Part shown: positions 1-64,000 of the stretch, in pieces | Layout: the number at the start of each line of letters is the position of its first letter | Position numbering within the stretch: the stretch's first letter is position 1 | Assembly: GCA_000004985.1 (NCBI GenBank) | Contig: GG738869.1 | Strand: one strand, 5' to 3' | Length of the DNA stretch: 64,000 nucleotides | Source of the DNA: Naegleria gruberi | Taxonomy: Eukaryota | Translations under genes and position numbers: made by a program | The notes under the pieces: model-generated | What the model was told of the DNA's origin: nothing | Seen by the model: only the letters and a program-made list of their open reading frames with translations | Database searches by the model: none

Positions 1-808
1 AGAGCAACAAAAGGTATCAAAAAAGAATGCAAAGAAAGCTGTTGATGATGCTACTCAAATGACAGTGGAGAAGGCTTCATTTGTTAATTTGGTTATTTCA
101 AGAATTCCATTCACTCAATCTCATAATTATTACTATCAGAATGATTTAGTTTACTCTAGGAGACCTGCTAATGTTATTACTCTCGCCAATCAAATGGTAA
201 TGGTCAATTTGCACTTGAAAGCTTACAAAGAATGCCATCCTATCAGAAAGAAGCAATTGAAATGTATCTATTCACTATTTAGAATTCCAAGAGTTGATTT
301 CAAAATGCATGAAGAAAATAAGGAAAGTTCTCAAAGCTCAACAATTTTGGAGGACGAAAGCAGATTTACCTATCATTTTGGTATTGAGGAGTTAAATCCA
401 AAATCTTTGCTCTTTACTGAGAAGAAGGAATTTTCAGAAATTTATGAAAATGTAAAATATGTATTGATGTGTGGAGATTACAATCTTAATCATGATTTTG
501 AGGAACACATGATTTCTGATTATGATCTAGAGGATGTATATGCCAAACTATATCCAGAAAAGATTGGATCAGTCGAATCTCTTACTTTCGACCATCAAAA
601 CAATCCAATTGTGAACTTGTTTTCAGAAGACTCTCGAGGAAGATGCAGATATGACAGAATGATTGTTCACAGCCATAATATTGCCAACTCAAATCTAATT
701 CTTGAGCCAACCACATGCCAAGTTGTGGAAAACAAAGCGTTTGAGGATAATATCTTTGCAAGTGATCATTTTGGATTAGTAACAGAGTTTTCCATTTCGA
801 AACAATAA
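1..808 (+). CDS. Endonuclease/exonuclease/phosphatase (EEP) family protein, TDP2-like; 5' end truncated by the window edge
   Basis: ORF 59..808. The same frame stays open back to nt 2, so the gene probably starts upstream of the window. C-terminal 'SDHFGLVTEF' is the typical EEP catalytic His motif, and 'CGDYNLNHDFEE' is an Asp/Asn-rich Mg-binding region. Confidence 0.5.
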   Translation, partial: EQQKVSKKNAKKAVDDATQMTVEKASFVNLVISRIPFTQSHNYYYQNDLVYSRRPANVITLANQMVMVNLHLKAYKECHPIRKKQLKCIYSLFRIPRVDFKMHEENKESSQSSTILEDESRFTYHFGIEELNPKSLLFTEKKEFSEIYENVKYVLMCGDYNLNHDFEEHMISDYDLEDVYAKLYPEKIGSVESLTFDHQNNPIVNLFSEDSRGRCRYDRMIVHSHNIANSNLILEPTTCQVVENKAFEDNIFASDHFGLVTEFSISKQ

Positions 809-831
809 ATCAGCAAGGTATTTATTTACAA

Positions 832-2196
832 TTATTGGGTTGGTTCTCCAAAGAAAGTATCAGAAAGTTTGGTACGTTGGGCTTTTTCTTTCATATTCCA
901 AGTAAAGTCAGCAAATAAGGCATGTTGACCACCTCTCAAAATATTTCTAGAATCACCCTTGATTGTTTGATACATTTCATTTTCTTCAAAGCAATCAAAG
1001 TATCTATGGTCAATTTCACTCTCTAATTCTGGAACAAATGGAGGTTGAATATGTCTGATATTTTCCCAATTAATACCAGAAAAGAATGGATGGTTCTTAA
1101 TATCTTCTACACCATTAGTACCAATTCTATCTTCTGGATCACAGAGAAGTTTGAGAATGAGATCTTTTGCTTCATCTGACAAGACCACGTCGCTTGGGAA
1201 TTGAAGGTTTTCCTTCCACCTAATAATTCTGTGACATGTTTGAGCTGGAGGTTCATCATAAGAAAATGGTGGATAACCACACAACATTTCAAACATGATA
1301 ATACCAACAGACCACCAATCACATTCCAAACCATATCCCTTCTTTAACAAAACTTCTGGTGCAATATAACCAGTACTACCAACAGTAGAATATAACTTGA
1401 CACGACCTTTCTTTCTCCATTCATCTCTTTGTTTACCAGTTTCCACAATAGTAGAATTTAATTCACTGGCAGCTTCTTCTATTGATTTTCTTGCATCTTC
1501 AGATCCAGATTCCTCTTTATATGGTTTGGACAGGCCAAAATCACTCAATTTAATGTGACCCATTCCATCAAGTAAAATATTGTCCGGCTAATTTTTGAAT
1601 GAGAATCATTCCAAAATAATTCAACAACCTACCTTCAAGTCTCTATGTACATATCCTAAAGCATGAATTGATCCAACTGCCATCACTAATTCCGCAATAT
1701 AAAACCTTGTTTCTTCCTCAGTAAAATATTCCTTGTGAATTAACCAAGTCATCATATCACCACCTGGCAAAAATTCCATAACTAAATACAAGTATTCATC
1801 ATCTTGGAAAGAGCAATGCAATCCTACAATCCACTCGTTGAATTGACTGTTCTCGCCAGAATCGGCCATCAAATTTCTTTCAGTTCTTACGTGTTGGACC
1901 TGATTCTTTCTCATCATTTCAGTCTTTTTCAACATTTTCATAGCTGAAATTTTTCCTGTTTGTTTATCTTTAACAAGACGAACTTCACCAAAAGCACCTC
2001 TTCCGATAACAGCAATTTTATCAAAATCCTTTACAGATTTTGGTTTTGCCTTCTCGGACCAAGTTATTTTCTTTCTATTGGTGATCAATTTTTGTCCTTT
2101 ATACTTATCCTCAAGAAGTGACTTGGCAACAGCAACAGTATCTTGGGTTAATTGAGACAACTTTGGTTGTGTCGGATACGAAGTTGATGGATTCAT
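832..2196 (-). CDS. NDR/LATS-family AGC Ser/Thr kinase (Cbk1/STK38-like); join(832..1586,1632..2196), intron 1587..1631 (45 nt, GTAGGTTG...TTAG)
   Basis: GRGAFGEV glycine loop, VAIK-like 'SAMKMLKK', HRDLK|PDNILL reconstituted across the intron, DFGLSK. A long insert between DFG and APE and a hydrophobic-motif C-terminus are typical of NDR kinases. The frames of the two ORFs (1621..2196 and 832..1563) join exactly at GT/AG. Confidence 0.85.
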
Positions 2197-2351
2197 ATTT
2201 TCTCTCTATACAAATAAATATATATTCAAAATACAATTTCTTCTCTACAAGTCAATGAAATGATACTACTACAACTATAATATCCAATAATACTAATAAT
2301 ATAGCAATATAAAAATCTTCCTATACAACAATTACTACAATAATGATTCTC

Positions 2352-2465
2352 AAAAATGATGATCGCTCGCTCGGGTACAGCACGGTGATGGTTTTGGTAA
2401 TAAAAACTTGATGATGAGGAATTTACTCGCTTCGTGCGATTACAGCTTGAGCAATTTTTTTTTTT
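2352..2465 (+). ncRNA. Candidate small Pol III-type RNA (unknown class). A GC-rich ~110-nt element ends in T11
   Basis: A locally GC-rich stretch (GATCGCTCGCTCGGGTACAGCACGGTGATGG...CTCGCTTCGTGCGATTACAGCTTGAGC) in an AT-rich intergenic region ends with 11 consecutive T (2455..2465). It contains C-box-like TGATGA motifs. No match to U6 or 5S from memory. Confidence 0.15.
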
Positions 2466-2827
2466 AGAAATTTTTTGTGTTCATTGGCCATGAGAGGTGT
2501 TTTCCGTTGGTAGCGGACATTTGGAACGGCTTTCTAGGAGAGGTTCAGAGTTTGTCAGAATTTTGTAAAGTATTAAGAGTTTCTGAAATGGATTGAAGGA
2601 TGAACAGAGCAATCTGTTTGTGGTTGATATTAATCATGTCTTGTTGGAATTTCAATTCGGTTGACTGAGAAGATTGATGGTGTTATTAAAAAGGAAGTCA
2701 AGTGGTCAACTGGTTTACTATTAGAAAATTGAGTAGATCTTTAAAAAATGGTTTATTGTTTGAAAATTGTGTTTTATTTGATACAATGAACCACCATTTC
2801 TGAAATAGTTCAAAACTTCCTTGGATC

Positions 2828-5092
2828 TTATTTTCTTTTCCAGCGGGATTCAGGTACTGGTTTTTTGGATGTTAATTCCTCTCTTACTGTCAATTTAAAC
2901 TTCTTGATAAATAATAAAATTGTTGGAATATTGTTGGATTGCAAAACTGAAAGTAAAATTTCGAATGGAGAATCTCCATTATCATTCTTCTTGTTGATCA
3001 CTTCAGGAATTCTAGAAAGAACAGAGAGAAATAATGGTACTGATTCTGAATTGCTACAAAACATGGCAATAATGTGGAAAATTGTGTTTCCTTCAAAGTG
3101 TTGAGTTTCAAATAATGAATAATCTTCCATTTCCATTTGCAATAAAAATACATTCAATAGAGAGGGTACCACTTTCAATACTTGTATAAACAGTGGTAGG
3201 GATGTTTCAAAAGTGCTGTTTGATCTTTGTATTGTAAAGGGATATTGCTGAGAAAGTATTTGATAAAGTTGTTTAGGATTTTCCACAAGCATTTCAATAA
3301 CCTTGCTCGTCATCAATTCATGAGAAGTGTTGTTTAACGATTCATTGAGTAAGAATGAATAAAAGTCATCATTTGATAGAGAATGAGAAATTCTTGTGAA
3401 TACTTCTACTGAAACATTGGAAAAGAATGGAATTTCTTTCAATTGATTAGTAAAATCCCAGCCATATGAAATTGCATCATCTACAAGAAATTTGCATGGA
3501 ACGGATATTCTGAATAATCTTCCTTTTTGATACTTGTTTGAAAGGTAAACTAAATATTGAAAGCTTGTTGAATCAAAATTTGGATATTCTAATATCTCAA
3601 TAGGAAAATTACATTTGACGAAGAGATAATCAAAGAAATCTTTTCTCCAACTCTTTTCAAAATTTGGTAAAGAAGCAACATTTGCAGTTTCCCATAACAA
3701 CATTCCAAAACATGTTAAATGCTCATCAATCATTTTGCGAGCTTGTGAGAAATCAGTGTAAATATTGAGCTCATAACTTGAATCAATAACTGGTTTTCTA
3801 TTTGGTGCATTATAAATATCAAACTTATTTACACTAAAAGATTCTAAGATTCTGTTAATGCTACTATCACCAAAAACAATCAAGTGTTCTATGCTCAATT
3901 TGGCTCTATTCTTTGCATTTGTAGATGAGGGATAGATGTTCTGCTGTTCACCATGGCATAAAATCACTGTTTTCAATTGCTTACAAACTTTGACTATTTG
4001 GTATATAATTTCAGGGCAAAACACAATCTTCTTGATAGTTGAATTTTCTCCCACAAAGGCTGACAAAAATTCATTACTAAATGTTGTACGTTCCATACTA
4101 AAACGTCTCATTGTTTTGGACTTACAAGCAGCCAACCAAATATTATTTGTGGAATAAGGTGTGCTAGAATTGCTACCAGAAAAGGTGGCATTCTCAATGG
4201 AAAAATCTTGCTCTTCTGTTGATGATGTTTGAGCTCCACTACCTGAACTTGTACCAAAACTAAAACCACCTGAAGAGGTAATACTACTCCCACCAAAACT
4301 AAAACCACCTGAGGAGGTATCGTCTCTACCAATACTACTCCTTCTAACTCTAACTGGTCTAGCCTGTGGCGAGGTTGCTCCACTAGTTTCATTAAGTGAA
4401 GGTTTCACATTCGAGGTATCTATCTTTGAAAAGTTATTTTCAAATGTAAATTCATCTGTGTTTGAAGATTCACTTGCAACATATTTCACATCTTGATATA
4501 AATATAATGAATCAGAACTTTTGCCAGATAAGGAATATTTGGTTTGCTCTCTTAGTAAGGTGTAGATATATTTGAGATCTGTTGTATCTGAAATCAATAG
4601 ACTTTCGATAGTCAAAAGTTTCTTCATCATTCTACCGTTGAAATGCTTTGAGATAATTCTCATCTTGTGGAAAGTAACAAAACTTGAATCTATTCTAAAT
4701 GAATTTGTTCTTTCGATAGGATGTGGAAATTTAATGGATGCTAAACGATCCTCATCTTTTCTGATCGATTTATATTTGGAAAAAGTTGGAATGAATTCAA
4801 TAATTTCATAACAAATATTCATATCTAATAGTTGTAATAATTTTACATCAATTTCTTCATTATGATCGATTTGTGGATTTTCTATGGCTTTCTCCTGATC
4901 AGTACGAATCCACTCTTTTACAGTAGAACAGCATGCTACATATTGATCATTGATCAATTGATCAACAAGACTTTTATCCGAAACAAACTTTGGGGTTAAA
5001 GAAAAATCGTCAGAAATCCTGTTCAACTTGGTGCTAACAACATCTGCAACACTTGCTCGAGTGTTTTGTACTGGATTGCGAATAATTCTCAT
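2828..5092 (-). CDS. Hypothetical protein with central FG repeats (SGGFSFG x2) and C-terminal ankyrin repeats
   Basis: Long ORF 2828..5134. The track start at 5134 is TTG, and the first ATG is at 5092 (MRIIRN...). 'SSGGFSFGGSSITSSGGFSFGTSSGSG' is an FG-type repeat. 'GNTIFHIIA...NDNGDSPFEILL' is ankyrin-like. Confidence 0.55.
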   Translation of the reverse strand: MRIIRNPVQNTRASVADVVSTKLNRISDDFSLTPKFVSDKSLVDQLINDQYVACCSTVKEWIRTDQEKAIENPQIDHNEEIDVKLLQLLDMNICYEIIEFIPTFSKYKSIRKDEDRLASIKFPHPIERTNSFRIDSSFVTFHKMRIISKHFNGRMMKKLLTIESLLISDTTDLKYIYTLLREQTKYSLSGKSSDSLYLYQDVKYVASESSNTDEFTFENNFSKIDTSNVKPSLNETSGATSPQARPVRVRRSSIGRDDTSSGGFSFGGSSITSSGGFSFGTSSGSGAQTSSTEEQDFSIENATFSGSNSSTPYSTNNIWLAACKSKTMRRFSMERTTFSNEFLSAFVGENSTIKKIVFCPEIIYQIVKVCKQLKTVILCHGEQQNIYPSSTNAKNRAKLSIEHLIVFGDSSINRILESFSVNKFDIYNAPNRKPVIDSSYELNIYTDFSQARKMIDEHLTCFGMLLWETANVASLPNFEKSWRKDFFDYLFVKCNFPIEILEYPNFDSTSFQYLVYLSNKYQKGRLFRISVPCKFLVDDAISYGWDFTNQLKEIPFFSNVSVEVFTRISHSLSNDDFYSFLLNESLNNTSHELMTSKVIEMLVENPKQLYQILSQQYPFTIQRSNSTFETSLPLFIQVLKVVPSLLNVFLLQMEMEDYSLFETQHFEGNTIFHIIAMFCSNSESVPLFLSVLSRIPEVINKKNDNGDSPFEILLSVLQSNNIPTILLFIKKFKLTVREELTSKKPVPESRWKRK

Positions 5093-5183
5093 TATGCTGC
5101 ACTTTTTTTGATGATTTTTTCTTGTTCGTACCAACTTCGTTTCAACAGTTTACAATGAAAAACCAATGTGTTTATTGAATGAA

Positions 5184-6410
5184 CTAGTCCACTTCTGGTA
5201 CTTCCTCTTTTTCTTCTTGTTTCTGTGTGTCTGATTCAGTATCTTCATATTGCTCTTCGTTATTTTCATCCTTGTTGGTTTCTTCCTTTTTACTTTCTGG
5301 CGTTTCATGCTTACTGATTTGGATACCAGCCATAAGCTTACTAATATCACTCATCATAGGCATTTGCATAGCTGTTTGAGGTGGGATGTTCATTTGTGGT
5401 GGAGGTGTACCACTAGGTATCGTTGGTTGTCTGAACATTGCAAATGGATTTCCTTGCATTCCTTGTAAGAATGGTGAAGCAAATCTTCCAACTTCTCCCA
5501 TCATTCTATTCATCATTCTTTCTTCCCAATGTTTCATTCTTTCATCAACACATTCATTAATATAATTCTTCAAATCTTCCTTGGATTTAAATTCATTCAA
5601 GAGTATTGGATTTTCTGGAATATCGTTCAATGTTTCCATTTTAGGAGGTAAAGTTGGTTTAGGCATTTCTTGTTCAACCTTCCTCTCGGAAGCCACATTA
5701 TCAATGGTTTTTGTGATTGGCATTATTTGACCTACTATCATACTCATTTGCTTAGCTGTTGGATTATTCATTCCATTCATTAAATTCATTAACATTCTAG
5801 GATCGCTCATTAGTGCACTCATAGCTCCAGAAAATTGTTTCGATTCAGTTTCTCCTCCCATTGCTATCGACTGATTTTGATTCAATAATTTTTCTCCCCT
5901 TCTTTTACCATGAAAAATTATAGCAGAGACACAAATTTTTGTCTGTTTAGCAATTCTATCAGGATAATCCAATGATAAGAATTTCAAAGTAAAATTTGAA
6001 TGTCTCTGAATCTTCCTCTCACTCTGATTACTATCCAAACATACACAATTATACTGATAGGCATTATCCTCTCCAATCTTTTCAGTAAATCTACAAGTTT
6101 GTCCATATTCCTTTTCCTTAGAAGTATACAATTCCACAGTCCTAGCAGTACTAAAAATATCAATACTCGTCCATTCAATCATATAATCAAATTCTATCGT
6201 CAATTCAAAATACTTTTCATCATCAACTTTTTCAAAAACAACAAAGCCTCTCTTTTCTTGATTTTTTTCATAATCTTCAATATCATCGGTATGAATTAAT
6301 TTTCCAAATAATTCTGTAGGCTCGGAAGAAAATTGCCAATTTGCCTTCACATTCGGAAGAGAAGGAGGAGGGCAGACTAACGGTTCACCATCATTTGCAT
6401 TTTCTGTCAT
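5184..6410 (-). CDS. Hypothetical protein; N-terminal beta-rich domain, Met/Gln/Pro-rich middle, acidic C-terminus
   Basis: ORF with ATG at 6410. The Met-rich segment 'MLMNLMNGMNNPTAKQMSMIVGQIMP' and 'QGMQGNPFAMFRQP' resemble STI1/UBQLN-like or M-domain low-complexity regions. No confident family call. Confidence 0.55.
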   Translation of the reverse strand: MTENANDGEPLVCPPPSLPNVKANWQFSSEPTELFGKLIHTDDIEDYEKNQEKRGFVVFEKVDDEKYFELTIEFDYMIEWTSIDIFSTARTVELYTSKEKEYGQTCRFTEKIGEDNAYQYNCVCLDSNQSERKIQRHSNFTLKFLSLDYPDRIAKQTKICVSAIIFHGKRRGEKLLNQNQSIAMGGETESKQFSGAMSALMSDPRMLMNLMNGMNNPTAKQMSMIVGQIMPITKTIDNVASERKVEQEMPKPTLPPKMETLNDIPENPILLNEFKSKEDLKNYINECVDERMKHWEERMMNRMMGEVGRFASPFLQGMQGNPFAMFRQPTIPSGTPPPQMNIPPQTAMQMPMMSDISKLMAGIQISKHETPESKKEETNKDENNEEQYEDTESDTQKQEEKEEVPEVD

Positions 6411-6687
6411 TTTTTTTTAATAATAATAATATATTAATATTAATTCGATATATTTAATTAAGATTATTAATGGATACTGGGAGGTACATGTAAATTATAA
6501 TTATTATTACATCTTATTCTTTTTTAATTCAAATATAATGAGGTTACATCGACCAAAATCTCACAAATTCAATCAACGAATTTCCATAATGTTCCAGCGA
6601 CATTTGAAGTCTTGATTACAATTTCCATTCCGTTTATTGTCATCTTCCAAATTGAAACTCCAACGTTCTGCAGCATACTACAAAAAA

Positions 6688-8304
6688 ATGGGTCAAGGAC
6701 AAGGTCTATCCGCCTCTGATTCTGATGTTCTATTCGAAGAATCTGAATCACAAGAACAACAATATCAGAAAGTAATCTCTGCACAAGAGATGGCAAAATA
6801 TGTACGTACAATGTGTTATGTTCTATATCTCTCTAATTATAATTTATATTACGATATAGCAAAAAGTGATCAAGTCAAAATTGTCGGAATTAACTTGTTT
6901 CGGTAGCATTCCACCACTTGTTTTGAATGATTTGCTTTCGAATCTATTCCTGAAAGACTCTATAAAAAAGTATTACCTCTCATCTACACCTGAAGGTACC
7001 ATTGAATATGTAGGTTTTATTGTCATCATTTCCAAATATTTATTAATGTATATTACATGAAAATAACAAAATGATGATAATAATTGTGTGTTTTATTCCG
7101 ACTGATTATGATGATGCTCATTACGATGATTAAATGGAACTTGACTGGCGTACAATGATGTTCTTCAAAAATGACGTACGACACGCTATTTTGGATCATG
7201 ATTTGATGTGGAAATTTTTAATGCGGCTATTTGGAATCAAACTATTTGGCTATTATTCTAAACTACGTGAAATAATCAAATAGTTGGGAAGTTTGTTGAC
7301 AATTTACGAAACCAACGATAAAAATCAACACAATTTCTATCGTAATGTAAAATTGAATCAATATGTGACGGAAATGAATGAAAGGCAAAAGATTCCACAC
7401 GATAAAATTTTAAAAGTGAGATTAGTTTTGATTCAGACACCCAAAGACTATTCTACTTTGAATTTATTTGATTTACTTTCACCAGTTTTGGATAATTTTT
7501 CAGGGCTCTCTCCATCCCAAGCTTTTAATTTAGCCAATAATGAGGAAAATTTTGAAAATCAACCAATTACAGATGTTCAATTAACACCTGCAATTGCTAT
7601 TGGACCATTTTTGTTATATTATAATTCATTAGGTAAGTTTCAGTTGAATTCAAACTAATAGTTTGTTATTAATAGGTCTTGTAATTCCTAAAAGAGTTGT
7701 TGGCGAAGCATCATTTATTCTTTCAGAAATTGATCCATTTGCTTGTATATATTTAAATGATGAAACTCTCCATCGGTTGTCAACCATAGTTTTTGATTGG
7801 AATATCACTGCGAGATACTCTGTACAAACCAATAATTCACAACATTTTGTTGATTCACTGGCTACTCTATTCAAAATTTCATTGGTTGATAATCCAACAC
7901 TTGCTGAATATTTAAAATCTGTGAGATCGAACGGAATTGGTGATTGCACAATACCTTTCTCTGAAGCATTTAGGGAACAGTTCAAAGTTAAGAAAACTGA
8001 AAAAACATTCACAGATAGAAATGAGCTTTTGACTTTTACTTCCAAATTGGCTCAACGTAAATTTTCCAAAGAATCATTTCCAAACGAATGGAAATTATTC
8101 CACAATTTTGAAAGAATGTTTTGGAGTGAAATGATCCAGAGAGAGAAATACTATTTACTTGCTCATAAAGCAAAGGAAATCAAACGGAGCAGTGTGGACA
8201 ATCCAACAAGACACTCCATCTCAACCTCGACCATTGAAGAGAATATCTTTGGAGATGGAACCAAACTTTTTGCAAAATTACCAACTGTTCATGATTGGTT
8301 TTAA
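6688..8304 (+). CDS. Hypothetical N-myristoylated protein (MGQGQGLSAS...); join(6688..6801,6860..7009,7284..7632,7676..8304)
   Basis: Four ORF pieces join in frame through GT-AG introns: GTACGT 6802..6859, GTAGGT 7010..7283 (274 nt) and GTAAGT 7633..7675 (43 nt). An in-frame TAG immediately precedes 7284, so 7284 must be an internal exon (its track 'M' is TTG). It begins with MG..S, a myristoylation-type motif. Confidence 0.5.
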
Positions 8305-8478
8305 ATTATAATTTGCTTCATCATACATGTAATAAAAATTTAAGGATCTGTTTGTGATAATGAAATTCAATTCAATCGAGATCTTTAAAGATTCTCATAT
8401 TGAAAAACTTCAAGTTCATGACCTCTACCAAAATAAGAAAATTATTGTAAAATCAACAAGAAAACAAAATTAAAAAAA

Positions 8479-9072
8479 ATGTTCCTCTCTGATGATATTA
8501 TTATCAACATTTTTAAGCCACTCCTAGAATTCTGTCACTTTATTCAGCTCCGAGCTGTTAATTCTCATCTCTGTCGCTTAATTACCTCAAATTTAGAAGA
8601 AAATAATCAAATCATCAAGAAGGGAACACAACTGATCATTTTGAAAGGCAGTTTTAGAATTAGAGGTGATGTATTACTTCCCTTTACTGAAATTTTACGT
8701 AAACAGGAAATCAAATCTCAACACGTGATTGATGAATTCAACAGGAAGGATTATGGAAGATTATTTAAATTTTCTGATTTGGAATATGCTAGAACAAATA
8801 ATGCCTCTTTTAGAACTGAGTCTTTCCTACCACCAAACAATAGAAATTTAATTACTATCAAACATACTATCTCAGATCCTAATGATGATAGTGCTGTATG
8901 TTGTGCTAATTGTAAGATTGATTTGATTTTATCACCAACACAATCGAAAGCATGGAAAGAGGAAAATGGGTGTGTTGTTGGAATGGTTTCGAATGAATAT
9001 TTTGATTTGGTGTGGCATTATGATTTTCTTACTGGAATACGAGTTTATGTAAATATTTGTACAATCATGTAA
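8479..9072 (+). CDS. F-box-like domain protein (hypothetical)
   Basis: ATG at 8479. N-terminal 'DDIIINIFKPLLEFCHFIQLRAVNSHL' has the F-box signature. Confidence 0.45.
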   Translation: MFLSDDIIINIFKPLLEFCHFIQLRAVNSHLCRLITSNLEENNQIIKKGTQLIILKGSFRIRGDVLLPFTEILRKQEIKSQHVIDEFNRKDYGRLFKFSDLEYARTNNASFRTESFLPPNNRNLITIKHTISDPNDDSAVCCANCKIDLILSPTQSKAWKEENGCVVGMVSNEYFDLVWHYDFLTGIRVYVNICTIM

Positions 9073-9348
9073 AATAGGATTGAGTTTTGTGATGAAATGA
9101 AGTTCAAGATGGATTTGATAATTCAGCCAAAATGAATTGAGTAACCGAATGAATAGAACTGTTTTTGTATGGCTTTCCTCAATTAACTTGTTTAATTAAT
9201 AGTTTTTCAAATAAATATGAACGTTTATGAAGAAAAGTCTTCTTTCGAATAAGAAACATACTGAAACAGAAAATGGTCGTGTAGTGTACAACATTGGCAA
9301 ATCGTTTGCAATAGCCAAAACAAGCAACATCCACTCATTCCCAGCCAA

Positions 9349-12300
9349 ATGCAAAACGTCAATATTTATTCATCACAAAGAAAATACATGAATCGGCAAC
9401 TTTCCAATAACCAGATCTCTTCAATGAGTCAAGACAAAACCAACAATACATCCACAACAACAGTAGGAGAACCAGCACTTCTGGATTCTTCTCCTCACCA
9501 TCAACAACAACAACTCGAAGAAGAATTAATTCCCTCTTCATCATCGTCAACAACAAGCACAACCCCTCCACTATTACTCTCCAATCATAATCATCAAAAC
9601 AACAAGAAAGAAGAACAATCACTTGTTGCTACCAACTATAACACTCCTATCAATTCATCAACTCCTCTCGAAAATTCTTCTCCTTCCTCCTCTCCAAGCA
9701 CGACAGACGCAACAAAATCTTCTTCATCACCAAGTAATTCTCCCGCCAAACCGAAATTCAATTCAAAGGAAAAAACACCACAAGAAATCTACAGTGAATT
9801 GGCACTTGGTATTGCAGGCTCGAATTTTGGTTATCATCAACAGCAGCAACAACAGCAGGTGGGAAATAATGTGAGGCACTCGATAAGTATTCAACAGACG
9901 ACGAATAGGAGAGGAATAGCCTTTGAGTTGGGACGTGATGATGATGATTGTTCGGAAGGATTTAATAAGAAGGATTTGATGGATAAGGCTGATAAGAGAA
10001 AGAGTATTTCGATTGTTAGTAGTTTGGATATTCAACAGGTAAATCCAATTAGTCTTCATAAGAAGAAGAAGAAAAATTCACCAAGTTCAAAACAACCATC
10101 ATCAAATCATCCTAAAGGAGGATTATTCATGTTTTTCAATAATCCAAGAAATTCAATTACTAAAAGATTCAGAGCAAGTGTATCGGGAAAGGAAATGGAT
10201 GATGATTTAACTAAAATTCAACAGGAAATTAATGATCATGAGAGAAGGAGAACTCTTGGTACTACTTCAGACGAGGAAGTTGACGAAGAAACCAAATCCT
10301 TCTATAACATTATTCGAAATGGTGTTAGAAGAGGTAGTTCGAAACAATTGGAAACTCCTGTGAATTCTGGAAGTTTTATGGTTTTGGATGCCTCTCCTAG
10401 GATTCAGTCCAGTGATGTAACAAGAACTGGACCAATTCAAAATGTGGCCATGTCTTTGTGGACTAAGGTTGACAGTACTATTGCATTTAGATTGATGGAT
10501 TACTGCTCCTTGTTTGAGGTGAGCTCCCTTTCTAGGTTGAATCAAGAATGGCTTTCTTTTGTGAAGGGCTATTTTAGTAACCATTGCGATCCAGAAAATT
10601 TGAGAACTTGCATGTTGCTACTCTACTTTAAGTTGCAAGGTATCTTCTCAAATTTGAGAGCAGAGGTTTCTGCTGAGGACAGACATTTGAAATCAGTGTA
10701 TAGCGTTCTATTAAGTCACAAACATCTTTTGGAGCAATCTTTGACTAATACTTCAAAGAATAGAATTAGTATTACAACATCACGAGAACTTGGACTGGGA
10801 GATTTATTTTTGAACACATACCTGAATAATCTATTCAATATTATTCCAAGAGTTGCATACTATACAGCTAGAAAGAATGAAAGGAAGGTCATTAATTTTA
10901 ACGAAATTCAATATTCCTTAACTGTAGAAATATTTTTAAGAGACGAAACAGTTGTAAATACTCTAGATACGTACGATATTGAAAGATATGTACAAAACTA
11001 TTCAGGATCATTCGCTACTCAGTTAATTGCCACCTCAATGGCCTATTTTTCTGTTTACTATCTTAAAATAGAAAACTATACTCCTGCCACAGAACCTTTT
11101 GAGCTTACTGAATATACTGAAGCAGGCACTCCAGAGGCAAGAAGAGTAACTATTTCTGGTAACACACCAACTCCAAATTCGAAAGCAGGATCGTTTTCCT
11201 CACTCAAAAATCTCAAACTTGAAAGTAATTTTGAAGACACTATTGAAATGTTCAGAAGTCCCCGTACTCCTGCTACACCATCATCCAAAAACAATAGCTT
11301 CATAATGGACAAGGGAGAGTTCTTAATTGCCAAAGGTTCAGGTACAACCAAAAAGAGAAGAGAAAGTTTGGCTAGTGAGACTGGATCGGTCTCCTCCTCA
11401 ATCTCTACTCCTAATATTAATTTTAATTTCATTGAAATTATTCCGAAAGATAGTTCAGAGTTGGGCTATTTATTCCTTCTAGAATTCTTCAAGATTCTTT
11501 CAAAGTATATTAGGAGATTAACATTCAGCCGCAAACCTCATGCATCTGAAAGATTTAGAATGGACTATTTCTCTACAATGTCTCTATCACCTAATTGTGA
11601 GACCTTCTCAGCATTTATGACTAATGAAGAGGATGAATTTAAGAAAAATTCTAAAAAATTCAAAAGTGTTTGCAATGCTATTGCAACCTCAGAGGCACTA
11701 ACATGCTTAGTTATGGGTGGAAAGGAATGGAATCAAGAGGATGTCAACATTCTCTTCAATTCCCTTAGTAGGGCCGGTGATGAAATTAAACGAGATAACT
11801 ACAAAATAGATTTGATTCTTCCATGTTTGCTGGAAATTAGTGAAAGATGCACCAAGCCAAAACTGAGACCATCCATCTTCCTTCCTCCACCAACCAGTGA
11901 GAGTCTTGTCAGCGAAATTAATATTGCAGAAATTCATGAAAGTGTCACATCTCCTAGAATTCAAACAGACAGCATACAACCTTCCTTTGTTGTTTCCTCA
12001 TCTGGAGACTCACAAATTTCAAATGATTTTGATGAAGGTATTGTAAGATGGCCAAAACATTTAAAGCGTGTGTATTTGACAGATATCAATGAAAACTTGA
12101 TATTCCATGAAAGATGGTTGAATGGAAGTCCAGAAATGACTTCACTACATTTTAATTTTTCACTTTCTTCTCCTATTAATTTTGATGCTATTTGCCTTTG
12201 CTCAAATCTCAGATATTTACACATTTCAGATTGTGTATTGGGAAATAATAAGAATACAGCTCTGAATTTAATTAATGCAATCAAGAAATTAGACAAACTA

Positions 12301-12654
12301 GAAAGCCTGTCTTTAGAAAGAGTGATTATGGAAAATAATGCTTGGATACAACTCTTTGATGATGTCTTGACAACTTCTCCTACTCTTAGCTCAATAAGAA
12401 TTGTTGATTCAATTAATCAAACAACAATAGTTTCTTCCTTTGTTCATGCCTCAAAAATTAGAATTGGTCAATTGGATAAAATTGAACTCAAATTGAAAGG
12501 CTTCGGTGAAAAAGACAAGCTACTGATCAACTCACTGATTGAACAATTAATGTTACACGGTAATGCCAAGACTGTTATTGCTGATTGTAAATTCCTAAAT
12601 CCAAATCAATCAGGTGAAAAAGACAAATCCAAGAAATCTTGCATAGTCATGTAA
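9349..12654 (+). CDS. Large Ser/Gln-rich hypothetical protein with F-box-like segment and C-terminal LRR-like region
   Basis: 1101-aa ORF with ATG at 9349. It has poly-Q and poly-S low complexity. 'LWTKVDSTIAFRLMDYCSLFEV' is F-box-like. The C-terminal 'LRYLHISDCVLGNNKNTALNLINAIKKLDKLESLSLERV' is an LRR. Confidence 0.6.
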   Translation: MQNVNIYSSQRKYMNRQLSNNQISSMSQDKTNNTSTTTVGEPALLDSSPHHQQQQLEEELIPSSSSSTTSTTPPLLLSNHNHQNNKKEEQSLVATNYNTPINSSTPLENSSPSSSPSTTDATKSSSSPSNSPAKPKFNSKEKTPQEIYSELALGIAGSNFGYHQQQQQQQVGNNVRHSISIQQTTNRRGIAFELGRDDDDCSEGFNKKDLMDKADKRKSISIVSSLDIQQVNPISLHKKKKKNSPSSKQPSSNHPKGGLFMFFNNPRNSITKRFRASVSGKEMDDDLTKIQQEINDHERRRTLGTTSDEEVDEETKSFYNIIRNGVRRGSSKQLETPVNSGSFMVLDASPRIQSSDVTRTGPIQNVAMSLWTKVDSTIAFRLMDYCSLFEVSSLSRLNQEWLSFVKGYFSNHCDPENLRTCMLLLYFKLQGIFSNLRAEVSAEDRHLKSVYSVLLSHKHLLEQSLTNTSKNRISITTSRELGLGDLFLNTYLNNLFNIIPRVAYYTARKNERKVINFNEIQYSLTVEIFLRDETVVNTLDTYDIERYVQNYSGSFATQLIATSMAYFSVYYLKIENYTPATEPFELTEYTEAGTPEARRVTISGNTPTPNSKAGSFSSLKNLKLESNFEDTIEMFRSPRTPATPSSKNNSFIMDKGEFLIAKGSGTTKKRRESLASETGSVSSSISTPNINFNFIEIIPKDSSELGYLFLLEFFKILSKYIRRLTFSRKPHASERFRMDYFSTMSLSPNCETFSAFMTNEEDEFKKNSKKFKSVCNAIATSEALTCLVMGGKEWNQEDVNILFNSLSRAGDEIKRDNYKIDLILPCLLEISERCTKPKLRPSIFLPPPTSESLVSEINIAEIHESVTSPRIQTDSIQPSFVVSSSGDSQISNDFDEGIVRWPKHLKRVYLTDINENLIFHERWLNGSPEMTSLHFNFSLSSPINFDAICLCSNLRYLHISDCVLGNNKNTALNLINAIKKLDKLESLSLERVIMENNAWIQLFDDVLTTSPTLSSIRIVDSINQTTIVSSFVHASKIRIGQLDKIELKLKGFGEKDKLLINSLIEQLMLHGNAKTVIADCKFLNPNQSGEKDKSKKSCIVM

Positions 12655-12662
12655 AACATTAA

Positions 12663-13307
12663 TCATTTCATATCAATTCTATTACGCTCTTTTAAATAGT
12701 GATTTTCTGACTTAATTTCTCCACATACTGCAAAACAAGTTGCAAGAATAGCTGTTGAAATTGATCCAATTTCTAACATTGCCAACAAAACTTCATTAGG
12801 CAATTGCTCAGTCATCAAAGTATGAGGAAGTGTTTGAACAAATTCCAGTAAGCTTCTGGAATGATGAATTTGGATTTTAGTCTCATCAAAGAGTAATACA
12901 CCAGCGATTGCAATATTAACCACAACATCCAAACCATTTAAAACACTTGCAATGAAAAAAAGCTTACTTGCTTTTTTGGATTTTTCTGATTTGGATCTTT
13001 GATAATCAGCAAGACAACCTTGTAATGCTAAAATACCGCCAATCAAAGGCACTGATAGAATAATTCCTCGAGCAAATCTACTTGGAATTATCATACCCAT
13101 TCTCCACAATATTCTCAATCCAATAATTTCATACATTGATTCTTTCATTCGATGAAGAGGTTGCTTCTTATTATTTTGTTGATCATTTGTAAAATTAATA
13201 TTGGAAACTGAGAATTTTCTTTCTTTCGGAATCGTCCAGATAGTTAGTGCTGGATTTTTCTTTGAGATTAACCTATTAATAGGTATTAGGCATTTGAGTT
13301 TAATCAT
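12663..13307 (-). CDS. Small multi-pass membrane protein (hypothetical)
   Basis: ATG at 13307. Several hydrophobic helices (IILSVPLIGGILAL, LFFIASVLNGLDVVVNIAIAGVLLF, GSISTAILATCFAVCG). Confidence 0.5.
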   Translation of the reverse strand: MIKLKCLIPINRLISKKNPALTIWTIPKERKFSVSNINFTNDQQNNKKQPLHRMKESMYEIIGLRILWRMGMIIPSRFARGIILSVPLIGGILALQGCLADYQRSKSEKSKKASKLFFIASVLNGLDVVVNIAIAGVLLFDETKIQIHHSRSLLEFVQTLPHTLMTEQLPNEVLLAMLEIGSISTAILATCFAVCGEIKSENHYLKERNRIDMK

Positions 13308-13354
13308 TTTTTTAATCCAATTAATACACGTTATTACAAATTTACAATTTAAGT

Positions 13355-15019
13355 TTATTTCTTAGCAGGAGCACCAGCAGCTTTTGAAAGAGGAATATCT
13401 TGAGCTGCAGATCTCAATTTTTCTACAGTAAAATCAGTTGTCATTAACTTCCCTGTGTACTTATCTTGAATACCACTCTCTAACAACTCATGCAATTTCT
13501 TTTTTCTTATTAATTCGACTTTCTTTCTCTCGAGTTCCATCTTTCTCTTGAGTAATTCGCCTTCCTCAAGATATTCTCTTCTTTGTTTGTCTTTTTCTTC
13601 TTTAGTGTTATCCATTTGTTGCATCAGCTGTTGTTGAGTCTGAACTCGTCTCTTTTTCTCCTCTTCAGCCTTAAGCTTTTCCAATTCTTCGAGCTTCTTT
13701 TGGTGATCCACAATCCTCGAAAAATCTTCTCTGTCCTCTCTTGCAAGTTCAGCAATCTTATTTTCCTTTTCCATCTTTTGCTTTTGTCTTGTGCCATGAA
13801 GTTCTTGATTCATTTTAACTCTCTTTTCCTCTTCTTGCATTTTCTTTTTTCTGAATTCTCTTTCCAGAGCTTCTTGTGCTCGTTTAGCTCTCAGAGTATC
13901 CATTTCAGAAAGCTTGTCTTGTGCCTTTTCTTGGAGAGCTCTTAGACGAGCAACTTCTCTTTCCTTTTCTGCTCTTAATCGTTCTTGTTGATCCGTTATT
14001 TCTTGTTCTCTTCTTTCCTTTTCTGCAAGGTAGTCAGCAATTTGTCTATCTTCTTCAAGCTCAGCAAGTTTTAATCTTCTCTTCAGAGATATTTGTTCTG
14101 CATTCGCAAGAGCAATTTCTTCCATAAGTAACTTTTCTTGCTTCTTCTTTTCCTCTGCCTCCTTAATATCTTCGGATTTCATCTTTTGCATGTGATACAA
14201 CATTGCATCTTGTTCTTGTCTCTTTAACTCGAGTTCTCTCAGTCTTTCCTTTTCTCTTTCCTTCATTTGTTCTTTAATTACAAGTGATCCATTTCTTCTG
14301 TCTTCTTGTCTCTTTTTTTCTCTTTGTTCATACATTTTAATGGCCTTTAACCTTTCAAGTTCCATCAATTCATCAAGTCGTCTATCTTCCTCTTGTTTCT
14401 CATAGATAATTCTTTGTTTTTCCTCCAATTGCTTGTCTCTAATTGTGACACATTGAGAATACAAGGCCATACTATTCATCCTCTTGACTTCATCAATATT
14501 TTCATCCATTTGAGTGATAGCTTTTTCAAGGAGTTGTAATTGTTTTTCTTCATTTTCTACGTCAAGATCAGATTTTTTCATGTCTCCCTTAGATTTCTTT
14601 TCTCTATCAAGCTGTCTTATACGTTCCTTTCTTTCCATAGCTTCCAATGTTTCTTCCCTTTTTTTTCTTTCAGCTTCCCTTTGTTTTTCAAGAGGAGTTG
14701 CTTTTTCTTTCAGGGTCATAAATTCGGAAGCTGAAATAACGACAGCATCTGGCTGCTTTTTGACAGTTTGTAATGTCCTTTTATCCATTTTCATTGAGTT
14801 ATTTTGTTGTTGTTTTTGTTGTGGTTGGCCCCTTGCTGATGACTTGTTCGTACCAAACAAGTTTTCATCCACAGTAGCCGTATCAGCAACTTTTCTATAG
14901 GTTGATCTTGCGTGAGATCCTGCACTAGATATCGAAGCATTAGATGATGGCTAATATAATAATATCAATTAAAATCAAATATCAGGTTAGAATACTTTGA
15001 GGGTAAGGCAACGTACCAT
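13355..15019 (-). CDS. Coiled-coil protein with trichohyalin/plectin-homology-type E/K/R-rich repeats, CFAP45-like (flagellar); join(13355..14950,15017..15019)
   Basis: The 505-aa ORF has no in-frame ATG (track start is GTG). The in-frame upstream region stays open to 14950 and is preceded by ...AAAAAAATG|GTACGT...TTAG, so exon 1 is the ATG alone, followed by a 66-nt intron (14951..15016). The body is a continuous heptad-rich ERK repeat, as in CFAP45/CFAP53/TCHP. Confidence 0.55.
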
Positions 15020-15214
15020 TTTTTTTGTTGGTTAAAAAACGACAAACTTAACTACGAAAAATATTTGGCGGGAGAAATTGTTTGAATGCATCCACTGGCT
15101 TTTACAAGTATTGACAGCTGGAGCCAATCTTATCAAAGTTTATTATAAGAATAGATTATAACGAGAACATTAGAATAGGTGGATGAAATCAATAAAATTG
15201 CCTTATTAAATAAT

Positions 15215-16875
15215 TTATTGTTCCATTTCTTCATCCTCAGGATCTTCTGAAAGATTAGATGGTTTAAAGATTGAATAGCCGTCAAGACTTGTTGTAATAA
15301 GCACATTTTGGAATTTTGGATGCCAGTGCACTTCCTTAATGTCAACTTGACCCATGTGTTCGAATAACAATTGTGGTGGGATTTCATTTCCGATTTCTTT
15401 TTCAATTTCTTCTTGTTCGGCATCTCTTTCGAGTGAGAGATCCCAAATTGTCACCTTATCAGAATCAGAAGCAGCCAATAACGTTGATTCAATTGGATTC
15501 CATTCTATTGATGTAATAGAATTCTTGTGATAAATAAATTGGCCAACTGGTTTCATAGGACTGCTATCAGAACATTGTCTGACGTCCCAAATACGAATAA
15601 CACCATCATCGTCACCACTTGCAATAAAGTAACTTGTGAGAGGATTCCAAGAAATAACGTTAACATCTGCCTTTTCACTAGCTTCAAAACTGAGAGCATG
15701 CTTTCTATTCTTTTTTCTTGTATCCCAGAATTTAATAGTTCTATCGCATGAACATGATGCAAACACACTGTCTTCACTTGGTGAGAATTGAAGATCCTCA
15801 ACACTTCCTGTATGTCCAACAAATGGTTTATCATAAATTCTCTTCCAAGTATGAACTCCACTATTTGTTTGCATATCCATAACGTTAATTTCACCATTAC
15901 AATCACCAGTAGCAAGTCTACCTTCCACACACTTCGACCAGTCCATAGCAAAACCTTCAGTAGTATGGAAATCGAAAGTTTGAATTGCCTTCTTACTCTT
16001 TGTAATAGATTTTAAGGAACTGGCCATATTTTCTTGTCTTAAAACTTGTGACATTTGTGTCAAGTCATAAATGTGAACCTTAGAGTCCTCACACCAAAAA
16101 CCAACAATATTTCTATTTTGTGGCATTGCTCTTACTCTATTAACATTACCAGTGATTGGAATAGTTTGGTATTCAAGTGATGGTTCATCATCCAAATTTT
16201 CATTATCATCATCTTCATCTTCAACGTCACTTTCATCTGAATCGTAACGTGTTTTGTACATATCGTAAGCTTTAATCATGTAACAATTCTTTTGAGGAAC
16301 AGTTTCATCAGTTTGCACACCCACAACAAAATAACATGACAATGGATAATTCATAGTATCGAGTGGTTGTGAAACAATATCAAAACTCAAAGCAGGCCAT
16401 TCATTTCTGATTTTGTAATTAATTTCGTAGGCCTTATTTTGAAAAGTTAATTCGAATTCTCCATCATTGTAATTCTCTCCAGGACGATAAATATCGGCTT
16501 TGGAATTTATACCTTCTCTATACTTTTCGGCTTCTTCCTCCTCTTCAATATATTGTTTTTCACTGTTTTGTACTTTCAAATTTAATTCATCCATCTTTTG
16601 ACGAAGTTCGGTTTCATCTCCTTCAAATTCATATTCACCTTCATCTTCATCAACGTAGTCTTCCGAATTTTCATCGTATTCATCTTCATATGGATCGCCT
16701 CTACACAAAATTTAATCATCATCATCTATGAAACTAAAAAAACCTACGCTGCATATTCGGCTCTATCTTCATGGTCTGATTCTTCATCAGATGAGTCAAG
16801 ATGTCTGACCACTCTCGATTCATTCTTACTTCCAGAAAAAGTGGCTACTTTACTTCTCTTCTTTGCGCCTGGCAT
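15215..16875 (-). CDS. GRWD1: Glutamate-rich WD-repeat protein GRWD1/Rrb1 (ribosome assembly chaperone); join(15215..16700,16748..16875)
   Basis: Acidic N-terminus plus WD40 repeats ('GHTGSVEDLQFSPSEDSVFASCSCDRTIKFWD'). The track start is TTG. The real exon 1 (MPGAKKRSKVATFSG...EYAA) joins through a 47-nt GTAGGT...TGTGTAG intron (16701..16747). Total length is 1614 nt, in frame. Confidence 0.8.
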
Positions 16876-17004
16876 TTTTTATTGTCTTGTTGACTTCAAC
16901 AATTTTTTTCAAACTTTCATCAACAAGGCTTGTTGGAAAAGTGAAGTAAAATGTTGAACAAGAATAAAAATTTAAAAAAATTGAAAACACTTTAAATTCA
17001 AAAA
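16876..17004. promoter_or_regulatory. Shared ~130-bp divergent promoter of GRWD1 and BRX1
   Basis: The two ATGs (16875 on minus, 17005 on plus) face away from each other across 129 bp of A/T-rich DNA. Confidence 0.4.
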
Positions 17005-18012
17005 ATGGTGACTACCAATAACAACAAGGAAACATCGGTCGCTTCAACAGAGAAGAAGCCAGTTGCTGTGACTACCAACAAGATTAGACAAAAGTTAAAG
17101 CAAATGAACAAACAAACAAAATCAACGGTTACAAATAGTGATAGTACCAATTCTAAATTCCACAACAAACAAAGAACTTTGATTTTATCTTCACGAGGTA
17201 TTCATGCTAAACATAGACATTTATTGAAGGATCTTCGTACCTTGTTACCTCACACTAAAACCGAAAGTAAATTCTCTAAAGAAGGAATAGATGAAGGAGA
17301 TTTGGTTAAAAAACTTCACAGACTTCAAAAGATTGACCACATTGCTGCTGCTTTGAAATGTCCAAATATTTTGTACTTTGAAGTTGATAAGGAATCAGCA
17401 GATACAGAATTGTTTTTATGGATGTCAAAGACTTCAACTGGACCTTCTATGAGATTTAAAGTTGAAAATATCAGTACTATGAATGAATTGAATCTTATCG
17501 GAAATTGTTTGAAATATTCAAGACCATTATTACATTTCGACAAAACATTTGACAATATTGAAGGCGAAGATAAGCTTACTCATCTCCCATTGATTAAGGA
17601 ATTATTAACACAAACTTTCTCTACACCACTTAATCATCCAAAATCAAAACCATTCTTTGATCACATGTTTGCTTTCTATTATTTGGATGGAAGAGTTTGG
17701 TTCAGAAATTATCAAATTGTTACAAAACAATCAAGCCAAGGAGTTGCATTGACTGGTTCCCAAAAACATGAATATTCTCTTGTTGAAATTGGACCTAGAT
17801 TTGTTCTCAAGTTGACTAAGATTCTCAATGGTTCTTTCGATGGTAGAGTTATTTTCAATAGTGATTCACACTTTGTTTCAAAGGCTGAAGTTCAAAGATT
17901 GGAAAGCATTAAACTTGACCTCGACAAGCAAAAAAAGACTGAAAAACACAGAAAGTACTTAGAATTGAGAAAGCCAGCTGATGCTGATGAAGTGAGTTCT
18001 GTTTTCAATTAA
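17005..18012 (+). CDS. BRX1: Ribosome biogenesis protein BRX1 (Brix domain)
   Basis: 'RTLILSSRGIHAKHRHLLKDLRTLLPHTKTESKF...' is the Brix/IMP4 sigma-70-like fold signature. Length 335 aa is typical. Confidence 0.85.
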   Translation: MVTTNNNKETSVASTEKKPVAVTTNKIRQKLKQMNKQTKSTVTNSDSTNSKFHNKQRTLILSSRGIHAKHRHLLKDLRTLLPHTKTESKFSKEGIDEGDLVKKLHRLQKIDHIAAALKCPNILYFEVDKESADTELFLWMSKTSTGPSMRFKVENISTMNELNLIGNCLKYSRPLLHFDKTFDNIEGEDKLTHLPLIKELLTQTFSTPLNHPKSKPFFDHMFAFYYLDGRVWFRNYQIVTKQSSQGVALTGSQKHEYSLVEIGPRFVLKLTKILNGSFDGRVIFNSDSHFVSKAEVQRLESIKLDLDKQKKTEKHRKYLELRKPADADEVSSVFN

Positions 18013-19559
18013 AAGTTTTTTCAAAAAACTGCTGTACTGATTTTTTTCAATATTCCCTAAAGCTCCTCACCTAAAGCAATAATAAGGACTTTGTGAGCGG
18101 ATTTTGAATGATATTGGAGCAAAATTTGTCGTGCCCAACTCAATTTTCCATCACTACAAGATATTAATCACCGCGTTTCATTTTGCTTTTTGTAATAAAA
18201 GTTGTAAAGTTATGACGTTGGATAGCTTTATAGAAAAAAATACCATCACCAACTGACAAACCAAAAATTATTACCTCCCAACAATAATTAGTAACATCAC
18301 ATCCTACCTCGTCTCTTAGGTTGAGTTCTTTTATAAGAAAGTTCTTTTCATGTAGAGGTGTTTTATAATTATTCCAAAATTGAAGTAATTGTTTTACTAC
18401 GAGGTAAACTCACAACAAATTCTCAAGGAGATGATGTTGTGTTTTGGGATGTAATGTTTCTTATTATGTCAGAAAACATCTAGTAAGGAATGATTTATTT
18501 AGAAGAAGAACAACAACAATATTTAGAAGATATAAAACCATCACTGTGGGCTGATGATTTTCAGCAATAATTTAGAGAGACCAAACAAAAAATGATTTAA
18601 TATTGCAACATACAAACACACCACTTCAGCACCAACAGCAAGTAATCGTCTATGGAAAACTTCATCAAAGAGGGTCTCCTTTTTTTCATCACTAAATTCT
18701 ATTGATGAAGCATCATGACTATATCCGAGGATTGTGAAACAACAACCAACAGCAGGCTTTTACGATGATTCCGCACATTTGAATGAAGTATTAGTTTAGA
18801 TCAACTGGTACTGAAAAGGAGAAAAAGTATGCTGCTTGTTTGGCTCCTACCTCATCACTTGCTGTTGCTTTTTGTTATTTACTCCTGAATGCGTTGCTAT
18901 CTTATATATGATTGTGATGTGTTTAATTAATAAGTTGGAGTGGGAGCAGCAACAGGGTAATAAATGTAAGTACCTACGATTTATTTGAAATTTTACCTTA
19001 ATTCCATTTCATAATTGACACCATGGAACATTTAAGGTGAAATCTTCACCAAAATAATAATTTGAAATAGTCAGTTTTGGAAAATGATGTCAGAGAATTT
19101 GATATTTATGAGTGTAATCTTTTCACATTTCAATTTGGTTGGTGCTATACATTCCATCATCAAGACTTAAGGTCCTGCCATTAATTAGAAACTGTGATGC
19201 AAGAAATAGTAACTGTTGTTGATGGAACTGTTTTAGAAGATTTAGCAAGTATTAATGTTGTCTACACAACAGCAACTGTTGCCATCTAAATCCTTACAAC
19301 TCTGAAGGTGAATTCATTTTGAAATATGATCCTCCAAGGGAAACTATGTTCATTCTCACTGATTAAAAGCTGATTTTACCGTTTGATTTGAGTGTAGACA
19401 TTTACAATAGATGATTCTCTTACACATACAGAGGTGAAAGAGATGCACTGATGATGTTCTTTCAACTCTTCAGTTTTGACTCAAGTCAAATTGTCTATTC
19501 AGTGGAAGGTATGGATGAGTTATCTATATAGTAGACACTTATAACTTTAGAATTAGAAA

Positions 19560-20100
19560 GCTATCAATTACCAATAAGACTATCATATTTATTACTTATC
19601 GGTGGACAAGAAGAAGGAAAACTTTGGAAATGAATATTACTGATACTCTTGCTCAACCAACAGGACTTGCTTTTTTCAGAATTCTGAACATGCTTCAATT
19701 AACACCATTCCATATACATTGCCTACAAGTTTTACATCAAGATTGTCAATGATCTTACAATAATTGCAAGATCTAGTGCTCCACCAACTCCAGGTCTGAG
19801 TTAGCAGCTCCTGTTCCTACTCTCAATACAACTATTGCCCCAACAAGTATTGCAGTTGGTGAGGATGGAAAAGTAACACACCCTCAAAATGTTAACACCT
19901 GCTCCAACCTGAACAATTTTTGTCGTGGCTAATACTGGATAATATCGGTCCTATTGAGGATGATGGCTTGGCTATTAGTTCTTCATTTATTACTGTTTCC
20001 TCTGAGGAGATTATTCTTGCTGATTGTATGAACAATAGAATTAGAAAGATTTGTGGAGAGGGAGTCATTACTACCAGTGGCTAATGCCTATGACTAAGAG
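19560..20100 (+). pseudogene. Degenerate NHL-repeat gene relic, paralogous to the NHL/EGF/kinase receptor at 30615..34371
   Basis: Several frames carry NHL-like pieces interrupted by stops: 'PIEDDGLAISSSFITVSSEEIILADCMNNRIRKICGEGVITTSG*', 'ITDTLAQPTGLAFFRIL', 'TIAPTSIAVGEDGKVTHPQN'. Compare 'GNRIRKI...TVCGNG' in the intact gene. No long ORF. Confidence 0.3.
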
Positions 20101-21329
20101 AGATGTTTGAAAGTAATTGACCTAACCTTTCATTTTGCGTATTGTATGGAATGAAATGTCTCTAGTCAAAGAAGTGTTTTTGAGAATTGTGAATAGTGCT
20201 TCAGTGATCGTTTGGGCTCTTGTTGATGGTAAGGAAATGAGTAGAGATATCAAAAAGATTGCATATGATTTTGCCTTCTTTACTATTGATGTTTCACAAG
20301 TTTGCCAAGGAATTGTAGTCATTCAAGTTATGTTAATATTCGTAAAAAAATTGAGAAAATGACTCTTTGCCACCTTGCTGATTTTCGAAGTGGTTTCTCA
20401 GCACCAAACTTTCACATCATCATCTAAACATCAATTTAGTAGTAATATAGTAATTTTTATTGGAGTATTTTCTTCATTATTTTGGAATTTATCTTCATGA
20501 TGAAAAATCACAAGTTGATGAATCATCAGAACATTATTGTTGTTTTCCATCAATATAATAATTTTATTTGTGGAAATTAATATATAGTAATGAAATTACA
20601 CTAAAATCTTCATCACCGTTGGATTTAATGGAAAAGTTGGAAAACTATTAATGTGGCATTGTTGGAAATGGACAATAGTATGATATAAAACTTTGTTTGA
20701 TCACTTTTCATCAAGTATTGATAGAGATAGGTACATGTGAATTTTGAAAACTAACATGAACATTACTCCATGTGTACTTCAACCAACTTGAATACAATCT
20801 TATAGAACTACTAGTACTATTTAAATCACGAATAAACACCATATTCATCATCAAATATTCGTCATCTTGTCGATTACGGAATTTCATTCCACCAGTGTTG
20901 ATTCGGGCCCAACAACAAAATATTAACAATAAAACAATTACCAATACTATTGTTTACATGTTTTATGTTAAATGATCGTAACGATCATCAAGATCATCCT
21001 GTTTTTATTGCATTTCTCATGATAATCAGAAATGTCACAGAGAGTGCCACATATCCATTCTACTCTCAATAAATAATAGTTCCTTTTTACACATGTGCAA
21101 CTTTGCTTATAAACATGATGAATTCATATATTAAAGACTCCAAAGGCTAGTATAATCCTCAATGTGATGTCTAATAATACCATTACAACTTAAAGATAAT
21201 TATCTTATAATTTCATTGAATATGAATTGAATTTGTAAATTGACATAAAACAGTGGTTTATTGTAATTTGGTTTAAAAATAGCTTTCTAAAGCACCTTGT
21301 TGTATCTTGTTGTGACATTTACTAAAAAA

Positions 21330-22385
21330 ATGGCAAAAGCACCAGCACAAATTGTTATGGAGAACAAATTGCGGAAATCATTAACATTAAAACAATTCAT
21401 AGAATTATCCAAGTCTACAAGAAAAAGGAGATTAGATAATCTTCGTAAGAAATTCTTTAATTCAAATTTATTTAAATATTCTTGGAGTAAATGGCGAGAT
21501 GCTATTATCGGAACAAACAATTCAATCCAATATTTATTAAAACAAAGAAAAAACATAAAAAATAATTTATCAACATCTACAATTGATACAATAATTCAAC
21601 AATTAAAAGAGGAAAGGAACAAATCTACAAAAAAAGAATCCAAAAAAGATTTTGAAAAAAAAATTAATAATTTATTACAATCTAAAAATTTATTCAAAAT
21701 CAATGTTAATTTGATATTATGTAGTAATTTGGCTAATACTATTCAACTAATGTTTTTAAGAAATATACTTCCCGAAAATACCACTACTGAGGTAACCAAT
21801 ATATTGGATAAAATTAACCAAAGAAGATCAAAGGAAAATTATTATATAGGAAGTTGGGGAAAGAGTTCTTCTTTTCTATTTAAAACTAATGACACTATTT
21901 TTAATGAATTATCTTCTCAATTTATTAAAATTATTAATTTATTAAAAAATTATGTTTTGGAAATATTGAAATTTGGAAATAACAAGATGAGGAAATTCTT
22001 AGAAAAATACAATAGTAGTGATTTTTTATCAATTTATCCGACAGTGTGTTTTAATTTTTTGGATAAATCTGTAGATGAAAATAGAATTCTACATATTCAT
22101 CCGGATAAGGAAGACACTGGAACTAGTCTAATTTTTTACTTTGGAAAGTTTAAAGGTGGAGCAATCTCATTTCCTGAATTAAATTTTAAGCTTATGGTTC
22201 AATCAGCAGATGTTTTATTGTTTGATGGTAAGAATAATTTACATGCTGTTGAATCACTTCATGGTAAAGATGATGTTAGATATTCCGTTGTATTCTTTGC
22301 TCATAAAGCAGACTTGGGTAAAACTAGTTATCCCATGAATAGAGGAGAAGTTATGAAAGGTATTAAGAATAAAATCAATAATTAA
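21330..22385 (+). CDS. Tet/JBP-family 2-oxoglutarate/Fe(II) dioxygenase (Naegleria Tet-like 5-methylcytosine dioxygenase paralogue)
   Basis: The C-terminal half 'HIHPDKEDTGTSLIFYFGKFKGGAISFPELNFKLMVQSADVLLFDGKNNLHAVESLHGKDDVRYSVVFFAHKADLGKT' carries an HxD...H iron triad. It is near-collinear with the NgTet1 core as I recall it (HKDNLD..SLFYFGNF..GYLEL..VFVQPGDVLFFKGNEYKHVVANI..GLVYFAHKGSKT). The first ATG is at 21330 (MAKAPAQ); the track start at 21297 is non-ATG. The gene is strongly AT-rich. Confidence 0.65.
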   Translation: MAKAPAQIVMENKLRKSLTLKQFIELSKSTRKRRLDNLRKKFFNSNLFKYSWSKWRDAIIGTNNSIQYLLKQRKNIKNNLSTSTIDTIIQQLKEERNKSTKKESKKDFEKKINNLLQSKNLFKINVNLILCSNLANTIQLMFLRNILPENTTTEVTNILDKINQRRSKENYYIGSWGKSSSFLFKTNDTIFNELSSQFIKIINLLKNYVLEILKFGNNKMRKFLEKYNSSDFLSIYPTVCFNFLDKSVDENRILHIHPDKEDTGTSLIFYFGKFKGGAISFPELNFKLMVQSADVLLFDGKNNLHAVESLHGKDDVRYSVVFFAHKADLGKTSYPMNRGEVMKGIKNKINN

Positions 22386-24134
22386 ATTTTAAATAATTAT
22401 TTAAATAATTTTTATAAATAATTTAATTGTATTAAAAAAATGTCTCCACACTTTAACCTCGAATTTTATTCGAGAAGCACAACAGTAATAGATGAAAGCA
22501 CTCTCGGTGGGCTTGATTTGATAATAACACACTTATACATCCTCTTGTAGGAGTATAATTAGTGTTGTTGTTGTGAGTTGAGGACGTTATTTTAATTCCT
22601 TTTCCCTTCTTCCAAAGTTTCCTGTTCAAACTTTGTTGCTTCCGTAAATCATATTATCAACAGGAAAGATCATTTAACTGCGAGCATCGTTGTTGGATAC
22701 AAACTATGCATTGACAATTCTTTTAATTATCTTGAATGTTTGGTAATTGATGGCAATGTTCATATAATCAACTCTCACCAAAGAAGAATTCTAAAATATA
22801 TCTAATGATCAGGCTGTTGATTTTCAACAACATACAGGTATTCGGAGCTATTGTAAAATAATTGTTTTACTTTGATGATTCAAATGGTTTTCAACAACTA
22901 ACATAATTCTTATCCATCTTGCAAAAAAAGAGGATACCATGACAGCAATCAACTTATATCAATATTGAAAAATCATTAGGAAATTATTCAGAAGTAGCAT
23001 GCATTGTAATTGTTGCGTTCAAAACATTTCTCAACATTAAATTCTTTCTCCACAATCAAACCCTGCTCAGCAACAATCAGAAGAGGAGCCATCTTTTAAT
23101 CTAACTTGCCATCTATGTTGAAGGAATGTACATTTAGAAATCAGTGATGTTCACCCTGAATGTGATGGATCTTTTTCTGGCTACTTGTATTGGTTGCTCC
23201 AGTAATTGCACATATGGAGGCTCTTTTAATGTTTCCAATAACCAAACTATGCTGGTGATTCCACTCCCAACCAAAACCCTATCAAAAAGAATTCTTCTAT
23301 ACAACTAGTATGAGTCATAGAGCTGTTGTCTTTCGTCCACTTTTAATAATAATATATGGTATGCTTTTGTTCAGGCTGTAATGTTTCGAGTGCAATTCAA
23401 CACCAGTGTTTTCATTCCAACCATGATTGGATCATATCTCCAAAGAGGACACTGGGTATTATTACTATTTAAAGTTGGCTACTAATAGTGAAATCTACTT
23501 GTTCGATCCAATGTTGGATGCCAAGTTCACTAGTGCTGAGCTGGCTATTGATATTTCAGATATCCTTTTTGTTTGTTGTCACTACCACCCTATTATTCAA
23601 CTTCTAGGTTTACGTTTCAAGAATCATGGGTTTATTTGGTTTAAGATGTTATGTTTCAGTATTCACGTAAATATGATGCAAGGAGGACACTTATTGCTGC
23701 TGTGGTGGTAATAGTAGCATTACCTTAGGTGTTGTAGTGTATACTACTTCATCATCTATTAATACTTATTCTCCAATTACTCAAACAAAGACAATTTCAA
23801 TCAACATTCACTATGTCAGTGCTTAATTATTCCAAGTTGTACTAAAACAACATCACTAACAAGGTGCTAAACAACTATGCTTTCCATTTCAACGCAGAGG
23901 CATATGTCTTGCGTTTGGGGCAGAGATTTAGTGCTTGAATAGTGGTTAAACAACAATGGATGGGCATTTTGGCAACTGGTTTTCAGTAGCTTCACATTCA
24001 TGTTGTTTGACTTAACAAACACTTTGGCTGCAATCTATTCACTCTTTATCCATCATTTATTCATCATTTACACCAATACTGTATTGTTTACATTTTGTAT
24101 GCTAGCTGGTTATTATTATTAATCATTAAAAAAA

Positions 24135-26864
24135 ATGGGAGTAGCGACACTTTTTACCAAAGCTGACGTTTTAAATTCCCACAACATCAAAAAGCAAAAA
24201 GAAACCAAACGTCCTGCCTTTGAAGGTGATAATGATAGATCGATTGTGGCGGCAATTAAAAAAACAAAACAACAAGCATCCAACGACTTTGAGTATTACA
24301 AGACATACAAAGAAACAGATTTCACTAATGAACAGAATTTTAGTTCAATAATTTATCAGATAATGCTAGTTCTATTGCCCTATTTTGTTTTTAAAATAAC
24401 CTCAGGATTATTAGATTTTGAATCAATATTATTATACTTTCTAGTCTCCACAAAAAAAGGCAAAGATTTATTAGCACAAGCCAATCTATATAGTACTGAG
24501 GGTGTTTCTTGGTGTGAAGCAATAGTATTTAAAGCAATTTGTAATGCAGATATAAGTATAGGGAGTTATGGTAGATTTATTGGTTGTTTAGAAGAATCTA
24601 GTAAATCAGACACATCCAGAAATAAGAAAAAGGCAAGACATTTTTTACCATCACTCTCTACAATAACAAAATATTCAAGTAGTTTACATCAAGTATTAGA
24701 TATCAATCATGCTGCAGATAGCGAAGGACTTTATTGGAGAATATTTTGTTCATCCATAGAACTTAATGACAGGACATTCAGATATGCAACGCTTCAAAAT
24801 GCAGAATTGTTTTTATTCTCATTTATTCGCTACCATGAAATGATCATAGGAGAATATATCTTCTTTGTAAAGATAAGATGTACTGTTGATGGTTCACCTT
24901 TAGAGGGAGCCTGTACTGCGTATGATATTGTATTAATTCATCCCAAGATAGATCCATTTTGTGCTCGTAATTATATTTCTGTTATTATTGCCGAGCCTAA
25001 AGAGGAAATAGCGTTCAAATTAAACATCTGGGATTTCTCTCGCCAGTTAATGCGTATCACACAGTTGAAATACTCTGTACCTAATGAAGAAACAAGAATT
25101 ATTCCTGTAAAATTTATTACCAACCCTGATAAGGGCGCCTTTAACAAAATTATAGATGTGGAAAAGGTAACGCCAATTTGTGATCCTATTTTTAATTTGG
25201 TAAATCTTTATTGCCTATTATCAATGATTTTCAATACAGATAATTCCTTAATACTACCTCTAATTCCAACAATAAGAGGAGATTGTAATAATGATAGCAA
25301 CAAAGCAAAAGGACAAGCAAATCTAGCAAAGGTTATGGAAATTAAAAAGATTATGCCTGAAACGTTACCTTATTACCACAACATTCCAACAAAATCCCAA
25401 ATATTTACTGATTTTCAATTAGATGAAGATTCTATTTTTTTAATTGAAAAATTTATCATTAAGAAACCTCAAACAGATTATTTATGTTGTATGTTTTGTT
25501 ATTTAACTAAACAAACAAAAAGAATAGCATTGAAGTATCCTGATTTGTGTACATGGAAATGGTACAGATCAAACGAAAGCTCAAGTAATGCTTTAGGCTG
25601 GCCTTTTAAAAGTTTTTCATGGTGTCTTTCGCATGATATAAGAGCCTGTGGTCAGAATCTTATTGAAGAAGAGGTGGGACAAATTGAAGAAGATAGACAA
25701 TATTTTGCCAAATTATTCAGTTCTGAATCTCCAATTGCCTCTTTGAAATGTGGTTCTAAAAAGCTAATTAATGAACAACTAGATGCCAACCTTGTTTCTG
25801 AATTTGAGTTTTGTCAATGGAGTGTATTTGAATTAAAGGTGAAAGAAGAAAAAAAGAAAAACAAAACAGGAACAGAGCTACGAACTAGTTCAGTTAAACT
25901 AATCTATGATCAGATTTTGTTTAAACAAATAGACAAAATTATAATGACAATAGATGTTTGGTATCCTCATTGGCTCACATATCGAGAAAACAAACAATTA
26001 CAGGTTTGTCAATCCCTTAACAATAATCAATCATTTGAAGATTGTACAAATGAAGAACACTCCAAGCGAGGAACATACAAACCAAAAAACTATGAACATA
26101 TATGGAAAGCTCTTCAAAAAACATACATTACTCTTCGCCAACCAAAATCTAAATGGTTAGAATGGAAGAAAACTGGATATCAAGAGCCATTGCTAATATT
26201 TAAGAATTTAAATAAGGTTTGGATAAAAGATATTTTAGGAAGAATATCAGAATATTTACACATTCATCAACATGCAGATATTGTGTTCGATGAAGTAGAA
26301 GAATCATTCGTAACAACATCAAACATTGGATCTGAATCTAAAAATTCTTTAAGAAGGAAGCGTCATGTTTCATTTGGAGTTAATGGTGGTTTAAGACATC
26401 CTTGTGATGATTCTTTATATTATGACAGCAAAAGAATTCTTAATGAATTGAAGATCCTTGCTGAGACTCCTAATATTATTGCAAGACAAGATGAGATCAA
26501 AAGAAAACAAGTTTCCGAAAAAGAAAAACTCACACAACCAAAAAAGAAAAGAAAATCTGAAACTACTACACAACCCAATCCAATAAGCTCAACCAATTCC
26601 TCAATTAATTATATCAATCCTTCCCTATTACAACCTCTACTTCCAGATAATTTTAATTCAATTACATTACACAATCAACACTCCTTCTCACCTCCTATAT
26701 ATATTCATCCTCTTCAACTCCAACCTCCACTAACTAACAATTTAACATTTTCTCAATTCAATCCTTCTCAAAATTCCAATAACCAACCAACATCTCCTTA
26801 CCAACCATCATCTCCATTTTCATTCTTTTCATCCTCCAATCCATCACCAAACTCCTTTTTATAA
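24135..26864 (+). CDS. Orphan 909-aa protein, N/K/I-rich, with a Cys-cluster ('YLCCMFCYL...CTWKW...WCLSHDIRAC') and a Pro/Ser/Gln-rich tail
   Basis: Uninterrupted ORF with ATG at 24135. No recognisable family by eye. Its composition matches the adjacent Tet gene and differs from flanking housekeeping genes. Confidence 0.55.
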   Translation: MGVATLFTKADVLNSHNIKKQKETKRPAFEGDNDRSIVAAIKKTKQQASNDFEYYKTYKETDFTNEQNFSSIIYQIMLVLLPYFVFKITSGLLDFESILLYFLVSTKKGKDLLAQANLYSTEGVSWCEAIVFKAICNADISIGSYGRFIGCLEESSKSDTSRNKKKARHFLPSLSTITKYSSSLHQVLDINHAADSEGLYWRIFCSSIELNDRTFRYATLQNAELFLFSFIRYHEMIIGEYIFFVKIRCTVDGSPLEGACTAYDIVLIHPKIDPFCARNYISVIIAEPKEEIAFKLNIWDFSRQLMRITQLKYSVPNEETRIIPVKFITNPDKGAFNKIIDVEKVTPICDPIFNLVNLYCLLSMIFNTDNSLILPLIPTIRGDCNNDSNKAKGQANLAKVMEIKKIMPETLPYYHNIPTKSQIFTDFQLDEDSIFLIEKFIIKKPQTDYLCCMFCYLTKQTKRIALKYPDLCTWKWYRSNESSSNALGWPFKSFSWCLSHDIRACGQNLIEEEVGQIEEDRQYFAKLFSSESPIASLKCGSKKLINEQLDANLVSEFEFCQWSVFELKVKEEKKKNKTGTELRTSSVKLIYDQILFKQIDKIIMTIDVWYPHWLTYRENKQLQVCQSLNNNQSFEDCTNEEHSKRGTYKPKNYEHIWKALQKTYITLRQPKSKWLEWKKTGYQEPLLIFKNLNKVWIKDILGRISEYLHIHQHADIVFDEVEESFVTTSNIGSESKNSLRRKRHVSFGVNGGLRHPCDDSLYYDSKRILNELKILAETPNIIARQDEIKRKQVSEKEKLTQPKKKRKSETTTQPNPISSTNSSINYINPSLLQPLLPDNFNSITLHNQHSFSPPIYIHPLQLQPPLTNNLTFSQFNPSQNSNNQPTSPYQPSSPFSFFSSSNPSPNSFL

Positions 26865-26897
26865 AATAAAAGGAATAATTTAAATTATAATAATTGT

Positions 26898-27659
26898 TTA
26901 ATATTTATTCCATTTAACAGATTCATCAAGCATAGAGCAGAAATAATCAAATTCAATTCTAATCATCTTCTCTTCAGGTTTGTAAATTAATTTAAATTGA
27001 TTAATTCCAAATTTCCATAAAATACCATCATGCTCCCATTTAAATGCATACCACTTATCACTAAACAAAGGAGGAAGGCTATAATTTCCAGCAAACAACC
27101 AATGATATGTTATCTTTGGAACTATTCTTCCTTCCCTTGCAATGCCACCCTCAATCAACATCTCTTCTTTTAAAATGCTATATGGTTTTGCCTTTTGTAT
27201 TTGATAATCAAAGAATAGCTTTGCTTCGTGATCATCTGTTACAGAAACATAATGTTGATGATGCCACTTGACATTATGGGTTGTATCTGGCTGAGCATTT
27301 CTAATAACTACCTCCTCAATAGTTCTCGGAAGTACCTTTAGGTATCTTGTTGCATAATATTCATCAGAATATTTTTCATCCATTATCTCACGCAGTGTTA
27401 TTGTTGGTAGGGAAGTATCAAAAAAGTATTCAAGTTGTTGTCTTTTCTCTAATGGTATGTTCACTTTCTTACTCTCTTCACTGCCTTCAAGAATGTTTGT
27501 TACTTGGCGTTTAGCTGTTTTCAAATCATCAACCTTCTCTACAACAAAACGTATTTTGTTTGTATTGTTATTCTTCTCCAACGATTTATTCATAGCTACC
27601 CTCTTACTTTTGCTCAACCTGTATACTTCAAACGTTACTTCTGTTTTGTTGGTGACCAT
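26898..27659 (-). CDS. Hypothetical protein (253 aa)
   Basis: ATG at 27659. Its stop is only 34 bp from the stop of the convergent 909-aa gene. No family assignment. Confidence 0.5.
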   Translation of the reverse strand: MVTNKTEVTFEVYRLSKSKRVAMNKSLEKNNNTNKIRFVVEKVDDLKTAKRQVTNILEGSEESKKVNIPLEKRQQLEYFFDTSLPTITLREIMDEKYSDEYYATRYLKVLPRTIEEVVIRNAQPDTTHNVKWHHQHYVSVTDDHEAKLFFDYQIQKAKPYSILKEEMLIEGGIAREGRIVPKITYHWLFAGNYSLPPLFSDKWYAFKWEHDGILWKFGINQFKLIYKPEEKMIRIEFDYFCSMLDESVKWNKY

Positions 27660-28045
27660 AGAAAATACTTGTTTGTTTTGTTTTGATTTTGTTGTTGCTC
27701 ATGTTGTTGTTGATATGTGGTGTTGTTGATGTTATTGTATTTTTTTTTACGTGAGTTTACAAATTGAAAAACAAGCAAGAATGAAACGCGGTGAAATTAC
27801 GATCAGGATTTGAAAAAATATCAAAAAAGACGTTACATAACAAACAAACCTCGTAACCGATCATCAACACTTGTACAACTTGACTCTTAACAAGTATTGT
27901 TGTTGTGGGAAGATTTTAATCTTCGTAACAAACTTCATCATCATCCGACTTTTTTAAAAACTCTCTTATCATCATCAACAAGAAGTGATTTTGTACTAGT
28001 ATTGTATTTTGGTAGTTTAATTATAATACAAGAAGATTAACCATC

Positions 28046-30412
28046 ATGGGAGGAGAAACTGAACCATCTAACGAAGCTCTAATATCACCAATTACACCTT
28101 TTTCAACCATTATTCCAAATACCTATTCTCAACAACAAGCTAATTTTGATTCAAGTACAATATCCGAAGAGAGGAATGATGGTGATAGTATCAATAGAGT
28201 TACCTCTCTTCCACCATTACCATCATTAGACTCTCCCAAGAAAAAACCTCTTCCATCCATTAACACTCTTTCTCCACCAAGAAAGACTTCAAAACCACTC
28301 CCACCAAGACCAACACAAACCTCTACGGAAATTAATAATTTAGTATTTTCTCATCCCTCTGCTATGAATACAACTTATTCTTCCGATAATTTTACCACCA
28401 ACAATCCATCCTATCCATCCACACCTCCAAAAGTTTTGTTCCGAGATTATACTGAGAATAATTTAGAGCCAGCTTCCAGTATTAATACATATAATTACGA
28501 GTTTGCAAATATAAACCCTGAACCAATATCACATATATTTACAAATGTAGATGGTAGTATGCACCGTAGTTCCTCCTTTGCGGGTACTTTGGTCAACAGA
28601 CGTTCAATTCCTTCGAATGTTGGTTTAAACTCTATACAGGAGGAAGCTATGATTCGTACTCAAAGTTATGACAAATTTAAATTGGACGAATTAAAGAAAC
28701 AAGGATCGACTGCTGCTGGCAATAATAACGGAAATAATAATAATAAGAGACATAAGAAAATATTTTATAATACTGAATTTTTGGAGAAATGCGGATTTAG
28801 TAATAATTCTATTGAACAGCAACAAATCAAACAACTGAAACAGGATGAACTTCAAGAGGAACAGATTCGTAGAATGCATTCTGAACAAGAACAAAAAATG
28901 AAGCAAATGGAATTAGAAGAGTTGGCTCTCGTCAACCGAACTTTACAACAAGAGTTCAGTTTTTCAGAATTTTTAACTTCTCAACCAAAATACTCATGGA
29001 GTGACTTTTTTGCCCATAACAAGAATGCATTTAGTTTAATCAGAGCTATGGCATCTCAATGGTCATGGGGAGAAATGACCTTGGGACTCGAATATTTTGC
29101 AAGAAGTAAGGGCAAGATGAAACGTGATTTTACTCAATTCAAATTAGAGTCAGATTTAGAGAGACTGCCAGCTTCAAACGTTGAGGTTTGGAGACATTAT
29201 GCACGTTTAACCTATCAAGTTTTTAGAGACTCGATAGAGGACATACCAAGGAACACCCGTTTGGAACTTCACAAAATTATTGCCTACGATAGAACTCAAC
29301 AAGCCATGAGACCTGGATATTTTCTGTGTGTGGACGACTATACAAAATCGGTTCTGGTTATTTTTAGAGGAACAAAATCATTTAGTGATATTCTGACTGA
29401 TTTGCACTGCTCCTCTATTCGTTACAAACATGGATATTGTCACAAAGGAATTTTGACAGCTGCTCAATATTTTGATTCGAACAAATTCATCAAGGAAGTG
29501 GTTAAAAGAACTCTTGAGCATCATCCAGGATACAAATTAAGGTTGCTGGGTCATAGCTTGGGTGGTGGTACTGCAGCTATATTGTCCACTATGTGGAAGA
29601 AAGACTTTCCTGATATTCACTGTTATGCATTTGCATGTCCACCAGTTTTATCACAAATTTTAGCTGACGAATGTGCTGACTATGTTACAAGTTTTGTAAA
29701 TGGTGATGATTTTGTAACAAGATTATCAATGACAGCTGTTCACGAATTGAGAAAGGAAGTACAGAACTATCCTTGGAAGGAGGAAATGATGAAAGATATT
29801 CAAAACTCAACACTTGGAAAGTTTGCAGCTGGAGTTAAAAATTATGCATCTGGTTTATTTAGTGGATTATTTGGAGGTAGTAAGAAGGCAGATGTAGTAG
29901 AGCCAATCATAGAAGTTAAAAAGGATGTAATCAAGACAGAACCTATCACCACAAACATTACAACAATAAGTACAGGAGAAGATGCCAAAAGAATTGAGTA
30001 CGATCAATCTAATTCATCGATGGAGGATCAAGATATTTCCAGTTCAAGTAATGCTGATGATGTGCAGAGTACAGATGAGCCTCTTTCCTCAATCTCACAA
30101 AGCACTAATGATGATGTTTTCCCTTCTTCAGGCTCAACTGTTAAAAGAAAAGTTTCCAAAAAACCAAAGAGGAACCCAGATTCTCCACTGATTATTAATG
30201 ATTATGAAAATCTTGTTGTGACTCTCTTCCCAGCTGGTTGTGTCTATCAAATTAGAAATATTGATGACACTGTGTACATAAAAAAGGCCAATAAGGAAGA
30301 CATTACTTCCATAATTTTGAGTGACAGCTACAAGGAAGATCACAGAATGATCAACTATTTATGTAATCTTGATGCTTACAATCCAATAACAACCGAGAGT
30401 AGTGTAATATAA
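28046..30412 (+). CDS. Class-3 (fungal-type) lipase domain protein, sn-1 diacylglycerol-lipase-like
   Basis: 'RLLGHSLGGGTAAILS' is a GHSLG nucleophile elbow in lipase_3 context ('YFLCVDDYTKSVLVIFRGT', 'FVNGDDFVTRL'). There is a long low-complexity N-terminus. Confidence 0.8.
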   Translation: MGGETEPSNEALISPITPFSTIIPNTYSQQQANFDSSTISEERNDGDSINRVTSLPPLPSLDSPKKKPLPSINTLSPPRKTSKPLPPRPTQTSTEINNLVFSHPSAMNTTYSSDNFTTNNPSYPSTPPKVLFRDYTENNLEPASSINTYNYEFANINPEPISHIFTNVDGSMHRSSSFAGTLVNRRSIPSNVGLNSIQEEAMIRTQSYDKFKLDELKKQGSTAAGNNNGNNNNKRHKKIFYNTEFLEKCGFSNNSIEQQQIKQLKQDELQEEQIRRMHSEQEQKMKQMELEELALVNRTLQQEFSFSEFLTSQPKYSWSDFFAHNKNAFSLIRAMASQWSWGEMTLGLEYFARSKGKMKRDFTQFKLESDLERLPASNVEVWRHYARLTYQVFRDSIEDIPRNTRLELHKIIAYDRTQQAMRPGYFLCVDDYTKSVLVIFRGTKSFSDILTDLHCSSIRYKHGYCHKGILTAAQYFDSNKFIKEVVKRTLEHHPGYKLRLLGHSLGGGTAAILSTMWKKDFPDIHCYAFACPPVLSQILADECADYVTSFVNGDDFVTRLSMTAVHELRKEVQNYPWKEEMMKDIQNSTLGKFAAGVKNYASGLFSGLFGGSKKADVVEPIIEVKKDVIKTEPITTNITTISTGEDAKRIEYDQSNSSMEDQDISSSSNADDVQSTDEPLSSISQSTNDDVFPSSGSTVKRKVSKKPKRNPDSPLIINDYENLVVTLFPAGCVYQIRNIDDTVYIKKANKEDITSIILSDSYKEDHRMINYLCNLDAYNPITTESSVI

Positions 30413-30614
30413 TGTAAATAAAATCTCGATTTTTGACCATTAAGGAATTTAATCATTTCACAACAAACAATTAGAAAGCACAATTTTCTTTTTTTGTATT
30501 GGAAAGGGAGCAAGCAATTAATTGAACTCAATTCGGAAATATTGAGCTATAATTTTAGAATGGATGTTGTATTGGTTGTGGTTGTATGGTTGCTAAAATA
30601 ATCAATCCTACAAA

Positions 30615-33600
30615 ATGTCACAACATCAAACAACACTACAACTACTCATTTCCCTGTTTTTATTTTTGATTGTTGTTCAATGCACAGCATCAACAATGGA
30701 ATACAATACTAGTCTATCATTTGGTATTGATACACTGGTTGGCTATGATCCGAATAATGGAAATAATCTTCCTTCAATATATGCCAATTTGAATCCCAAT
30801 AATTTGACATTTGGCACGAATACAAAGATAATGTTCATGTATGATGGTGTTAGGAATGCCATCATGAAACTTGATCTGAAAACAAATCTGATTTCGAAAT
30901 TAATTGATTTAGAATATAGAGCGCTCTCAATATTAGAAACTAGAAATGGAATTTTATTTACAGATGCTCAAGGAAGGAATATTAAAATGTTGGCCAATGA
31001 TTCAATTTCTATTGTGGCAGGAACATTAACAACAGGATATTCAGGTTTGTTGATCTTGGGATGATTTTATTTTAAACTAATATTTGATATTAAAAGGGGA
31101 TGGAATTGCAAACGAAACGAAACTAAACTCTCCAAAGGGATTAATTGAGGATGGTAATGGAAATATTTATTTCATCGATTACTATAATTATAGATTGAGG
31201 AAATTATCAGGTAATATGATTTCAACAATAGCTGGTGATGGAAAGAATGAAAATAATGGAGATGGAGGATCAGCTCTAAAGGCCAACTTGAAAAATCCTT
31301 CCAATCTGGCACTAATTGACCACAACTTATACATTTTATGTGATACAGCAATAAGGAGAATTGATTTAATCACAAGTAAGATTTACAGTTTCTCAGTTGA
31401 AAGTCCATTCAAATTTACTGGAATTTTCCAAGCCAATGGAACAATTTTTGTTCACTCTGCTACTGCAATTGGTAAAATTCAATCCAATCAGAAGATTTCT
31501 ATCATTTCCGGATCAGCATCTGTATCGGGTCCTTCTGTAAATAATATTCCAGCAATTGATGCCTTATTCAAACAAATAAGTTCAATTGGGGTACTTTCGT
31601 CTGAGTTAGGGGATGTTATTTATGTTTATGATTCTTCAAATAATGATATTAGGGTTATTAATGAGACTCGTTTTATTAATCTGTTGGCTGGTGTTAAATC
31701 TTTGAAAGCAAATGTGGATTTATCGGCTCCTTATTTTATTTCTAATGATCCAATTGGACTTGCTGAGCTGATTAATGGTGATTTAGCCTTTTCGCATTCA
31801 GGTGGAATTGCCAAATATTCCAATGGATTGATAACAAACATAGTCGAATCTTCTAGCCCAATATTAGGAATTGCTTTCTATGAGAAAGAGGATGAGCTCT
31901 ATTATGTGGATTCGAACTCAAAAATTAAAAAGCTCAAAGATGGAGAAACGATACACGTAGCAGGAGCATCGAATGGACAAAATGCAGACAACATTCCAGC
32001 ATCAAAAGCATTACTTTCCTCTCCGTATGGAATTTCAATAGATCAAAGCAATGGAGACATTTATTTCACTGAACAATCAGGAAATAGAATACGAAAGATT
32101 TCTCAAGGAATTTTAACAACAGTTTGTGGAAATGGTCAAGCAGGAGATTCTGGAGATAAAGGGGAGTCCATTAAGGCACTAGTGAATAATCCAAGTGGAA
32201 TTCAGTTTACACAAAATGGAGAGATTTATTTCGCTGATTCAGGTAATAATCGTATTCGAAAGATTGTGAACGGTACCATTAACACAGTTGCTGGGGCAAA
32301 TGTTTGTAATGCTAAGGAAGGATCAAAAATGGCCACTGAAACGGTGTTGAGAAATCCAACTTTCGTTTATGTCTATCCGAATGGTGATTTTCTCATAACA
32401 GAAACAAACTCTCATTTGGTGAGAAGAGTTTCAAAAGGATTTATTTACACTATTGCAGGTACTGGACTATCTGGAGAGGGACCTGATTCAGTTCTGGCTC
32501 TTCAATCAGCTTTAACAAGTCCCAAGTCAATCATTCATTCATTTTCAATGAAACGAGTTGTACTAGTTGATAAGACCAATAGAGTGAGAATCTTAACTCC
32601 TTATTGTGAAGAGGGATATGTATTAGATGTTTATGGAGCATTCTGCATTCCTTTCTGTTTTGGAATTCTTGCAAATGATACAAATACTTGCTCTGGAAAG
32701 GGAGAATGTTCTTCATTCAACAGATGTAATTGTGCAGCATCCTATGGAGGAGAACAGTGTAATATTTCTAAATGTTTTGGAGTATTGGCAACTGACTCAA
32801 AGACATGCAGTGGAAGAGGAAAATGTTTGGATGGAATTTGTGATTGTGGAGGTAAATTCATTGGAACTAATTGTGAAATTCCCATTTGCTATGGAAAAGC
32901 TTCAAACGAGAGTGAAGTTTGTGGCGCTCATGGAAAATGTTCTAATTGGAATACGTGCGAATGTTTGGATAAGTATTCAGGCAGTTCGTGTCAATATCCT
33001 ATTTGTTTCGGCATTGCTTCAACCAGCCCTACTGTTTGCAGTGGAAGAGGAGTATGTACAGGACCAGATTCTTGTAATTGTCAATCTGGATCTTCTGGTA
33101 CTATTTGTGAAGTATCGAGAGAAGAAATTGACAAACAGAATCGAGAGAGAATAATCATAATAATTAGCTCAGTTTCAGGCTCCTTATTCTTATTATTCTG
33201 CTGTATTATTTGGACAATATCGGTATTCATATTCACCAATAGAAAGCTCAACCAACGACACAATGCAGAGCTAGATATGGAAAAGAAACTTCTTGAATTT
33301 GAGTTCAATGATTCACAATCTTCAGTCAGGGAATCAGTCTACCTCTTTTCACAACACCAGAAACCATACTTGATACCAATAGAAGATATTACATTTGTTA
33401 AAAAGATTGGAATTGGAGGATTTTCAAATGTTTATTTGGGAAAGTGGAACCAGTCGTTTGTGGCTGTCAAATCTGTTGAAAATCAAGACGATAGAGCTGA
33501 TGATGTATTTGAAAAAGAAGCACAAACTTTGTGTGCCCTCAAACATCCAAATATTATCACTTTTTATGGAATTTCATTTTCAGAGAGCAGAAAATTGCTG

Positions 33601-34371
33601 ATTGTGGAATATTTTGAAAAGGGAAGTTTAGATAAGTACATTGAAGCACTCACTACAAGGAAGATTAATTGCTCTCTAGAGAAAAAGATCAATTACTTGT
33701 TGCATATTGCTAATGGAATGGCCTATCTTCACTCGTACAAACCTAATCCTATTGTTCACAGAGATTTGAAACCAGCCAATGTTTTAATGTCAGAGAATGG
33801 AATTCTCAAGATATGTGATTTTGGATTGAGTAGAAGTTTGAATTACGAAACCAAGTCAGCCATGACATCCAATATTGGAAGTTTCTATTATTTGTCTCCA
33901 GGTAAGTTGTTTTTGGGTAGTTTATAATAATTTGATCTAAATCTGAAAGAAATGTTAAATGGAAGCAATCAAAAGAAATATGCAACTGCTTTGGATGTGT
34001 TCAGTTTTTCAATCATTGCTTGGGAATTACTTTTTGAAGAGGGAAATCCATACGATTATTCCAACAGAACAAAAGTATTTTATACAATGAATGAGGAAAA
34101 ACAGCTTCGATATGAAAAACTCAGTCCATTTAATGTTCCAACTCTTGTTTCTCAAGGCCTGAGACCACCAATTCCATTCGATTCGTCCGAAAGTTGTAAA
34201 GATTGGTGTAGCTTATTCGCAACCTCTGAAAAAGAACATTATCTCATTATTTTACAATTAACTGATTTGATTAAGCGTTGTTGGGATGAAAGACCCGAAC
34301 AGAGACCTTCATTTATAGAGATTGTGAACATATTATCTCAATTCGAAACTTATTTCTCACATGATTTGTAA
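30615..34371 (+). CDS. Receptor-type protein kinase: signal peptide, NHL repeats, tenascin-type EGF repeats, TM helix and a TKL/Ser-Thr kinase domain; join(30615..31044,31097..33901,33950..34371)
   Basis: Signal peptide 'LLISLFLFLIVVQCTAS'. NHL repeats recur ('GNRIRKISQG', 'NNRIRKIVNG', 'YNYRLRKLSG'). EGF units 'CSGKGECSSFNRCNC', 'CSGRGKCLDGICDC'. TM helix 'IIIIISSVSGSLFLLFCCIIWTISVFIF'. Kinase 'HRDLKPANVL', 'DFGLSR', 'SPE|MLNG' split by intron 2. Introns are 31045..31096 (52 nt) and 33902..33949 (48 nt, GTAAGT). Total length is 3657 nt, in frame. Confidence 0.8.
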
Positions 34372-34670
34372 GATAATGGAAGAGTTTCGTTGGAAATAGA
34401 GTCAGGACTTGTATGTTGTGCTGGCCCTTTCACTGGAGTAATATCTCTAGTAGAAAGTTCCTAATAAAAATTGGTCTATTTAGTCTTTCTGTTGACAGTT
34501 GTGTTTTCTTCCCATCTCAAAAATTCTAAAAGAGGGCAGTTATCTTCTGTAAAAATTCAAGAATCATTAAGCTAGCGGATGTGGTTCGTTTGACATTTGG
34601 AATATTTAACCTAAATTTGACAGAATATTAAAAACAAGAAAATTCAATAAATAAATTCTAAAAAAGTTAT

Positions 34671-36719
34671 TTAATCAGATAAATCTTCAAAGCATCTGCC
34701 TTCCTTTCTCATCAAATCAATGTGTGAATCAGCAACTCTGTCATCAACACCCTCAATATTCTTAATGATATCCTTGATGACATTGTAAGCTCTTGTTCCA
34801 AAACCTGAAACACCTCCACACAAATATAAATTTCCTTTTGATCTACTGAGCATTTGATAAACCTTTTCCTTGTTTTCATAAATGGCATCAGCAATCATCT
34901 TTCTGTCAGTTCCAGAGTAAGCAAAATGAGATTCAGAAATGAGACCATCCTTAACAGCTTGTTCAATTTCCTTCTTGTAAATAACTTCTTCAGGTCCTCT
35001 AACACCATAGAACAAAATTGAAGGACCGAATTTGATGTTTGGATTTCTCATTTGTTGAACTCTTCTTTCATCAATAAATCCTCTGAATGGAGCAATACCT
35101 GTACCACCAGCAATACAAACGATTGGTGTTTCAGGATTTTCTGGAAGTCTGAATGAAGAAGTTCTGATAACAACAGGACATGCAATAGATGGTTTGCACT
35201 CTGACAAGTAGTTGGAACACAATCCAAAGAATGTCTTGGTATTATCAATTGGCTGTACAAGTGGACCGTAGGTAATTCTCAAAATTTTTCCTTCTCCTCT
35301 CTTCTTTCTTTCTTCATTTTCTAATCTAGATGAAGAAATTGAATAGTATCTTGGTTGATTCTTTGGTAAGATACCAATGAGATCTTGCCATGTCACCTTA
35401 ATGGATGGGAATTTCTCTAACATATCTACAATATTTAACATTTTGTTCTTGACTTCAGTCAAGTATTTTTCACTCTTCCAAGATTCCAATGTAGCTTTTT
35501 CTTCGGCATTGGTTGCCTTGTCTGCCAAGAAACCTAATAAAGAAGGAGAAACGACACCATTCAAATCAAAGAATTGAGACATGGCCTGATATAAAGTAAT
35601 TGGGCTATCTCTAGTGGCAATAAATGGTGGCAATTCAATACTACATGTTGGTGTTTCAAGAGTAAAGATAATTTCCTCCATAGGCAAATCCAATTTCAAG
35701 AAACTTTCCAATCTTTTAACAAGAGATGATGGATTGGTTGGGAAAATGCAAATATGGTCACCAGTCTCATAATCTATTGGAGTTCCTTCAATATCAAACT
35801 CAATCTCAAGACGTAATCTATTGGATTCTGGACATAAATTCTTTACGGATTGAATCTTCAATGGGAATGGGTTCTTTGGTGAAACTGGTGAGCTGGCATC
35901 ATAGGAACGAACAAATTGTCTTAACTTGTCTCTATATTTGGCTTTATCTAGAAGACGAAAAAAATGCTTGCCATTTGTTGTCACACCTTCTCCCATTTGA
36001 CTTGTTTCACTTTGAGATGGTACTTGGCATGAAGATGCAGTAGATGAATTGGATGTTTCATTTTCCTTTTGTTTCAAGAATTCAATAAATTCATTCTTCC
36101 AATTTTCAAAATCAGTTTCAATACCTTCTTCACCACCATCGTCTCCTTCACCTCTCTTGAATTGTAAATCACTTCCCAAATCCTTTAAACGTTGTTCCAT
36201 TCTTTTACCAACAGCTTGATATCTTTCAGGGAAGTTGGCAGAATTTCCCAAACCAAAAATTGCATAATTTGGTGCATTGTTTTTGAAATCCAAACTCTTA
36301 GTATTGTCACTCATAAAAAATTCATAAAATGGTTTAGCATTGTCAGTTGGTTGACCTTCACCGTAGTTTGACATGATAAATAATACAATATTATACAAAT
36401 CATTTTTTTGTAAGCCAAATGACAAGGCCCTTTCTGGTTCAATATCACTCAAATCAACAACTTTAACACTTGACAAGAATGATGGATTTTTCTCCATCAA
36501 TTCGCTCTTCAAACCTTCAGCAAACATTTGTGCAGTTCCCGTTTGTGACCCATAACAAATTAACAAGTTTGTCTTGGACATGTCGACAAGACTTGCATGG
36601 AACTGTCTCATACATGCTGCTTTAAAAACACTTGTATTGGTATTCATTCTATGTTGACCAGAGCATGCATTGCGAAGTAATACACTGCAAGCATTCATTT
36701 TCAGTTTATTCATCATCAT
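34671..36719 (-). CDS. NADPH-dependent diflavin oxidoreductase (CPR/sulfite-reductase-alpha-like: flavodoxin-FAD-NADP) with N-terminal presequence
   Basis: FMN 'LICYGSQTGTAQ', 'YAIFGLGNS'. FAD 'RYYSISSS'. NADPH 'CIAGGTGIAPFRGF', 'LYLCGG'. The first ATG is at 36719 (the track start at 36725 is GTG). The N-terminal ~45 residues 'MMMNKLKMNACSVLLRNACSGQHRMNTNTSVFKAACMRQFHASL' are basic, hydroxylated and free of acidic residues. Confidence 0.85.
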   Translation of the reverse strand: MMMNKLKMNACSVLLRNACSGQHRMNTNTSVFKAACMRQFHASLVDMSKTNLLICYGSQTGTAQMFAEGLKSELMEKNPSFLSSVKVVDLSDIEPERALSFGLQKNDLYNIVLFIMSNYGEGQPTDNAKPFYEFFMSDNTKSLDFKNNAPNYAIFGLGNSANFPERYQAVGKRMEQRLKDLGSDLQFKRGEGDDGGEEGIETDFENWKNEFIEFLKQKENETSNSSTASSCQVPSQSETSQMGEGVTTNGKHFFRLLDKAKYRDKLRQFVRSYDASSPVSPKNPFPLKIQSVKNLCPESNRLRLEIEFDIEGTPIDYETGDHICIFPTNPSSLVKRLESFLKLDLPMEEIIFTLETPTCSIELPPFIATRDSPITLYQAMSQFFDLNGVVSPSLLGFLADKATNAEEKATLESWKSEKYLTEVKNKMLNIVDMLEKFPSIKVTWQDLIGILPKNQPRYYSISSSRLENEERKKRGEGKILRITYGPLVQPIDNTKTFFGLCSNYLSECKPSIACPVVIRTSSFRLPENPETPIVCIAGGTGIAPFRGFIDERRVQQMRNPNIKFGPSILFYGVRGPEEVIYKKEIEQAVKDGLISESHFAYSGTDRKMIADAIYENKEKVYQMLSRSKGNLYLCGGVSGFGTRAYNVIKDIIKNIEGVDDRVADSHIDLMRKEGRCFEDLSD

Positions 36720-36725
36720 CTTCAC

Positions 36726-37359
36726 TTAGTGGATGTAGTAACAGATGTGTGTGTGGATGTATTTTTTTTGAATCTTTAATTGTTCCTTCATCAATTATTG
36801 ATTCTTTTCATATAATATTATCATCGGGATGATGATTCATTCCTTTTGAGCAATTATGAGAATATTCAAATGCATGTATGTGTTTTATCTGAACGCACTA
36901 ATGGATTCTGAACTCTATTAATTTCTTTAATTGGCACTCGTAAAATCTTTAAATCTGTAGAGGGAGATGAAGAAAAAACAAGTCCCGTTACCCCTCATCT
37001 TCAATTTATTACCATCTCTTGTGTGAGTCATAGGCTGTCATCCGTTCAAGCAATTCTAATGAACAATGTTGTAGAAACAAGCAAAAATGAAGACCATTAA
37101 AGGAAACTAGTAATTTTTGGCGGGAGGTGTATGAAAGCTCTATTGGTACGCACAAATGGGTTTACCACCAATTCTGAACAAAAAAACATTGAAAAATAAT
37201 AAAACTCACAAATGGTGAATCTATTTCAATTAGACAATAAAGTAGCTGTCGTTAGCTGGATGTGTCGTAAGAGAATCTTTTGTTGGCTTTAAATATTCAC
37301 ATTTCTTCTTGTCACTTTGATCAACTAATAACAAAAAAACAACAACACACAACAACAAG
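36726..37359. promoter_or_regulatory. Shared divergent intergenic/promoter region between the diflavin reductase and hybrid cluster protein genes
   Basis: 634 bp lie between the two divergent start codons, with no ORF. Confidence 0.3.
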
Positions 37360-39297
37360 ATGATCAGACAATCTGCTTCTAAGCTTTTCTCTAGAGTTGC
37401 TTCCAAATCCATGCAAGTTAATGCTGGAAAGAATTTGGCTGCCTGTTCCATGATCAAGATGAATCATCAAACAACCACTCAAGCTAGAATGAATTTCTCA
37501 CAACAATACAATATGAATAGATCTGATAAGATGTTCTGTTTCCAATGTGAACAAACACAAAATGGTACTGGTTGCACAACTGTTGGTGTTTGCGGTAAGA
37601 CACCATCAGTTGCTGCATTGCAAGATTTAACCATTTATCAAACTCGTCAATTGTGTGCTTTGGCTACTTTGGCCAAGAGACAAGGATCTGTTGTTCCTTC
37701 ATTGATGGAAAAGGTTGATGACTTTGTTTTGAGAGCCATGTATAGTACTTTGACTAATGTCAATTTTGATGAACTCAGATTTGTCGAATTTTTGAAGGAA
37801 GGTTCTGAATTGACTCAACAAGTCAAGAAGGAAATGTTAGGTGGAAAGATTCCACAAGAATTCTCTGAATTGCTCACTGTCACTGAAACTGATGCTCAAT
37901 TCGATGCCATCTTGAGTCAAGCTACTTCTGCCACAGATGAAGCTACTGGAAAATTGATTGATATGGGTAAATCTGTTGGTGTTCAACCACATCACAAACA
38001 TTATGGAGCTGATACTAATGCTCTCCGTGAATTGCTCCAATATGGTCTCAAGGGTTTGTGTGCTTATACTAAGGAAGCTTCTCTCTTGGGTAAGAATGAT
38101 GCTGCTGTTGTCAATGAATTCATTAGAACTGCCATGTGTACTTTGGCTGGTGTTTCACCTGATGGTAAGGTTGACCCATACAATGCTAATGATATCATTG
38201 GTATGGCATTGAAGTGTGGTGAAGTCAACGTTAGAACTATGCAATTGATGGACGAAGGTGCTTTTGAACGTTTTGGTCAAATGGCTCCAAACAATGTTAG
38301 AACTACTCCACTCCCAGGTAAATCAATCTTGGTTTCTGGTCACGATATGGGTGATTTGTTGGCCATTTTGAAGCAAACTGAAGGAAAGGGTATCAATGTT
38401 TACACTCACGGTGAATTGTTGCCAGCTCATGGTTATCCTGAGCTCAGAAAGTTCAAACACTTAGTTGGTAACTATGGTGGTGCTTGGCAACAACAAAAGA
38501 TTGAATTCTCCAACTTTAAGGGTGCTATTGTCATGACTACTAACTGTATCATTGAACCAAGAAAGCAATATAAGGATAGAATCTTCACTACCTCAGTTGT
38601 TGGTTGGCCAGGTGTCACTCACATTAAGAATAGAGATTTCTCTGCTGTTATTGAAAAGGCTTTGGCTACAGAAGGTTTCCCAGAATCATTTGCCAATGAA
38701 AAGGTTGAACATGTCACAACTGGTTTCGGTCATCGTACAGTTTTGAGTCTTGCTGATGTTATTGTTAATGCTGTTAAGAGAGGTGATATTAAGAGATTCC
38801 ATCTTATTGGTGGTTGTGATGGTACTGAAGGTGAAAGATCATACTATAAGAATATTGCTACATCCCTTCCAAAGGATAACGTTATCCTCACTTTAGGTTG
38901 TGCCAAGTACAGATTCAACAAGATTGACTTTGGTACTATTACTACTCAAGATCCAAAGACTAATTCTGATGTTGCCTTGCCAAGATTGTTGGATGTTGGT
39001 CAATGTAACGATGCTTATGGAGCTGTAGTTATTGCTAGTGCTTTGGCTGAAGCTTTCGGTACTAAGGATCTCAACCAATTGCCACTCAACTTTGTTATTT
39101 CTTGGTTCGAACAAAAGGCTGTTGTTATTTTCTTGACAATGCTCCACCTTGGTTTGAAGAATGTCAGAATTGGTCCAAACTTGCCTGCCTTTATTCCTCC
39201 ATCCACTCTCCAATTCCTCGTTGAAACCTTCAAGTTACATCCAATCAATGCTAAGGATCCTGTTGCTGATATGGAAATGATGCAAAAGGGACTTTAA
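37360..39297 (+). CDS. hcp: Hybrid cluster protein (prismane/hydroxylamine reductase, Hcp) with N-terminal organellar-type presequence
   Basis: N-terminal Cys motif 'CFQCEQTQNGTGCTTVGVCGKTP'. HCP core motifs follow ('GHDMGDL', 'NYGGAWQQQ', 'IGGCDG', 'LDVGQCNDAYGA'). A ~50-aa basic extension 'MIRQSASKLFSRVASKSMQVNAGKNLAACSMIKMNHQTTTQARMNF' precedes the conserved start. Single exon. Confidence 0.9.
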   Translation: MIRQSASKLFSRVASKSMQVNAGKNLAACSMIKMNHQTTTQARMNFSQQYNMNRSDKMFCFQCEQTQNGTGCTTVGVCGKTPSVAALQDLTIYQTRQLCALATLAKRQGSVVPSLMEKVDDFVLRAMYSTLTNVNFDELRFVEFLKEGSELTQQVKKEMLGGKIPQEFSELLTVTETDAQFDAILSQATSATDEATGKLIDMGKSVGVQPHHKHYGADTNALRELLQYGLKGLCAYTKEASLLGKNDAAVVNEFIRTAMCTLAGVSPDGKVDPYNANDIIGMALKCGEVNVRTMQLMDEGAFERFGQMAPNNVRTTPLPGKSILVSGHDMGDLLAILKQTEGKGINVYTHGELLPAHGYPELRKFKHLVGNYGGAWQQQKIEFSNFKGAIVMTTNCIIEPRKQYKDRIFTTSVVGWPGVTHIKNRDFSAVIEKALATEGFPESFANEKVEHVTTGFGHRTVLSLADVIVNAVKRGDIKRFHLIGGCDGTEGERSYYKNIATSLPKDNVILTLGCAKYRFNKIDFGTITTQDPKTNSDVALPRLLDVGQCNDAYGAVVIASALAEAFGTKDLNQLPLNFVISWFEQKAVVIFLTMLHLGLKNVRIGPNLPAFIPPSTLQFLVETFKLHPINAKDPVADMEMMQKGL

Positions 39298-39468
39298 ATT
39301 GCGCCTATTTCTCTATTTCTGTAAAATATAAAAATAAAACATTAAAAAAAATTAAAAATCACCAAGTTTATTCTTTTGCTCTTTAACTCATTTCTAAACT
39401 AAATCAGAGAATTATGTAGCAAAAACAATGAGGAATATTTGAATTTTTTTTTGCAAAGGTTAAAAGGT

Positions 39469-39542
39469 TACAGCGAGCGGGGCTTGAACCCGCGACCTTA
39501 AGCGTGTTAGGCTTACGATCTAACCAACTGATCTATCGCTGC
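39469..39542 (-). tRNA. tRNA-Val (anticodon AAC)
   Basis: The minus-strand sequence GCAGCGATAGATCAGTTGGTTAGATCGTAAGCCTAACACGCTTAAGGTCGCGGGTTCAAGCCCCGCTCGCTGTA folds as a cloverleaf. It has a 7-bp acceptor stem with one G-U pair, a D-arm GATC/GATC, an anticodon loop CUAACAC and a T-arm GCGGG/CCCGC. It is followed by a T-tract. Confidence 0.8.
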
Positions 39543-39712
39543 TTACATTCATTATGAAATGTTTCTTAATATCGATTTACTAAAATACTCAACAGGTCTA
39601 TGGAGGTGCTTTATTTCTAAATTGAAATTTAGTTGCTCAAACGCTGAACCTAAACTAAATGGTTGTTTGATTTTTGTAAGAGACATTAATATTGATATTG
39701 AAACTCTAAAAA

Positions 39713-42700
39713 ATGGCGAAACGATCGTTCACTGATTTGCTAATTGTTACCTTGACTTCCGATGATCATTTCGAAGATATCACCATACCAGAGCACGATT
39801 GTGATTTATTGGCATTAAAACATTTTCAAAAAGTTGCAGCAGAACGTATCGAAAGAAATGAACAAATTTATTCTCATGTTTCCCATCTAAAATCAAGAAA
39901 TCACTCAAATAATTATGAAAAAATTACTAAAAATCCATTTCCGGACAATGATTGTAAATTAGCTTTTTTCAAGGTTTTAAAGTATGATGGCTTGTTGTTG
40001 CAGTTTGCATCGAATGAATTGAGAAATGATCGTGATGTTGTTTTGAGAGCTGTTAAAGAAAATGCAGGTTCTATCGAGGTGGTGAGTGAGGAATTGAGAA
40101 GTGATAGGGAATTTGTGGAGAAGGTTGTTATGATTGCTAAAGATAGAACGAGTTTGTCCACAAAAAGTTTTTTCAAATTTCTTGACAAGTTTCATGATGA
40201 TGAGTTGATTGTTAGAAAGGTGGTGGAGAAACATGTAAATTCTCTCGAGTTTGTATCACCAAGATTGAGAAATGATAGGTAGGTTGTTTAAATATCATTA
40301 CCAAAAGCAAATTCATACACAGAGAGATTGTTTGGAATGCTGTTAAAAGAAATGGATCATCTCTTCAATTCGTTCCAGAACATTTGAAAGATAGAGAATT
40401 GGTTATGCTTGCTGTGAAAACTGATTCCCAGGCACTTCTATTTGCACCAATAGAGTTTTTGAAAGATAAAGAAATTATTTCAAGAGCTGCTAAATTATCA
40501 GGACTTGCTATTAAATATGCCCACACAGAACTTAAAAACGACAGAGAGTTTGCTTTAGAGATGGTAAAGTTGAGAGCACTTGGTTATAATTATCTTTCGG
40601 AAGATCTAAGAGGAGATCGGTAAGTTGTTTGTGAAACTGTTGCAACAGTAATGAACGGAAAATTAGGGAAATTGCATTGGCAGCTATGAAGTCAATGCCA
40701 ACTTGTCTAAGAATGGCACCTAATCACATCAAAGATGATTTTGAAATTGTTTCCATTGCGGTTACGAAAAATTTATCAGCTCTTGTGTTTTCCTCACAGA
40801 GATTCAAAGATGATACAGACTTTATCTATAACTGTGCTTCAACTGCAAGTCAAATTATTTATTTTCTGAATAATCATGAATCTCTATTAGTAACTAATCG
40901 AGATTTCTGTTTACGGCTCATAGAAAAGAGTTGTGGATATGATTGTTTTAGAAATGCTCGAGATTTTGTGAAATTGGATAAGGAACTATGTCTGAAATTC
41001 ATACAAATACATCCAGATTGTTTGGAAGATGTTAAATGTGAAGATATTCTAAATGACAAACAACTCTTAATGGATTTATTGCCACACAGTGAAAAAATTC
41101 TTCTTCAAATTCCAAATGAGCTTTGTAATGATAGAGAACTCATGATGTGGGCATCGAAAATTCATGACAATGCTCTAAAATTTGCCTCTGAAGAGCTTTG
41201 TGCTGATAGAGAGTTTGTAAATGAGGCATTGCTTTGTGATTTTGGTAATTTTGAGTATTTATCAGAGGAGTTGAGAAGTGATAGAGAGTTAGTGGAAAAT
41301 ATTGTAAAAATTGATGGTTTCAATGTTCAATTTGTACCAGAATTATTTAGAAACAATAGAGAACTAATCATTACTTCAATCAGAAATGCATTCTCAGATA
41401 TTTCTCCATACTTAGGATATCAGTTGAAGGAAGATAGAGATATTATTTTGGAATCTGTGAAAAGATCTGGCATTATAGAAAATCTTCTACACGAGTTTAG
41501 AGATGATAGAGAAATTGTAATGATGGGAATTCAACAATTTGGACCAGAATTTCGATATGCTTCCAAGTTTTTACGTAGCGATAGAGAATTGGCATTAATT
41601 GCCATTAGAAACTTGTGCACTTTAGAGCATATTCCCAAGGAAATATTAGATAGAAAACTTGCCTATGAAGCTTGTAAACGTTCGGCCTTTAATTTAAAAT
41701 TTGCCTCTGAGTATAGAGAGGATGAACTAATTGTTCTTTCTGCATTAAGCAATGAAAATGGGGGTTTATATACCAAATATGTCGGTGAGCGGTTGAAGAA
41801 TGACAGAGATTTTATATTGAAAGCTTCCAAACTTCAACCTAGTATTATTGCTCATATTTCGACTGAGCTTCTCCAAGATAGAGAAATAATCATAAATGCA
41901 CTTTCGCATGATGGAAATGTACTTGCTCATCTACCAGAGGAATTCAAGAGTTGTAGAGAATATGTGGAAATAGCTGCTAACTCAAACCCACATTCACTTA
42001 AATACGCATCAGAAGATTTGAAGCAGGATCCAGAGTTGTTATATAAGGCAATTGCAACAGGGATTGCCAACTCTTTAGTTTCTGAACAATTTTTGGAGGA
42101 TGCTGATGAGTCAACTATACAAAAATGTATTGAAAATGGAGTTTCACTTCGTAGTTTTCCTAAGTCTTTAACCAGTAATAGAAACTTAGTTATTAAGGCT
42201 GTAAATATTAATATGGAGAATCTTAGATATGCATCCAAGGATCTAATTAACAAGGAACTGATTATGGAAATTTCACCAAAAAATTTTGATATATTACTAC
42301 TTCCAATCAAATGGAGAAGTGACAAAGATATTGCTTTAAAGGCTTTGGAAATGAATGGAAAATCAATAATATATATTTCTGATGAGTTGAAAAATGAATT
42401 TAAGCACAACAAGGAAATCCTATTGAAAGCAATGAAAACAGATAGCATTCCATTCCTTTATGCGAGCGATGATTTACAAAACGATCGTGATTTTATTTTG
42501 GAATCTGTTTCAACAAATGGCTTGGTATTGAGATATGTTGCATCCCATTACAAAGAAGATAGGGAAGTAGTTTTAAAGGCAGTTAAAAATCATGGAAATT
42601 CAATTCGTTACGGAGCCAGACATTTCATGAATGATAGAGAAATCATGTGGAATGCAGTTCAAAACTTGGGAGCCAAAATTCTTCCGTGCAATCCATTAAT

Positions 42701-43019
42701 TTATGGCTCCTTTGAAATACGAAGTGACCGTGAGCTAGTTCTAGAAGCCGTTCGCCATGATTATCACTCCCTTGAATATGTTGTCATTGAATTATTAAGC
42801 GACGAAGAATTCATGACGAAATGCGTGGAAATTAATATTAATTCTCTAATTTATGCTCACTACCAATTAAGATACAATGTAGATTTTCTGAAACGATTGA
42901 ACAAGACAGATATGATCAGAGAAGACACTGATTTACACAACAAAATAGATATTGAAGGACTATTAGGATACAATCCAAAACTTAAAGATTTGAATATTAT
43001 TGATAGAGCTGAAATTTAA
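39713..43019 (+). CDS. DUF4116-type tandem-repeat protein (~28 copies of a ~35-aa 'L(K/R)NDREFVLxAVKxNGxAL(K/Q)YASEEL' repeat); join(39713..40278,40323..40619,40667..43019)
   Basis: The repeat signature recurs throughout (RNDRDVVLRAVKENAGSIEVVSEELRSDREFVEKVV..., LKNDREFALEMV..., LQNDRDFILESVSTNGLVLRYVASHYKEDREVVLKAVKNHGNSIRYGA...). There are two introns: 40279..40322 (44 nt, GTAGGTTG) and 40620..40666 (47 nt, GTAAGTTG). Both join in frame; total length is 3216 nt. Confidence 0.8.
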
Positions 43020-43134
43020 CACAAACTATCACGTGATACCAGCTGGTAATGAGTTTACTAACAATGTTCCCATTTTCCAAGTTGAGTTTGGAATGTTGTC
43101 TTAACAATGAAACAGAAAAATATGTAAAAATTAT

Positions 43135-45111
43135 TTACTCTCTACTCTGTATCATGTTATTTACAATACGTTTGTAATTTGCTCTTGATAGAGAGACCAA
43201 ATCATCCAAACCAAATGAATAACTTGAATTATTATCGAGACAATATTCCATCATGCTAATGAGTTCCAAAATCTGTTCTCTAAACATTGGTATACTCACA
43301 ACAGTATCCTTCTTTGTTGTTGCATGTAAGGAGAATCTGGAAACGAGTGTAGAACGACATATTATAGTAATAGGAATTGTGGTTGACTTGATGAGTTTGT
43401 TTAGCTCTTTTAACACTCTCTTACAATCCATTGATGTTGGAAATAAGAACATGGCCCAATATAACTGAAAGTGTATACTCTCCTTTAACAATCTAGATTT
43501 GGATGTCAGATCTTGAATTGCTTGTTTTGTAACTTGGTGATAATCTAATGTATTGTCTTTCAGTACATTCATCCATCCAATTAACAACTTAGTGGCAAAC
43601 AGAATTGGAGAATTCCCAAAATTGAGCATTAAGAAATTCAAATCATTTCGAGCCAAATGAAATTCTGCTTGTTGGGCTAGAAAGATTGATCTGTTTAGAT
43701 AGGCATTGAATCTATCTCTAGCATGAGTTGCATTTGTACATGCCATATCAAAATATTGTCTAGCCCTTACATAATTTCCATTCAGTTCCATAACAAAAGC
43801 AACATTGACCATTGCACTAATGTACCTAGAATCTATTCGAATGGCATTTAGAGAATTATCCTTAGACTGTTTCCTCAGATTTAGAATTTCAGTTGCTTGC
43901 TCCAAATTAGACCTTGCCTCAAGTTGACGAGAAAGAGCCAACTGTACAAGTGCCTTATTATTGAGAGCTCGTGTATCATTGGGATTTAAACTATCTAATA
44001 CATACTGAAATTTAGAAGCAGCCTCATGAAAGTTTTCTGAAAACAGTAAATAATAGCCATGAAATTTGTATGAAAAGCTGCGAACATCATCCCAAATTCC
44101 TTTGACGATTGATTGACACATACGAACCAAGGAGAATTCAACTTGGTTATATCGAATTTGACCAACCTTTGTAACTTGAGAAAATTTGTTTTCACTCTTT
44201 GCTAATTGTCCAACAAAGTCAACAAGGTCTGGATTCGGATTGTTGGTGGGGTTTGTTTCAGCTCGATCTTGGAACATGTAGAGCCGAATAATAATTTCTT
44301 CCATAGTTTCGTATTGAGGAATTCTAGTTTCTTGACTTTGAAAACAACTCCATAACAATGGTACAAGATTACTCTCCTCCAATCTGTGTCTAGCTTCTTC
44401 AGAATCATTTTCGTATAGAATTGCCGCAATTTCATCATTCTCCAAGGTTGAAAATGTTTGATTTAGATTTCCTGTAATTAATTGAAATAAAATTGACCCC
44501 AAGGCAAAGACATCATAGGTTTCACTACTTCCTTCACTTGGATAGTTGTTTCCACAACTGTTTGAAAACTCATCATCATCATCAAGAACATCTCCAACAT
44601 GTTGCATCTTTTCAAAATCTGCAAGGACTATTCTAATCACATCGTTTTCATAGCTTTCAACAAGAATATTCTTCAATGTTATATCTCTGTGCACAATGTT
44701 GTTATGATTCCTCAATTCGACAAGAGCACTCGCTAGTTGATAACCTATTTGATATATGATTGGAAATGGAAGTAATCTCATTTGTTTAGTTGTCTCATCA
44801 AACAACATTGAATACAGATCACACTTATAGAATGGCATTTCAATTACCAGTGCATTGTTTTCAAAGTAAGATCGGTAAATTTTCACAATGTTTGGATGGT
44901 CCACCTTTTCTATCATTTCTGCAATTTCCTTTTGTTTTTGTAAATGTTCATCAAGTTTCTCACATTTCATATTATTTTCTTCCCTCTCAATTCTATAAAC
45001 CTTATTTGTGGATATTTCACGAATGACGTGGATTAGAATAGGGGAACGACGACTAGTGTGCAGTAATTGATAGTTGACTTTGTCTTTTTTCCATTTTTCA
45101 GTAATAGACAT
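43135..45111 (-). CDS. Kinase-like (probable pseudokinase) N-terminal domain fused to a TPR-like C-terminal helical region
   Basis: 'IVHRDITLKNILV' (HRD retained), 'LADFEK' (DFG replaced by DFE) and no GxGxxG loop. The C-terminal half has TPR-like helical repeats. ATG at 45111. Confidence 0.65.
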   Translation of the reverse strand: MSITEKWKKDKVNYQLLHTSRRSPILIHVIREISTNKVYRIEREENNMKCEKLDEHLQKQKEIAEMIEKVDHPNIVKIYRSYFENNALVIEMPFYKCDLYSMLFDETTKQMRLLPFPIIYQIGYQLASALVELRNHNNIVHRDITLKNILVESYENDVIRIVLADFEKMQHVGDVLDDDDEFSNSCGNNYPSEGSSETYDVFALGSILFQLITGNLNQTFSTLENDEIAAILYENDSEEARHRLEESNLVPLLWSCFQSQETRIPQYETMEEIIIRLYMFQDRAETNPTNNPNPDLVDFVGQLAKSENKFSQVTKVGQIRYNQVEFSLVRMCQSIVKGIWDDVRSFSYKFHGYYLLFSENFHEAASKFQYVLDSLNPNDTRALNNKALVQLALSRQLEARSNLEQATEILNLRKQSKDNSLNAIRIDSRYISAMVNVAFVMELNGNYVRARQYFDMACTNATHARDRFNAYLNRSIFLAQQAEFHLARNDLNFLMLNFGNSPILFATKLLIGWMNVLKDNTLDYHQVTKQAIQDLTSKSRLLKESIHFQLYWAMFLFPTSMDCKRVLKELNKLIKSTTIPITIICRSTLVSRFSLHATTKKDTVVSIPMFREQILELISMMEYCLDNNSSYSFGLDDLVSLSRANYKRIVNNMIQSRE

Positions 45112-45236
45112 GATGATTTTTGTTTAGTGTGTAAGTTTTGCATGATGGTTGTTTACAAGGAAAAGACCAGATCAAAATCCAAAATGGAATTATTCCAAAA
45201 TAATAATTTTAAAATTTCATATCCAAGTTAACTCGT

Positions 45237-46739
45237 TTATAATACAATTTGTACAAATTCATTGATCAAGTGACTGTCATGCATTTTGTATCTTGTCATG
45301 GTATCATTTCCAATTCTTTCCAATTCAACTAAGCAATCATCTAAATCCTTCTTTGTGTGAGCACTAGAAATGCAGAATCTTACTCTGGCCAAAGCAGTTG
45401 GACAAGCAGGAGCACCAACAATAACAATGGCAATTCCTCTCTCGAGGCAAATTCTAGAAAATGCAATCAATTTTGTCAAGTGATAAATCATCATGACGAT
45501 AACAGGTGAATCTCTATCTGAAATAATTTCAAATCCAAGTTTTTTCAAAGAATCCCCAAAGTAATTGGTATTGAAACTCAATTGGTCTAATTTTTCCTTT
45601 CCAATACTTGTGTTATCTTCACCCATAATGCAAGTGAGAGCTGACAATGCCTGTTGGGCACAAGGAATTGATATTGAAGTACCATAAATCAATCCAAAGC
45701 AAGATTTTTTCAAATAATCAATGACCTCAGCATCTCCAGAAATGTATCCTCCCACAGAATTAAAACTCTTTGTAAAGGTTCCCATCAAGATGTCAATATC
45801 CTTTGGGTCAACATTTTGCTGTTCACAAACACCTCTTCCAGTTTTACCCAAAGCTCCACACGAATGAGCCTCATCCACATAGAGATGGAACTTGTATTGC
45901 TTCTTCAATTCAACTACTCTTTTCAAATTGACAATTTCACCTTCCATACTGTAAATTCCCTCAACAATGACAATAATCTTCTTCCATGGTTTTCTATTTC
46001 CTGGTCCTGGTTGACCATCAATAATGTTCTTTCTCAATAATTTCTCCAAATGATCCATATCATTGTGTCTGAAACGAAGAACTGTTGGAGTACCTTCTGA
46101 AGCTCTAGTTCCATTCACAATACTTGAATGGTTCAAAGAATCGGACAAGATGAGACAATCTCTAGTTGGAGCCAATAATGGAATAACTGTAGAATTGGTT
46201 GCAAATCCCATGGACACAACCATTGCACTTTCCTTTCCAATAAATCTAGCAACTCTCTTTTCCAATTCTCTATGAATTGGAGTATAACCATATTCAGAAT
46301 ATGCAGAACCAGAAGCAACACCATATTTATCAAAACTCTCCAAAACCTGATCAACTACATGTGAAGGACTTTCAGAAAATCCTAGATAATTATAACTAGC
46401 CATATTTAAACAACTTTTCAATTTACCATTCGTGTCAATATTTGCAACTCTTTCAGTGTTTGGATTTCTCATCATGACTTGAATATGTGAAGATGGTCTG
46501 CTTGCAATCGGTCTGTGGAAACAATCAGAACATTTCCCATAGATTCTTCTCACAAAGAAATCATCATCTACGAGGGGTTTCTTACTAGCTTCATCAGGAA
46601 ACCTTTCATAATTTGTTTTATCGATCGGACCAATGAAGAGAATATGAAACAAATCGCTGATCTTTCCCAATATAAATACAATTAGTAGATTTGTATGGGT
46701 TAGAAATAAAGTCAACGGGGAAGGATCACAATGCGTCAT
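45237..46739 (-). CDS. LCB2: Serine palmitoyltransferase long-chain-base subunit 2 (LCB2/SPTLC2), alpha-oxoamine synthase family
   Basis: PLP-lysine motif 'GTFTKSFNSVGGYISG'. 'NMASYNYLGF', 'DEAHSCGALGKTGRG' and 'RRIYGKCSDCFHRP' are hallmarks of SPT subunit 2. Confidence 0.85.
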   Translation of the reverse strand: MTHCDPSPLTLFLTHTNLLIVFILGKISDLFHILFIGPIDKTNYERFPDEASKKPLVDDDFFVRRIYGKCSDCFHRPIASRPSSHIQVMMRNPNTERVANIDTNGKLKSCLNMASYNYLGFSESPSHVVDQVLESFDKYGVASGSAYSEYGYTPIHRELEKRVARFIGKESAMVVSMGFATNSTVIPLLAPTRDCLILSDSLNHSSIVNGTRASEGTPTVLRFRHNDMDHLEKLLRKNIIDGQPGPGNRKPWKKIIVIVEGIYSMEGEIVNLKRVVELKKQYKFHLYVDEAHSCGALGKTGRGVCEQQNVDPKDIDILMGTFTKSFNSVGGYISGDAEVIDYLKKSCFGLIYGTSISIPCAQQALSALTCIMGEDNTSIGKEKLDQLSFNTNYFGDSLKKLGFEIISDRDSPVIVMMIYHLTKLIAFSRICLERGIAIVIVGAPACPTALARVRFCISSAHTKKDLDDCLVELERIGNDTMTRYKMHDSHLINEFVQIVL

Positions 46740-47170
46740 TGAAAAACTGTACTGTTAGTAATATATATTTGTTATTATTGTTAAAAACTGTTGAAGAATA
46801 TTTTGAGTGGTTGTTTTTGTGGCTGTTTTGTGTGTGGCTATGAGGAAATGCACGGTGAGTGTGTTGACCTTTTTTTTGAGTAATACTTGAATAAGATTCG
46901 ATGAGCGAATTGAAATATTTTTGAGAATCGAATCTTTCTCATTATCCTTCAAGAAGAAGAGGAGTTGCTGCTTGTCGCCGTTTGTTCGTTTATTGCTGTT
47001 GGTGTTTGGGCAATTGGAAGATAGAACGAACTTCGGGTGTACACCATGTCGTTGAATGGTTGTGTTTTCCTTTTAGATGGAATTTGATCATGCAATTTCC
47101 TGAACACTCCCTGACCAAAGGTAAGTTTTAGAAGAGTTGTTACGTTTGATTTTTTTGAAATGGATGTGAA

Positions 47171-47251
47171 GCAGGGGTTCCCGAGTGGTCAAAGGGGGTA
47201 GACTCAAGTTCTACTGCGCAAGCTTCGTGGGTTCAAATCCCACCTTCTGCA
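47171..47251 (+). tRNA. tRNA-Leu (anticodon CAA), type II with long variable arm
   Basis: GCAGGGGTTCCCGAGTGGTCAAAGGGGGTAGACTCAAGTTCTACTGCGCAAGCTTCGTGGGTTCAAATCCCACCTTCTGCA. D-loop GAGTGGTCAAAG, anticodon loop CUCAAGU, T-arm GUGGG/CCCAC and discriminator A. It is followed immediately by GCTTTTTTT. Confidence 0.85.
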
Positions 47252-47252
47252 G

Positions 47253-47260
47253 CTTTTTTA
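47253..47260 (+). terminator. Pol III oligo-T terminator of tRNA-Leu
   Basis: A T7 tract begins 2 nt after the tRNA 3' end. Confidence 0.5.
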
Positions 47261-47438
47261 CAAAATCAACTTATAAGATGTATAAACTTTTTTTATATCT
47301 GCATGTTGTATTTGATGTCTACCATCATATCTGAAAGAATCTATTTTTTATTTACTATTTTAGTTCGAAGAATAGCCTCAGATCAAAAACGTTGATATTT
47401 CACTTGAAAAAATCTCATCACTTTACAATTTTAAAAAA

Positions 47439-49445
47439 ATGTCTCAACAACCTTCAAGCTGCCTTTTATTGTCTCTACCCGACGAATGTCTATCACTGGT
47501 TTTTTCCAACCTCTCCATACAAGAACTATTCTTCCGAGCCAGATCTACCTGTAGAAATTTTCATGAAATTATTGTGGGTATCGCTTCACCATTTCAACAA
47601 AAGGAAAACAAGAATTGCTTGATAAGAAATCAAAAGTTGAAAATTTTGTGTTTAAATAATAATCCAATCAGATTAAAATCACTGTGGGAGTGTATTAGAA
47701 AGGGTTATTTTGAAGAATCAGTAACTAAATTCAGTATTACTGCTAGAAGAACTGAATTGTTGGAAACTTTGCTTGACAAGAATGATTTCTTTGTAAAATA
47801 CTTTTCAAATTTGGAATGTTTAAAATTTGGATCAAAGAATTTGTGCAGTGAACATATTTCTGAATTGTTTAATCCTGATAATTCCAAACATTTAAGAAAG
47901 TTAACAATATTGAAGTTGGCAAATAATAATTTGGATATCAAAACAGCAAGGAGCATAGCCAAGTGTGAAAACTTAACTAATTTGACATCACTAGATTTGA
48001 GCACTAATGTTATGGAAGGTGACTGTATAGAATTACTAACGAGTCCATATTTAGAAAAGTTAACAAATCTCAATTTGAGTGGTAATTATATTACAACAAT
48101 ATTATGGAAAGAAAAATTCAAATTCAAAAACTTGGAAAAGATATCAATTGAAAATCCATTTGAGTTCGTTTTCAATAATCAATCTGAAACATATTTATTT
48201 AGCAAGCTCACATATCTAGATGCTTCTGACTCAATTGAGGAGGAAAAAAGATTCTCTGCTATGAAAAAGTTTGATTCCATACCAACAATCACATATTTGA
48301 ATTTAAATTATGTAGAATTAACACAAGAATCCATACTATCCCTTATTGCAGATAGTAGATGCCTTTCCAAGTTGGAAAATTTAGAATTAATCGGTTGCTC
48401 ACTTACTGGAACTGGATTTGCAATCTTGACTAGAAGCAGATATTTATCAAATTTGAAAAATCTGGTTGCTGAAAGTAATGACATTGATTTTGAAGGTTTT
48501 GTACACTTTGGAACAGATTCGTTTACTTTGAAGAATCTAATTACTCTAGATTTAATTTCAAATGACTTTAGCGTGAAATCTTATGAATATTTATTAAGAG
48601 AACCCTCTTTAACAAAATTGGAGAAACTTTATTGTGATAATGTTGATGAGGTTGAGGCAAAATACATTGCAGAACACCAAGAAAATATTACAGGAATAAC
48701 TGATTTGGTATTTACTGGCTATTCTGAAATGGAAGATGACAGTATGAAATATTTGGCCATGTTAAAATTACTCAAACTCAAGAAATTGAAATGCACTGGC
48801 ACAGGAGGCACCTTTTCAGGATTGATTTACTTTTTAGAAAATTGCACTTGTGAAAATTTGGAAACATTAGAATTTGGTAGGGTAAAATTTACAAATATTG
48901 ACGAGCAAATGAAGGCCATCTCATCACTACTCTCCAATAAGCACTTCTCCAAGTTGGAAACCCTAACTTTGGATGGACTTGCTGATGAACCTTTGAGAAT
49001 GTTATTGGATAATATGGACGACGATAAGTTATTGAGCAAACTTTCAACTTTATCAATTTCAGAAATTAATGACGATGCATTCAGAGTTCTAACAAGTCAT
49101 CCAAATAGTTCCAAATTGAAAATGCTTGCTCTTATGGAAGGAGAGCTTTCAGATGAGTCAATTGAACATTTTGTTAATAGTCCACACTTTCATGAGCTTA
49201 ATTATTTGGATTTGATTGGAACTGAAATATCACGTGAATCGAGTAAGCGTATTGCTCACAGTACCAACATTCCAAATCTCGAATATTTATTTGGTTCTTT
49301 TATTTTGGCTGATTTCGAACAGGAAACTAATTTACCGAAACTTTCTCATCTCTATTTAACAGAAAATGGTTTGGAAACCCCAAAAGATGATGATGATGAT
49401 GGATTGTATGAAGCAACAGAAGTGGAAGATCAACTTTCAAATTAA
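47439..49445 (+). CDS. F-box / leucine-rich-repeat (RNI-like) protein
   Basis: N-terminal F-box 'LPDECLSLVFSNLSIQELFFRARSTCRNFHEII'. About 15 LRR-RI type repeats follow (LTNLTSLDLSTN..., LSKLENLELIGCSLTGTG...). Confidence 0.75.
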   Translation: MSQQPSSCLLLSLPDECLSLVFSNLSIQELFFRARSTCRNFHEIIVGIASPFQQKENKNCLIRNQKLKILCLNNNPIRLKSLWECIRKGYFEESVTKFSITARRTELLETLLDKNDFFVKYFSNLECLKFGSKNLCSEHISELFNPDNSKHLRKLTILKLANNNLDIKTARSIAKCENLTNLTSLDLSTNVMEGDCIELLTSPYLEKLTNLNLSGNYITTILWKEKFKFKNLEKISIENPFEFVFNNQSETYLFSKLTYLDASDSIEEEKRFSAMKKFDSIPTITYLNLNYVELTQESILSLIADSRCLSKLENLELIGCSLTGTGFAILTRSRYLSNLKNLVAESNDIDFEGFVHFGTDSFTLKNLITLDLISNDFSVKSYEYLLREPSLTKLEKLYCDNVDEVEAKYIAEHQENITGITDLVFTGYSEMEDDSMKYLAMLKLLKLKKLKCTGTGGTFSGLIYFLENCTCENLETLEFGRVKFTNIDEQMKAISSLLSNKHFSKLETLTLDGLADEPLRMLLDNMDDDKLLSKLSTLSISEINDDAFRVLTSHPNSSKLKMLALMEGELSDESIEHFVNSPHFHELNYLDLIGTEISRESSKRIAHSTNIPNLEYLFGSFILADFEQETNLPKLSHLYLTENGLETPKDDDDDGLYEATEVEDQLSN

Positions 49446-49516
49446 ATAAATTTCTGTTCGAATCAAAACTAATTCTAATTTGGTAATTCTCATAGTTTTA
49501 CAAAGTCGAAAAAAAA

Positions 49517-49718
49517 ATGTCCTACTTACTATCAGTGCTTCTGCCAGATGTCATCCTTTCAATCGTGCTCATTCTTTTCTTTATTGTCGTTTCTAGACAA
49601 TTGACACTCTTTAATAATTACAAACAAAGAATATTGAGAGAGAAGGTTAAAACTTCAAGAGAATACAATCGGAAGAAAATTATGGCAGATACAGAAGAGG
49701 GAAATGGTCAGGAGGAAC
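49517..49718 (+). CDS. Possible 5' exon / TM0 helix of the downstream OSCA-TMEM63 gene (or a short upstream ORF)
   Basis: 'MSYLLSVLLPDVILSIVLILFFIVVSRQLTLFNNYKQR' resembles the OSCA N-terminal TM0 followed by a basic loop. A clean in-frame GT-AG join to the main ORF could not be found. The only in-frame option is a 26-nt GTAATT...TCAG intron, which is too short to accept. Confidence 0.25.
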
Positions 49719-49800
49719 GTAATTCGAATACAGACGAAACTCAGACAAATCAAGAAGAAGTCGGGACGAATTGCTTGTGGATCCACAAATTGTTTCTACC

Positions 49801-52035
49801 ATGTCTTATTGGGAGAAATCAATGAGAGAGGGTGTTGCGTCATCATTTGTGTTTTTCATGGAATTAATTAGAAATTTATATGTTTCAATAATTAGTTTAG
49901 TTTCGTATGGATATAGAAGAAGGAATTTATACAAAATTTATAGAAAGTTCGGAAGAGAAAAGGCTATTTACTTGAGTTTCCAGCTTCATTTATTGTGGAT
50001 TAGTCTATTATGCTCAATTATTGTCTGTGCTGTCTTGTTACCTTTACATTTGACAGGTAGAGAAATTGACAACTCGGAATATGCATATAATATCGTTGCT
50101 CTTACCTCTGCTCTCAGAGCAGCAACTTCACCAGTCAAGATGTTTGCTCACGTAGCCATTCTAATTGTGTTTATAATTATTACATTAGTTTTCATGGTTT
50201 CTTTCAATAGAAATAGGTTTAGTTCTTCACTTCTTTTGGTAGGTGAAGATTCTAATAGCACAGAACAGGATTCTACCCTTTCCAATGACGAAACTGTTAT
50301 CATTTCTCCATTTACAATAGTTTTAGATGGAATTCCAAAAGAATCATCTCAGAAAAGTGTCGAACAATTCATTGAAGAAAATTTTAATGGTGGATTGAGT
50401 GCGAATGATGAAAATAGTAAGATTGTAAAGATATTTCATGTGCCAAATCTTGTGGATCGGTTAAATCTCAAAGAATTGGAAGAACATTTGGAAAGAGAAT
50501 TGGAACATTTCATGCATTTAAAAGGAAAATCAAATTATGATGTTGCCAAACGTCACATAGTTCATGAAATGAGACCATTGTACTCGGATGATTTGAGATT
50601 CAAATTGTGTGGATGTACTACATATAGTACCAATTTGAAAACTATGACTACTGATGAGGCAGTAGAATATTTAAGATTGGAATATTCAGATTGTAAAAGA
50701 ATGGTGGAACAATGGGATGGAGAATATACTTCAATGTTTCTTACAGATGAAAGACAATCACAAGATGAGGAATATTTATCTCAAATCAAACAAGTGAAAT
50801 CATCTGGAAAGTGCTTTATAGTTTTTAAAAAGGTTGAACATGTTGATGAAGCAATTGAAAAGAATCGAATAATGTTCAATGATTCTTCAGTTTCCTTGAT
50901 GAAACTATTAATTGAACCGCAAGATATCAATTGGCACTTTATTGGCGGTACCTCCAAATACTTTTCCTTGAGAAACTTTTGCATGATTAGTTTAATATTC
51001 TTTGTATTGTTGGTATTTTCTGGACCACCATCCATTTTACAATCACTTCAAGCATTGGGATCTCCTATTCTTAAAGCTGTCAAACTTGGTGACTTGTCTG
51101 ATTTACTATTTCACTACTGTCCTTCTCTGTTGATTTTCATTTTCAGCAAATTGTTTCCAATATTTTTCAAAAAGATTACTCAAACAGAGAAGCACCTTTC
51201 CAAATCATTTTACAGTAGGATATTATTAGTGAGATTGTTTACATTTTCCATTTTGAATATTCTCATTTTACCAGGATTGTGGATTATCTCAGCTTTCCTC
51301 TTTTTAGTTTTCGCAAATGATGGCAAACATTTGGATATCATGTTCTTGCCAAAAACAATTGAAACAATGATTTCTACATTGCTACAATTCATGGTTATGG
51401 AGAATGTTTACGAATTGGTCAGATTTGGCAAAACACTTTATTATATTTGGAAGACAACATTTAATTGTTACAGAAAAGCAAGAACTCCCACTCAAATTTT
51501 AAAACTAATTAAGGAAACTAAGGAATTCGATATGGAAGAGAATGTTTCAAACATGTTGGGTATATTATGTATGTCGATGGTCTATTCATTCTGTTGTCCA
51601 CTTGTAATGCCATTGGCATTCCTTTGCATCTTTATCAAGCACTGGTTTGATAGATGTGTTATTGAAGAGGAATTCACTCATCACTCCAATATCAATGAGA
51701 AGGATGACAAACTCGATTTTACCAGTAGTTTGAGATTATCCAAGCTATTGATCGTTCTTGTTCTTACAACATTGAGCATTGTTGGAATGATTGTAATTTT
51801 AGGATTTTCTTACTTGTTTTTTACTAGTCTAATGTATATTATACATTTGGGAGTTTGTGGAGCTTGCTTAGCTATTCTTCTATTAATTACCTTGGCGTTG
51901 ATTTTCAAACAAAACTCAAGTGTCAGATCAAATAAGAAAGATATTGCAGAACAGCAAGAACGAATGCTTGATCCAAATTCATTCTCACAACAAGTTCAAG
52001 ATATTCTCAATGTGGAAAATATTCTCAAGTTTTGA
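49801..52035 (+). CDS. OSCA/TMEM63/CSC1-family mechanosensitive (hyperosmolality-gated) cation channel (DUF221, 7TM)
   Basis: The architecture matches OSCA: TM1-2, then a cytosolic RRM-like domain ('TIVLDGIPKESSQKSVEQFIEENF', compare TVLVRNVP..VEHFF). 'FIVFKKVEHVDEA' precedes a 7-TM block ('CCPLVMPLAFLCIFIKHWFDRC'). The first ATG in frame is at 49801 (the track start at 49771 is TTG). Confidence 0.75.
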   Translation: MSYWEKSMREGVASSFVFFMELIRNLYVSIISLVSYGYRRRNLYKIYRKFGREKAIYLSFQLHLLWISLLCSIIVCAVLLPLHLTGREIDNSEYAYNIVALTSALRAATSPVKMFAHVAILIVFIIITLVFMVSFNRNRFSSSLLLVGEDSNSTEQDSTLSNDETVIISPFTIVLDGIPKESSQKSVEQFIEENFNGGLSANDENSKIVKIFHVPNLVDRLNLKELEEHLERELEHFMHLKGKSNYDVAKRHIVHEMRPLYSDDLRFKLCGCTTYSTNLKTMTTDEAVEYLRLEYSDCKRMVEQWDGEYTSMFLTDERQSQDEEYLSQIKQVKSSGKCFIVFKKVEHVDEAIEKNRIMFNDSSVSLMKLLIEPQDINWHFIGGTSKYFSLRNFCMISLIFFVLLVFSGPPSILQSLQALGSPILKAVKLGDLSDLLFHYCPSLLIFIFSKLFPIFFKKITQTEKHLSKSFYSRILLVRLFTFSILNILILPGLWIISAFLFLVFANDGKHLDIMFLPKTIETMISTLLQFMVMENVYELVRFGKTLYYIWKTTFNCYRKARTPTQILKLIKETKEFDMEENVSNMLGILCMSMVYSFCCPLVMPLAFLCIFIKHWFDRCVIEEEFTHHSNINEKDDKLDFTSSLRLSKLLIVLVLTTLSIVGMIVILGFSYLFFTSLMYIIHLGVCGACLAILLLITLALIFKQNSSVRSNKKDIAEQQERMLDPNSFSQQVQDILNVENILKF

Positions 52036-52082
52036 TTTTTGTTTGACAATCAACACTCAATTCTGTAACTCTTAAGGCAATC

Positions 52083-53189
52083 TCAATAAAAAATGGAAAT
52101 ATCAGAAAATGTTAAATTATTCAATTGACCTTTCAGATGTGTAAAGAATATTATTTCTTCTGAAGATTTAGTTTCAAAAAATGTTCTTTGATAAATAAAT
52201 CCATGAAAACGTCCAAAAACAATTGTTTCCTTTTCATTCTCAATTGCTATTTGAAGGGGTTCCTCTTTAAGCAGATGAAAATGTGTGGCAGATCTTACGG
52301 CAGTTGACATACTGGAGCAGCAGACATCACTGAATGATCCCTCAATTTTAATAGGTTGAAATTCTTTGACTATTCTTGGCGAAACTAATCCAGTACATTG
52401 CTTTGAATTGTTTAGTCCTGCACAATAAATTTTACCATCCTCTAATAGTAAAGCTAGATGAGAAAATCCACCAACCATCTTTTTAATTCCACAATTGATT
52501 GATAATTTCAATTCATTCAACTCTCCACTAACATTGCCAAATCCAATTCCATTCTTTCTAATAAATAGACGATTGTTTTCCAATAAGATGAATTGTGCAT
52601 TATTGGTGGAACAACATGCAAATTGTTTCACTCTATATTCCGGAAATGGAAAATGAATATTTTCAACCATTTCCTCTTTTTCATAAATAGTTCCATCAAT
52701 TGTCTGAACTAACCAACAAGTTGACATGATTCCACTTCCAACACAATTAAGTAATGAAGTGTGTGAGATGAAGAATTTGTGCATTTTCAATGTTTGAGTA
52801 TCAAATTCAAACAAAGATCCATCCATCATTTCGAATAAAATAAATCTTGAATTATTCGAAACAACTCTCTTCATAGATTGCCCTCTTTTTGAATTGCTCA
52901 ACTCAGACAGCAATGAACTAAACTTTTTTTTCTCTCCTTGAAATACGAAATATTCACTCTCACTCCCTTCGAACAGAAACATTGAATAGGAACCATCACT
53001 ATTCCCACCACAACAAATATACGAAACATGTATTGTTGCATTTTCTTGAATCTCGGAGGGTGAAAAATTATTTTCTTCAGCTTTAGGAAAATTTGAAGGT
53101 TTAATTTCCATCTTGTGCCAACGAGCAGGAAAATCCAAACCTAAATTCTTAAATTTGGTGTGAAAGATTTCACCATAAACTTTGAGCAT
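52083..53189 (-). CDS. RCC1-like repeat protein (beta-propeller); start uncertain
   Basis: 'GGFSHLALLLEDGKIYCAGLNNSKQCTG' and 'CCGGNSDGSYS' are RCC1-type blades. The track start at 53252 is GTG and is preceded by an in-frame TAG coinciding with a possible acceptor. The first in-frame ATG is at 53189. Confidence 0.5.
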   Translation of the reverse strand: MLKVYGEIFHTKFKNLGLDFPARWHKMEIKPSNFPKAEENNFSPSEIQENATIHVSYICCGGNSDGSYSMFLFEGSESEYFVFQGEKKKFSSLLSELSNSKRGQSMKRVVSNNSRFILFEMMDGSLFEFDTQTLKMHKFFISHTSLLNCVGSGIMSTCWLVQTIDGTIYEKEEMVENIHFPFPEYRVKQFACCSTNNAQFILLENNRLFIRKNGIGFGNVSGELNELKLSINCGIKKMVGGFSHLALLLEDGKIYCAGLNNSKQCTGLVSPRIVKEFQPIKIEGSFSDVCCSSMSTAVRSATHFHLLKEEPLQIAIENEKETIVFGRFHGFIYQRTFFETKSSEEIIFFTHLKGQLNNLTFSDISIFY

Positions 53190-53495
53190 TTTTTTTGTAA
53201 ACTTTTTCTGAGAGAAACGATAGACTTTGAGAATGTGGAAAATTTTCTCCACTTTTATTGGATACTATTGCAAACTCTCAAATTACAGTAACTCCTCCAA
53301 ATGAATAATTTACTTTCCAATAATTATAGATTATTAGAATTGATAACAAGATGGAATTATAGAACTATAGCAGGTGAAACAAATTTCAAATCAACACATC
53401 CTTTGCCTCCCAACTACTGATTTTCAATATTGTAAATAAACTTTTAGAAACTTTTCTCAAATTAAATAATTTTAGTTTTTAGTAAACAAAAAAAA

Positions 53496-54431
53496 ATGTC
53501 TCGAGTTGTTGTGGAACTTGTTGATTTAAATGTCGTTGAAAATTCATCATCAGATCATATTATTTATTTAATTAATTTATTGAAGAGATCATTTACAAAA
53601 AAACAACATCAATTTTCGTTGAATTTTAACATGATTGGTCAATTTGATCAACTTTCTCCACAAGATCCTGTCTTTGATATTGCCATTTCCAAAAAGTATG
53701 ACACTATACTCATTCCACAGAAGGTTGGTATATCAATTTATAATAGACCAAGTAGTAGGGAAACTTTCCATCTCGAGCAATTATTCAAAGTAGAGAAACC
53801 CAATACTGAGCTTCGTTGTATGAAATTGGTTGATGAGCAAGGAGAGGAATTTATCTATGCAACAGATTACTCAAACGCTGTTGTTAAATTTAGTGTTTCG
53901 GATATTATGATACGAAAAGTTTTTTCAATTATTTGGCAATCTGAACCATTTTCTAATTTGTGGGGATTGGATGTTTTGAATGGAAAAGTTTATGCAGTTG
54001 ACAATATGACATCAGTTAAAATTTTGGATTGCAAAAGTGGTGCAACTATTTCAGAAAATGCTCCAAACGTAGCAGAAGGATACGGTATTCATTTCTTGTC
54101 AGAGAAACAAGCAGTTATAAGCAACTCAAAGAAAGTGGAAATATTCGAAAGGGACAAATTTGGTAATTGGAATTCCATCAAACAAACTCAATTTCCAATG
54201 GAAGCTGCCTATGCAATTTTCTGTGAAGAATCATCCGGATTAATCTATGTTTGTGAGGATTCTCAATTACATGGATTGAATATTCATGTGGTAAGACAGA
54301 ATGATTTGACATTGGTGAAATCATTTCCAATTCCTTCCTTGCATTTTGGTGTTATGGTGGACGATAAAAGTGGATTGCTATATGTGTGCCATTATGAAAG
54401 TTCGAAAATGAAGGTTAATGTTTATGAATAA
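53496..54431 (+). CDS. Hypothetical protein (311 aa), possibly beta-propeller
   Basis: ATG at 53496, uninterrupted ORF. No family call. Confidence 0.5.
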   Translation: MSRVVVELVDLNVVENSSSDHIIYLINLLKRSFTKKQHQFSLNFNMIGQFDQLSPQDPVFDIAISKKYDTILIPQKVGISIYNRPSSRETFHLEQLFKVEKPNTELRCMKLVDEQGEEFIYATDYSNAVVKFSVSDIMIRKVFSIIWQSEPFSNLWGLDVLNGKVYAVDNMTSVKILDCKSGATISENAPNVAEGYGIHFLSEKQAVISNSKKVEIFERDKFGNWNSIKQTQFPMEAAYAIFCEESSGLIYVCEDSQLHGLNIHVVRQNDLTLVKSFPIPSLHFGVMVDDKSGLLYVCHYESSKMKVNVYE

Positions 54432-55046
54432 TTATTGAAATAAGTGGATTTTAATTGACATTCAAATATTTGAAATATGAATAATCACGTTTTAGATAAA
54501 AAAACAGTCAAGAGCTAGTTCTTCACTTTCTGATAAGCAAAAATCGTGACTAGTTACATTTCCGTAATGGTAGGTCCATATTTCACTGGAATACTTGTGA
54601 ATTTTATTCTTAACTTTACGAATACCGGTCAAATTGCTGAGTGGAACAGAAAATCCTTGATTGGTCTTAATGATCTAAGGAATAACGCATTGTCCAACTT
54701 TGCACTTCCTTTATCCCTCACCAGTTGAGACTCTGTATGCATTTGATATATCTAAATTCAATCATGAATGAAGAGAGGAAGAAATATCAATGATGGTTAA
54801 ATCAAGGTTGCCATCAGCACTAGGAAATTTACCAACTTGTGAAATTTCACATTTCTCTTAATGTAGGGATCTCGGCACTCCTCTAACTTTGCGCTTTTTT
54901 AAATTGTTGTCGCGATATTTCCATATAAGAAAAGAATGATAATTTCAGCCTTATTACAATTTGAATCTAGTACACGTTGCAGTACAACACTTCATTAAAT
55001 TAGAATCAATACCATTCACATTTAATTTAATAATTAAAATAAATAA

Positions 55047-56533
55047 TTATTGAGATTGTTTTACAGCTCTTACAGTTTGAGCTAATCTTTTCATCTCACT
55101 TAATTGATTAGAACATGATTTGATAATACTATTCTGTCTATCAAAAATTCCTCTCAAAGTCATATCACGAGCTGGTGGCAATGGTTGTGAATATTCGGTA
55201 ACAATTGTTGGTTGAGGCTCAAATGTATTGAAATGTTGAGAAAAGTAGGATGGTTCAGTGGTGATGGTTGGTTTATCATCCAATTCAATATCATTTGATT
55301 GTGGAATTGATTGTGACTCAAATGAAATTAAATCAACATTTGATTGGGCTTCACTTGGAGCTTGTGAAATGGCATCATCATTATCAATGACATCAAATTC
55401 TTCATCTTCAAAATTTACATCACCTTCCAATTTTCTCTTACTCAACATTAATTCATATTCACCCAAAAGTTTACTGTAAATTCCACCAATAACCATGGAA
55501 GGCAAAGCAACAATCACAATACCAGACAAGATGGTCATGATAGCAATAATTCTTCCCAAAACTAAGAGTTTGGTTCTTAATAAATGTTAAATTAATGAAT
55601 TAACATACCTGTAACTGGAGCCATGTCACCATAACCAACTGTAGCAATGGTAACAACGCTGTACCACATACAAATTAAAATATTTGAAAATGGTGAAGGT
55701 GTACCATCTGGTCTTAACCATTGTCCAGATTTGAGATCATATTTTCCACGTTCAGCATAATAAACAAGAGTACTACAAATAAGAGCACCCATAAATATTA
55801 AAACAGAGATTGATAAGAGCATATCCATAGATCTTCTCAATGAAACAATAAGCAATTGAAATTTAGCAGAATATCTTGTCAATTTGATAAGTTTTAAAAG
55901 TTTTAAAACTCTGAAAATTGTCAAAACTTGAAGATTGACATTTAACCAAGTACTGGCATCTGCCATATAAATTATTAAATCAAAGTAAAATGGAACGAAA
56001 CTAGCAATATCAATTAAATTGGCAGGAGCTTTAACAAAATGTCTAAAATCACCCCAAGTATTTACATAAGCAGCCATTCTTGCAAAATATTCAAGCATGA
56101 AACAAACTGATAAAAATCCAGTAATAAGCAGCCACATGATTTCGAATGGGAAAAAGAATGGAAAAGATCTCAAAATTAAACATAGGGTTTGAATAACAGT
56201 CATGAGTGACGTTATCACTGTAATGATCATGGCTACATATGATGATCTAGGATGTTCCAATAATAAATATAATTTTTGTTTCCATGTTCTTTCCTTATTA
56301 CTTTGTGGAATACTCTTGATAATATTAATAGTTCTTCTACTTCGGAATAGTCTTGAATTTTCAATTACTTCCAATGTTTTCTTTTTTTCCTTTTCCTCTA
56401 ACTTGAGTTTTGCTTTGATTTCTTTTAAAGTGGTTGGTGGTTGTTGTTCGATAGCTTCCTTTTCATGCTGTGATGATGAGGAAGGCGATGCGGGTGTTGC
56501 TGTTGTTGTAGGTGTTGGCGTTGTTGTACTCAT
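55047..56533 (-). CDS. Voltage-gated K+ channel alpha subunit (6-TM, Shaker-like); join(55047..55561,55609..56533)
   Basis: S4 voltage sensor 'RVLKLLKLIKLTRYSAKFQ' has basic residues at every third position. Selectivity filter 'TVGYGD'. S6 'GRIIAIMTILSGIVIVALP'. A 47-nt GTATGT...CTTAG intron (55562..55608) splits 'APVT|VLGRII'. Total length is 1440 nt, in frame. Confidence 0.85.
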
Positions 56534-56783
56534 TTTTTTAATATTTTAATCATTTGTAAAAATTATTAGATAATAAATATTAATTTGTTTTCATAAACAT
56601 TTCTGTTACTGCTTCCAAATCGAGATTATCCATGGAAATAGATGGAAGAAAGTCTTTGAGTGACCAATTCTTGCAGATCCAATAAACATGTCCTTCTTCA
56701 AACGATGGTGAAATCTTTAGGTTAAAAAAGATGACAATAATTTATGAATTAATTTTTTTTTATATTTTAAAAAGGAGAATAGC

Positions 56784-57487
56784 TTATTTCTTGGACTTCT
56801 TTTGTTGGATTCTCTTCAAGTAGAAAGCCAATTCAGCACCTTCCAAGACAATACCGTCAGCACGACCAACTTGACCTGGTCTAGATCTAATTCTAGCCAA
56901 CAATCTACCAGTGGACAATTGTTCCTTGAGGAGAGGATCAACTTCTGGAGCCTTCTTTCTATTTTCCAAAACCTTAGCCTTGGTCTTTTCGTCCATCTTT
57001 TCCAAGAGGTCTTCCTTCTTCTTACCCAAGGAGATACCGTAGGTCTTTTCGTAGAATTGCTTGAATGGAGAAGCATCAACCAAAACAACAGCACCCTTGA
57101 CGATAGCCTTAGTTCTGACCAATTCGTTGTTAGTGGCGTTGTAAACAACGTCCATGATTCTGGTTGGAGTAGACATAGCTTCAGAACCCCAAGCGAAGTT
57201 ACCGCTGTTCAATCTGAGGGCTCTAACCTTGTAGTTACCACCTCTAACTCTGACCATGGAGATCTTAGTCTTACCCATCTTGGTGTTAGCAGCAGCTCTA
57301 CCCAATTCGAACTTTCTCTTCTTTCTGTGGATCTTTCTCTTACCACCGGTAACACGCTTCTTATGGAGATCGCTCTTGGTAATACCTGGTTATTGATAAA
57401 TAGTAATGCGATGTTAAAATTGTTTATATGTTGTTGCCAGCAACAGTTGTTATTAATATTAGTAGCGAACCTCATCTACGTACCCAT
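56784..57487 (-). CDS. RPS8: 40S ribosomal protein S8 (eS8); join(56784..57385,57484..57487)
   Basis: 'MGITKSDLHKKRVTGGKRK...ISMVRVRGGNYKVRALRLNSGNFAWGSE...VRTKAIVKGAVVLVD' matches eS8 throughout. Exon 1 is only ATGG. A 98-nt GTACGT...CCAG intron (57386..57483) follows. Yeast-like codon bias (AAG/GGT/AGA). Confidence 0.85.
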
Positions 57488-57764
57488 TTTGACTTTGATG
57501 TATTTTTTTTCAACAAATTTTTGGTTAACTAGCAAAGAAGTTTTTTACAACCAAAACCTTCAATAAAAATTTCTCAGCTGTTCGAAAAAAGACAAGTCTG
57601 CTTCAACAAAACACTTCCCAACACCATCAGTGCATGTCTTTGAGCAAACTATCAACAGATCACATGCATCAATATTGTACTACTGGATTGACATAGTATT
57701 CACCTTCGTCTATGCAATGAAAGTATCTTCTCTTTAAAAAAGTCTTTAAATTACAACAAAAAAT

Positions 57765-58458
57765 ATGAGCAGCACCATCTTCTCCGAATCATCACCATAT
57801 TTTAAATCACTCTTCCATTCATTTAAATTCCCATTTGCACCAATTAATGGTGTTTTTATCGGAAAGAGAAAGGATGATAAAACTGTGGAAATTACCGATT
57901 GTGTTCCTCTCTGTCACTCTACTTCATCAATATGTACCACTCCTTTGGTGGAAATGGCTCTTATTCAAATTGATAGAATTATTGGAGATGATTTAACAAT
58001 TGTTGGATATTATTTTGGTACTGATTATGCTGAATTGTCATCAGATTTTACCGTACCATCAATTCATACTTCAATCTTTACTAAAATTTCTGAAAATTTC
58101 CCTGGAGCTTTACTTTGGATGGTATGTGTGTTTTATAATTTTCAAAATTCAAATTATTGGATTTAATATTATTATGTCTTTTGGATTTGACAATTTACAT
58201 CAATGACATTATAATGATGACAAATAGCTTGAAGATAAGAAACTCAATCAACTTTCTAAATCTATGGTATTCAAGACTTATCAATTAAAATCAAGCAAAT
58301 TAGTACCATGTGATTGTGATATTAAGGGTTTACAAGAATCAGATTTCCAAACACTTGCTGATCACTTAGAAAAGTCAACCTTTGATTCTCTTGTCGATTT
58401 TGAAATACACACAGACAATCCTTCACTTGACTATTTCAATAAATCCTTAAAATTGTAA
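57765..58458 (+). CDS. ER membrane protein complex subunit 8/9 (EMC8/EMC9, UPF0172); join(57765..58121,58228..58458)
   Basis: 'SSPYFKSLFHSFKFPFAPINGVFIGK' matches the EMC8/9 N-terminal signature (AY.K..LH..KYP...VNG.L.G). Intron GTATGT...AATAG is 58122..58227 (106 nt). The C-terminal 'LADHLEKSTFDSLVDFEIHTDNP' is like the EMC8 tail. Confidence 0.65.
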
Positions 58459-58587
58459 ATTTATATTAAAATAATACCAATTTAATACTTTTTATTGACA
58501 AAGACCAAATAATGTGGTGAGAGAAAATGTGATGTGATAAAATTCGCAAAGTTGTGTTGATAAATATTACTAAATCAATTAAAGAAA

Positions 58588-58992
58588 TTAATGTTTTCTA
58601 ATATATCTAACTCCGCAATATTTGCAACGTTCAGGGGTAGTGTGGTTAATTCTAATGTATTCTGTTGGGTGACCCATTCCGTTTGAGTGGAATCCATTAC
58701 AAACAGCTGTTTCACCATCAATTTCGATTGGTGGAAGAGAGTCCAAATCCAAACCTTCAATAGATTCAGCAAAGTGTTCATCAATCATTTTCCAATGTTG
58801 TTCAGAAGCAGCATCTAATTTATAAGATTCTTCTTCAGCAGTATTGTGAATATATGCAGAGTTACCATGACCACCACTTCTGCTCACGGAAGATGAAGAA
58901 AATGAGCGAATCAATGGTACAGAAGGAAATAAGTTATTGTTGTTTTTGACGATGGAAGATACAATACGGGAGGTTCTTTGAAGAGAAAACAT
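58588..58992 (-). CDS. NDUFS6: NADH dehydrogenase [ubiquinone] Fe-S protein 6 (NDUFS6, complex I 13 kDa-A zinc-finger subunit) with mitochondrial presequence
   Basis: The C-terminus 'PPIEIDGETAVCNGFHSNGMGHPTEYIRINHTTPERCKYCGVRYIRKH' matches the NDUFS6 zf-CHCC module (compare '[20 protein letters not shown]...CGYCGLQF'). The first ATG is at 58992 (MFSLQRTSRIVSS...), giving an Arg/Ser-rich presequence. The track start at 59046 is TTG. Confidence 0.75.
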   Translation of the reverse strand: MFSLQRTSRIVSSIVKNNNNLFPSVPLIRSFSSSSVSRSGGHGNSAYIHNTAEEESYKLDAASEQHWKMIDEHFAESIEGLDLDSLPPIEIDGETAVCNGFHSNGMGHPTEYIRINHTTPERCKYCGVRYIRKH

Positions 58993-59446
58993 TTTTTTGT
59001 TTTTTAATATTTTTAAAAAATTTAAAATGATGGTTTTCTTGGCCAAAGCTTGCTTTCGATAAATATTGAAAACTCAGCAAAGATTGAATGATGACAATAA
59101 GCAAAGATATTATTCAAACTTAACGAATAGAATGAAGTTTTATTTAAGAAGTAGTATTATTTTTGAAATGGCGAAAATCCAATCCGCTTCGGATGAGTTC
59201 TATGTCATTTCGTGCCATTTCGTTCCATTAATATGATGAAATCTTAATACACAAAAACTGTAAAGAGAATAGTGGATAACTATCCAATAAACAAATCGCT
59301 ACTTTTTAAAACCCAATCACTATAATTGTAAATGACAAGGATCCCTCCAACGTTCTATTAGCTTGGAATAAATTTTGCATACGTCCTCTTCTTTCTATCA
59401 ATTTGCTTTGTAGAAACAAAATTCTAAATTTATAACAGTCAAAAAA

Positions 59447-60152
59447 ATGCAATCATCTCTCCGTGCCTTTAAGTCCCTCTCGAGAAGCAGAAGCTCCTCC
59501 ACCCTCTCATCATCCAGTAAGTTTAAAGTTTTATGGAGCGGATTTTAATCCTTGTATATTGTTTTGTTTTGTATAATTTTCTCTCCACTCTAAAATTTAA
59601 TCATGAATTTTCTCTTTAGTAAAACACAATAGAAATGCCAGTATTTTGGACCAGTCCATTAACCAAGTACGAAATAGACAAAAACTTCTCATCATTGAAC
59701 ATCCGAACCAAGAAAGAGTATTTTTCATTCCTACTTGCAGTAACGGAAATACAATTTCAATGAATTTGCTCATGTCTGATATCCAAGAGTCATTGCTGGA
59801 TCATGATCTTTTCAGACATCCTCATACCACTAGTGGTGGATTTTCAGAAAAGGTTCACCTCATGTATCCAAAAGAACATCACAAACGTGTTGTTAATATC
59901 CTTTCTCAAAGATCATTCAAAGATGAATCTAAGGACCCACTTGACGCCTTGTATCATCAAGCAGACTCCAATGTTAACCCAGTAACAAAAAACAAACAAC
60001 TCATCAAGATGGAATACATAATACCACGTAAAGAAGTGTCTCCAAAGAAATCAACTCAATCAAAATCATCCTCCCTCAAGTCAAGCTCTCCATCTAAAGT
60101 TTCATTGAATAGACAAACTACAAGTGAACCTTCAGGTGAAGAAAATCAATAA
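59447..60152 (+). CDS. Hypothetical protein with Arg/Ser-rich N-terminal presequence-like exon; join(59447..59517,59633..60152)
   Basis: Exon 1 'MQSSLRAFKSLSRSRSSSTLSSS' ends at a GTAAGT donor. The 115-nt intron ends CACAATAG and joins in frame to the ORF whose track start (59646) is TTG. Total length is 591 nt, in frame. Confidence 0.5.
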
Positions 60153-60345
60153 TTTCTAACTTTTGACACATTGTGTCTGTATCTTGTAAATTTTCAATTA
60201 TGTGTGGGTTTGTACAGTTTGCTCACATGAACAATCCGCGGTATCTTGTACAAAAATTGAACGTTAAGTTAAATAAAGTTTTTATTCTCTTCCAATATTA
60301 CAAATGTTACAACCCTAAATAATATTATTCAAAGGGCAATTCTAT

Positions 60346-60915
60346 TTACTTTTTGAAAACAACCTTTCCATCGACAATCTTCCATTCCATTTCCTTCAAA
60401 TAGTCTACTTCAGTAACTTGATCGAAACTCAACTTCTTTCTAAGAGGAGTATCCAACCAGAATGGCGACAAGGTTTCTCTAACAGAATTCCATTGAGAGA
60501 AAACTGCCTTCATATCAACTGGAGTAGCACTAGTATCAGCCAACAATGGTGAAGCAGATGTATCTTTAGCGTGATTGAACTATAAAAATCCAAACAATAA
60601 TAATAACAACAATAAATTCAACAATGTTCCAATTCATCCATAATAAATAAACAAGAATAAATTATATCAATATCATATTATCACAAAGTTCCGCAAACAA
60701 GTTTTAATTATCATCACACCATCATAAATCCATCATCAAAAAATTTTAATCATCACACAATTTCCAAATATTTAAATATTTTACTACTTATCCAATATAC
60801 GTACCAAGTAAGCAATACCAAAAACTGGAACGAAAATCAACACTAACTTGTTTACCTTGGCAAGGATTTGATTGGCAGTAAAAGGACCGAGAGAGGCAGA
60901 AGGGCGGATTGGCAT
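60346..60915 (-). CDS. Small hypothetical protein (~97 aa); tentative join(60346..60579,60856..60915)
   Basis: Exon 1 'MPIRPSASLGPFTANQILAK' ends with a GTAAAC donor, phase 0. A 276-nt intron ends TTTTATAG. Exon 2 'FNHAKDTSASPLLADTSATPVDMKAVFSQW...KIVDGKVVFKK' has a TTG track start. An alternative with an internal micro-exon cannot be excluded. Confidence 0.35.
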
Positions 60916-61037
60916 TTTTTTTAAACTTGAAGTTTTATTTTTTTAAATGCATTCGGCTTATTCAAAATCTGAGAGAATTGAGGCGAATCGATTGTTATTG
61001 GAATTGAAACAGTTTGATTGGGAAATTGTTTGGAAAT

Positions 61038-62228
61038 TTATTTAAAAACAAGAACAGTTTCATAGGAAATATCTGGAATTCTATTGGTAAGAAGTAATTG
61101 TCCAGTAGTTGAGTTGATTGTGAGGTCCATGTATGTTCCTTGGAATTTGTGTTGATTTTTGGCCTTTCCAAGATTTGGAATAGTGTTACCATTAAACATT
61201 GTTTCTGATCCATCTGGATGTACAATAACAATTGCATTACTTTCACAAGTGTTCATATTTCTATAACCTGCATAGATACAATTACTATTCTTGTCAAACT
61301 TCAATGATTCAATAGCACCAAGCTTTGGCAATTGTTGAGTACCAACAACTTTTCCATTTGGCTTCAAGATGGTCAACTCACTTGTGTATGAATTGGAAAG
61401 GCAAATATTACCATCCTTATTCAAACAGATGCAACTAACTTTCTGAGCTACACAATAGCCACTCATATCTTGACCAACATTGGCAAGAACTTTACCATTT
61501 GAACTATCAACTACACATACAGAAGGTTGTTGAATTCCAGAATAGAGAGAATCTCTTGCACAGTAAATTTTACCATTCTCATCAATGGTGCAATCTTTCA
61601 TATCTGAATCCAATGTTACTGCCCATTTTCTTTGTCTTCCATCGATGGATATCTTGTGAAGCTTGGTTTTCTGAAGAACAATAATACCATCACCTTTTGG
61701 ATCGACTTCCAAAGCATCGATTGCAAAGTCCAATTCTTTCAATTCGAAATTGTAAAGGAAATCCAAGGTTGTGGCATTGAACACAAAAATTCTAATAATG
61801 TGTCTATTCTCAGCTACAAAGATGAGGTTATTTTGTCTGTCGTAGGCAATTTTCTGTGGTTGTTGCATGGTAAGATTGAAATCTTCACGATCACCCAAAC
61901 ATTCAACAAAATCAAAATCTCCAGAGAAGTCAATTGGGTCTTTTGAGAGATGTTCAGTAGTTTTAACAAACTTTCTCTTGGTCATGGTTGAAGAGCTACT
62001 TGAGGTTGAAGTGCTTGATTGACTGGTCTCGTAGTCATCTTTATAAGATGGTTTTTCATCTCTTCCACGATTGTTACTTCTGACATTTGGAAGCAAATTC
62101 TTGATACGGCTTGCAGAACGAAGAATATTCTCAACATTGTTTAGAATTGAAGACATTTTGTTTTTTAGTGTTTTGATTATCATAGTTTGACCATTTTCTC
62201 TTTTTAAAATGTTTGATCTTAATGTCAT
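61038..62228 (-). CDS. NHL-repeat beta-propeller protein with Ser-rich N-terminus
   Basis: NHL-type blades ('NGKIYCARDSLYSGIQQPSVCVVDSSNGKVLANVG', 'DGNICLSNSYTSELTILKPNGKVVG'). ATG at 62228. Confidence 0.6.
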   Translation of the reverse strand: MTLRSNILKRENGQTMIIKTLKNKMSSILNNVENILRSASRIKNLLPNVRSNNRGRDEKPSYKDDYETSQSSTSTSSSSSTMTKRKFVKTTEHLSKDPIDFSGDFDFVECLGDREDFNLTMQQPQKIAYDRQNNLIFVAENRHIIRIFVFNATTLDFLYNFELKELDFAIDALEVDPKGDGIIVLQKTKLHKISIDGRQRKWAVTLDSDMKDCTIDENGKIYCARDSLYSGIQQPSVCVVDSSNGKVLANVGQDMSGYCVAQKVSCICLNKDGNICLSNSYTSELTILKPNGKVVGTQQLPKLGAIESLKFDKNSNCIYAGYRNMNTCESNAIVIVHPDGSETMFNGNTIPNLGKAKNQHKFQGTYMDLTINSTTGQLLLTNRIPDISYETVLVFK

Positions 62229-62419
62229 CCATCAAGATAATTAAGAAATTCAAGGAACAGTTAGGAACTGAGTCATACATTAATAAATCTATTAGATCTG
62301 TATCAACCCCCTGGTCAAGAAACAATAGATCAACATGAAACGTTCAAAAGGAGTTAATCAAAGTTCTTTTGCTTTCATTCATTTGTCATTATTTGGATTT
62401 TCTTTATCAAGTTGTTTAT

Positions 62420-63835
62420 TTACACAAATGAAATATCAGAAAACTTGTTGTTCAAGCTGGAATACAACTTGTTGATGAATTTTTCATCTTTTCTCTTCAA
62501 ATTATTAGAAATGAAAGGTTGGGAGTTATTGGAAACAATTCTTTGCATGCACGATTGTACTTCTTCTTCATTGGTCGTATTACACACGTGATAATCAAAC
62601 TTGGAGTCTTTACAATATTGTTGGAATAGGTTTTCATACTCGTTAATGGTTGAATTGAGTACACTTCTTTCCAAATTAAGATTGGACATGGATTTCAATT
62701 CTTCTTTCATAGAATCACAAACTTGTCTTTGATAACGAGCTTCTACTGAGAGTTTTTCTTGGAGAATATCTGGTTTTGAAAAGATTACAACCTTTCTGCT
62801 ATTCTTCAATTGTTTCTTGGTCAATAATTCTTTAAAGGTCTTTAAGCTTTCGTCCATTCTATTGGTTTTGGAATCTTCTATGGATTGCTGATTGAATTCA
62901 GAGAGGGAAACAAAGAGTAACAAGACATTGGTTCCTTCCAAATCGAGTGAATTCCATCTTCTTCTTTCCATCTTCTTTCCTCCAGCTGTAACCAAATTCA
63001 ATTCATGACTAGTGGAAAATCTTCTAATGGTTTCTCTTTGTGTCGAATTCGTGCTATTATATAATTGATATTTACATTTTTGAAGGCAGAGTTTACCATT
63101 CTTGAATACTTGATTCATATTTTCTGTGAAATGCTTTGCATCCTTATTCTTTTCATAGTAAGATTTCAGGCAAGTTGACCAAATTCTTTCAAAATCTGTG
63201 ATAATTATTTGAATTTCATCATCTTTCGGGGAGCTAACATCTTCTGTTGATTCCTCCCCACCAAAGAGAATCTTATTTGTCATCTCTGAACATTCTGGCC
63301 ATCTCTCATGTCCATCTTGTCTGTAACTCTTTGCTATCTGACTCATATGTCTACACAAACACTCAAAGTGTTCAGAAGTCGACACAGCCTTTGAATTGCT
63401 CTGATATTGCTCTGTCAATGTATTTACAAACGTACTCTTTCCACTATCTGAACCCCCCAAACACAACACATTCATTCTCTTGTTATTCATCTGCTGTTCA
63501 GTAATAGCACTGGCAGCAGCAGTAGTAGCATCAACACTCTCAATATTTACACAGTTCAAATTATCTTCATCATAACCATCACGTTCCTTTTTCTTGTTAA
63601 CATCGGATTCAACATTCACTTCATTAAGAATGCAACAATCACAATCAGAATCCTTATCTTCTTTAGCGGTGATTGCTGTTGAGAGGGACTGAGAAACACA
63701 CTCTATTAAACTCATTTGTTTTGTTTTATATATTGAATTGTATCTCGAGTTCCTAAAGTATTTAAATGAATTGCAGAATTGGTCTCTTGCTTTTTTGTTG
63801 TCCACCTTATTTGGAATTTTTAAAAAGATGCGCAT
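62420..63835 (-). CDS. Heterotrimeric G-protein alpha-subunit-like protein (divergent; catalytic Gln replaced)
   Basis: P-loop 'NVLCLGGSDSGKSTFVNTL'. Switch I-II 'RRFSTSHELNLVTAGGKKMERRRWNSLDLEGTNVLLLFVSLSEFNQ' aligns to TTGI...DVGGQRSERKKW...FCVALSDYD. NKxD is replaced by 'VVIFSKPDIL'. G5-like 'VCNTTNEEEV'. ATG at 63835; an alternative start is at 63715 (MSLIEC). Confidence 0.7.
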   Translation of the reverse strand: MRIFLKIPNKVDNKKARDQFCNSFKYFRNSRYNSIYKTKQMSLIECVSQSLSTAITAKEDKDSDCDCCILNEVNVESDVNKKKERDGYDEDNLNCVNIESVDATTAAASAITEQQMNNKRMNVLCLGGSDSGKSTFVNTLTEQYQSNSKAVSTSEHFECLCRHMSQIAKSYRQDGHERWPECSEMTNKILFGGEESTEDVSSPKDDEIQIIITDFERIWSTCLKSYYEKNKDAKHFTENMNQVFKNGKLCLQKCKYQLYNSTNSTQRETIRRFSTSHELNLVTAGGKKMERRRWNSLDLEGTNVLLLFVSLSEFNQQSIEDSKTNRMDESLKTFKELLTKKQLKNSRKVVIFSKPDILQEKLSVEARYQRQVCDSMKEELKSMSNLNLERSVLNSTINEYENLFQQYCKDSKFDYHVCNTTNEEEVQSCMQRIVSNNSQPFISNNLKRKDEKFINKLYSSLNNKFSDISFV

Positions 63836-64000
63836 TGAATAAGTTGATTAGAGAGGAGATGATTGAATATATTCTCGTAGAGGAATGGAGAATGACCTAT
63901 TGTGTAAAAAACTATTCATGAAAGTCAATATCTCTTGGCATAAAAATTAGTTCAATAGTTGAGATTGAAGCATGTTTTGAAGATCGAACAAAAATGGAGC

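What the first reader, a model, noticed from the sequence alone, without database searches (positions are those of the whole stretch)
18013..26864. ~9-kb compositionally distinct island: Tet gene plus 909-aa orphan, flanked by degenerate DNA and pseudogene relics
Elsewhere in the window genes are spaced about 100-600 bp apart. Between 18.0 and 24.1 kb there is only one intact gene (the Tet gene), set in 5 kb of ORF-free sequence that includes a decayed NHL-repeat gene. It is followed by a 909-aa N/K-rich orphan whose stop lies 34 bp from the next resident gene. In basidiomycete fungi Tet/JBP genes travel with KDZ transposons. An analogous carrier element, or a giant-virus-derived insertion, would produce this picture.
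Basis: inference. Interest (0 to 1): 0.6.

Follow-up and report, generated by a model that had tools for sequence, protein, structure and literature searches.

The report
Tet-carrying DNA transposon in Naegleria
The gene-poor "island" is a 9.6-kb mobile DNA element of the amoeba Naegleria gruberi that carries its own RAG1/Transib-like transposase, a partner gene and a Tet 5-methylcytosine oxidase; as far as the searchable literature shows, transposons carrying a Tet gene have so far been described only in fungi.

Summary
The window is Naegleria gruberi NEG-M. The island is real, but its limits are 18169-27793 (9,625 bp), not 18013-26864. It starts 5'-CACCGCGTTTCATT and ends with the inverted copy. 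An environmental N. gruberi-like contig, about 99% identical, joins 18168 directly to 27794, with Brix and lipase genes adjacent. This is an empty site, and it shows no target-site duplication. In the same sample the element's terminus is joined to two other flanks, and an internally deleted copy exists. So the element is, or recently was, mobile.

Cargo:
- An intact NgTet1-like Tet gene.
- The 909-aa protein. It is not an orphan: it belongs to a Heterolobosea-restricted family with the motif order D, D, C(2)C, C(2)H, H(3-4)H, E. Its best fold matches are RAG1 and Transib, but these are weak.
- The 253-aa "resident" gene, which is part of the element. It sits next to the transposase gene in Willaertia and is fused to it in N. 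lovaniensis.
- A decayed NHL-repeat gene.

Willaertia magna has an 8-kb homologue with CACGGGGTGGT inverted termini enclosing the same three genes. Only the Tet gene region is compositionally odd. No viral link was found. I found no report of a Tet-carrying transposon outside fungi, so this is a new variant of a known kind.

The parts
18169..27793 (+). Whole element (9,625 bp), inserted in the 400-bp Brix-lipase intergenic region
   Evidence: Empty-site contig L012: L012 6-3034 matches window 15150-18168 (99.0%) and L012 3035-5747 matches window 27794-30502 (98.6%).
18169..18188 (+). Left terminal inverted repeat, 5'-CACCGCGTTTCATTTTGCTT
   Evidence: 14 nt exact and 20/21 with one indel against the right end. 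It is the longest CAC-initiated inverted repeat flanking the 909-aa gene. 17 of 1000 Markov simulations reach 14 nt.
27773..27793 (-). Right terminal inverted repeat (reverse complement 5'-CACCGCGTTTCATTCTTGCTT)
   Evidence: Its outer edge coincides to the base with the empty-site junction. It also coincides with the point where environmental contigs L001 and L002 leave the window for two other flanks.
19525..20042 (+). Relic of an NHL-repeat gene (frameshifted, with stops) within the 3.1-kb non-coding left arm 18189-21329
   Evidence: The only two NHL core motifs in six frames of the window fall here. Pfam NHL E=0.17/0.21. No coding potential.
21330..22385 (+). Tet/JBP dioxygenase gene (351 aa; annotated at NCBI as a truncated 211-aa model, NAEGRDRAFT_79850); 25% GC
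   Evidence: phmmer against PDB NgTet1 gives E=3e-21, with H-x-D, distal H and R aligned. Pfam Tet_JBP E=3.4e-5. Annotation. GC.
22386..24134 (.). Non-coding spacer; 23862-24030 is retained (87%) in the deletion derivative L011
24135..26864 (+). 909-aa putative DDE transposase (XP_002676955.1). Candidate catalytic and zinc residues: D252, D332, C452/C455, C497/H500, H709/H713, E734
26898..27659 (-). 253-aa accessory gene (no NCBI gene model), function unknown
   Evidence: Homologue lies directly upstream of the transposase gene in W. magna L005, L007 and L006, and is fused to the transposase N-terminus in N. lovaniensis P0008. The protein is 100% conserved in the environmental copy.

Best explanation
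Window 18169-27793 is a cut-and-paste-type DNA transposon of Naegleria gruberi. It is bounded by about 20-bp inverted termini, 5'-CACCGCG...CGCGGTG-3'. It encodes a DDE transposase of a Heterolobosea-restricted family (the 909-aa protein) that resembles the CACTA/Mirage/Chapaev/Transib-RAG1 (CMCT) group. It also encodes a 253-aa partner protein, probably the DNA-binding or targeting module, because it is fused to the transposase in N. lovaniensis. Its passenger gene is an intact NgTet1-like Tet/JBP dioxygenase. Shown: the termini, the exact insertion limits, the empty allele, other insertion sites, a deletion derivative, the three-gene homology with a TIR-bounded Willaertia element, and intact Tet catalytic residues. 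Inferred: the 909-aa protein is the enzyme that moves the element. By analogy with fungal TET+ transposons, the Tet enzyme oxidises 5-methylcytosine on or near the element and so counteracts methylation-based silencing. The left arm holds a decayed NHL-repeat gene, either captured or an old cargo. The insertion in NEG-M made no target-site duplication. The confidence of 0.8 applies to 'mobile Tet-carrying DNA transposon'. The narrower claim that the transposase is RAG1/Transib-like (CMCT) I hold at about 0.6, and the anti-silencing role of Tet at about 0.5.
Confidence: 0.8

Rival explanations
1. The region is a giant-virus (Nucleocytoviricota) derived insertion that brought in the Tet gene and the 909-aa gene.
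For: The Tet gene and its upstream kilobase are AT-rich outliers at 25-27% GC. The 909-aa and 253-aa proteins have no Pfam family.
Against: No viral core gene is present. IMG/VR scans with the Tet and 909-aa proteins found no relative. Foldseek against BFVD found nothing meaningful. All relatives with a source name are heterolobosean nuclear genes. The unit has transposon-type termini and a clean empty site. Endogenised giant viruses have not been seen in Naegleria genomes according to PMC11043551.
Confidence: 0.02
2. The unit is an ordinary resident segment. The environmental allele is a 9.6-kb deletion, and the inverted repeat and other junctions are coincidence or assembly artefacts.
For: A 14-nt CAC-initiated inverted repeat arises in 1.7% of simulations. 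No TSD marks an insertion. Only one copy is seen in this window. The environmental contigs are short.
Against: A deletion would have to start and end to the base at the outer edges of the inverted repeat. The same end is joined to two other flanks in that sample. A deletion derivative exists on a separate contig. Willaertia has two 98.5-99% identical copies on different contigs, both starting at the same CAC terminus.
Confidence: 0.04
3. The unit is mobile but the 909-aa protein is not its transposase. The protein could be a domesticated or unrelated DNA-binding protein, and the element moves by another enzyme or mechanism, which would fit the absence of a TSD.
For: No significant sequence or fold match to any transposase. 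No TSD. The N. lovaniensis and N. fowleri homologues have no detectable CAC inverted termini, and one carries Zn2Cys6 transcription-factor-like clusters.
Confidence: 0.1
4. The carrier is a member of the fungal KDZ (Kyakuja-Dileera-Zisupton) transposon group.
For: The Tet gene is linked to a large transposase-like gene, as in basidiomycetes (PMC12730594).
Against: hmmscan of the 909-aa protein and six relatives against Pfam-A gave no hit at E<=10 to any transposase model. The termini are CAC..GTG with no TSD, whereas Zisupton makes 8-bp TSDs. The motif set and fold matches point to CMCT/RAG1.
Confidence: 0.03

Closest known systems
Fungal TET+ DNA transposons (Kyakuja/Dileera/Zisupton, Plavaka, ESTA, EnSpm, hAT, IS3EU, Harbinger, Helitron; Iyer et al. 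2014 from my own knowledge; Kojima 2025, PMC12730594)
   Same: A DNA transposon carries an intact TET/JBP dioxygenase gene as a passenger between its termini, beside its transposase. The fungal ESTA and EnSpm families start 5'-CACCACGG / CACCGCGG, close to CACCGCG here.
   Different: The host is a heterolobosean amoeba (Discoba), not a fungus. The Tet is of the NgTet1 type, not the fungal PU/AG/PE types. The transposase has no detectable sequence similarity to the fungal ones. There is an extra 253-aa partner gene and no TSD.
CMCT clade of DDE transposases: CACTA/EnSpm, Mirage, Chapaev, Transib and the RAG1 recombinase
   Different: About 120 residues separate the second D from C(2)C here, against about 19 in RAG1. 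There is an additional C(2)H motif. No Pfam or PDB sequence match was found. The TSD is 0 bp instead of 2-5 bp. All similarity measures are below significance.
NgTet1 (Naegleria Tet-like dioxygenase, PDB 4lt5/5cg8/5cg9)
   Same: Same species and same fold family. E about 1e-21 over 220 residues. H-x-D, distal His and Arg are aligned.
   Different: About 30% identity only. A K/N-rich 125-residue N-terminal extension is present. This paralogue sits inside a mobile element. Its activity is untested.
Spy elements of the PIF/Harbinger-ISL2EU-Spy group (TSD-less eukaryotic DDE transposons; from my own knowledge, not checked here)
   Same: Insertion without target-site duplication into AT-rich DNA.
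   Different: Spy transposases are Harbinger-like with different termini. No similarity was tested or seen.

Membership tests
CMCT clade (CACTA/EnSpm-Mirage-Chapaev-Transib/RAG1) | [quoted passage not shown] | tested here: met
   C452xxC455 and H709xxxH713 lie between D332 and E734. Relatives have H(3)H or H(4)H. Definition from PMC12730594. This is a motif-level match only.
CMCT clade (CACTA/EnSpm-Mirage-Chapaev-Transib/RAG1) | Termini 5'-CA..TG-3' (CAC..GTG in EnSpm) | tested here: met
   N. gruberi CACCGCG..CGCGGTG. W. magna CACGGGGTGGT..ACCACCCCGTG.
CMCT clade (CACTA/EnSpm-Mirage-Chapaev-Transib/RAG1) | Target-site duplication of 2-5 bp | tested here: not met
   Occupied site ..TTAAT[element]AAATT.. 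against empty site ..TTAATAAATT..: 0 bp. The W. magna flanks TT|..|TT are ambiguous.
CMCT clade (CACTA/EnSpm-Mirage-Chapaev-Transib/RAG1) | Detectable sequence, profile or fold homology of the transposase to known members, with an RNase H-like DDE core | tested here: inconclusive
TET/JBP dioxygenases | 2OG-Fe(II) double-stranded beta-helix with H-x-D...H iron ligands and a 2OG-binding Arg; homology to characterised members | tested here: met
   NgTet1 chains at E=3e-21 and 4.8e-21, with HPD on HKD, H on H, R on R. Pfam PF12851 scores 23.6 bits, below its 34.9 gathering score. NCBI fragment P0015 carries PF12851. Enzyme activity was not tested.
TET+ DNA transposon (functional class of Kojima 2025) | TET/JBP gene lies between the termini of a transposon that shows evidence of transposition | tested here: met
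   Tet at 21330-22385 lies inside 18169-27793. Empty site, other junctions and a deletion derivative are documented. In W. magna, Tet lies inside the 9004-17037 termini.
KDZ transposons (Kyakuja-Dileera-Zisupton) | KDZ transposase domain; 8-bp TSD in Zisupton | tested here: not met
   No Pfam transposase hit at E<=10 for seven family members. No TSD.
Endogenised giant virus (NCLDV) | Viral hallmark genes or close viral homologues of the cargo | tested here: not met
   Only three ORFs, none viral. No IMG/VR relatives. No BFVD fold match. The searches reach close relatives only.

The most novel reading that the evidence does not exclude
This is the founding example of a previously undescribed, Heterolobosea-restricted superfamily or deep lineage of RAG1/Transib-like DDE transposons. 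It has CAC..GTG ends, a separate or fused 253-aa targeting subunit, and insertion without target-site duplication. The lineage independently captured DNA-modification genes: Tet in N. gruberi and W. magna, and possibly a TET-associated glycosyltransferase in a second W. magna lineage. If so, Tet capture by transposons to evade 5mC silencing is not a fungal peculiarity, and at least one NgTet paralogue is transposon cargo rather than a host gene.
Probability: 0.45. Interest if true: 0.8.

Novelty: new variant of a known kind. Interest (0 to 1): 0.7.

Why it matters
Transposons that carry a Tet/JBP 5-methylcytosine oxidase have so far been described only in three fungal lineages (PMC12730594). 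An independent case in a discoban amoeba would show that capture of an anti-silencing DNA demethylation enzyme by DNA transposons is a recurrent strategy across eukaryotes. It also changes how the Naegleria Tet paralogues, a structural model system (NgTet1), should be read: at least one is mobile-element cargo. The transposase family has no Pfam model. Its RAG1/Transib-like motif set, CAC termini and TSD-less insertion make it a useful outgroup for the evolution of the CACTA/Transib/RAG1 group. The element appears recently active in N. gruberi-like strains, so the idea is testable in a culturable organism.

Tried and rejected
- The search for homologous proteins with the 909-aa protein and with a six-sequence family alignment returned nothing, not even self. 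The likely cause is that the 90% cluster of XP_002676955.1 is represented by an unrelated 54-aa bacterial fragment. The exhaustive HMMER search was needed instead.
- The same tool with Tet returned only the truncated NCBI model, so other NgTet loci could not be examined.
- N. gruberi NCBI contigs are not in the gene-position index, so copy number in NEG-M could not be counted.
- The default repeat finder did not list the true termini among its top 25 inverted repeats. I briefly considered its pair I7 (21227-21250 / 27745-27768) as ends and dropped it once the empty site fixed the limits.
- A metagenome scan for the terminal 20-mer gave three unrelated chance matches.
- Pfam on frame translations of the non-coding arms gave nothing.
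- tblastx of the arms against the rest of the window and against the Willaertia element gave nothing beyond the three genes.
- The AF2 model of the 253-aa protein is useless at pLDDT 36. The model of the 909-aa core is poor at pLDDT 45.
- The afdb50 fold library was unavailable.
- Iyer 2014 and Yuan & Wessler 2011 are not held in the library.
- The supplement of Kojima 2025 holds no transposase protein sequences for a profile comparison.
- No CAC-type inverted termini were found around the N. lovaniensis and N. fowleri homologues.
Full report
WHAT THE WINDOW IS. Exact protein look-ups place the window in Naegleria gruberi NEG-M. The 909-aa ORF (24135-26864) is XP_002676955.1 / NAEGRDRAFT_67858, and the next large gene (28046-30412, Lipase_3) is XP_002676956.1. 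Both lie on a 747-kb scaffold. The window is 33.3% GC and densely packed with long ORFs.

CHECKING THE OBSERVATION. The two longest stretches without an ORF of at least 100 aa are 18013-21296 and 22386-24134. Every other gap is 0.9 kb or less. A codon-usage log-likelihood scan trained on 23 long ORFs of the window scores both stretches as non-coding. Brix, Tet, the 909-aa ORF and the 253-aa ORF score as coding.

The single gene between the two stretches (21330-22385) is a Tet/JBP dioxygenase. phmmer hits the NgTet1 chains 5cg8 and 4lt5 at E = 3e-21 and 4.8e-21, with H-P-D on H-K-D, the distal His on His, and Arg on Arg.

The 'decayed NHL gene' holds up. Two fragments give only Pfam NHL E = 0.17 and 0.21. 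However, the NHL core motif occurs exactly twice in all six frames of the 64 kb. Both are on the + strand at 19525-19554 and 20013-20042, in different frames and separated by stops.

Composition is only locally unusual. The Tet gene is 25.2% GC, and the 2-kb windows at 20-23 kb have z = -3.1 and -3.5. The rest of the region is 31-33% GC with ordinary trinucleotide content.

THE 909-AA PROTEIN IS NOT AN ORPHAN. Pfam finds nothing, and the word-indexed search found nothing. An exhaustive HMMER search of 1.84 billion representatives found seven relatives. They come from N. lovaniensis (P0008, 1159 aa), N. fowleri (P0013), Willaertia magna (P0014/P0009 in one 90% cluster on two contigs, and P0010), and unnamed environmental sequences. 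The alignment conserves, in order:
- a D at the end of a strand (D252);
- a D in h-h-x-P-D (D332);
- C-x2-C (452/455);
- Y-P-x-L-x-x-W-K-W;
- C-x-A/S-H (497/500);
- D-Y-x-H-x(3-4)-H (709/713);
- S/T-E-S (E734);
- N-G-G.

THE DECISIVE COMPARISONS. The 253-aa ORF next door (26898-27659, minus strand) has no NCBI model. It is found, identical in protein sequence, on two short contigs assembled from run ERR1078381. These contigs (L001, L002) match the window at 99.2-99.3% up to 27793/27796. There they diverge from the window and from each other, and the divergence begins exactly at 5'-CACCGCGTTTCATT.

The same 14-mer occurs in inverted orientation at 18169. The two ends align 20/21 with one indel. 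It is by far the longest CAC-initiated inverted repeat flanking the 909-aa gene. 17 of 1000 Markov simulations reach 14 nt.

A third contig of that run, L012, carries WD40, Brix and lipase genes in a row. L012 6-3034 equals window 15150-18168 (99.0%), and L012 3035-5747 equals window 27794-30502 (98.6%). This is an empty site. It fixes the unit at 18169-27793 (9,625 bp) to the base. The occupied site reads ..GATATTAAT[CACCGCG...CGCGGTG]AAATTACG.. and the empty one reads ..GATATTAATAAATTACG.., so there is no target-site duplication.

A fourth contig, L011, is an 85-96% identical copy lacking 24031-25941 (most of the 909-aa gene) and two smaller segments. That is the classic picture of an internally deleted derivative.

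Together these show insertion polymorphism between genomes that are about 99% identical. The element is mobile, or was very recently.

THE WILLAERTIA COUNTERPART. Around W. magna P0014 (locus L005), tblastn finds three homologues:
- a 253-aa homologue at 9165-9959;
- the 909-like gene at 10001-12331;
- a Tet-like gene at 15884-16957.

A second contig (L007) repeats L005 9004-14248 at 98.5-99.2% identity, and homology starts at CACGGGGTGGT. The exact inverted copy of that 11-mer, which has 8 G/C in a 27% GC genome, occurs once in the 22-kb locus, at 17027-17037, 70 bp past the Tet stop codon. The Willaertia element is therefore 9004-17037 (8,034 bp), and it encloses the same three genes. L007 is a right-truncated copy.

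A third, divergent Willaertia locus (L006) again has the 253-like gene directly upstream of a 909-like gene. In N. lovaniensis the 253-like region is fused to the N-terminus of the 909-like protein, followed by two Zn2Cys6 clusters. The 253-aa gene therefore belongs functionally with the 909-aa gene. It is not a 'resident' neighbour.

The N. lovaniensis and N. fowleri homologues sit in unrelated neighbourhoods, not syntenic with the window. They show no CAC-type termini.

WHAT THE 909-AA PROTEIN IS. Kojima 2025 defines the CMCT clade as EnSpm/CACTA, Mirage, Chapaev, Transib, Plavaka, ESTA, Lanisha and RAG1. [quoted passage not shown] The family here has the motifs and the termini.

The AF2 model built on six sequences is poor (pLDDT 45). 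It places D252 and D332 at the ends of strands in a beta-beta-beta-alpha-beta-alpha unit. Foldseek against PDB gives nothing significant: Hermes transposase at E=0.12, followed by several RNase H-fold proteins.

I retyped the mouse RAG1 core from memory and verified it against PDB. hhalign of the family profile against it returns one alignment. It places D-Y-x-H..H..F-E...S-E-S on N-Y-F-H937..H942..I-E...N-E962-S, at E=0.18.

Each line is weak, but they agree with each other and with the CAC termini. I take 'RAG1/Transib-like DDE transposase' as the best reading at about 0.6. The zero TSD and the 120-residue spacing between the second D and C(2)C argue against filing it as an ordinary member.

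RIVALS. A giant-virus origin finds no support. The unit has three ORFs and none is a viral hallmark gene. IMG/VR scans with the Tet and 909-aa proteins and a BFVD fold search found nothing. Endogenised giant viruses have not been reported in Naegleria (PMC11043551).

A deletion in the environmental strain would have to coincide to the base with both outer edges of the inverted repeat. It would also leave the other junctions and the Willaertia copies unexplained.

KDZ membership is not supported: there is no Pfam transposase hit and the ends are wrong.

That the 909-aa protein is not the transposase remains possible, at about 0.1.

MECHANISM. Shown: a TIR-bounded unit inserted into the 400-bp Brix-lipase spacer, 156 bp after the Brix stop and 252 bp before the lipase start. 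All three ORFs are intact. Between the 99.3% copies, the 253-aa gene has only two synonymous changes, and the 909-aa gene has 6 non-synonymous and 4 synonymous changes in 1.8 kb. This is weak evidence of constraint.

Inferred: the 909-aa enzyme, helped by the 253-aa protein, recognises the CAC termini and moves the element. The Tet enzyme oxidises 5mC and so relieves methylation-based silencing of the element, as proposed for fungal TET+ transposons. The NHL relic and the AT-rich Tet segment suggest successive cargo captures.

NOVELTY. Full-text searches found no report of Tet-carrying transposons outside fungi, or of this transposase family. Repbase and two key papers could not be consulted. 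I rate it a new variant of a known kind.

Noticed in passing
L006 8284-15078 (Willaertia magna JBEGDK010000169.1): A divergent 253-like plus 909-like gene pair lies 2 kb upstream of a 651-aa gene with a TET-associated glycosyltransferase domain (PF20691, 32.6 bits, above the 27.5 cutoff). This is the position where Tet sits in the L005 element. It may be an alternative DNA-modification cargo.
   Followed up: partly
L003 10001-13765 (Naegleria lovaniensis PYSW02000061.1): P0008 fuses a 253-like region, two fungal-type Zn2Cys6 clusters and the 909-like core in one 1159-aa ORF. No CAC inverted termini lie within 10 kb. It may be a domesticated or immobilised copy.
   Followed up: partly
window 21330-22385 and 26898-27659: Public annotation looks incomplete. 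The Tet gene model NAEGRDRAFT_79850 covers only the last 211 of 351 ORF codons. The 253-aa ORF has no NCBI model, although it is conserved in Willaertia and in an environmental strain.
   Followed up: yes
window 20200-22200: The Tet gene and about 1 kb upstream are 25-27% GC inside an otherwise 31-33% GC element. This suggests the Tet segment has a different history from the rest of the element.
   Followed up: partly
protein cluster of XP_002676955.1 (database, not sequence): The 90%-identity cluster holding the 909-aa protein is represented by an unrelated 54-aa bacterial integrase fragment (MEW8053228.1). This probably explains why the word-indexed homology search returned nothing, not even self.
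   Followed up: yes
L005 18543-21763 (Willaertia magna): Immediately right of the Willaertia element lie two SprT-like protease genes, one of them with Chromo and HMG-box domains. Any relation to the element is unknown.
   Followed up: no
L001, L002, L011, L012 (run ERR1078381, PRJEB11402): A sample labelled as a metagenome contains a Naegleria gruberi-like genome about 99% identical to NEG-M. It could serve as a second strain for insertion-polymorphism surveys. No paper mentioning the project was found.
   Followed up: partly
L005 13625 / L007 12409-12565: The two Willaertia copies differ by a 157-bp insertion or deletion inside an unannotated ORF region (L005 12602-14148) that has no Pfam match. 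What this middle part of the element encodes is unknown.
   Followed up: no

Follow-up and report, generated by a model that had tools for sequence, protein, structure and literature searches.

A divergent Tet/JBP-type dioxygenase gene of Naegleria gruberi and its linkage to two orphan genes

Gene model and catalytic domain

The window, a 64-kb stretch of N. gruberi DNA on contig GG738869.1, contains a Tet/JBP dioxygenase gene whose full-length CDS lies at 21330..22385 on the + strand and encodes 351 aa plus the stop. The frame opens at 21291, after an in-frame TAA at 21288-21290, with its first ATG at 21330 and the stop codon at 22383-22385. At the gene's own base composition (stop probability ~9.6% per codon) the chance of 351 stop-free codons is ~4e-16, and the remaining five frames across the gene carry 13-52 stops. 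It is a real Tet-type DNA-base dioxygenase gene, already known and catalogued in databases.

The public model, NAEGRDRAFT_79850 (XP_002676954.1, EFC44210.1), covers 21750..22385 (+), begins at the internal Met141 and is 100% identical to the last 211 aa of the 351-aa ORF. Its start appears to have been placed too late, since conserved strands precede its Met: homology to NgTet1 begins at residue 125, and the confident strands 122-124, 128-132 and 137-143 of the AF2 model lie upstream of or across Met141. The 211-aa model is thus probably N-terminally truncated, short of 140 residues that include conserved core strands, which matters for expressing this paralogue. The N-terminal ~120 aa (21330..21689, +) are rich in Lys, Arg and Asn, have AF2 block-mean pLDDT values of 37-75, and are a candidate nuclear-targeting or DNA-contact tail. 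Basic N-termini also occur in other Tet family members.

XP_002676954.1 is probably the eighth listed member of the NgTet1-8 set ("NgTet8"). A literature search gave no match for NAEGRDRAFT_79850 or NgTet2-5, and no report of expression or activity of this paralogue was found in the accessible literature. With several N. gruberi Tet-like enzymes already known and this gene already in the databases, the field changes little.

The protein sequence matches NgTet1 (PDB 4LT5/5CG8) with E 3e-21 to 5e-21 over query residues 125-346, at 28% identity across ~230 residues. The PF12851 profile gives E 3.4e-5 and 23.6 bits against a gathering threshold of 34.9, over residues 262-337 and the C-terminal half of the profile only. 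A precomputed database annotation assigns PF12851 to the 211-aa model. The AF2 model of the 351-aa protein has a mean pLDDT of 79, with values mostly above 90 in the catalytic domain (aa 121-345; 21690..22364, +). This domain is predicted to be a double-stranded beta-helix with Tet-specific N-terminal strands and helices. The best Foldseek match in the PDB is 4LT5_A (E 7.6e-22, target TM 0.80, rmsd 2.9 A, 238 columns); the three NgTet1 entries 4LT5, 5CG9 and 5CG8 lead the ranking (target TM 0.78-0.80), followed by CcTet, CMD1, FTO and TET2.

The HxD iron-binding motif H257-P-D259 (cat ccg gat, 22098..22106, +) aligns with NgTet1 H229/D231. In the same alignment the distal iron-binding His305 (22242..22244, +) corresponds to NgTet1 H279, and Arg317 (22278..22280, +) to R289, the 2-oxoglutarate contact. 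H257, D259 and H305 are invariant in alignments of 23 and 31 homologues, and the position of Arg317 is almost invariant among the 23 and is R in 28 of the 31 aligned sequences. With the triad intact, the match to NgTet1 agrees with the earlier note, which had read the gene from its letters as a Tet/JBP-type dioxygenase with a core like that of the characterized Naegleria enzyme.

The NgTet1 residues N147, D234, F295, H297, A212 and V293 reportedly have base-pocket roles (Hashimoto 2014/2015). D262, F323, H325 and V321 are kept at the positions of D234, F295, H297 and V293. N147 is replaced by K178, at a loop position where the alignment may shift, and A212 by C240. These two changes suggest that substrate preference may differ from that of NgTet1.

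By homology, the protein would combine a basic, disordered N-terminal tail with a compact NgTet1-like double-stranded beta-helix domain. Fe(II) would be held by H257, D259 and H305, and 2-oxoglutarate by R317. A 5-methylpyrimidine may be flipped from DNA into the pocket of D262, F323, H325 and V321, where its methyl group would be hydroxylated, taking 5mC to 5hmC/5fC/5caC or T to 5hmU. The N. gruberi methylome contains 0.28% 5mC and 5hmC was not detected in it, and thymine or RNA has been proposed as substrate (PMC12344493). Since the organism is almost without 5mC and 5hmC is undetected, thymine and RNA are real alternatives as the substrate here. The deep divergence and the changed base-contact residue make this paralogue a reasonable candidate for the puzzle of an organism with many Tets, almost no 5mC and no detected 5hmC (PMC12344493).

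Composition, flanks and ancestry

The gene's GC content of 0.252, GC3 of 0.190 and N+K+I fraction of 0.318 are each more extreme than in any other of the window's 33 ORFs that begin with ATG and reach 150 aa or more. Relative to 29 selected ORFs (mean GC 0.339, sd 0.018), its GC has a z of -4.8. The lowest-GC gene-sized stretch in the whole 64 kb falls on the gene, and low GC is limited to ~21.2-22.0 kb (0.205-0.265), with 0.28-0.30 on either side. Per codon, the host-codon signal is 0.05-0.37 bits here and 0.29-0.49 bits in the Brix gene. The proposed comparison of GC3 and codon usage with the neighbours therefore comes out as the earlier note expected from its description of an AT-rich, N/K/I-biased gene. 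Outside the catalytic core constraint would be weak, and AT-biased drift there would best account for both the low GC and the abundance of N, K and I in the protein, in keeping with the long branch and the missing close orthologues described below. A deviation of this size is also a classic foreign-DNA signature. A separate low-GC patch lies at 20.4-20.6 kb.

The gene is flanked by an upstream ORF-free stretch of 3.3 kb (18013..21329, GC 0.321) and a downstream one of 1.75 kb (22386..24134, GC 0.330). The window's two longest runs in which no frame stays open for 110 codons or more are 18010-21290 (3281 nt) and 22383-24122 (1740 nt), with the third at 891 nt, so the gene does sit alone between ~3.3 kb and ~1.7 kb of non-coding DNA, as first described. 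Of the "AT-rich, gene-poor island" proposed for this region, the gene-poor part stands, whereas the flanks are not AT-rich, their GC being that of the window average. They also do not appear partly degenerate. Flank ORF lengths are no different from the shuffled expectation, a codon-usage scan finds no host-codon signal in either flank, and tblastx, blastn and tblastn comparisons with the Tet gene, its neighbours, the rest of the window, the locus of the relative in Willaertia magna and the other fetched loci give no similarity. Rfam and tRNA scans of the flanks find no RNA families or tRNAs. On these negative results, decayed genes were rejected as the source of the flanks.

The isolation and composition of the gene had suggested a recently acquired or mobile paralogue, brought in by horizontal transfer or as transposon cargo, with the AT-richness coming from a donor and the flanks being insertion debris. 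In composition no other gene of the window deviates as much, the gene lies between the two largest ORF-free stretches, and the databases searched hold no orthologue with at least 50% identity to the protein. Against a recent arrival, searches for terminal inverted or direct repeats around the gene or island (16-28 kb) return chance-level arms only, no longer than 43 nt (72% complementarity), and the Willaertia locus likewise has chance-level arms only. Transposon ends were accordingly rejected as an explanation of the flanks, for lack of credible inverted or direct repeats. The proposed check for further copies with the same flanks finds no second or decayed Tet copy in the 64-kb window. IMG/VR holds no viral relatives of the Tet protein or of the 909-aa ORF that follows it downstream, and a giant-virus origin was rejected. 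The flanks, with ordinary GC, have no homology to anything, and linkage with two neighbours of ordinary GC (0.315 and 0.329) is kept in Willaertia. A recent or mobile origin is thus very unlikely.

HMMER, run exhaustively on 1.84 billion representatives, returns just 32 relatives, the best non-self one being 33% identical, and a word-index search of 5.8 billion proteins matches the gene's own record alone. With the best identity at 33%, a transfer, if there was one, would have to be very old, with a donor not yet sampled. The informative relatives with a named source are all heterolobosean, namely N. gruberi paralogues and Willaertia. In a neighbor-joining (NJ) tree the gene forms a long branch of its own, outside a clade with 95.5% support that holds NgTet1 and the other N. 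gruberi paralogues sampled, XP_002668594, XP_002676528 and XP_002674105, which are probably NgTet3, NgTet4 and NgTet6. The Willaertia protein groups with the gene in 43 of 200 NJ bootstraps and with the N. gruberi paralogue clade in 44 of 200. Its orthology rests mainly on linkage, because the tree leaves sister status unsupported.

The long branch, the extreme AT and N/K/I bias and a host-codon signal weaker than that of the neighbours could also indicate a decaying, non-functional relic, a Tet paralogue drifting AT-rich toward a pseudogene. Replacement of the NgTet1 pocket residue N147 by Lys would fit such a relic, as would undetectable 5hmC in N. gruberi (PMC12344493). Decay is highly improbable, given that the 351-codon frame is intact against the chance value above, that every cofactor ligand and most residues of the pocket are preserved, and that the predicted fold is confident. 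The gene is probably a long-standing resident of the genome, an ancient paralogue in the N. gruberi Tet/JBP family that evolves fast. The unsupported sister status of the Willaertia protein, the rearranged gene block described below, the z of -4.8 and the PF12851 score under the gathering cut-off are counterpoints to this reading.

Linked orphan genes

Two ORFs lie downstream of the gene. The first, a 909-aa lineage-specific ORF (NAEGRDRAFT_67858, XP_002676955.1; 24135..26864, +), has a Willaertia homologue at E 7e-19 / 8e-22. The second, a 253-aa ORF on the - strand (26898..27659), has a Willaertia homologue at E 1e-14 / 5e-15; it lacks an NCBI protein record, its exact sequence was found only in Logan/ENA sources, and it has no Pfam match. 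The GC of the 909-aa and 253-aa ORFs, 0.315 and 0.329 respectively, is ordinary for N. gruberi.

Willaertia is the sister genus of Naegleria (PMC11702301). The Tet relative of Willaertia magna, KAL9657964.1, is linked to homologues of both ORFs, and the trio lies within 6.5-8 kb in both organisms despite rearrangement, order and orientation differing between the two. The Willaertia locus (21 kb) and the 64-kb window have no other gene in common. Linkage of the Tet gene and its two neighbours in Willaertia points to an old linked block, and this small block would be older than the Naegleria-Willaertia split. The three-gene linkage is the sole new lead here, and offers a concrete and cheap comparative-genomics route to functional partners of protist Tets.

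The linkage raises the question of whether the trio is a functional or mobile module like the fungal TET/JBP-KDZ association, with the 909-aa protein as a divergent DDE-type transposase or a zinc-binding, DNA-targeting partner. The 909-aa ORF and its Willaertia homologue are 23% identical overall and keep D252, D332, E511, C451, C452, C455 and C497-x-x-H500, although columns conserved between two sequences only are weak evidence. Other environmental Tet loci also adjoin large Pfam-less ORFs, but the large ORFs beside those Tet genes (L003, L004/L005) have no detectable kinship to the 909-aa or 253-aa ORFs, and no repeats bound the block. Pfam holds models for the major eukaryotic DNA-transposase families, and the 909-aa ORF has no Pfam match even at E 10 and no PDB match in a profile search. 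Two protein-database searches return nothing, not even its own record, which is clustered under a 54-aa representative, and a metagenome scan with it is empty. Its single-sequence AF2 model (pLDDT 34) is unusable. Scanning metagenomes with the Tet alignment of Naegleria and Willaertia gives no third case of the linkage. Residual microsynteny of sister genera is the simpler reading, and such a module is unlikely. It is distinctly improbable that the trio is a conserved heterolobosean module in which a transposase-derived or zinc-binding 909-aa protein works with the Tet enzyme and the flanks are a regulated or heterochromatic target or a landing zone.

Comparison with known systems

NgTet1 (4LT5, 5CG8, 5CG9) is from the same organism and family, and is likewise a compact single domain with a basic N-terminal tail. 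Equivalents of its HxD...H triad, R289, D234, F295, H297, V293, R224 and S148 are kept. The 351-aa gene differs in lying outside the NgTet1 clade, in the changes N147 to K178 and A212 to C240, and in being far more AT-rich. NgTet1-8 is the N. gruberi Tet paralogue set reportedly published by Hashimoto et al. in 2014 (Nature 506:391); the 211-aa sequence listed there is probably truncated, and the ORF supports 351 aa.

The Willaertia protein KAL9657964.1 (ABK040_012186, 357 aa) is 25-29% identical, has a similar length and a basic N-terminus, and shares the local motifs SFLFK[TS]NDT and IYP[TS]V and the C-terminal Y-x-M-x-x-GE. Unlike the N. gruberi gene, its GC of 0.276 matches that of its own locus (0.277), so it is no compositional outlier there.

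Fungal TET/JBP proteins, represented by Coprinopsis CcTet (7VPN), share the superfamily fold (Foldseek E 6e-11), and their genes are comparable in that a Tet gene may travel together with a large, lineage-specific ORF. In basidiomycetes, fungal TET/JBP genes are said to be associated with KDZ transposons (Iyer et al., PNAS, 2014). The differences are a sequence identity of 14-15%, a 909-aa ORF without detectable likeness to any Pfam transposase, KDZ included, and an N. gruberi locus without repeats or multi-copy expansion. If the trio were a module after all, it would be a protist equivalent of the TET/JBP-KDZ pairing in fungi.

Mammalian TET1-3, trypanosomatid JBP1/2 and algal CMD1 are more distant. 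The 351-aa protein is far smaller and is without the Cys-rich domain, the large low-complexity insert, the CXXC domain and the JBP DNA-binding domain. The co-substrate of CMD1 is vitamin C and not 2-oxoglutarate (PMC7854593). Foldseek matches of the 351-aa model to TET2 and CMD1 have E 1e-6 to 7e-9, and the likeness to this wider group lies in the double-stranded beta-helix fold and the Fe/2-oxoglutarate centre.

Reading frame and start of the Tet gene

The Tet/JBP dioxygenase gene at 21330-22385 (+) is annotated as NAEGRDRAFT_79850 (XP_002676954.1 / EFC44210.1, on a 747-kb scaffold), to which the last 211 residues of the ORF are 100% identical. We also take it to be one of the eight listed NgTet paralogues, and on both counts it is already known. 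The frame is open from 21291, just after an in-frame TAA at 21288-21290, and ends at 22385. Given the gene's base composition, about one stop per 10 codons is expected and 351 codons would stay open by chance with a probability of about 4e-16; each of the other five frames is interrupted by 13-52 stops, and the reading frame has therefore been maintained.

The public 211-aa model begins at Met141 (21750) and leaves out 140 in-frame codons (21330-21749). Homology to NgTet1, the characterised N. gruberi Tet-like enzyme, starts earlier, at residue 125, and the AlphaFold2 model has confident beta-strands (122-124, 128-132 and 137-143) upstream of or spanning Met141 that align with equivalent strands in other family members. 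Based on homology and the model, the omitted codons probably include conserved core strands, with a full protein of 351 aa. Of the in-frame ATGs at 21330, 21357 and 21750, the first is the most likely start and the second a possible one, for a protein of about 351 aa. The model has low confidence over residues 1-120, which are rich in Lys, Arg and Asn and resemble the basic N-termini of relatives. A corrected gene start for NAEGRDRAFT_79850 is a by-product of this analysis.

Base composition and ORF-free flanks

The Tet gene has a GC of 0.252, a GC3 of 0.190 and an N+K+I fraction of 0.318, each extreme among the 33 ATG-started window ORFs of at least 150 aa. Its GC lies at z = -4.8 relative to 29 other window ORFs (mean 0.339, sd 0.018); of all gene-sized segments across the 64 kb, the one with the lowest GC falls on it. 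The AT bias extends over the N-terminal tail (GC 0.232) as well as the catalytic domain (0.265). These values bear out an earlier note describing the gene as more AT-rich and N/K/I-biased than its neighbours. At the other compositional extreme of the window is a 164-aa ORF at 56784-57278 (-), with a GC of 0.434 and a GC3 of 0.491, which overlaps an opposite-strand 254-aa ORF (56802-57566).

No other run in the window that lacks a stop-free frame of 110 codons or more is as long as those at 18010-21290 (3281 nt) and 22383-24122 (1740 nt), the third longest being 891 nt. The gene is isolated between ORF-free stretches, as proposed, but the proposed AT-rich island is not there, since the GC of the flanks (0.321 and 0.330) is that of the window average. 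Nor do the flanks show any sign of being partly degenerate DNA or degenerate genes: their ORF lengths match the expectation from shuffled sequence, they carry no host-codon signal, and they resemble neither the Tet gene and its neighbours nor any other part of the window, nor the Willaertia locus. An Rfam scan of the flanks gave nothing at or near gathering score, its one snoRNA match (E 0.19) being at chance level; a tRNA scan found none within them, and neither inverted nor direct repeats of any significance turned up. Elsewhere the window has tRNA-Val(AAC) at 39469-39542 (-) and tRNA-Leu(CAA) at 47171-47251 (+). The CpG observed/expected ratio of the two flanks is low at 0.34, close to the likewise low 0.40 of coding DNA; in the window's other spacers of at least 600 nt it is mostly higher, about 0.5-1.0. 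Methylation in N. gruberi has been reported to lack a CpG preference.

Relatives and linkage with Willaertia magna

HMMER, run exhaustively against 1.84 billion representative proteins, returned only 32 relatives, the best non-self one at 33% identity, and a word-index search across 5.8 billion clusters recovered nothing beyond the gene itself. Relatives from named sources are the N. gruberi paralogues XP_002676528, XP_002674105 and XP_002668594, one protein of Willaertia magna and one of a chytrid; no relative is encoded on the viral contigs searched. In a neighbor-joining tree (200 bootstraps) the protein is a lone long branch outside a 95.5%-supported clade of NgTet1 and the three N. gruberi paralogues; it pairs with Willaertia in 43 of the 200 replicates and with the N. 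gruberi clade in 44. Together with the Willaertia linkage described below, this evidence points away from the recently acquired or mobile paralogue that the earlier note suggested.

A 21-kb W. magna locus (L001) encodes a Tet relative of 357 aa and, within 8 kb of it, homologues of both downstream neighbours of the window gene: a 749-aa homologue of the 909-aa ORF at 24135-26864 (+) (E 7e-19 by blastp, 8e-22 by phmmer) and a 264-aa homologue of the 253-aa ORF at 26898-27659 (-) (E 1e-14). These three are the only genes common to the window and L001. The trio spans 21330-27659 in the window and 3282-11074 in L001, with the order rearranged: in Willaertia the 264-aa gene, the 749-aa gene, 3.5 kb without a called gene and Tet follow one another on one strand, whereas in Naegleria Tet is followed by a 1.7-kb gap, the 909-aa ORF on the same strand and the 253-aa ORF on the opposite one. 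The Willaertia Tet gene has the GC of its own locus, whereas the window gene is strongly AT-shifted, and its 909-aa and 253-aa neighbours (GC 0.315 and 0.329) are ordinary for N. gruberi. The two genera are sisters (PMC11702301). Most simply read, the three genes are an old linked block, of which only the Tet gene of Naegleria has drifted to high AT; this conserved linkage is worth comparative follow-up. The Willaertia stretch upstream of Tet (6449-10000) contains uncalled ORFs of 150 aa (6719-7171) and 286 aa (7214-8074), the latter with a Ser/Thr/Asn-rich translation, and does not resemble the N. gruberi Tet flanks.

The 909-aa protein (NAEGRDRAFT_67858) is XP_002676955.1, directly after the Tet accession, and the lipase beyond is XP_002676956.1. 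At 23% identity the Willaertia homologue keeps C451, C452, C455 and C497-x-x-H500, as well as the acidic D252, D332 and E511, a pattern compatible with, though far from proof of, a zinc-binding module or DDE-type nuclease. Single-sequence structure prediction was uninformative (pLDDT 34). In 90%-identity clustering the protein falls under a 54-aa bacterial fragment named "phage integrase N-terminal SAM-like"; this grouping, which looks like an artefact, masked the protein in both homology searches. The 253-aa ORF has no Pfam domain and seems to be an N. gruberi gene that lacks annotation, its exact sequence occurring in Logan/ENA sources and not in NCBI. The same distribution is seen for a 214-aa ORF at 12663-13307 (-), possibly another unannotated gene.

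In fungi, TET/JBP genes are associated with KDZ transposons. The linkage in both genera would suit an analogous Tet-plus-partner module, and environmental heterolobosean-type Tet genes (L003, L004/L005) are each followed by a gap of about 1 kb and large Pfam-less ORFs (L004 2970-6143, L005 3137-5416, L003 4597-7551, all (-); 1057 aa and 579 + 395 aa). However, these ORFs have no detectable sequence relation to the 909-aa ORF, and neither the latter nor its Willaertia homologue has a Pfam match even at E 10 or a match in the PDB, making such a module improbable. The old linked block remains the simplest reading.

Predicted enzyme and comparison with NgTet1

The earlier Tet/JBP assignment holds, although Pfam Tet_JBP matches only weakly (E 3.4e-5), its 23.6 bits falling under the 34.9-bit gathering score. 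Crystallised NgTet1 matches at E 3e-21 across residues 125-346. An AlphaFold2 model computed from 23 homologues reaches pLDDT >90 for most of residues 121-345, and its best PDB matches are NgTet1 structures (E 7.6e-22, target TM 0.80, rmsd 2.9 A), followed by fungal CcTet, algal CMD1, FTO and human TET2. Judged by homology and predicted fold, the gene encodes a Tet enzyme. As a putative Fe(II)/2-oxoglutarate dioxygenase, it would flip a 5-methylpyrimidine out of DNA and then oxidise its methyl group. A recent methylome study of N. gruberi measured only 0.28% 5mC, spread over all dinucleotide contexts, and detected no 5hmC; it proposed that the Tet-like enzymes act on thymine or RNA in vivo (PMC12344493).

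Residues were mapped onto NgTet1 by alignment, allowing for the 6 residues by which the numbering of the PDB chain differs from the native one, after which every residue type listed for NgTet1 agreed with the PDB sequence. H257, D259 and H305, invariant across all aligned homologues, correspond to H229, D231 and H279 of NgTet1, which we take to be the Fe(II) ligands, and R317 to R289, presumably the 2-oxoglutarate contact. Because these are kept, the enzyme looks cofactor-competent. Also kept are four presumed base-pocket residues (D262, V321, F323 and H325 for D234, V293, F295 and H297), the presumed DNA contact S148 (S179) and R224 (R252, no role assigned). This residue-level comparison, a further by-product, sets the window protein apart from NgTet1 at two positions, K178 for N147 (presumably a base contact) and C240 for A212 (which we place in the pocket); given the change of N147 to Lys, one may speculate that this paralogue is a candidate for a non-5mC substrate.

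What the first reader, a model, noticed from the sequence alone, without database searches (positions are those of the whole stretch)
24135..26864. 909-aa orphan protein with Cys cluster next to the Tet gene: candidate undescribed partner/transposase
There is no recognisable domain by eye. A compact Cys/His-rich segment (YLCCMFCYL...C.W.W......WCLSHD..AC) and a long Pro/Ser/Gln tail suggest a zinc-binding nucleic-acid-interacting protein. Physical linkage to a Tet/JBP enzyme and shared odd composition make it a candidate for the enzymatic partner or the mobilising protein of the island.
Basis: inference. Interest (0 to 1): 0.5.

Follow-up and report, generated by a model that had tools for sequence, protein, structure and literature searches.

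The report
Tet-carrying RAG1-like transposon in Naegleria
The "orphan" 909-residue protein is most likely the transposase of a 9.6-kb, recently mobile DNA transposon of Naegleria gruberi that carries a Tet DNA-demethylation enzyme as cargo; the transposase looks like the RAG1/Transib enzymes behind antibody gene rearrangement, yet the element inserts without the usual target-site duplication.

Summary
The ORF is real: 24135-26864, 909 aa, N. gruberi NAEGRDRAFT_67858. Sequence methods find no domain. It belongs to a small family seen only in Heterolobosea (Naegleria, Willaertia).

The gene lies in a 9,625-bp element (18169-27793) bounded by 14-bp perfect inverted repeats, CACCGCGTTTCATT...GTG. 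The element also holds the Tet gene and an unannotated 253-aa gene.

A contig from a ~99% identical strain has the empty site, joined exactly at the repeat tips with no target-site duplication. Two other contigs from that sample carry the same element end at other loci. Willaertia has an 8-kb counterpart with CAC...GTG ends and the same three genes.

Sequence similarity to RAG1 or ESTA is not significant, so the fold assignment is a strong inference rather than proof. I rate it a new variant of a known kind.

The parts
18169..27793 (+). Whole transposon, 9,625 bp, inserted between the Brix gene (stop at 18012) and the lipase gene (ATG at 28046)
   Evidence: The empty-site contig L127 joins window 18168 directly to 27794. 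The TIR tips sit at exactly these positions.
18169..18208 (+). Left terminal inverted repeat. 18169-18182, CACCGCGTTTCATT, is the perfect 14-bp tip; TTGCTT and TTGTAAA blocks follow. An A-run+ATAC block starts 66 nt from the tip.
   Evidence: Local alignment score is 39 against a maximum of 36 in 150 shuffles. The 14-mer occurs exactly twice in the window, in inverted orientation; 0.17 matches are expected at <=2 mismatches.
27756..27793 (-). Right terminal inverted repeat, tip CACCGCGTTTCATT on the minus strand. The A-run+ATAC block starts 46 nt from the tip.
   Evidence: The same tip abuts three different flanks, in the window, L128 and L129.
21330..22385 (+). Tet/JBP dioxygenase cargo gene (NAEGRDRAFT_79850). 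The ATG at 21330 gives 351 aa; the mechanical ORF starts at 21297.
   Evidence: Matches NgTet1 chains 4lt5/5cg8 at E = 3e-21, with HxD, the distal H and R aligned. Pfam Tet_JBP scores 23.6 bits, below the cutoff. A 100% match to the 211-aa NCBI model is.
24135..26864 (+). ORF909 (NAEGRDRAFT_67858 / XP_002676955.1 / D2VG55): predicted RAG1/Transib-like DDE transposase
24888..24890 (+). Codon of D252 (IRCTVDGSP), proposed first catalytic Asp, at the end of a predicted beta strand
   Evidence: D is invariant in all 5 members that cover this region.
25128..25130 (+). Codon of D332 (FITNPDKG), proposed second catalytic Asp, just after a predicted beta strand
   Evidence: PD is invariant in 5 of 5 members. 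D1-D2 spacing is 73-81 aa.
25488..25499 (+).
   Evidence: Conserved as CMFC / CGCC / CPKC / CPWC
25623..25634 (+). C497-x2-H500, an extra family-specific C(2)H motif, always 45 aa after C(2)C and followed by an acidic residue 11 aa later (E511)
26259..26273 (+). H709-x3-H713 (YLHIHQH), the H(3-4)H motif
   Evidence: Conserved in 5 of 6 members that cover the region. It is the only region that hhalign aligns to RAG1, residues 924-988.
26334..26336 (+). Codon of E734 (GSESKN), proposed catalytic Glu, 21 aa after H713
   Evidence: (S/T)E is conserved in all members that cover the region. In RAG1, H942 to E962 is 20 aa; the sequence was verified.
26532..26861 (+). Low-complexity P/S/N/Q-rich C-terminal tail, aa 800-909; not conserved
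   Evidence: partly deleted in L006
26898..27659 (-). ORF253: accessory gene of unknown fold, not in the NCBI N. gruberi protein set
   Evidence: Homologues lie next to the transposase homologue in L003, L004 and L005 and are fused to it in N. lovaniensis P0003. The exact protein is found only in ENA/Logan. Two synonymous and no non-synonymous changes separate it from the second copy.
21227..21250 (+). Internal degenerate copy of the subterminal repeat (TTGAATTTGTAAATTGACATAAAA), in left-end orientation, about 80 bp upstream of the Tet ATG
   Evidence: 20 of 24 nt match the reverse complement of 27745-27768
18209..21226 (.). ORF-free internal DNA of the element, with no similarity to anything tested. 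A second such stretch is 22386-24134.

Best explanation
ORF909 is the transposase of a 9.6-kb cut-and-paste DNA transposon of Naegleria gruberi (window 18169-27793). The element has 5'-CAC...GTG-3' terminal inverted repeats. It carries three genes: a Tet/JBP dioxygenase as cargo, the transposase, and a 253-aa accessory protein.

Shown:
- The element is a discrete unit that is present or absent exactly at its repeat tips.
- It sits at a minimum of three different loci in closely related strains.
- A counterpart with the same gene set and CAC...GTG ends exists in Willaertia magna.

Inferred (architecture): the transposase has the RAG1/Transib-type (CMCT clade) design.
- It has an RNase-H-like catalytic core with D252, D332 and E734.
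- Between the second Asp and the Glu lies a large, mostly helical insertion.
- C452/C455 and H709/H713 would together hold a structural zinc ion, as C727/C730/H937/H942 do in RAG1.

Inferred (mechanism), from established RAG/Transib chemistry:
- A dimer binds the two ends and nicks next to the CAC.
- It releases a blunt-ended element and reinserts it.
- Here insertion appears to be blunt, because no target-site duplication is made.

Inferred (other genes):
- ORF253 probably helps in end recognition or assembly. In N. lovaniensis it is fused to the transposase together with two Zn2Cys6 DNA-binding modules.
- By analogy with fungal TET-carrying transposons, the Tet cargo would oxidise 5-methylcytosine and so counteract methylation-based silencing of the element.
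For: Mobility:
- The 14-bp perfect TIR tips lie at 18169 and 27793 and occur nowhere else in the window.
- Empty-site contig L127, 99% identical, joins 18168 to 27794.
- L128 and L129 carry the same right end, 99.2-99.3% identical, against two other flanks.
- L006 is an internally deleted derivative from the same sample.
- W. magna L003 has an 8,034-bp unit with 11-bp perfect TIRs (CACGGGGTGGT) enclosing the ORF253-like, ORF909-like and Tet genes.
- The 98.5-99% identical second copy, L005, starts exactly at that tip.

Transposase assignment:
- The family conserves D, D, C(2)C, H(3-4)H and E with fixed spacing. This is the CMCT signature as stated in PMC12730594.
- The AF2 models give a beta1(D)-beta2-beta3-alpha1-beta4(D) order.
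- hhalign's only alignment to the RAG1 core is the H..H..E motif region. phmmer links RAG1 to HzTransib through that same region alone.

Partnership with ORF253: adjacency or fusion in 5 of 6 loci.

Both ORFs are intact in a second copy, with 6 non-synonymous and 6 synonymous changes in total.
Against: - Both AF2 models are poor (mean pLDDT 47.8 and 47.7), and both used essentially the same 8-9-sequence alignment.
- Sequence similarity to RAG1 or ESTA is not significant. hhalign gives E about 0.3. The family HMM scores real RAG1 and ESTA-10_MLP no better than 400 shuffled controls.
- Pfam models find nothing.
- Foldseek finds nothing significant, only weak RNase-H-like hits.
- The D2-E distance is 402 aa, against 206-253 aa in Transib and RAG1. 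The C(2)C lies 120 aa after D2, against 19 aa in RAG1.
- No target-site duplication is made, whereas CMCT elements make 2-5 bp.
- Only one complete copy per species was seen, and no left-end junction at a second locus.
- Catalysis, zinc binding and the roles of ORF253 and Tet are untested.
Confidence: 0.7

Rival explanations
1. ORF909 is a domesticated, transposase-derived host protein, for example a DNA-binding regulator or recombinase. It no longer moves anything, and the element is mobilised in trans or is only a relic.
For: - The family is low-copy: about one member per Naegleria species and three in W. magna.
- The N. lovaniensis member is a 1,159-aa fusion with two Zn2Cys6 domains and has no detectable TIRs.
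- No TIRs were found at the N. fowleri locus or at the third W. magna locus.
- The catalytic-type residues are retained across genera.
Against: - The N. gruberi gene sits inside an element that has moved recently. There is an empty site, and at least three insertion sites hold copies 99% identical.
- It is the only candidate transposase in that element.
- Family members are non-syntenic between the sister species N. fowleri and N. lovaniensis.
- Several copies are decaying: frameshifts in N. fowleri, truncations in W. magna, deletions in L006.
Confidence: 0.12
2. [not shown]
For: - The family has an extra conserved C(2)H motif, like the C/D(2)H motif of hAT, MULE, P and Kolobok (the comparison is from my own knowledge of Yuan & Wessler 2011).
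- The absence of a TSD and the long D2-E spacing do not fit Transib.
Against: - RAG1L, Transib and RAG1 take ranks 1-5, with a gap to the next transposase.
- The C(2)C plus H(3-4)H pair and the CAC...GTG termini are CMCT hallmarks.
- No Pfam hAT, MULE, P, KDZ or Plavaka model matches, even weakly.
Confidence: 0.12
3. ORF909 is a zinc-binding enzymatic or targeting partner of the Tet dioxygenase. It would work with Tet on DNA base modification rather than on transposition.
For: Physical linkage to Tet in N. gruberi and in one W. magna locus. Low GC3 is shared by Tet and ORF909.
Against: - Four of six loci with a family member have no Tet within 10 kb.
- The L005 copy shares 5.2 kb with L003 but lacks Tet.
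- Nothing resembles a glycosyltransferase, methyltransferase or other base-modifying enzyme.
Confidence: 0.03

Closest known systems
Transib transposases and RAG1 / RAG1-like (HzTransib 6pqn, BbRAG1L 6b40, mouse RAG1 4wwx)
   Same: - The motif order D, D, C(2)C, H(3-4)H, E is the same.
- The H-to-E spacing is about 20 aa in both.
- The local contexts are similar: 'xDG', 'Y.H...H..E', 'ES.N'.
- The element ends start with CAC, like the heptamer of Transib TIRs and RSS.
- Both ends carry an A-rich block at unequal distance from the tip.
   Different: - There is no significant sequence similarity.
- The D2-E distance is 402 aa against 206-253.
- About 100 extra residues lie between D2 and C(2)C, and there is an extra C(2)H motif.
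- There is no target-site duplication, against 5 bp.
- The spacings of the A-rich blocks (66/46 nt in N. gruberi, 51/35 nt in W. magna) are not 12/23.
- A different accessory gene is present: ORF253, with no shown relation to RAG2.
ESTA and other TET-carrying CMCT transposons of fungi (EnSpm, Plavaka; Kojima 2025, PMC12730594; Iyer et al. 2014 for KDZ/Plavaka)
   Same: - These are DNA transposons that carry a TET/JBP dioxygenase as cargo.
- ESTA transposases are reported to be RAG1-like by HHpred.
- ESTA termini, CACCAC... and CACCGCGGG... (ESTA-10_PCor), share the first 7 nt with the N. gruberi tip CACCGCG.
- They share the C(2)C / H(3-4)H signature.
   Different: - The host is a heterolobosean protist, not a fungus.
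- No TA duplication is made, nor any other.
- The family HMM does not recognise the ESTA-10_MLP transposase.
- The Tet is of the Naegleria NgTet type.
- The extra ORF253 partner is present.
Spy elements (PIF/Harbinger-related eukaryotic DNA transposons that make no target-site duplication; from my own knowledge, Han et al. 2014)
   Same: A TIR-bounded, DDE-type element that inserts without duplicating the target.
   Different: It belongs to an unrelated transposase superfamily, and Spy inserts between AAA and TTT. Here the one fully defined site is TTAAT^AAATT.
CACTA/En-Spm two-gene organisation (TnpD transposase plus TnpA end-binding protein; from my own knowledge)
   Same: CAC... termini, subterminal repeated motifs, a transposase plus a second element-encoded protein, and a place in the CMCT clade.
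   Different: Pfam Transposase_21/24 do not match. CACTA makes a 3-bp duplication. ORF253 has no detectable similarity to TnpA.

Membership tests
[quoted passage not shown] | [quoted passage not shown] | tested here: met
   ORF909 has D332 ... C452xxC455 ... H709xxxH713 ... E734. The motifs are conserved in N. lovaniensis, N. fowleri, W. magna and metagenomic members. The definition is taken from PMC12730594.
CMCT clade of DDE transposons | DDE triad on an RNase-H-like fold | tested here: inconclusive
   Three acidic residues are invariant. The two D residues lie at the ends of predicted beta1 and beta4 in two AF2 models. However, pLDDT is about 48, model coordinates could not be inspected, and catalysis is untested.
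CMCT clade of DDE transposons | 5'-CA...TG-3' termini | tested here: met
   N. gruberi has CACCGCG...CGCGGTG, with boundaries fixed by the empty site. W. magna has CACGGGG...CCCCGTG.
CMCT clade of DDE transposons | Target-site duplication of 2-5 bp | tested here: not met
   The empty site reads GATATTAAT|AAATTACG and the filled site reads GATATTAAT[element]AAATTACG, so 0 bp is duplicated. W. magna L003 has the flanks ...CTATT / TTTCA..., with no convincing duplication.
CMCT clade of DDE transposons | Detectable sequence or profile similarity to a member family | tested here: not met
   Pfam gives 0 hits. The profile search against PDB gives no RAG1 or Transib hit. hhalign against the RAG1 core gives E = 0.3. 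The family HMM against ESTA-10_MLP and RAG1 does no better than shuffles.
Transib superfamily / RAG1 | Structural similarity of the core to solved Transib or RAG1 structures | tested here: met
   [not shown]
Transib superfamily / RAG1 | 5-bp target-site duplication | tested here: not met
   0 bp at the N. gruberi site. The Transib value comes from PMC1131882.
Transib superfamily / RAG1 | Distance from second D to E of about 206-253 aa | tested here: not met
   402 aa in ORF909, and 398-399 aa in P0003 and P0009.
Transib superfamily / RAG1 | RSS-like ends: a CAC heptamer plus an A-rich nonamer with 12/23-type spacer asymmetry | tested here: inconclusive
   CAC tips and an A-run block at unequal distance from the two tips (66 vs 46 nt in N. 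gruberi; 51 vs 35 nt in W. magna) are seen. The spacers are not 12/23, and the pattern could be simple indels in a long degenerate TIR.
KDZ (Kyakuja-Dileera-Zisupton) and Plavaka TET-associated transposases | Match to the KDZ, CxC or Plavaka Pfam models | tested here: not met
   No Pfam family matched at E<=1 for ORF909, or at E<=10 for 8 family members.
ESTA (EnSpm-like transposons with TA duplications) | TA target-site duplication and similarity to ESTA transposases | tested here: not met
   The flanks are ..AAT and AAA.., with no TA duplication. There is no HMM similarity to ESTA-10_MLP. Only the terminal heptamer CACCGCG is shared, with ESTA-10_PCor.
Mobile DNA transposon (generic) | Presence/absence polymorphism with boundaries at the TIR tips, and copies at different loci | tested here: met
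   The empty site is L127. The same end is seen against three different flanks. In W. magna the L003 and L005 copies share the exact left tip.
TET/JBP dioxygenase (the neighbouring cargo gene) | 2OG-Fe(II) dioxygenase core with HxD...H and the 2OG-binding R; similarity to NgTet1 | tested here: met
   phmmer against 4lt5/5cg8 gives E = 3e-21. HPD aligns to HKD, and the distal H and R are also aligned. Pfam Tet_JBP is a sub-threshold hit.

The most novel reading that the evidence does not exclude
Heterolobosea may harbour a previously unrecognised lineage of RAG1/Transib-like cut-and-paste transposons, with these features:
- It is still active in N. gruberi.
- It integrates bluntly, with no target-site duplication.
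- It uses a dedicated accessory protein, the ORF253 family, which is fused to the transposase in N. lovaniensis.
- It has captured Tet/JBP dioxygenases, so at least some of the well-studied Naegleria Tet paralogues are transposon cargo rather than host epigenetic genes.
Probability: 0.45. Interest if true: 0.8.

Novelty: new variant of a known kind. Interest (0 to 1): 0.7.

Why it matters
- TET/JBP genes riding on DNA transposons have so far been documented in fungi (Iyer 2014; Kojima 2025). I found no paper linking Naegleria Tet genes, Transib or KDZ elements. Here the same arrangement appears in a distant eukaryotic supergroup, and in the genus that supplied the NgTet1 structural model. That changes how the Naegleria Tet paralogues should be read.
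- RAG1/Transib-like transposases are of special interest for the origin of V(D)J recombination. A divergent protist lineage with CAC ends, a second element-encoded protein and no target duplication would widen the known mechanistic range of this fold.
- The element looks recently active. There are intact ORFs, 99% identical copies at different sites, an empty site and a deletion derivative. It could therefore be tested directly in vitro or in Naegleria.
- Practically, XP_002676955.1 / D2VG55 can be re-annotated, an unannotated gene (ORF253) added, and the truncated Tet model corrected.

Tried and rejected
- Pfam, PHROGs and PDB sequence searches of ORF909 and of the family profile found nothing.
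- The search for homologous proteins with ORF909 and with the family alignment gave no hits, not even self. The reason emerged later: the protein is clustered under a 54-aa unrelated representative.
- The KDZ/Plavaka hypothesis, my first guess from the literature, has no support from Pfam.
- No paralogue of ORF909, Tet or ORF253 exists elsewhere in the window.
- No homology was found for the ORF-free internal segments 18.2-21.2 kb and 22.4-24.1 kb.
- An initial TIR candidate, 21227-21250 / 27745-27768 (I5), turned out to be an internal subterminal repeat, not the end.
- TIR searches at L001, L002 and L004 found nothing above shuffles.
- A 14-mer TIR scan of metagenome contigs returned only chance matches.
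- hhalign and HMM comparisons with the RAG1 core and with an ESTA transposase assembled from PMC12730594 Data S1 were not significant.
- Foldseek against PDB was not significant.
- The AFDB libraries were unavailable.
- The ORF253 profile against PDB and Pfam was uninformative.
- Exact look-ups of the Brix protein and of the 211-aa Tet model found no contigs.
- dN/dS estimates rest on too few substitutions to be conclusive.
Full report
**1. The observation**

At about 0.078 stops per codon in 31% GC DNA, a 909-codon open frame is not chance.

The Cys/His-rich stretch is real. It runs ...DYLCCMFCYL...CTWKW...WCLSHD..AC, residues 448-505. So is the P/S/N/Q-rich tail, residues about 800-909.

The upstream neighbour (ORF 21297-22385) is a Tet/JBP dioxygenase. 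It matches the Naegleria Tet-like dioxygenase structures 4lt5/5cg8 at E = 3e-21, with the HxD, distal H and R aligned.

The window is Naegleria gruberi:
- The Tet ORF is 100% identical to NAEGRDRAFT_79850.
- ORF909 is XP_002676955.1 / NAEGRDRAFT_67858 / UniProt D2VG55, 'predicted protein'.
- The next gene is the lipase NAEGRDRAFT_58119.

**2. Sequence searches**

- Pfam gives nothing at E<=1, and nothing at E<=10 for eight family members.
- PHROGs gives nothing.
- PDB phmmer and profile searches give nothing relevant.
- The word-indexed protein search found nothing, not even the protein itself. The protein sits in a cluster whose representative is an unrelated 54-aa fragment.
- The exhaustive HMMER search of 1.84 billion representatives found seven proteins.

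All the named hits are heterolobosean:
- N. lovaniensis XP_044542210 (P0003, 1,159 aa).
- N. fowleri XP_044557530 (P0008).
- Three Willaertia magna proteins (P0009, P0004, P0005).

The rest are two JGI metagenome fragments and a 91%-identical ENA fragment (P0001). So the protein is not a strict orphan. It belongs to a small, lineage-restricted family.

**3. What the family conserves**

The alignments and a motif scan show a fixed series:

| Motif | Position in ORF909 | Note |
|---|---|---|
| D in 'VDG(R/S)P' | D252 | |
| D in '(N/S/C)PD' | D332 | 73-81 aa after the first D |
| C-x2-H | C497/H500 | always 45 aa after C(2)C |
| 'Y.H(I/L)..(.)H' | H709/H713 | |
| '(S/T)E' | E734 | about 21 aa after the last H |
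| 'NGG' | 750 | |

D...D...C(2)C...H(3-4)H...E is the signature given for the CMCT clade of DNA transposons and for RAG1. [quoted passage not shown]

The local contexts also resemble RAG1, whose core sequence I verified against PDB entries:

| RAG1 | ORF909 family |
|---|---|
| CDGMG | VDGSP |
| CTLC | CMFC |
| NYFHKTLAHVPEII | DY.HI..H..E.F |
| NESGNKLFRR | SESKNSLRRK |

**4. Structure**

Two AlphaFold2 runs were possible, and both models are poor. ORF909 residues 60-800 reached mean pLDDT 47.8. W. magna P0009 residues 140-715 reached 47.7. Both relied on only 8-9 aligned sequences.

Both models nevertheless predict the order beta1-beta2-(beta3)-alpha1-beta4. The first conserved D ends beta1 and the conserved PD follows beta4. 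This is the canonical RNase-H-like transposase arrangement. A long helical region follows.

Foldseek found nothing significant, only weak RNase-H-fold proteins such as Argonaute PIWI, Ty3 RNase H, Hermes, EndoV and RNase HI.

Profile-profile comparison with the RAG1 core gave one alignment. It covers the H(3-4)H...E block against RAG1 924-988, at E about 0.3. The register is right but the score is not significant. It is the same block through which phmmer links RAG1 to HzTransib.

A family HMM scored real RAG1, and an ESTA transposase that I assembled from PMC12730594 Data S1, no better than 400 shuffled sequences.

**5. The element in N. gruberi**

The gene-dense window has two ORF-free stretches around Tet: 18.0-21.3 kb and 22.4-24.1 kb.

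Aligning the DNA upstream of Tet with the reverse complement of the DNA beyond ORF253 revealed an inverted repeat. One arm is 18169-18208 and the other 27756-27793. The tip is a perfect 14-mer, CACCGCGTTTCATT. The score was 39 against a maximum of 36 in 150 shuffles.

The 14-mer occurs exactly twice in the 64 kb, in inverted orientation. At up to 2 mismatches, 0.17 matches are expected by chance.

The 9,625-bp interval holds Tet, ORF909 and, tail-to-tail with ORF909, a 253-aa ORF (26898-27659, minus strand). That ORF is absent from the NCBI protein set.

**6. Proof of mobility**

Contigs from ENA/Logan sample ERZ929261 / ERR1078381, about 99% identical to the window, settle the matter.
- L127 carries WD40-Brix-lipase, with Brix and lipase only 400 bp apart. 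It aligns to window 15150-18168 and then directly to 27794-30502. This is an empty site whose junction coincides to the base with the predicted tips.
- The empty site reads GATATTAAT|AAATTACG. The filled site reads GATATTAAT[CACCGCG...CGCGGTG]AAATTACG. No target-site duplication is made.
- L128 and L129 carry the same right end (99.2-99.3% identity, ORF253 protein identical, the last 596 aa of ORF909 intact). Beyond the tip they have two other, mutually different flanks. One flank includes a DUF2505-like ORF.
- L006, from the same sample, is a copy with three internal deletions that remove most of ORF909. This is the usual way non-autonomous derivatives arise.

Between the window copy and the L128 copy, ORF909 has 6 non-synonymous and 4 synonymous changes. 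ORF253 has 0 and 2. These are too few to measure selection, but both frames stay open.

**7. The counterpart in Willaertia and the partner gene**

tblastn over the five homologue loci found a Tet gene 3.5 kb downstream of P0009 in W. magna L003.

It also found ORF253 homologues immediately upstream of the ORF909 homologues in L003 and L005. A later search added L004. In N. lovaniensis the ORF253-like region is fused into the N-terminus of P0003, followed by two Zn2Cys6 domains.

L003 and L005 share 5.2 kb at 98.5-99% identity. The shared stretch starts exactly at CACGGGGTGGT. The reverse complement of that 11-mer recurs once, 80 bp beyond the Tet stop in L003. This defines an 8,034-bp element with CAC...GTG ends that encloses all three genes. 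Its flanks again show no convincing duplication.

Both species' ends also carry an A-run block at unequal distance from the two tips: 66 vs 46 nt in N. gruberi and 51 vs 35 nt in W. magna. That recalls heptamer-spacer-nonamer asymmetry but may be simple indels.

Other family members look like relics or derivatives:
- The N. fowleri copy has an internal stop and a C-terminal frameshift.
- L004 and L005 lack the N-terminal half.
- No TIRs were found at L001, L002 or L004.
- The N. fowleri and N. lovaniensis loci are not syntenic.

**8. Interpretation**

ORF909 is best explained as the transposase of a recently active DNA transposon that carries Tet as cargo and ORF253 as an accessory gene.
- The mobility and the boundaries are shown.
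- The transposase role and the RAG1/Transib-like (CMCT) fold are strong inferences.
- The catalytic triad, the zinc site, the function of ORF253 and the anti-silencing role of Tet are inferred by analogy. The analogies are RAG1/Transib biochemistry and fungal TET-carrying transposons (PMC12730594).

The element fails three Transib/CMCT membership features:
- It makes no target-site duplication.
- Its D2-E distance is 402 aa against 206-253 aa.
- It has no detectable sequence similarity to any member family.

I therefore do not file it in any named superfamily. I describe it as a new, Heterolobosea-restricted lineage that works like a CMCT element. ESTA elements of rust fungi are the nearest described analogue. 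They carry TET, are RAG1-like by HHpred, and have termini CACCAC... and CACCGCGGG.... They make TA duplications, however, and are not recognisably similar in sequence.

**9.

The 'mobilising protein' reading is supported. The 'zinc-binding nucleic-acid protein' reading is plausible. The 'enzymatic partner of Tet' reading is not supported, because Tet accompanies the family in only 2 of 6 loci. The conserved partner is ORF253.

Literature searches found no paper linking Naegleria Tet genes to transposons, Transib or KDZ.

Noticed in passing
window 26898-27659 (-): This 253-aa ORF is conserved next to, or fused with, the transposase family in four genomes. It is absent from the NCBI/UniProt N. 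gruberi protein set. The exact sequence is known only from ENA/Logan assemblies.
   Followed up: partly
window 21297-22385 (+): The reference model of the Tet gene (NAEGRDRAFT_79850, XP_002676954) is only 211 aa and covers 60% of the 351-aa open frame. The N-terminal 140 aa, which align with NgTet1, are missing from the annotation.
   Followed up: partly
ORF909 protein (P0011) in the protein collection: The 909-aa protein is clustered at '90% identity' under a 54-aa bacterial 'phage integrase N-terminal' fragment (P0012). This hid it from both large protein searches. It is a clustering artefact worth knowing about.
   Followed up: yes
L001 10001-13765 (N. lovaniensis XP_044542210): This is a fusion protein: an ORF253-like region, two fungal-type Zn2Cys6 clusters separated by a proline-rich repeat, then the transposase core with all catalytic-type residues. 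No TIRs were found. It may be a domesticated or self-sufficient version of the element's two proteins.
   Followed up: partly
L006 (ENA ERZ929261 contig, 957 bp) vs window 23862-26924: This is an internally deleted derivative of the element. Three deletions (24031-25941, 26021-26148, 26486-26620) remove most of the transposase ORF.
   Followed up: partly
window 21227-21250, and 18169-21226: A third, degenerate copy of the subterminal repeat lies just upstream of Tet, in left-end orientation. The 3 kb between it and the true left end has no ORFs and no homology. It could be the remnant of an older or nested copy, or a transposase-binding subterminal repeat.
   Followed up: partly
L003 18543-21763 (W. 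magna), 1.5 kb beyond the right TIR: Two adjacent genes encode SprT-like domains, one of them with Chromo and HMG-box domains as well. HMG-domain proteins accompany fungal TET-transposons according to the Iyer 2014 abstract (from memory). Whether these genes are related to the element is unknown.
   Followed up: no
L003 5030-5147 and L004 16973-17094: A 122-bp segment is 95% identical in inverted orientation between two unrelated W. magna loci. It is possibly a small repeat or MITE.
   Followed up: no
L002 9000-11800 (N. fowleri): The annotated 468-aa protein XP_044557530 is a truncated model of a decayed gene. The conserved C-terminal 'TE..H...NGG' block continues in another frame after the annotated stop, and an in-frame stop is bridged by a predicted intron.
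   Followed up: partly
window 30615-31064 and 31084-33927: The 149-aa ORF and the following 947-aa NHL/EGF/protein-kinase ORF look like one receptor-kinase gene split by a short gap, either an intron or a frameshift.
   Followed up: no

Follow-up and report, generated by a model that had tools for sequence, protein, structure and literature searches.

A divergent gene pair of Naegleria gruberi encoding a mitochondrial hybrid cluster protein and its probable diflavin electron donor

The genome of Naegleria gruberi NEG-M contains a diflavin reductase gene and a hybrid cluster protein (HCP) gene in divergent, head-to-head orientation, both at the positions given in a preliminary description of the window (the whole stretch of 64,000 nucleotides that was analysed, from contig GG738869.1 of assembly GCA_000004985.1). 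The two genes probably constitute a mitochondrial module in which the reductase acts as the dedicated electron donor of a class I HCP, and the overall interpretation put forward in that description is supported. According to the literature, what donates electrons to class I HCPs is not known (PMC10210160), no paper in the literature searched connects HCP with this diflavin reductase, and the reductase would be the first strong candidate for the long-missing donor of the HCP class. The pair is laid out as follows:

34671..36719, minus strand: diflavin reductase coding sequence, 682 aa, without intron (open reading frame, three Pfam domains, orthologues)
36720..37359, no strand: divergent intergenic region of 640 bp, common to both genes (sequence)
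37360..39297, plus strand: coding sequence of the predicted class I HCP, 645 aa, without intron (open reading frame; Pfam, NCBIfam and PDB matches)

The earlier recognition of an HCP and a CPR-like diflavin reductase as a divergent pair is borne out by the open reading frames and by the Pfam and NCBIfam matches. The common spacer was also described correctly, except in its length: since the count from start codon to start codon, with the first ATG of the reductase at 36719, is 640 bp, the 634 bp reported earlier does not stand, having been counted from a GTG, the first codon of the mechanically called reductase reading frame (34671-36725, minus strand). This spacer presumably comprises a bidirectional promoter and two 5' UTRs; a comparison of the spacers of distant species revealed no conserved motif or promoter element except an A/C-rich leader immediately upstream of the HCP ATG.

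The HCP is matched by the Pfam Prismane family (PF03063, 2e-144, residues 58-628), by the NCBIfam equivalog for hydroxylamine reductase (2e-204; 680 bits, cutoff 367) and by the HCP chains of the PDB (438-469 bits). Two regions carry its cluster ligands:

37537..37593, plus strand: [4Fe-4S] cubane motif C60-x2-C63-x8-C72-x5-C78 (translation; class I spacing)
38341..39114, plus strand: hybrid-cluster ligand region with H328, E352, C396, C486, C514, C549 and E584 (121-HCP alignment)

The four cubane cysteines are invariant across the 121 aligned HCPs, and the seven positions of the second region, which we take to be cluster ligands by homology to the Desulfovibrio HCP, are 100% conserved in the same alignment, within the motifs SGHD, YTHGE, TTNC, GGCDG, LGCAKYR, GQCND and WFEQKAV. 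Class I HCPs are defined by the spacing Cys-x2-Cys-x7/8-Cys-x5-Cys and by the lack of the 4-residue class II insertion (PMC10210160), and by its translation the N. gruberi protein is assigned to this class. Membership of the Hcr-dependent class II was rejected: the spacing is not Cx2Cx11Cx6C, and the neighbouring gene does not encode a ferredoxin-type domain. The cubane is presumed to be the site of electron entry. As regards energetics, the potential of the hybrid cluster has been placed at about -150 to -250 mV and that of the cubane about 40 mV lower; at these values electron transfer from NAD(P)H is exergonic (PMC10210160).

The reductase belongs to the diflavin superfamily, as indicated by the motifs GSQTG, RYYSISS and GGTGIAP and by the presence of three domains on one chain, all of them exceeding the Pfam cutoffs (Flavodoxin_1, PF00258, 4e-25; FAD_binding_1, PF00667, 4e-38; NAD_binding_1, PF00175, 6e-10):

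36099..36560, minus strand: FMN flavodoxin-like domain with GSQTGTAQ, NYGEGQPTDNA, FGLGNSANFPERYQ and an acidic GEGDDGGEEG patch (PF00258)
35316..35888, minus strand: FAD-binding/connecting domain with RYYSISSS, followed by a heterolobosean-specific ENEERKKRGEGK insertion (PF00667; alignment)
34809..35114, minus strand: NAD(P)H-binding domain (PF00175; family-wide alignment)
34674..34688, minus strand: C-terminal EDLSD, the clade signature, in place of the DVWS of CPR (alignment)

Comparison with characterised families places CPR nearest to the reductase on sequence scores. Over the full length, CPR structures in the PDB reach about 220 bits, SiR-FP 106 and MTRR 99; for the FMN domain alone the values are 80 bits for CPR, 46 for NDOR1, 34 for BM3 and 30 for SiR-FP, and the best NCBIfam match, the CysJ model, gives 213 bits where 668 are required. 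An identity as NDOR1/Tah18, MTRR or SiR-alpha (CysJ) was therefore rejected, these scores lying well under those of CPR or under the cutoff. A canonical microsomal CPR was likewise rejected: the membrane anchor, the Trp of DVWS and the Ser-Arg site are all missing, the protein lies apart in the tree, and its PDB alignment begins at residue 44-47, equivalent to residue 73 of rat CPR, past the anchor. The sequence features point instead to a separate eukaryotic clade, in which a presequence replaces the CPR anchor and EDL(S/A)D replaces DVWS. Presequence-bearing reductases split from anchored CPRs with 96% neighbour-joining (NJ) bootstrap; the EDL(S/A)D clade itself is recovered as monophyletic with just 65% NJ support. 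Among the fetched proteins, 31 C-termini are of the ED(L/V/I)(S/A)D type or a near variant and 233 of the D-V-W type. The window reductase combines all four features of the clade (presequence, EDL(S/A)D end, CGG(A/V)xxF and a head-to-head HCP gene), and its orthologues in Naegleria-type loci and Willaertia are 52-61% identical. The phylogeny proposed as a check in the preliminary description thus sets the reductase apart from NDOR1, MTRR, SiR-alpha and anchored CPR, within the presequence-bearing clade.

The nucleotide-binding region differs from that of CPR at several positions of the family-wide alignment: AGGTGIAPF stands against GPGTG and CGGVSGFG against CGDAKNMA, while YS--GT takes the place of FSR(D/E), so that the Arg contacting the 2'-phosphate is absent. 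The FAD-stacking Trp is also absent from the aligned C-terminus, and both losses are shared across the clade. Engineered replacements in BM3 (R966D/W1046S) and CPR (W676A/W677A) have been reported to shift these enzymes towards NADH (PMC5817062). Because both the Arg and the Trp are naturally missing here, the signatures suggest that the reductase uses NADH; the earlier description as an FMN- and FAD-containing diflavin reductase is retained, and its assignment of NADPH as coenzyme may be wrong.

Both proteins carry N-terminal extensions ahead of their conserved cores:

36579..36719, minus strand: predicted reductase presequence, residues 1-47, basic, without transmembrane segment (composition, orthologues)
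37360..37530, plus strand: predicted HCP presequence, residues 1-57 (composition, comparable extensions in other HCPs)

The reductase extension, of 47-50 aa ahead of NLLICYGSQTG, contains 7 K/R, and its only acidic residue is at position 46; its highest 19-residue Kyte-Doolittle mean, 0.45, indicates that it is no membrane anchor. The HCP extension, of 57 aa ahead of MFCFQCEQ, contains 9 K/R, its first acidic residue being at position 56. Among the 26 open reading frames of at least 200 aa in the window, only these two lack D and E throughout residues 1-45. The basic, nearly acid-free character noted earlier was hence confirmed for both proteins, and the length of about 45-50 aa for the reductase but not for the HCP. 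All five heterolobosean reductase orthologues retain an R-x-F motif about 10 residues ahead of the first beta-strand; in N. gruberi, R38-Q-F-H-A-S...M47 matches what we take, from the sequence, to be an R-10 motif for processing by MPP plus Oct1. Extensions of 57-70 aa are found in all five heterolobosean HCPs, and comparable ones in the HCPs of loci L009, L010 and L093 and in many other eukaryotic HCPs; bacterial HCPs begin at MFCFQCEQ, without a basic, acid-poor extension. In every lineage and for both proteins, the presequence character is kept and the sequence is not.

The location of both products is established by published proteomics. The RefSeq models XP_002676958.1 (HCP) and XP_002677035.1 (reductase), which start 57 and 46 codons too late, respectively, and so miss the extensions, are identical in sequence to entries in PMC8134430 Suppl. 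Data 2, where both are listed in the experimental N. gruberi mitochondrial proteome, within a LOPIT-style mitochondrial cluster. HCP was detected with 59 unique peptides (log2 LFQ 29.7, 31.6 and 33.7 over three fractions) and the reductase with 41 peptides (25.2, 27.3 and 29.3) (PMC8134430). In these data the gradient enrichment of each, about 4 log2 units, equals that of bona fide matrix proteins, and the intensity ratio of HCP to reductase is about 20 : 1. The mitochondrial co-targeting proposed earlier accordingly holds, and both can be regarded as matrix proteins with predicted cleavable presequences.

As the preliminary description would lead one to expect, the head-to-head pair is kept across Naegleria and in two more deep eukaryotic lineages. 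Four loci are of Naegleria type (the window, N. lovaniensis L004, L002 and L001), and in N. fowleri the two genes bear the adjacent identifiers NF0072000 and NF0072010. Another four head-to-head loci are non-heterolobosean (L009, L010, L011/L012 and L093) and represent the two further deep lineages; their reductases are 27-29% (L009, L010, L011 and L012, by tblastn) and 28% (P0328 of L093, by alignment) identical to that of Naegleria. Since L009, L010 and L093 have an FAD-oxidase gene as common neighbour and were counted as one lineage, the loci amount to three independent deep lineages and not to eight. All eight loci with both starts visible have their start codons 552-670 bp apart, and pair, orientation and spacer remain while the flanking genes vary from locus to locus. 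Of the nine lineages or loci with visible context eight show the pairing; in Willaertia magna both genes are present, with presequences, on different contigs, and unlinked. Around other diflavin reductase genes, HCP was found within 6 kb on either side in 0 of 79 loci, and no reductase of this kind adjoins HCP at two further eukaryotic loci (L007 and L008). As the pair recurs in other genomes, the arrangement lies far beyond chance.

In the mechanism proposed, both genes would be transcribed divergently from the common spacer of about 0.6 kb, and both precursors would enter the matrix by means of cleavable presequences at their N-termini. The FAD of the reductase would accept a hydride from NAD(P)H, with NADH favoured by the signatures, and hand single electrons on to FMN; the mobile FMN domain would then carry these to the [4Fe-4S] cubane near the N-terminus of HCP. 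The hybrid [4Fe-2S-2O] cluster would receive them next and would convert NO into N2O or, as an alternative, hydroxylamine into ammonia. We infer the direct transfer, the coenzyme preference, the substrate and the co-regulation, whereas the arrangement of the genes, their domains and ligands, the character of the presequences, the published co-fractionation with mitochondria and the persistence of the pair in deep lineages are observed.

It is possible, though unlikely, that the two genes are functionally related and share a bidirectional promoter and the same response to hypoxia or nitrosative stress without their products being direct redox partners; the reductase would then serve some other acceptor, for instance a quinone, cytochrome c or b5, or a nitro or metal compound, and HCP would receive its electrons from mitochondrial ferredoxin or a different general donor. 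Diflavin reductases are promiscuous, which counts for such a scheme, as do the unlike responses in an iron-starved N. fowleri dataset, where HCP protein fell 3.6-fold and the reductase held steady; this difference is expected for an Fe-S protein versus a flavoprotein, yet it is not co-regulation. A general donor has moreover been argued for by class I HCP authors, hcp being usually an isolated gene (PMC10210160), and a ferredoxin interacting with HydA is found in Acanthamoeba mitochondria (PMC13632651). However, a shared stress response leaves unexplained why, in three deep lineages, HCP goes with this reductase clade and with none of the diflavin reductases at the 79 other loci, and no alternative acceptor gene is conserved beside the pair at the loci examined.

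HCP might also be at most one of several clients of the reductase, which seems improbable when the evidence concerning mitochondrial P450s is weighed. The mitochondrial proteome does list the P450-like proteins XP_002673703.1, XP_002674280.1 and XP_002674863.1, the reductase matches CPRs best in the PDB and in the databases, and Willaertia carries the two genes unlinked; but adrenodoxin reductase, the usual supplier of mitochondrial P450s, is in the same N. gruberi proteome, the genomic partner of the clade is HCP and in none of the loci examined a P450, and the anchor and the Trp and Arg signatures of P450-serving CPRs are missing. That the adjacency has no functional meaning, reflecting inherited Naegleria synteny together with chance recurrence or a joint transfer of DNA between eukaryotes, is very improbable. 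Synteny on the reductase side (Brix, Lipase_3) is partly kept in N. gruberi, N. lovaniensis and Willaertia, and L009, L010 and L093 share their third neighbour, both in line with such a reading; nevertheless, lineages with protein identities of 27-46% otherwise have no gene order in common, the pair persists amid changing flanks, both products reside in the same organelle, and joint transfer followed by retention would itself argue for coupling.

The reading of the pair as a donor-acceptor module can be set beside several known systems. The HCP of Acanthamoeba castellanii, which the published proteome table lists as the best BLAST match for the HCP of N. gruberi (PMC8134430), has a presequence, is mitochondrial by microscopy and is induced by hypoxia and anoxia (Cell 2026, PMC13632651); that paper names no HCP electron donor and mentions neither P450 reductase nor diflavin proteins. 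With CPR/POR the reductase shares about 30% identity (220 bits over the mature protein), the three-domain layout and the FMN and FAD motifs, whereas it lacks the ER anchor, ends in EDLSD and not DVWS, has lost the S-R motif, and is a mitochondrial protein with an Fe-S enzyme, not a heme protein, as genomic partner. A precedent for electron transfer from a diflavin FMN domain to a separate Fe-S catalytic subunit encoded by a neighbouring gene is CysJ-CysI, although CysI is a [4Fe-4S]/siroheme hemoprotein and the partner here is HCP. Other eukaryotic pairings of diflavin and Fe-S proteins include NDOR1/Tah18 with CIAPIN1/Dre2, the pyruvate:NADP+ oxidoreductase fusion and the hydrogenase-CysJ fusions of anaerobic protists, several of which work in anaerobic-type organelle metabolism; the present reductase differs from these in its partner and in being a stand-alone, unfused protein.

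Finally, bacterial Hcp-Hcr resembles the N. gruberi pair in having two components, adjacent genes and a flavoprotein that oxidises a pyridine nucleotide. In the bacterial system, electrons for reducing NO or hydroxylamine pass from Hcr to HCP at the N-terminal cubane (van den Berg 2000 and Wang 2016, cited in PMC13632651 and PMC10210160), and the 4-residue class II insertion is the proposed docking site of Hcr (PMC10210160), an insertion of Hcr-dependent HCPs that the class I protein described here does not have. Furthermore, Hcr contains FAD and [2Fe-2S], whereas the present reductase is predicted to contain FMN and FAD and has no Fe-S domain; Hcp-Hcr forms an operon, whereas the pair consists of divergent eukaryotic genes whose products both bear mitochondrial presequences. 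Membership of the Hcr family was rejected on the absence of a Fer2 domain and the presence of an FMN domain in its stead, yet the reductase may work like Hcr.

A class I hybrid cluster protein (HCP) and a CPR-like diflavin reductase are encoded head to head by two long, intronless open reading frames, embedded in AT-rich eukaryotic sequence (33-36% GC):

34671-36725, minus strand: reductase ORF as mechanically opened, from a GTG start
37360-39297, plus strand: HCP ORF

The minus-strand product carries Flavodoxin_1, FAD_binding_1 and NAD_binding_1 domains; its plus-strand neighbour is Prismane over its full length and reaches 680 bits with the NCBIfam equivalog for hydroxylamine reductase (cutoff 367). 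Read from its first ATG, at 36719, the reductase is 682 aa long, and 640 bp separate the two start codons (ATG to ATG); the divergent arrangement described previously is retained, and its spacer of 634 bp, which had been counted from the GTG, is corrected. All four cubane cysteines of the HCP are kept in class I spacing (C60-x2-C63-x8-C72-x5-C78), as are the seven hybrid-cluster ligand positions, each of them invariant in 121 HCPs. An exact look-up of the two window proteins gave no match, but their translations agree, residue for residue, with XP_002676958.1 (HCP) and XP_002677035.1 (reductase) of N. gruberi NEG-M in the form given by Supplementary Data 2 of Horvathova et al. 2021 (PMC8134430), where the latter is tabulated as 'predicted protein' with a beetle CPR as top match. 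Moreover, a 2.5-kb contig from an environmental metagenome (ENA ERZ929261) encodes part of an HCP that matches the window protein at 100% identity, so that sample contains N. gruberi or a near-identical strain.

In RefSeq both genes begin at an internal Met (MFCFQCEQ... in the HCP, MSKTNLLICYGSQTG... in the reductase), and the following presequences are omitted:

36579-36719, minus strand: presequence of the reductase (XP_002677035.1)
37360-37530, plus strand: presequence of the HCP (XP_002676958.1)

Both models require extension at the N-terminus. The extensions, of 57 aa in the HCP and 47-50 aa in the reductase, are basic and almost acid-free, much as the preliminary description had claimed, with nine and seven K/R, respectively, the first acidic residue at positions 56 and 46, and a hydrophobic segment in neither. 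These two apart, none of the 26 ORFs that reach 200 aa in the window is free of D and E throughout its first 45 residues. Extensions of the same character, not conserved in sequence, are found on both proteins in N. lovaniensis, in Willaertia magna and at two further Naegleria-type loci (L001 and L002), and the reductases of these heterolobosean loci have in common an R-x-F motif some 10 residues ahead of the first beta-strand. In N. gruberi this motif reads R38-Q-F-H-A-S-L-V-D-M47, which, judged from established knowledge, would fit the R-10 (MPP plus Oct1) consensus. The HCPs of three distant loci (L009, L010 and L093) also bear presequences.

PSORT, MultiLoc and TargetP, applied to the RefSeq models, all class both proteins as non-mitochondrial (PMC8134430), because those models lack the N-terminal extensions. 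Independently of prediction, the organellar location proposed for both proteins is supported by published proteomics, which place them in the mitochondrial cluster defined by experiment for N. gruberi, to which 946 of 4198 detected proteins belong (PMC8134430). The HCP was detected with 59 unique peptides (79% coverage; log2 LFQ 29.7, 31.6 and 33.7 over three fractions) and the reductase with 41 peptides (55% coverage; 25.2, 27.3 and 29.3) (PMC8134430). In these data both are enriched by about 4 log2 units, just as matrix markers such as HslU and adrenodoxin reductase are, and the HCP intensity is about 20 times that of the reductase. A cytosolic site, as reported for the Naegleria hydrogenase, was rejected in view of the proteomic evidence.

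The nearest characterised relatives of the reductase are CPRs, at about 30% identity. Against PDB sequences the full-length protein scores about 220 bits with CPR, 172 with P450-CPR fusions, 162 with NOS, 106 with SiR-FP and 99 with MTRR, and the FMN domain alone 80 with CPR, 46 with NDOR1, 34 with BM3 and 30 with SiR-FP. Since these scores lie far nearer to CPR, membership of NDOR1, MTRR or SiR-alpha was rejected, the domains pointing the same way; membership of Hcr, the bacterial FAD and [2Fe-2S] HCP reductase, was likewise rejected on scores and domains. The protein nevertheless differs from canonical CPR in several respects: a presequence stands in place of the membrane anchor, AGGTG in place of GPGTG and CGGVSGFG in place of CGDAKNMA, YS--GT replaces the FSR(D/E) 2'-phosphate site, with loss of its Arg, and the chain ends in EDLSD where CPR has DVWS, with loss of the FAD-stacking Trp. 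The last two changes lie in the following regions:

34674-34688, minus strand: C-terminus, site of the missing Trp
34809-35114, minus strand: NAD(P)H-binding region, site of the missing Arg

An exhaustive HMMER search over 1.8 billion representatives retrieved relatives at 27-38% identity with exactly the same signatures and mostly presequence-like N-termini. The C-terminus is ED(L/V/I)(S/A)D or a near variant in 31 of the fetched proteins and of the D-V-W type in 233. A phylogeny against CPR, NDOR1, MTRR and SiR-alpha had been suggested as a check, and the reductase stands apart from all of them: in a neighbour-joining tree anchored CPRs and presequence-bearing reductases split at 96% bootstrap, support for monophyly of the EDL(S/A)D group is 65% and the heterolobosean sequences come together at 100%. 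Throughout the EDL(S/A)D clade, Trp is replaced by Ser or Ala and the 2'-phosphate-site Arg is missing. Cluster look-ups gave as named members Lapot gusevi for the reductase, and Echinamoeba and Salpingoeca for HCPs; a profile search with the clade alignment, within the reach of its word index, yielded no named members. As similar replacements have been engineered to shift BM3 (R966D/W1046S, W1046A) and CPR (W676A/W677A) towards NADH (PMC5817062), which the loss of Arg and Trp mirrors, NADH use by the reductase is a reasonable prediction from its sequence. The clade forms a distinct branch of the diflavin family that has apparently done naturally what engineers do when switching CPR and BM3 to NADH.

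Two further groups were encountered among the fetched proteins. Seven of them (P0011, P0043, P0079, P0259, P0307, P0359 and P0375) form a second presequence-bearing, anchor-less CPR-like group, sister or neighbour to the EDL(S/A)D clade, which ends in D(V/L)F and has Phe instead of Trp. In the subclade of the L009, L010 and L093 type (P0315, P0317, P0324, P0328, P0392-P0397), the FMN-shielding Tyr of (T/N)YGEG is replaced (TGVGEPPDN) and (G/A)SQGG stands where others have GSQTG; the FMN environment may differ accordingly.

The conservation of the gene pair had been proposed as a check, and the pair is kept across Naegleria and in two other deep lineages. Within Naegleria and its relatives, it is head to head in N. 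lovaniensis, at L002, whose DNA is 88-90% identical to that of N. lovaniensis, and at L001, from another Naegleria-like organism, the reductase being 61% identical. For N. fowleri it was judged from the adjacent gene IDs NF0072000 ('NADPH-cytochrome p450 reductase') and NF0072010 ('hydroxylamine reductase'); NF0072030 is RPS8 (PMC7326272), matching the placement of RPS8 at L002 and in N. lovaniensis. On the reductase side of N. gruberi, Brix and Lipase_3 are kept further out and a receptor kinase is inserted, while the HCP side is wholly different, with DUF4116 proteins and no ion channel or RPS8 as at L002 and in N. lovaniensis; at L001 the reductase-side flank differs. The surroundings were thus rearranged while the pair stayed joined. 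In Willaertia magna both genes are present with presequences, unlinked on different contigs. Furthermore, wherever the contig of a distant EDL(S/A)D-clade member is long enough to reveal neighbours, the reductase gene is head to head with an HCP gene:

L009, NCBI assembly GCA_041694795.1: head to head, HCP cut by the contig end
L010, JGI metagenome: head to head with HCP
L011 and L012, ENA metagenomes, 57% GC: head to head, intron-containing HCP
L093, Logan assembly: head to head with HCP

These reductases share 27-29% identity with the Naegleria protein; for the HCPs of L009, L010 and L011, identity to the Naegleria HCP is 40-56% within the aligned segments. A gene for an FAD-linked oxidase adjoins the pair at L009 (5468-6688), L010 (4218-5489) and L093 (1-888), and this common neighbour led to counting the three as one lineage; the independent deep lineages with the pair are therefore three, namely Heterolobosea, the L009/L010/L093 group and L011. 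The two start codons lie 552-670 bp apart in eight of eight loci (the window, N. lovaniensis, L001, L002, L009, L010, L011 and L093).

Several observations concern the loci themselves. Spacer length is strikingly uniform across lineages despite a GC range of 33-57% and varied intron content. The FAD-linked oxidase (FAD_binding_4 plus FAD-oxidase_C, like D-lactate or glycolate dehydrogenase) is tail to tail with the HCP in two of its three loci, and could be a third linked component or mere lineage synteny. The reductase gene has an intron of 50-62 bp in N. lovaniensis and L002, and none in N. gruberi. In N. lovaniensis (PYSW02000012.1; positions 5231-5360 of locus L004) a T-run one base short (TTT vs TTTT) causes a frameshift 8 codons before the reductase stop, so that the annotated protein closes with 30 unrelated residues; MFEDLAD followed by a stop is read in the other frame, and the short run is probably a homopolymer assembly error. 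Two neighbourhoods of the window pair were also recorded:

31216-34371, plus strand: gene for an NHL-repeat / teneurin-type EGF / transmembrane protein kinase, placed between Lipase_3 and the reductase; a very short intron near 33928-33951 apparently splits it
39713-43019, plus strand: two successive ORFs made up almost wholly of DUF4116 repeats (12 in the 777-aa ORF)

In N. lovaniensis Lipase_3 directly adjoins the reductase, with no kinase gene between, and the position of the DUF4116 ORFs is taken in other Naegleria genomes by an ion-channel gene and RPS8.

The reading preferred here is that the reductase is probably the physiological electron donor of the HCP. That the synteny has no functional meaning is very improbable. 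The pairing is not universal, since two other eukaryotic HCP loci (L007 and L008) have no reductase neighbour; on the other side stand the three lineages and the 79 other diflavin-reductase loci, metagenomic and mostly CysJ-like, none of which has an HCP in the 6 kb flanking it to the left or right. These controls came from one metagenome scan with the generic pattern PR[YF]YSI[AS]SS, which returned almost only loci of the CysJ/CPR type; the scan, which also gave one EDL(S/A)D-clade member on a contig too short for flanks, served as negative control only. It is also improbable that the reductase is a general mitochondrial CPR serving mainly P450s, a role to which its closeness to CPRs might point; the occurrence of adrenodoxin reductase in the same mitochondrial proteome speaks against it.

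A common regulon without direct electron transfer, which the shared intergenic region would accommodate, is rather unlikely. As for the co-regulation proposed for the pair, shared k-mers and short BLAST revealed no conserved promoter motif across the four Naegleria-type intergenic regions beyond A/C-rich leaders, and an alignment is obtained only between the two closest relatives. Iron starvation of N. fowleri lowers the HCP 3.6-fold in whole cells and 3.0-fold in the membrane fraction, a response similar to that of the hydrogenase, and the reductase changes 1.1-fold, not significantly (PMC7326272, S1/S2 tables); the drop is consistent with the loss of an Fe-S protein and carries little information on transcription. 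The HCP is there among the most strongly down-regulated proteins, and is not discussed in the main text. In copper-limitation proteomics the N. gruberi reductase (1.43-fold) and the N. fowleri HCP (1.51-fold) are listed as changed, in a direction that is colour-coded and not recoverable.

With the reductase as donor, NAD(P)H, probably NADH, would reduce its FAD, and electrons would pass via FMN to the HCP cubane and on to the hybrid cluster, which would reduce NO to N2O or hydroxylamine to ammonia, the whole path being sited in the mitochondrial matrix. Diflavin or flavodoxin modules reduce Fe-S enzymes, as in CysJ-CysI. The mechanism is made feasible by such precedents, together with the published class I cluster potentials and the statement that reduction driven by NAD(P)H would be exergonic (PMC10210160). 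The substrate assignment follows E. coli work in so far as it is cited in PMC13632651 and PMC10210160. Taken jointly, and tentatively, the pair could be an ancient mitochondrial cassette, in which a new NADH-driven, Trp-less and Arg-less diflavin class serves as donor of class I HCP; the bidirectional pair with its spacer of about 0.6 kb would then have been kept in at least three deep lineages, and the cassette would derive from early-eukaryote inheritance or from transfer as a unit between eukaryotes. If so, facultatively anaerobic mitochondria gain an NADH:NO (or hydroxylamine) oxidoreductase.

The HCP of N. gruberi has been known since 2006, and a mitochondrial HCP is already known in Acanthamoeba, in a paper that names no electron donor and highlights the protein as anoxia-induced and possibly an ancestral part of facultatively anaerobic mitochondria (PMC13632651). 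From the discovery of the enzyme onwards, no physiological donor of class I HCP has been known, and genomic context gave no clue because the genes are usually isolated (PMC10210160). No paper linking HCP with a diflavin or P450 reductase was found in the literature searched, whose coverage is incomplete, so that an earlier mention is possible; the reductase partner, the conserved bidirectional pair and the distinct reductase clade appear to be new. A co-localised reductase genomically locked to HCP across distant eukaryotes makes the donor question directly testable with two proteins, in a pair present also in the pathogen N. fowleri.

Finally, the pair appears to resemble Hcp-Hcr in function, and it resembles CysJ-CysI in architecture. 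It had been put forward as a eukaryotic analogue of Hcp-Hcr on a different reductase scaffold; the difference in scaffold is borne out by the domains, and the direct donor role that the analogy implies is likely. As its HCP is of class I and its reductase is built on that other scaffold, the Naegleria pair is not a member of the Hcp-Hcr system.
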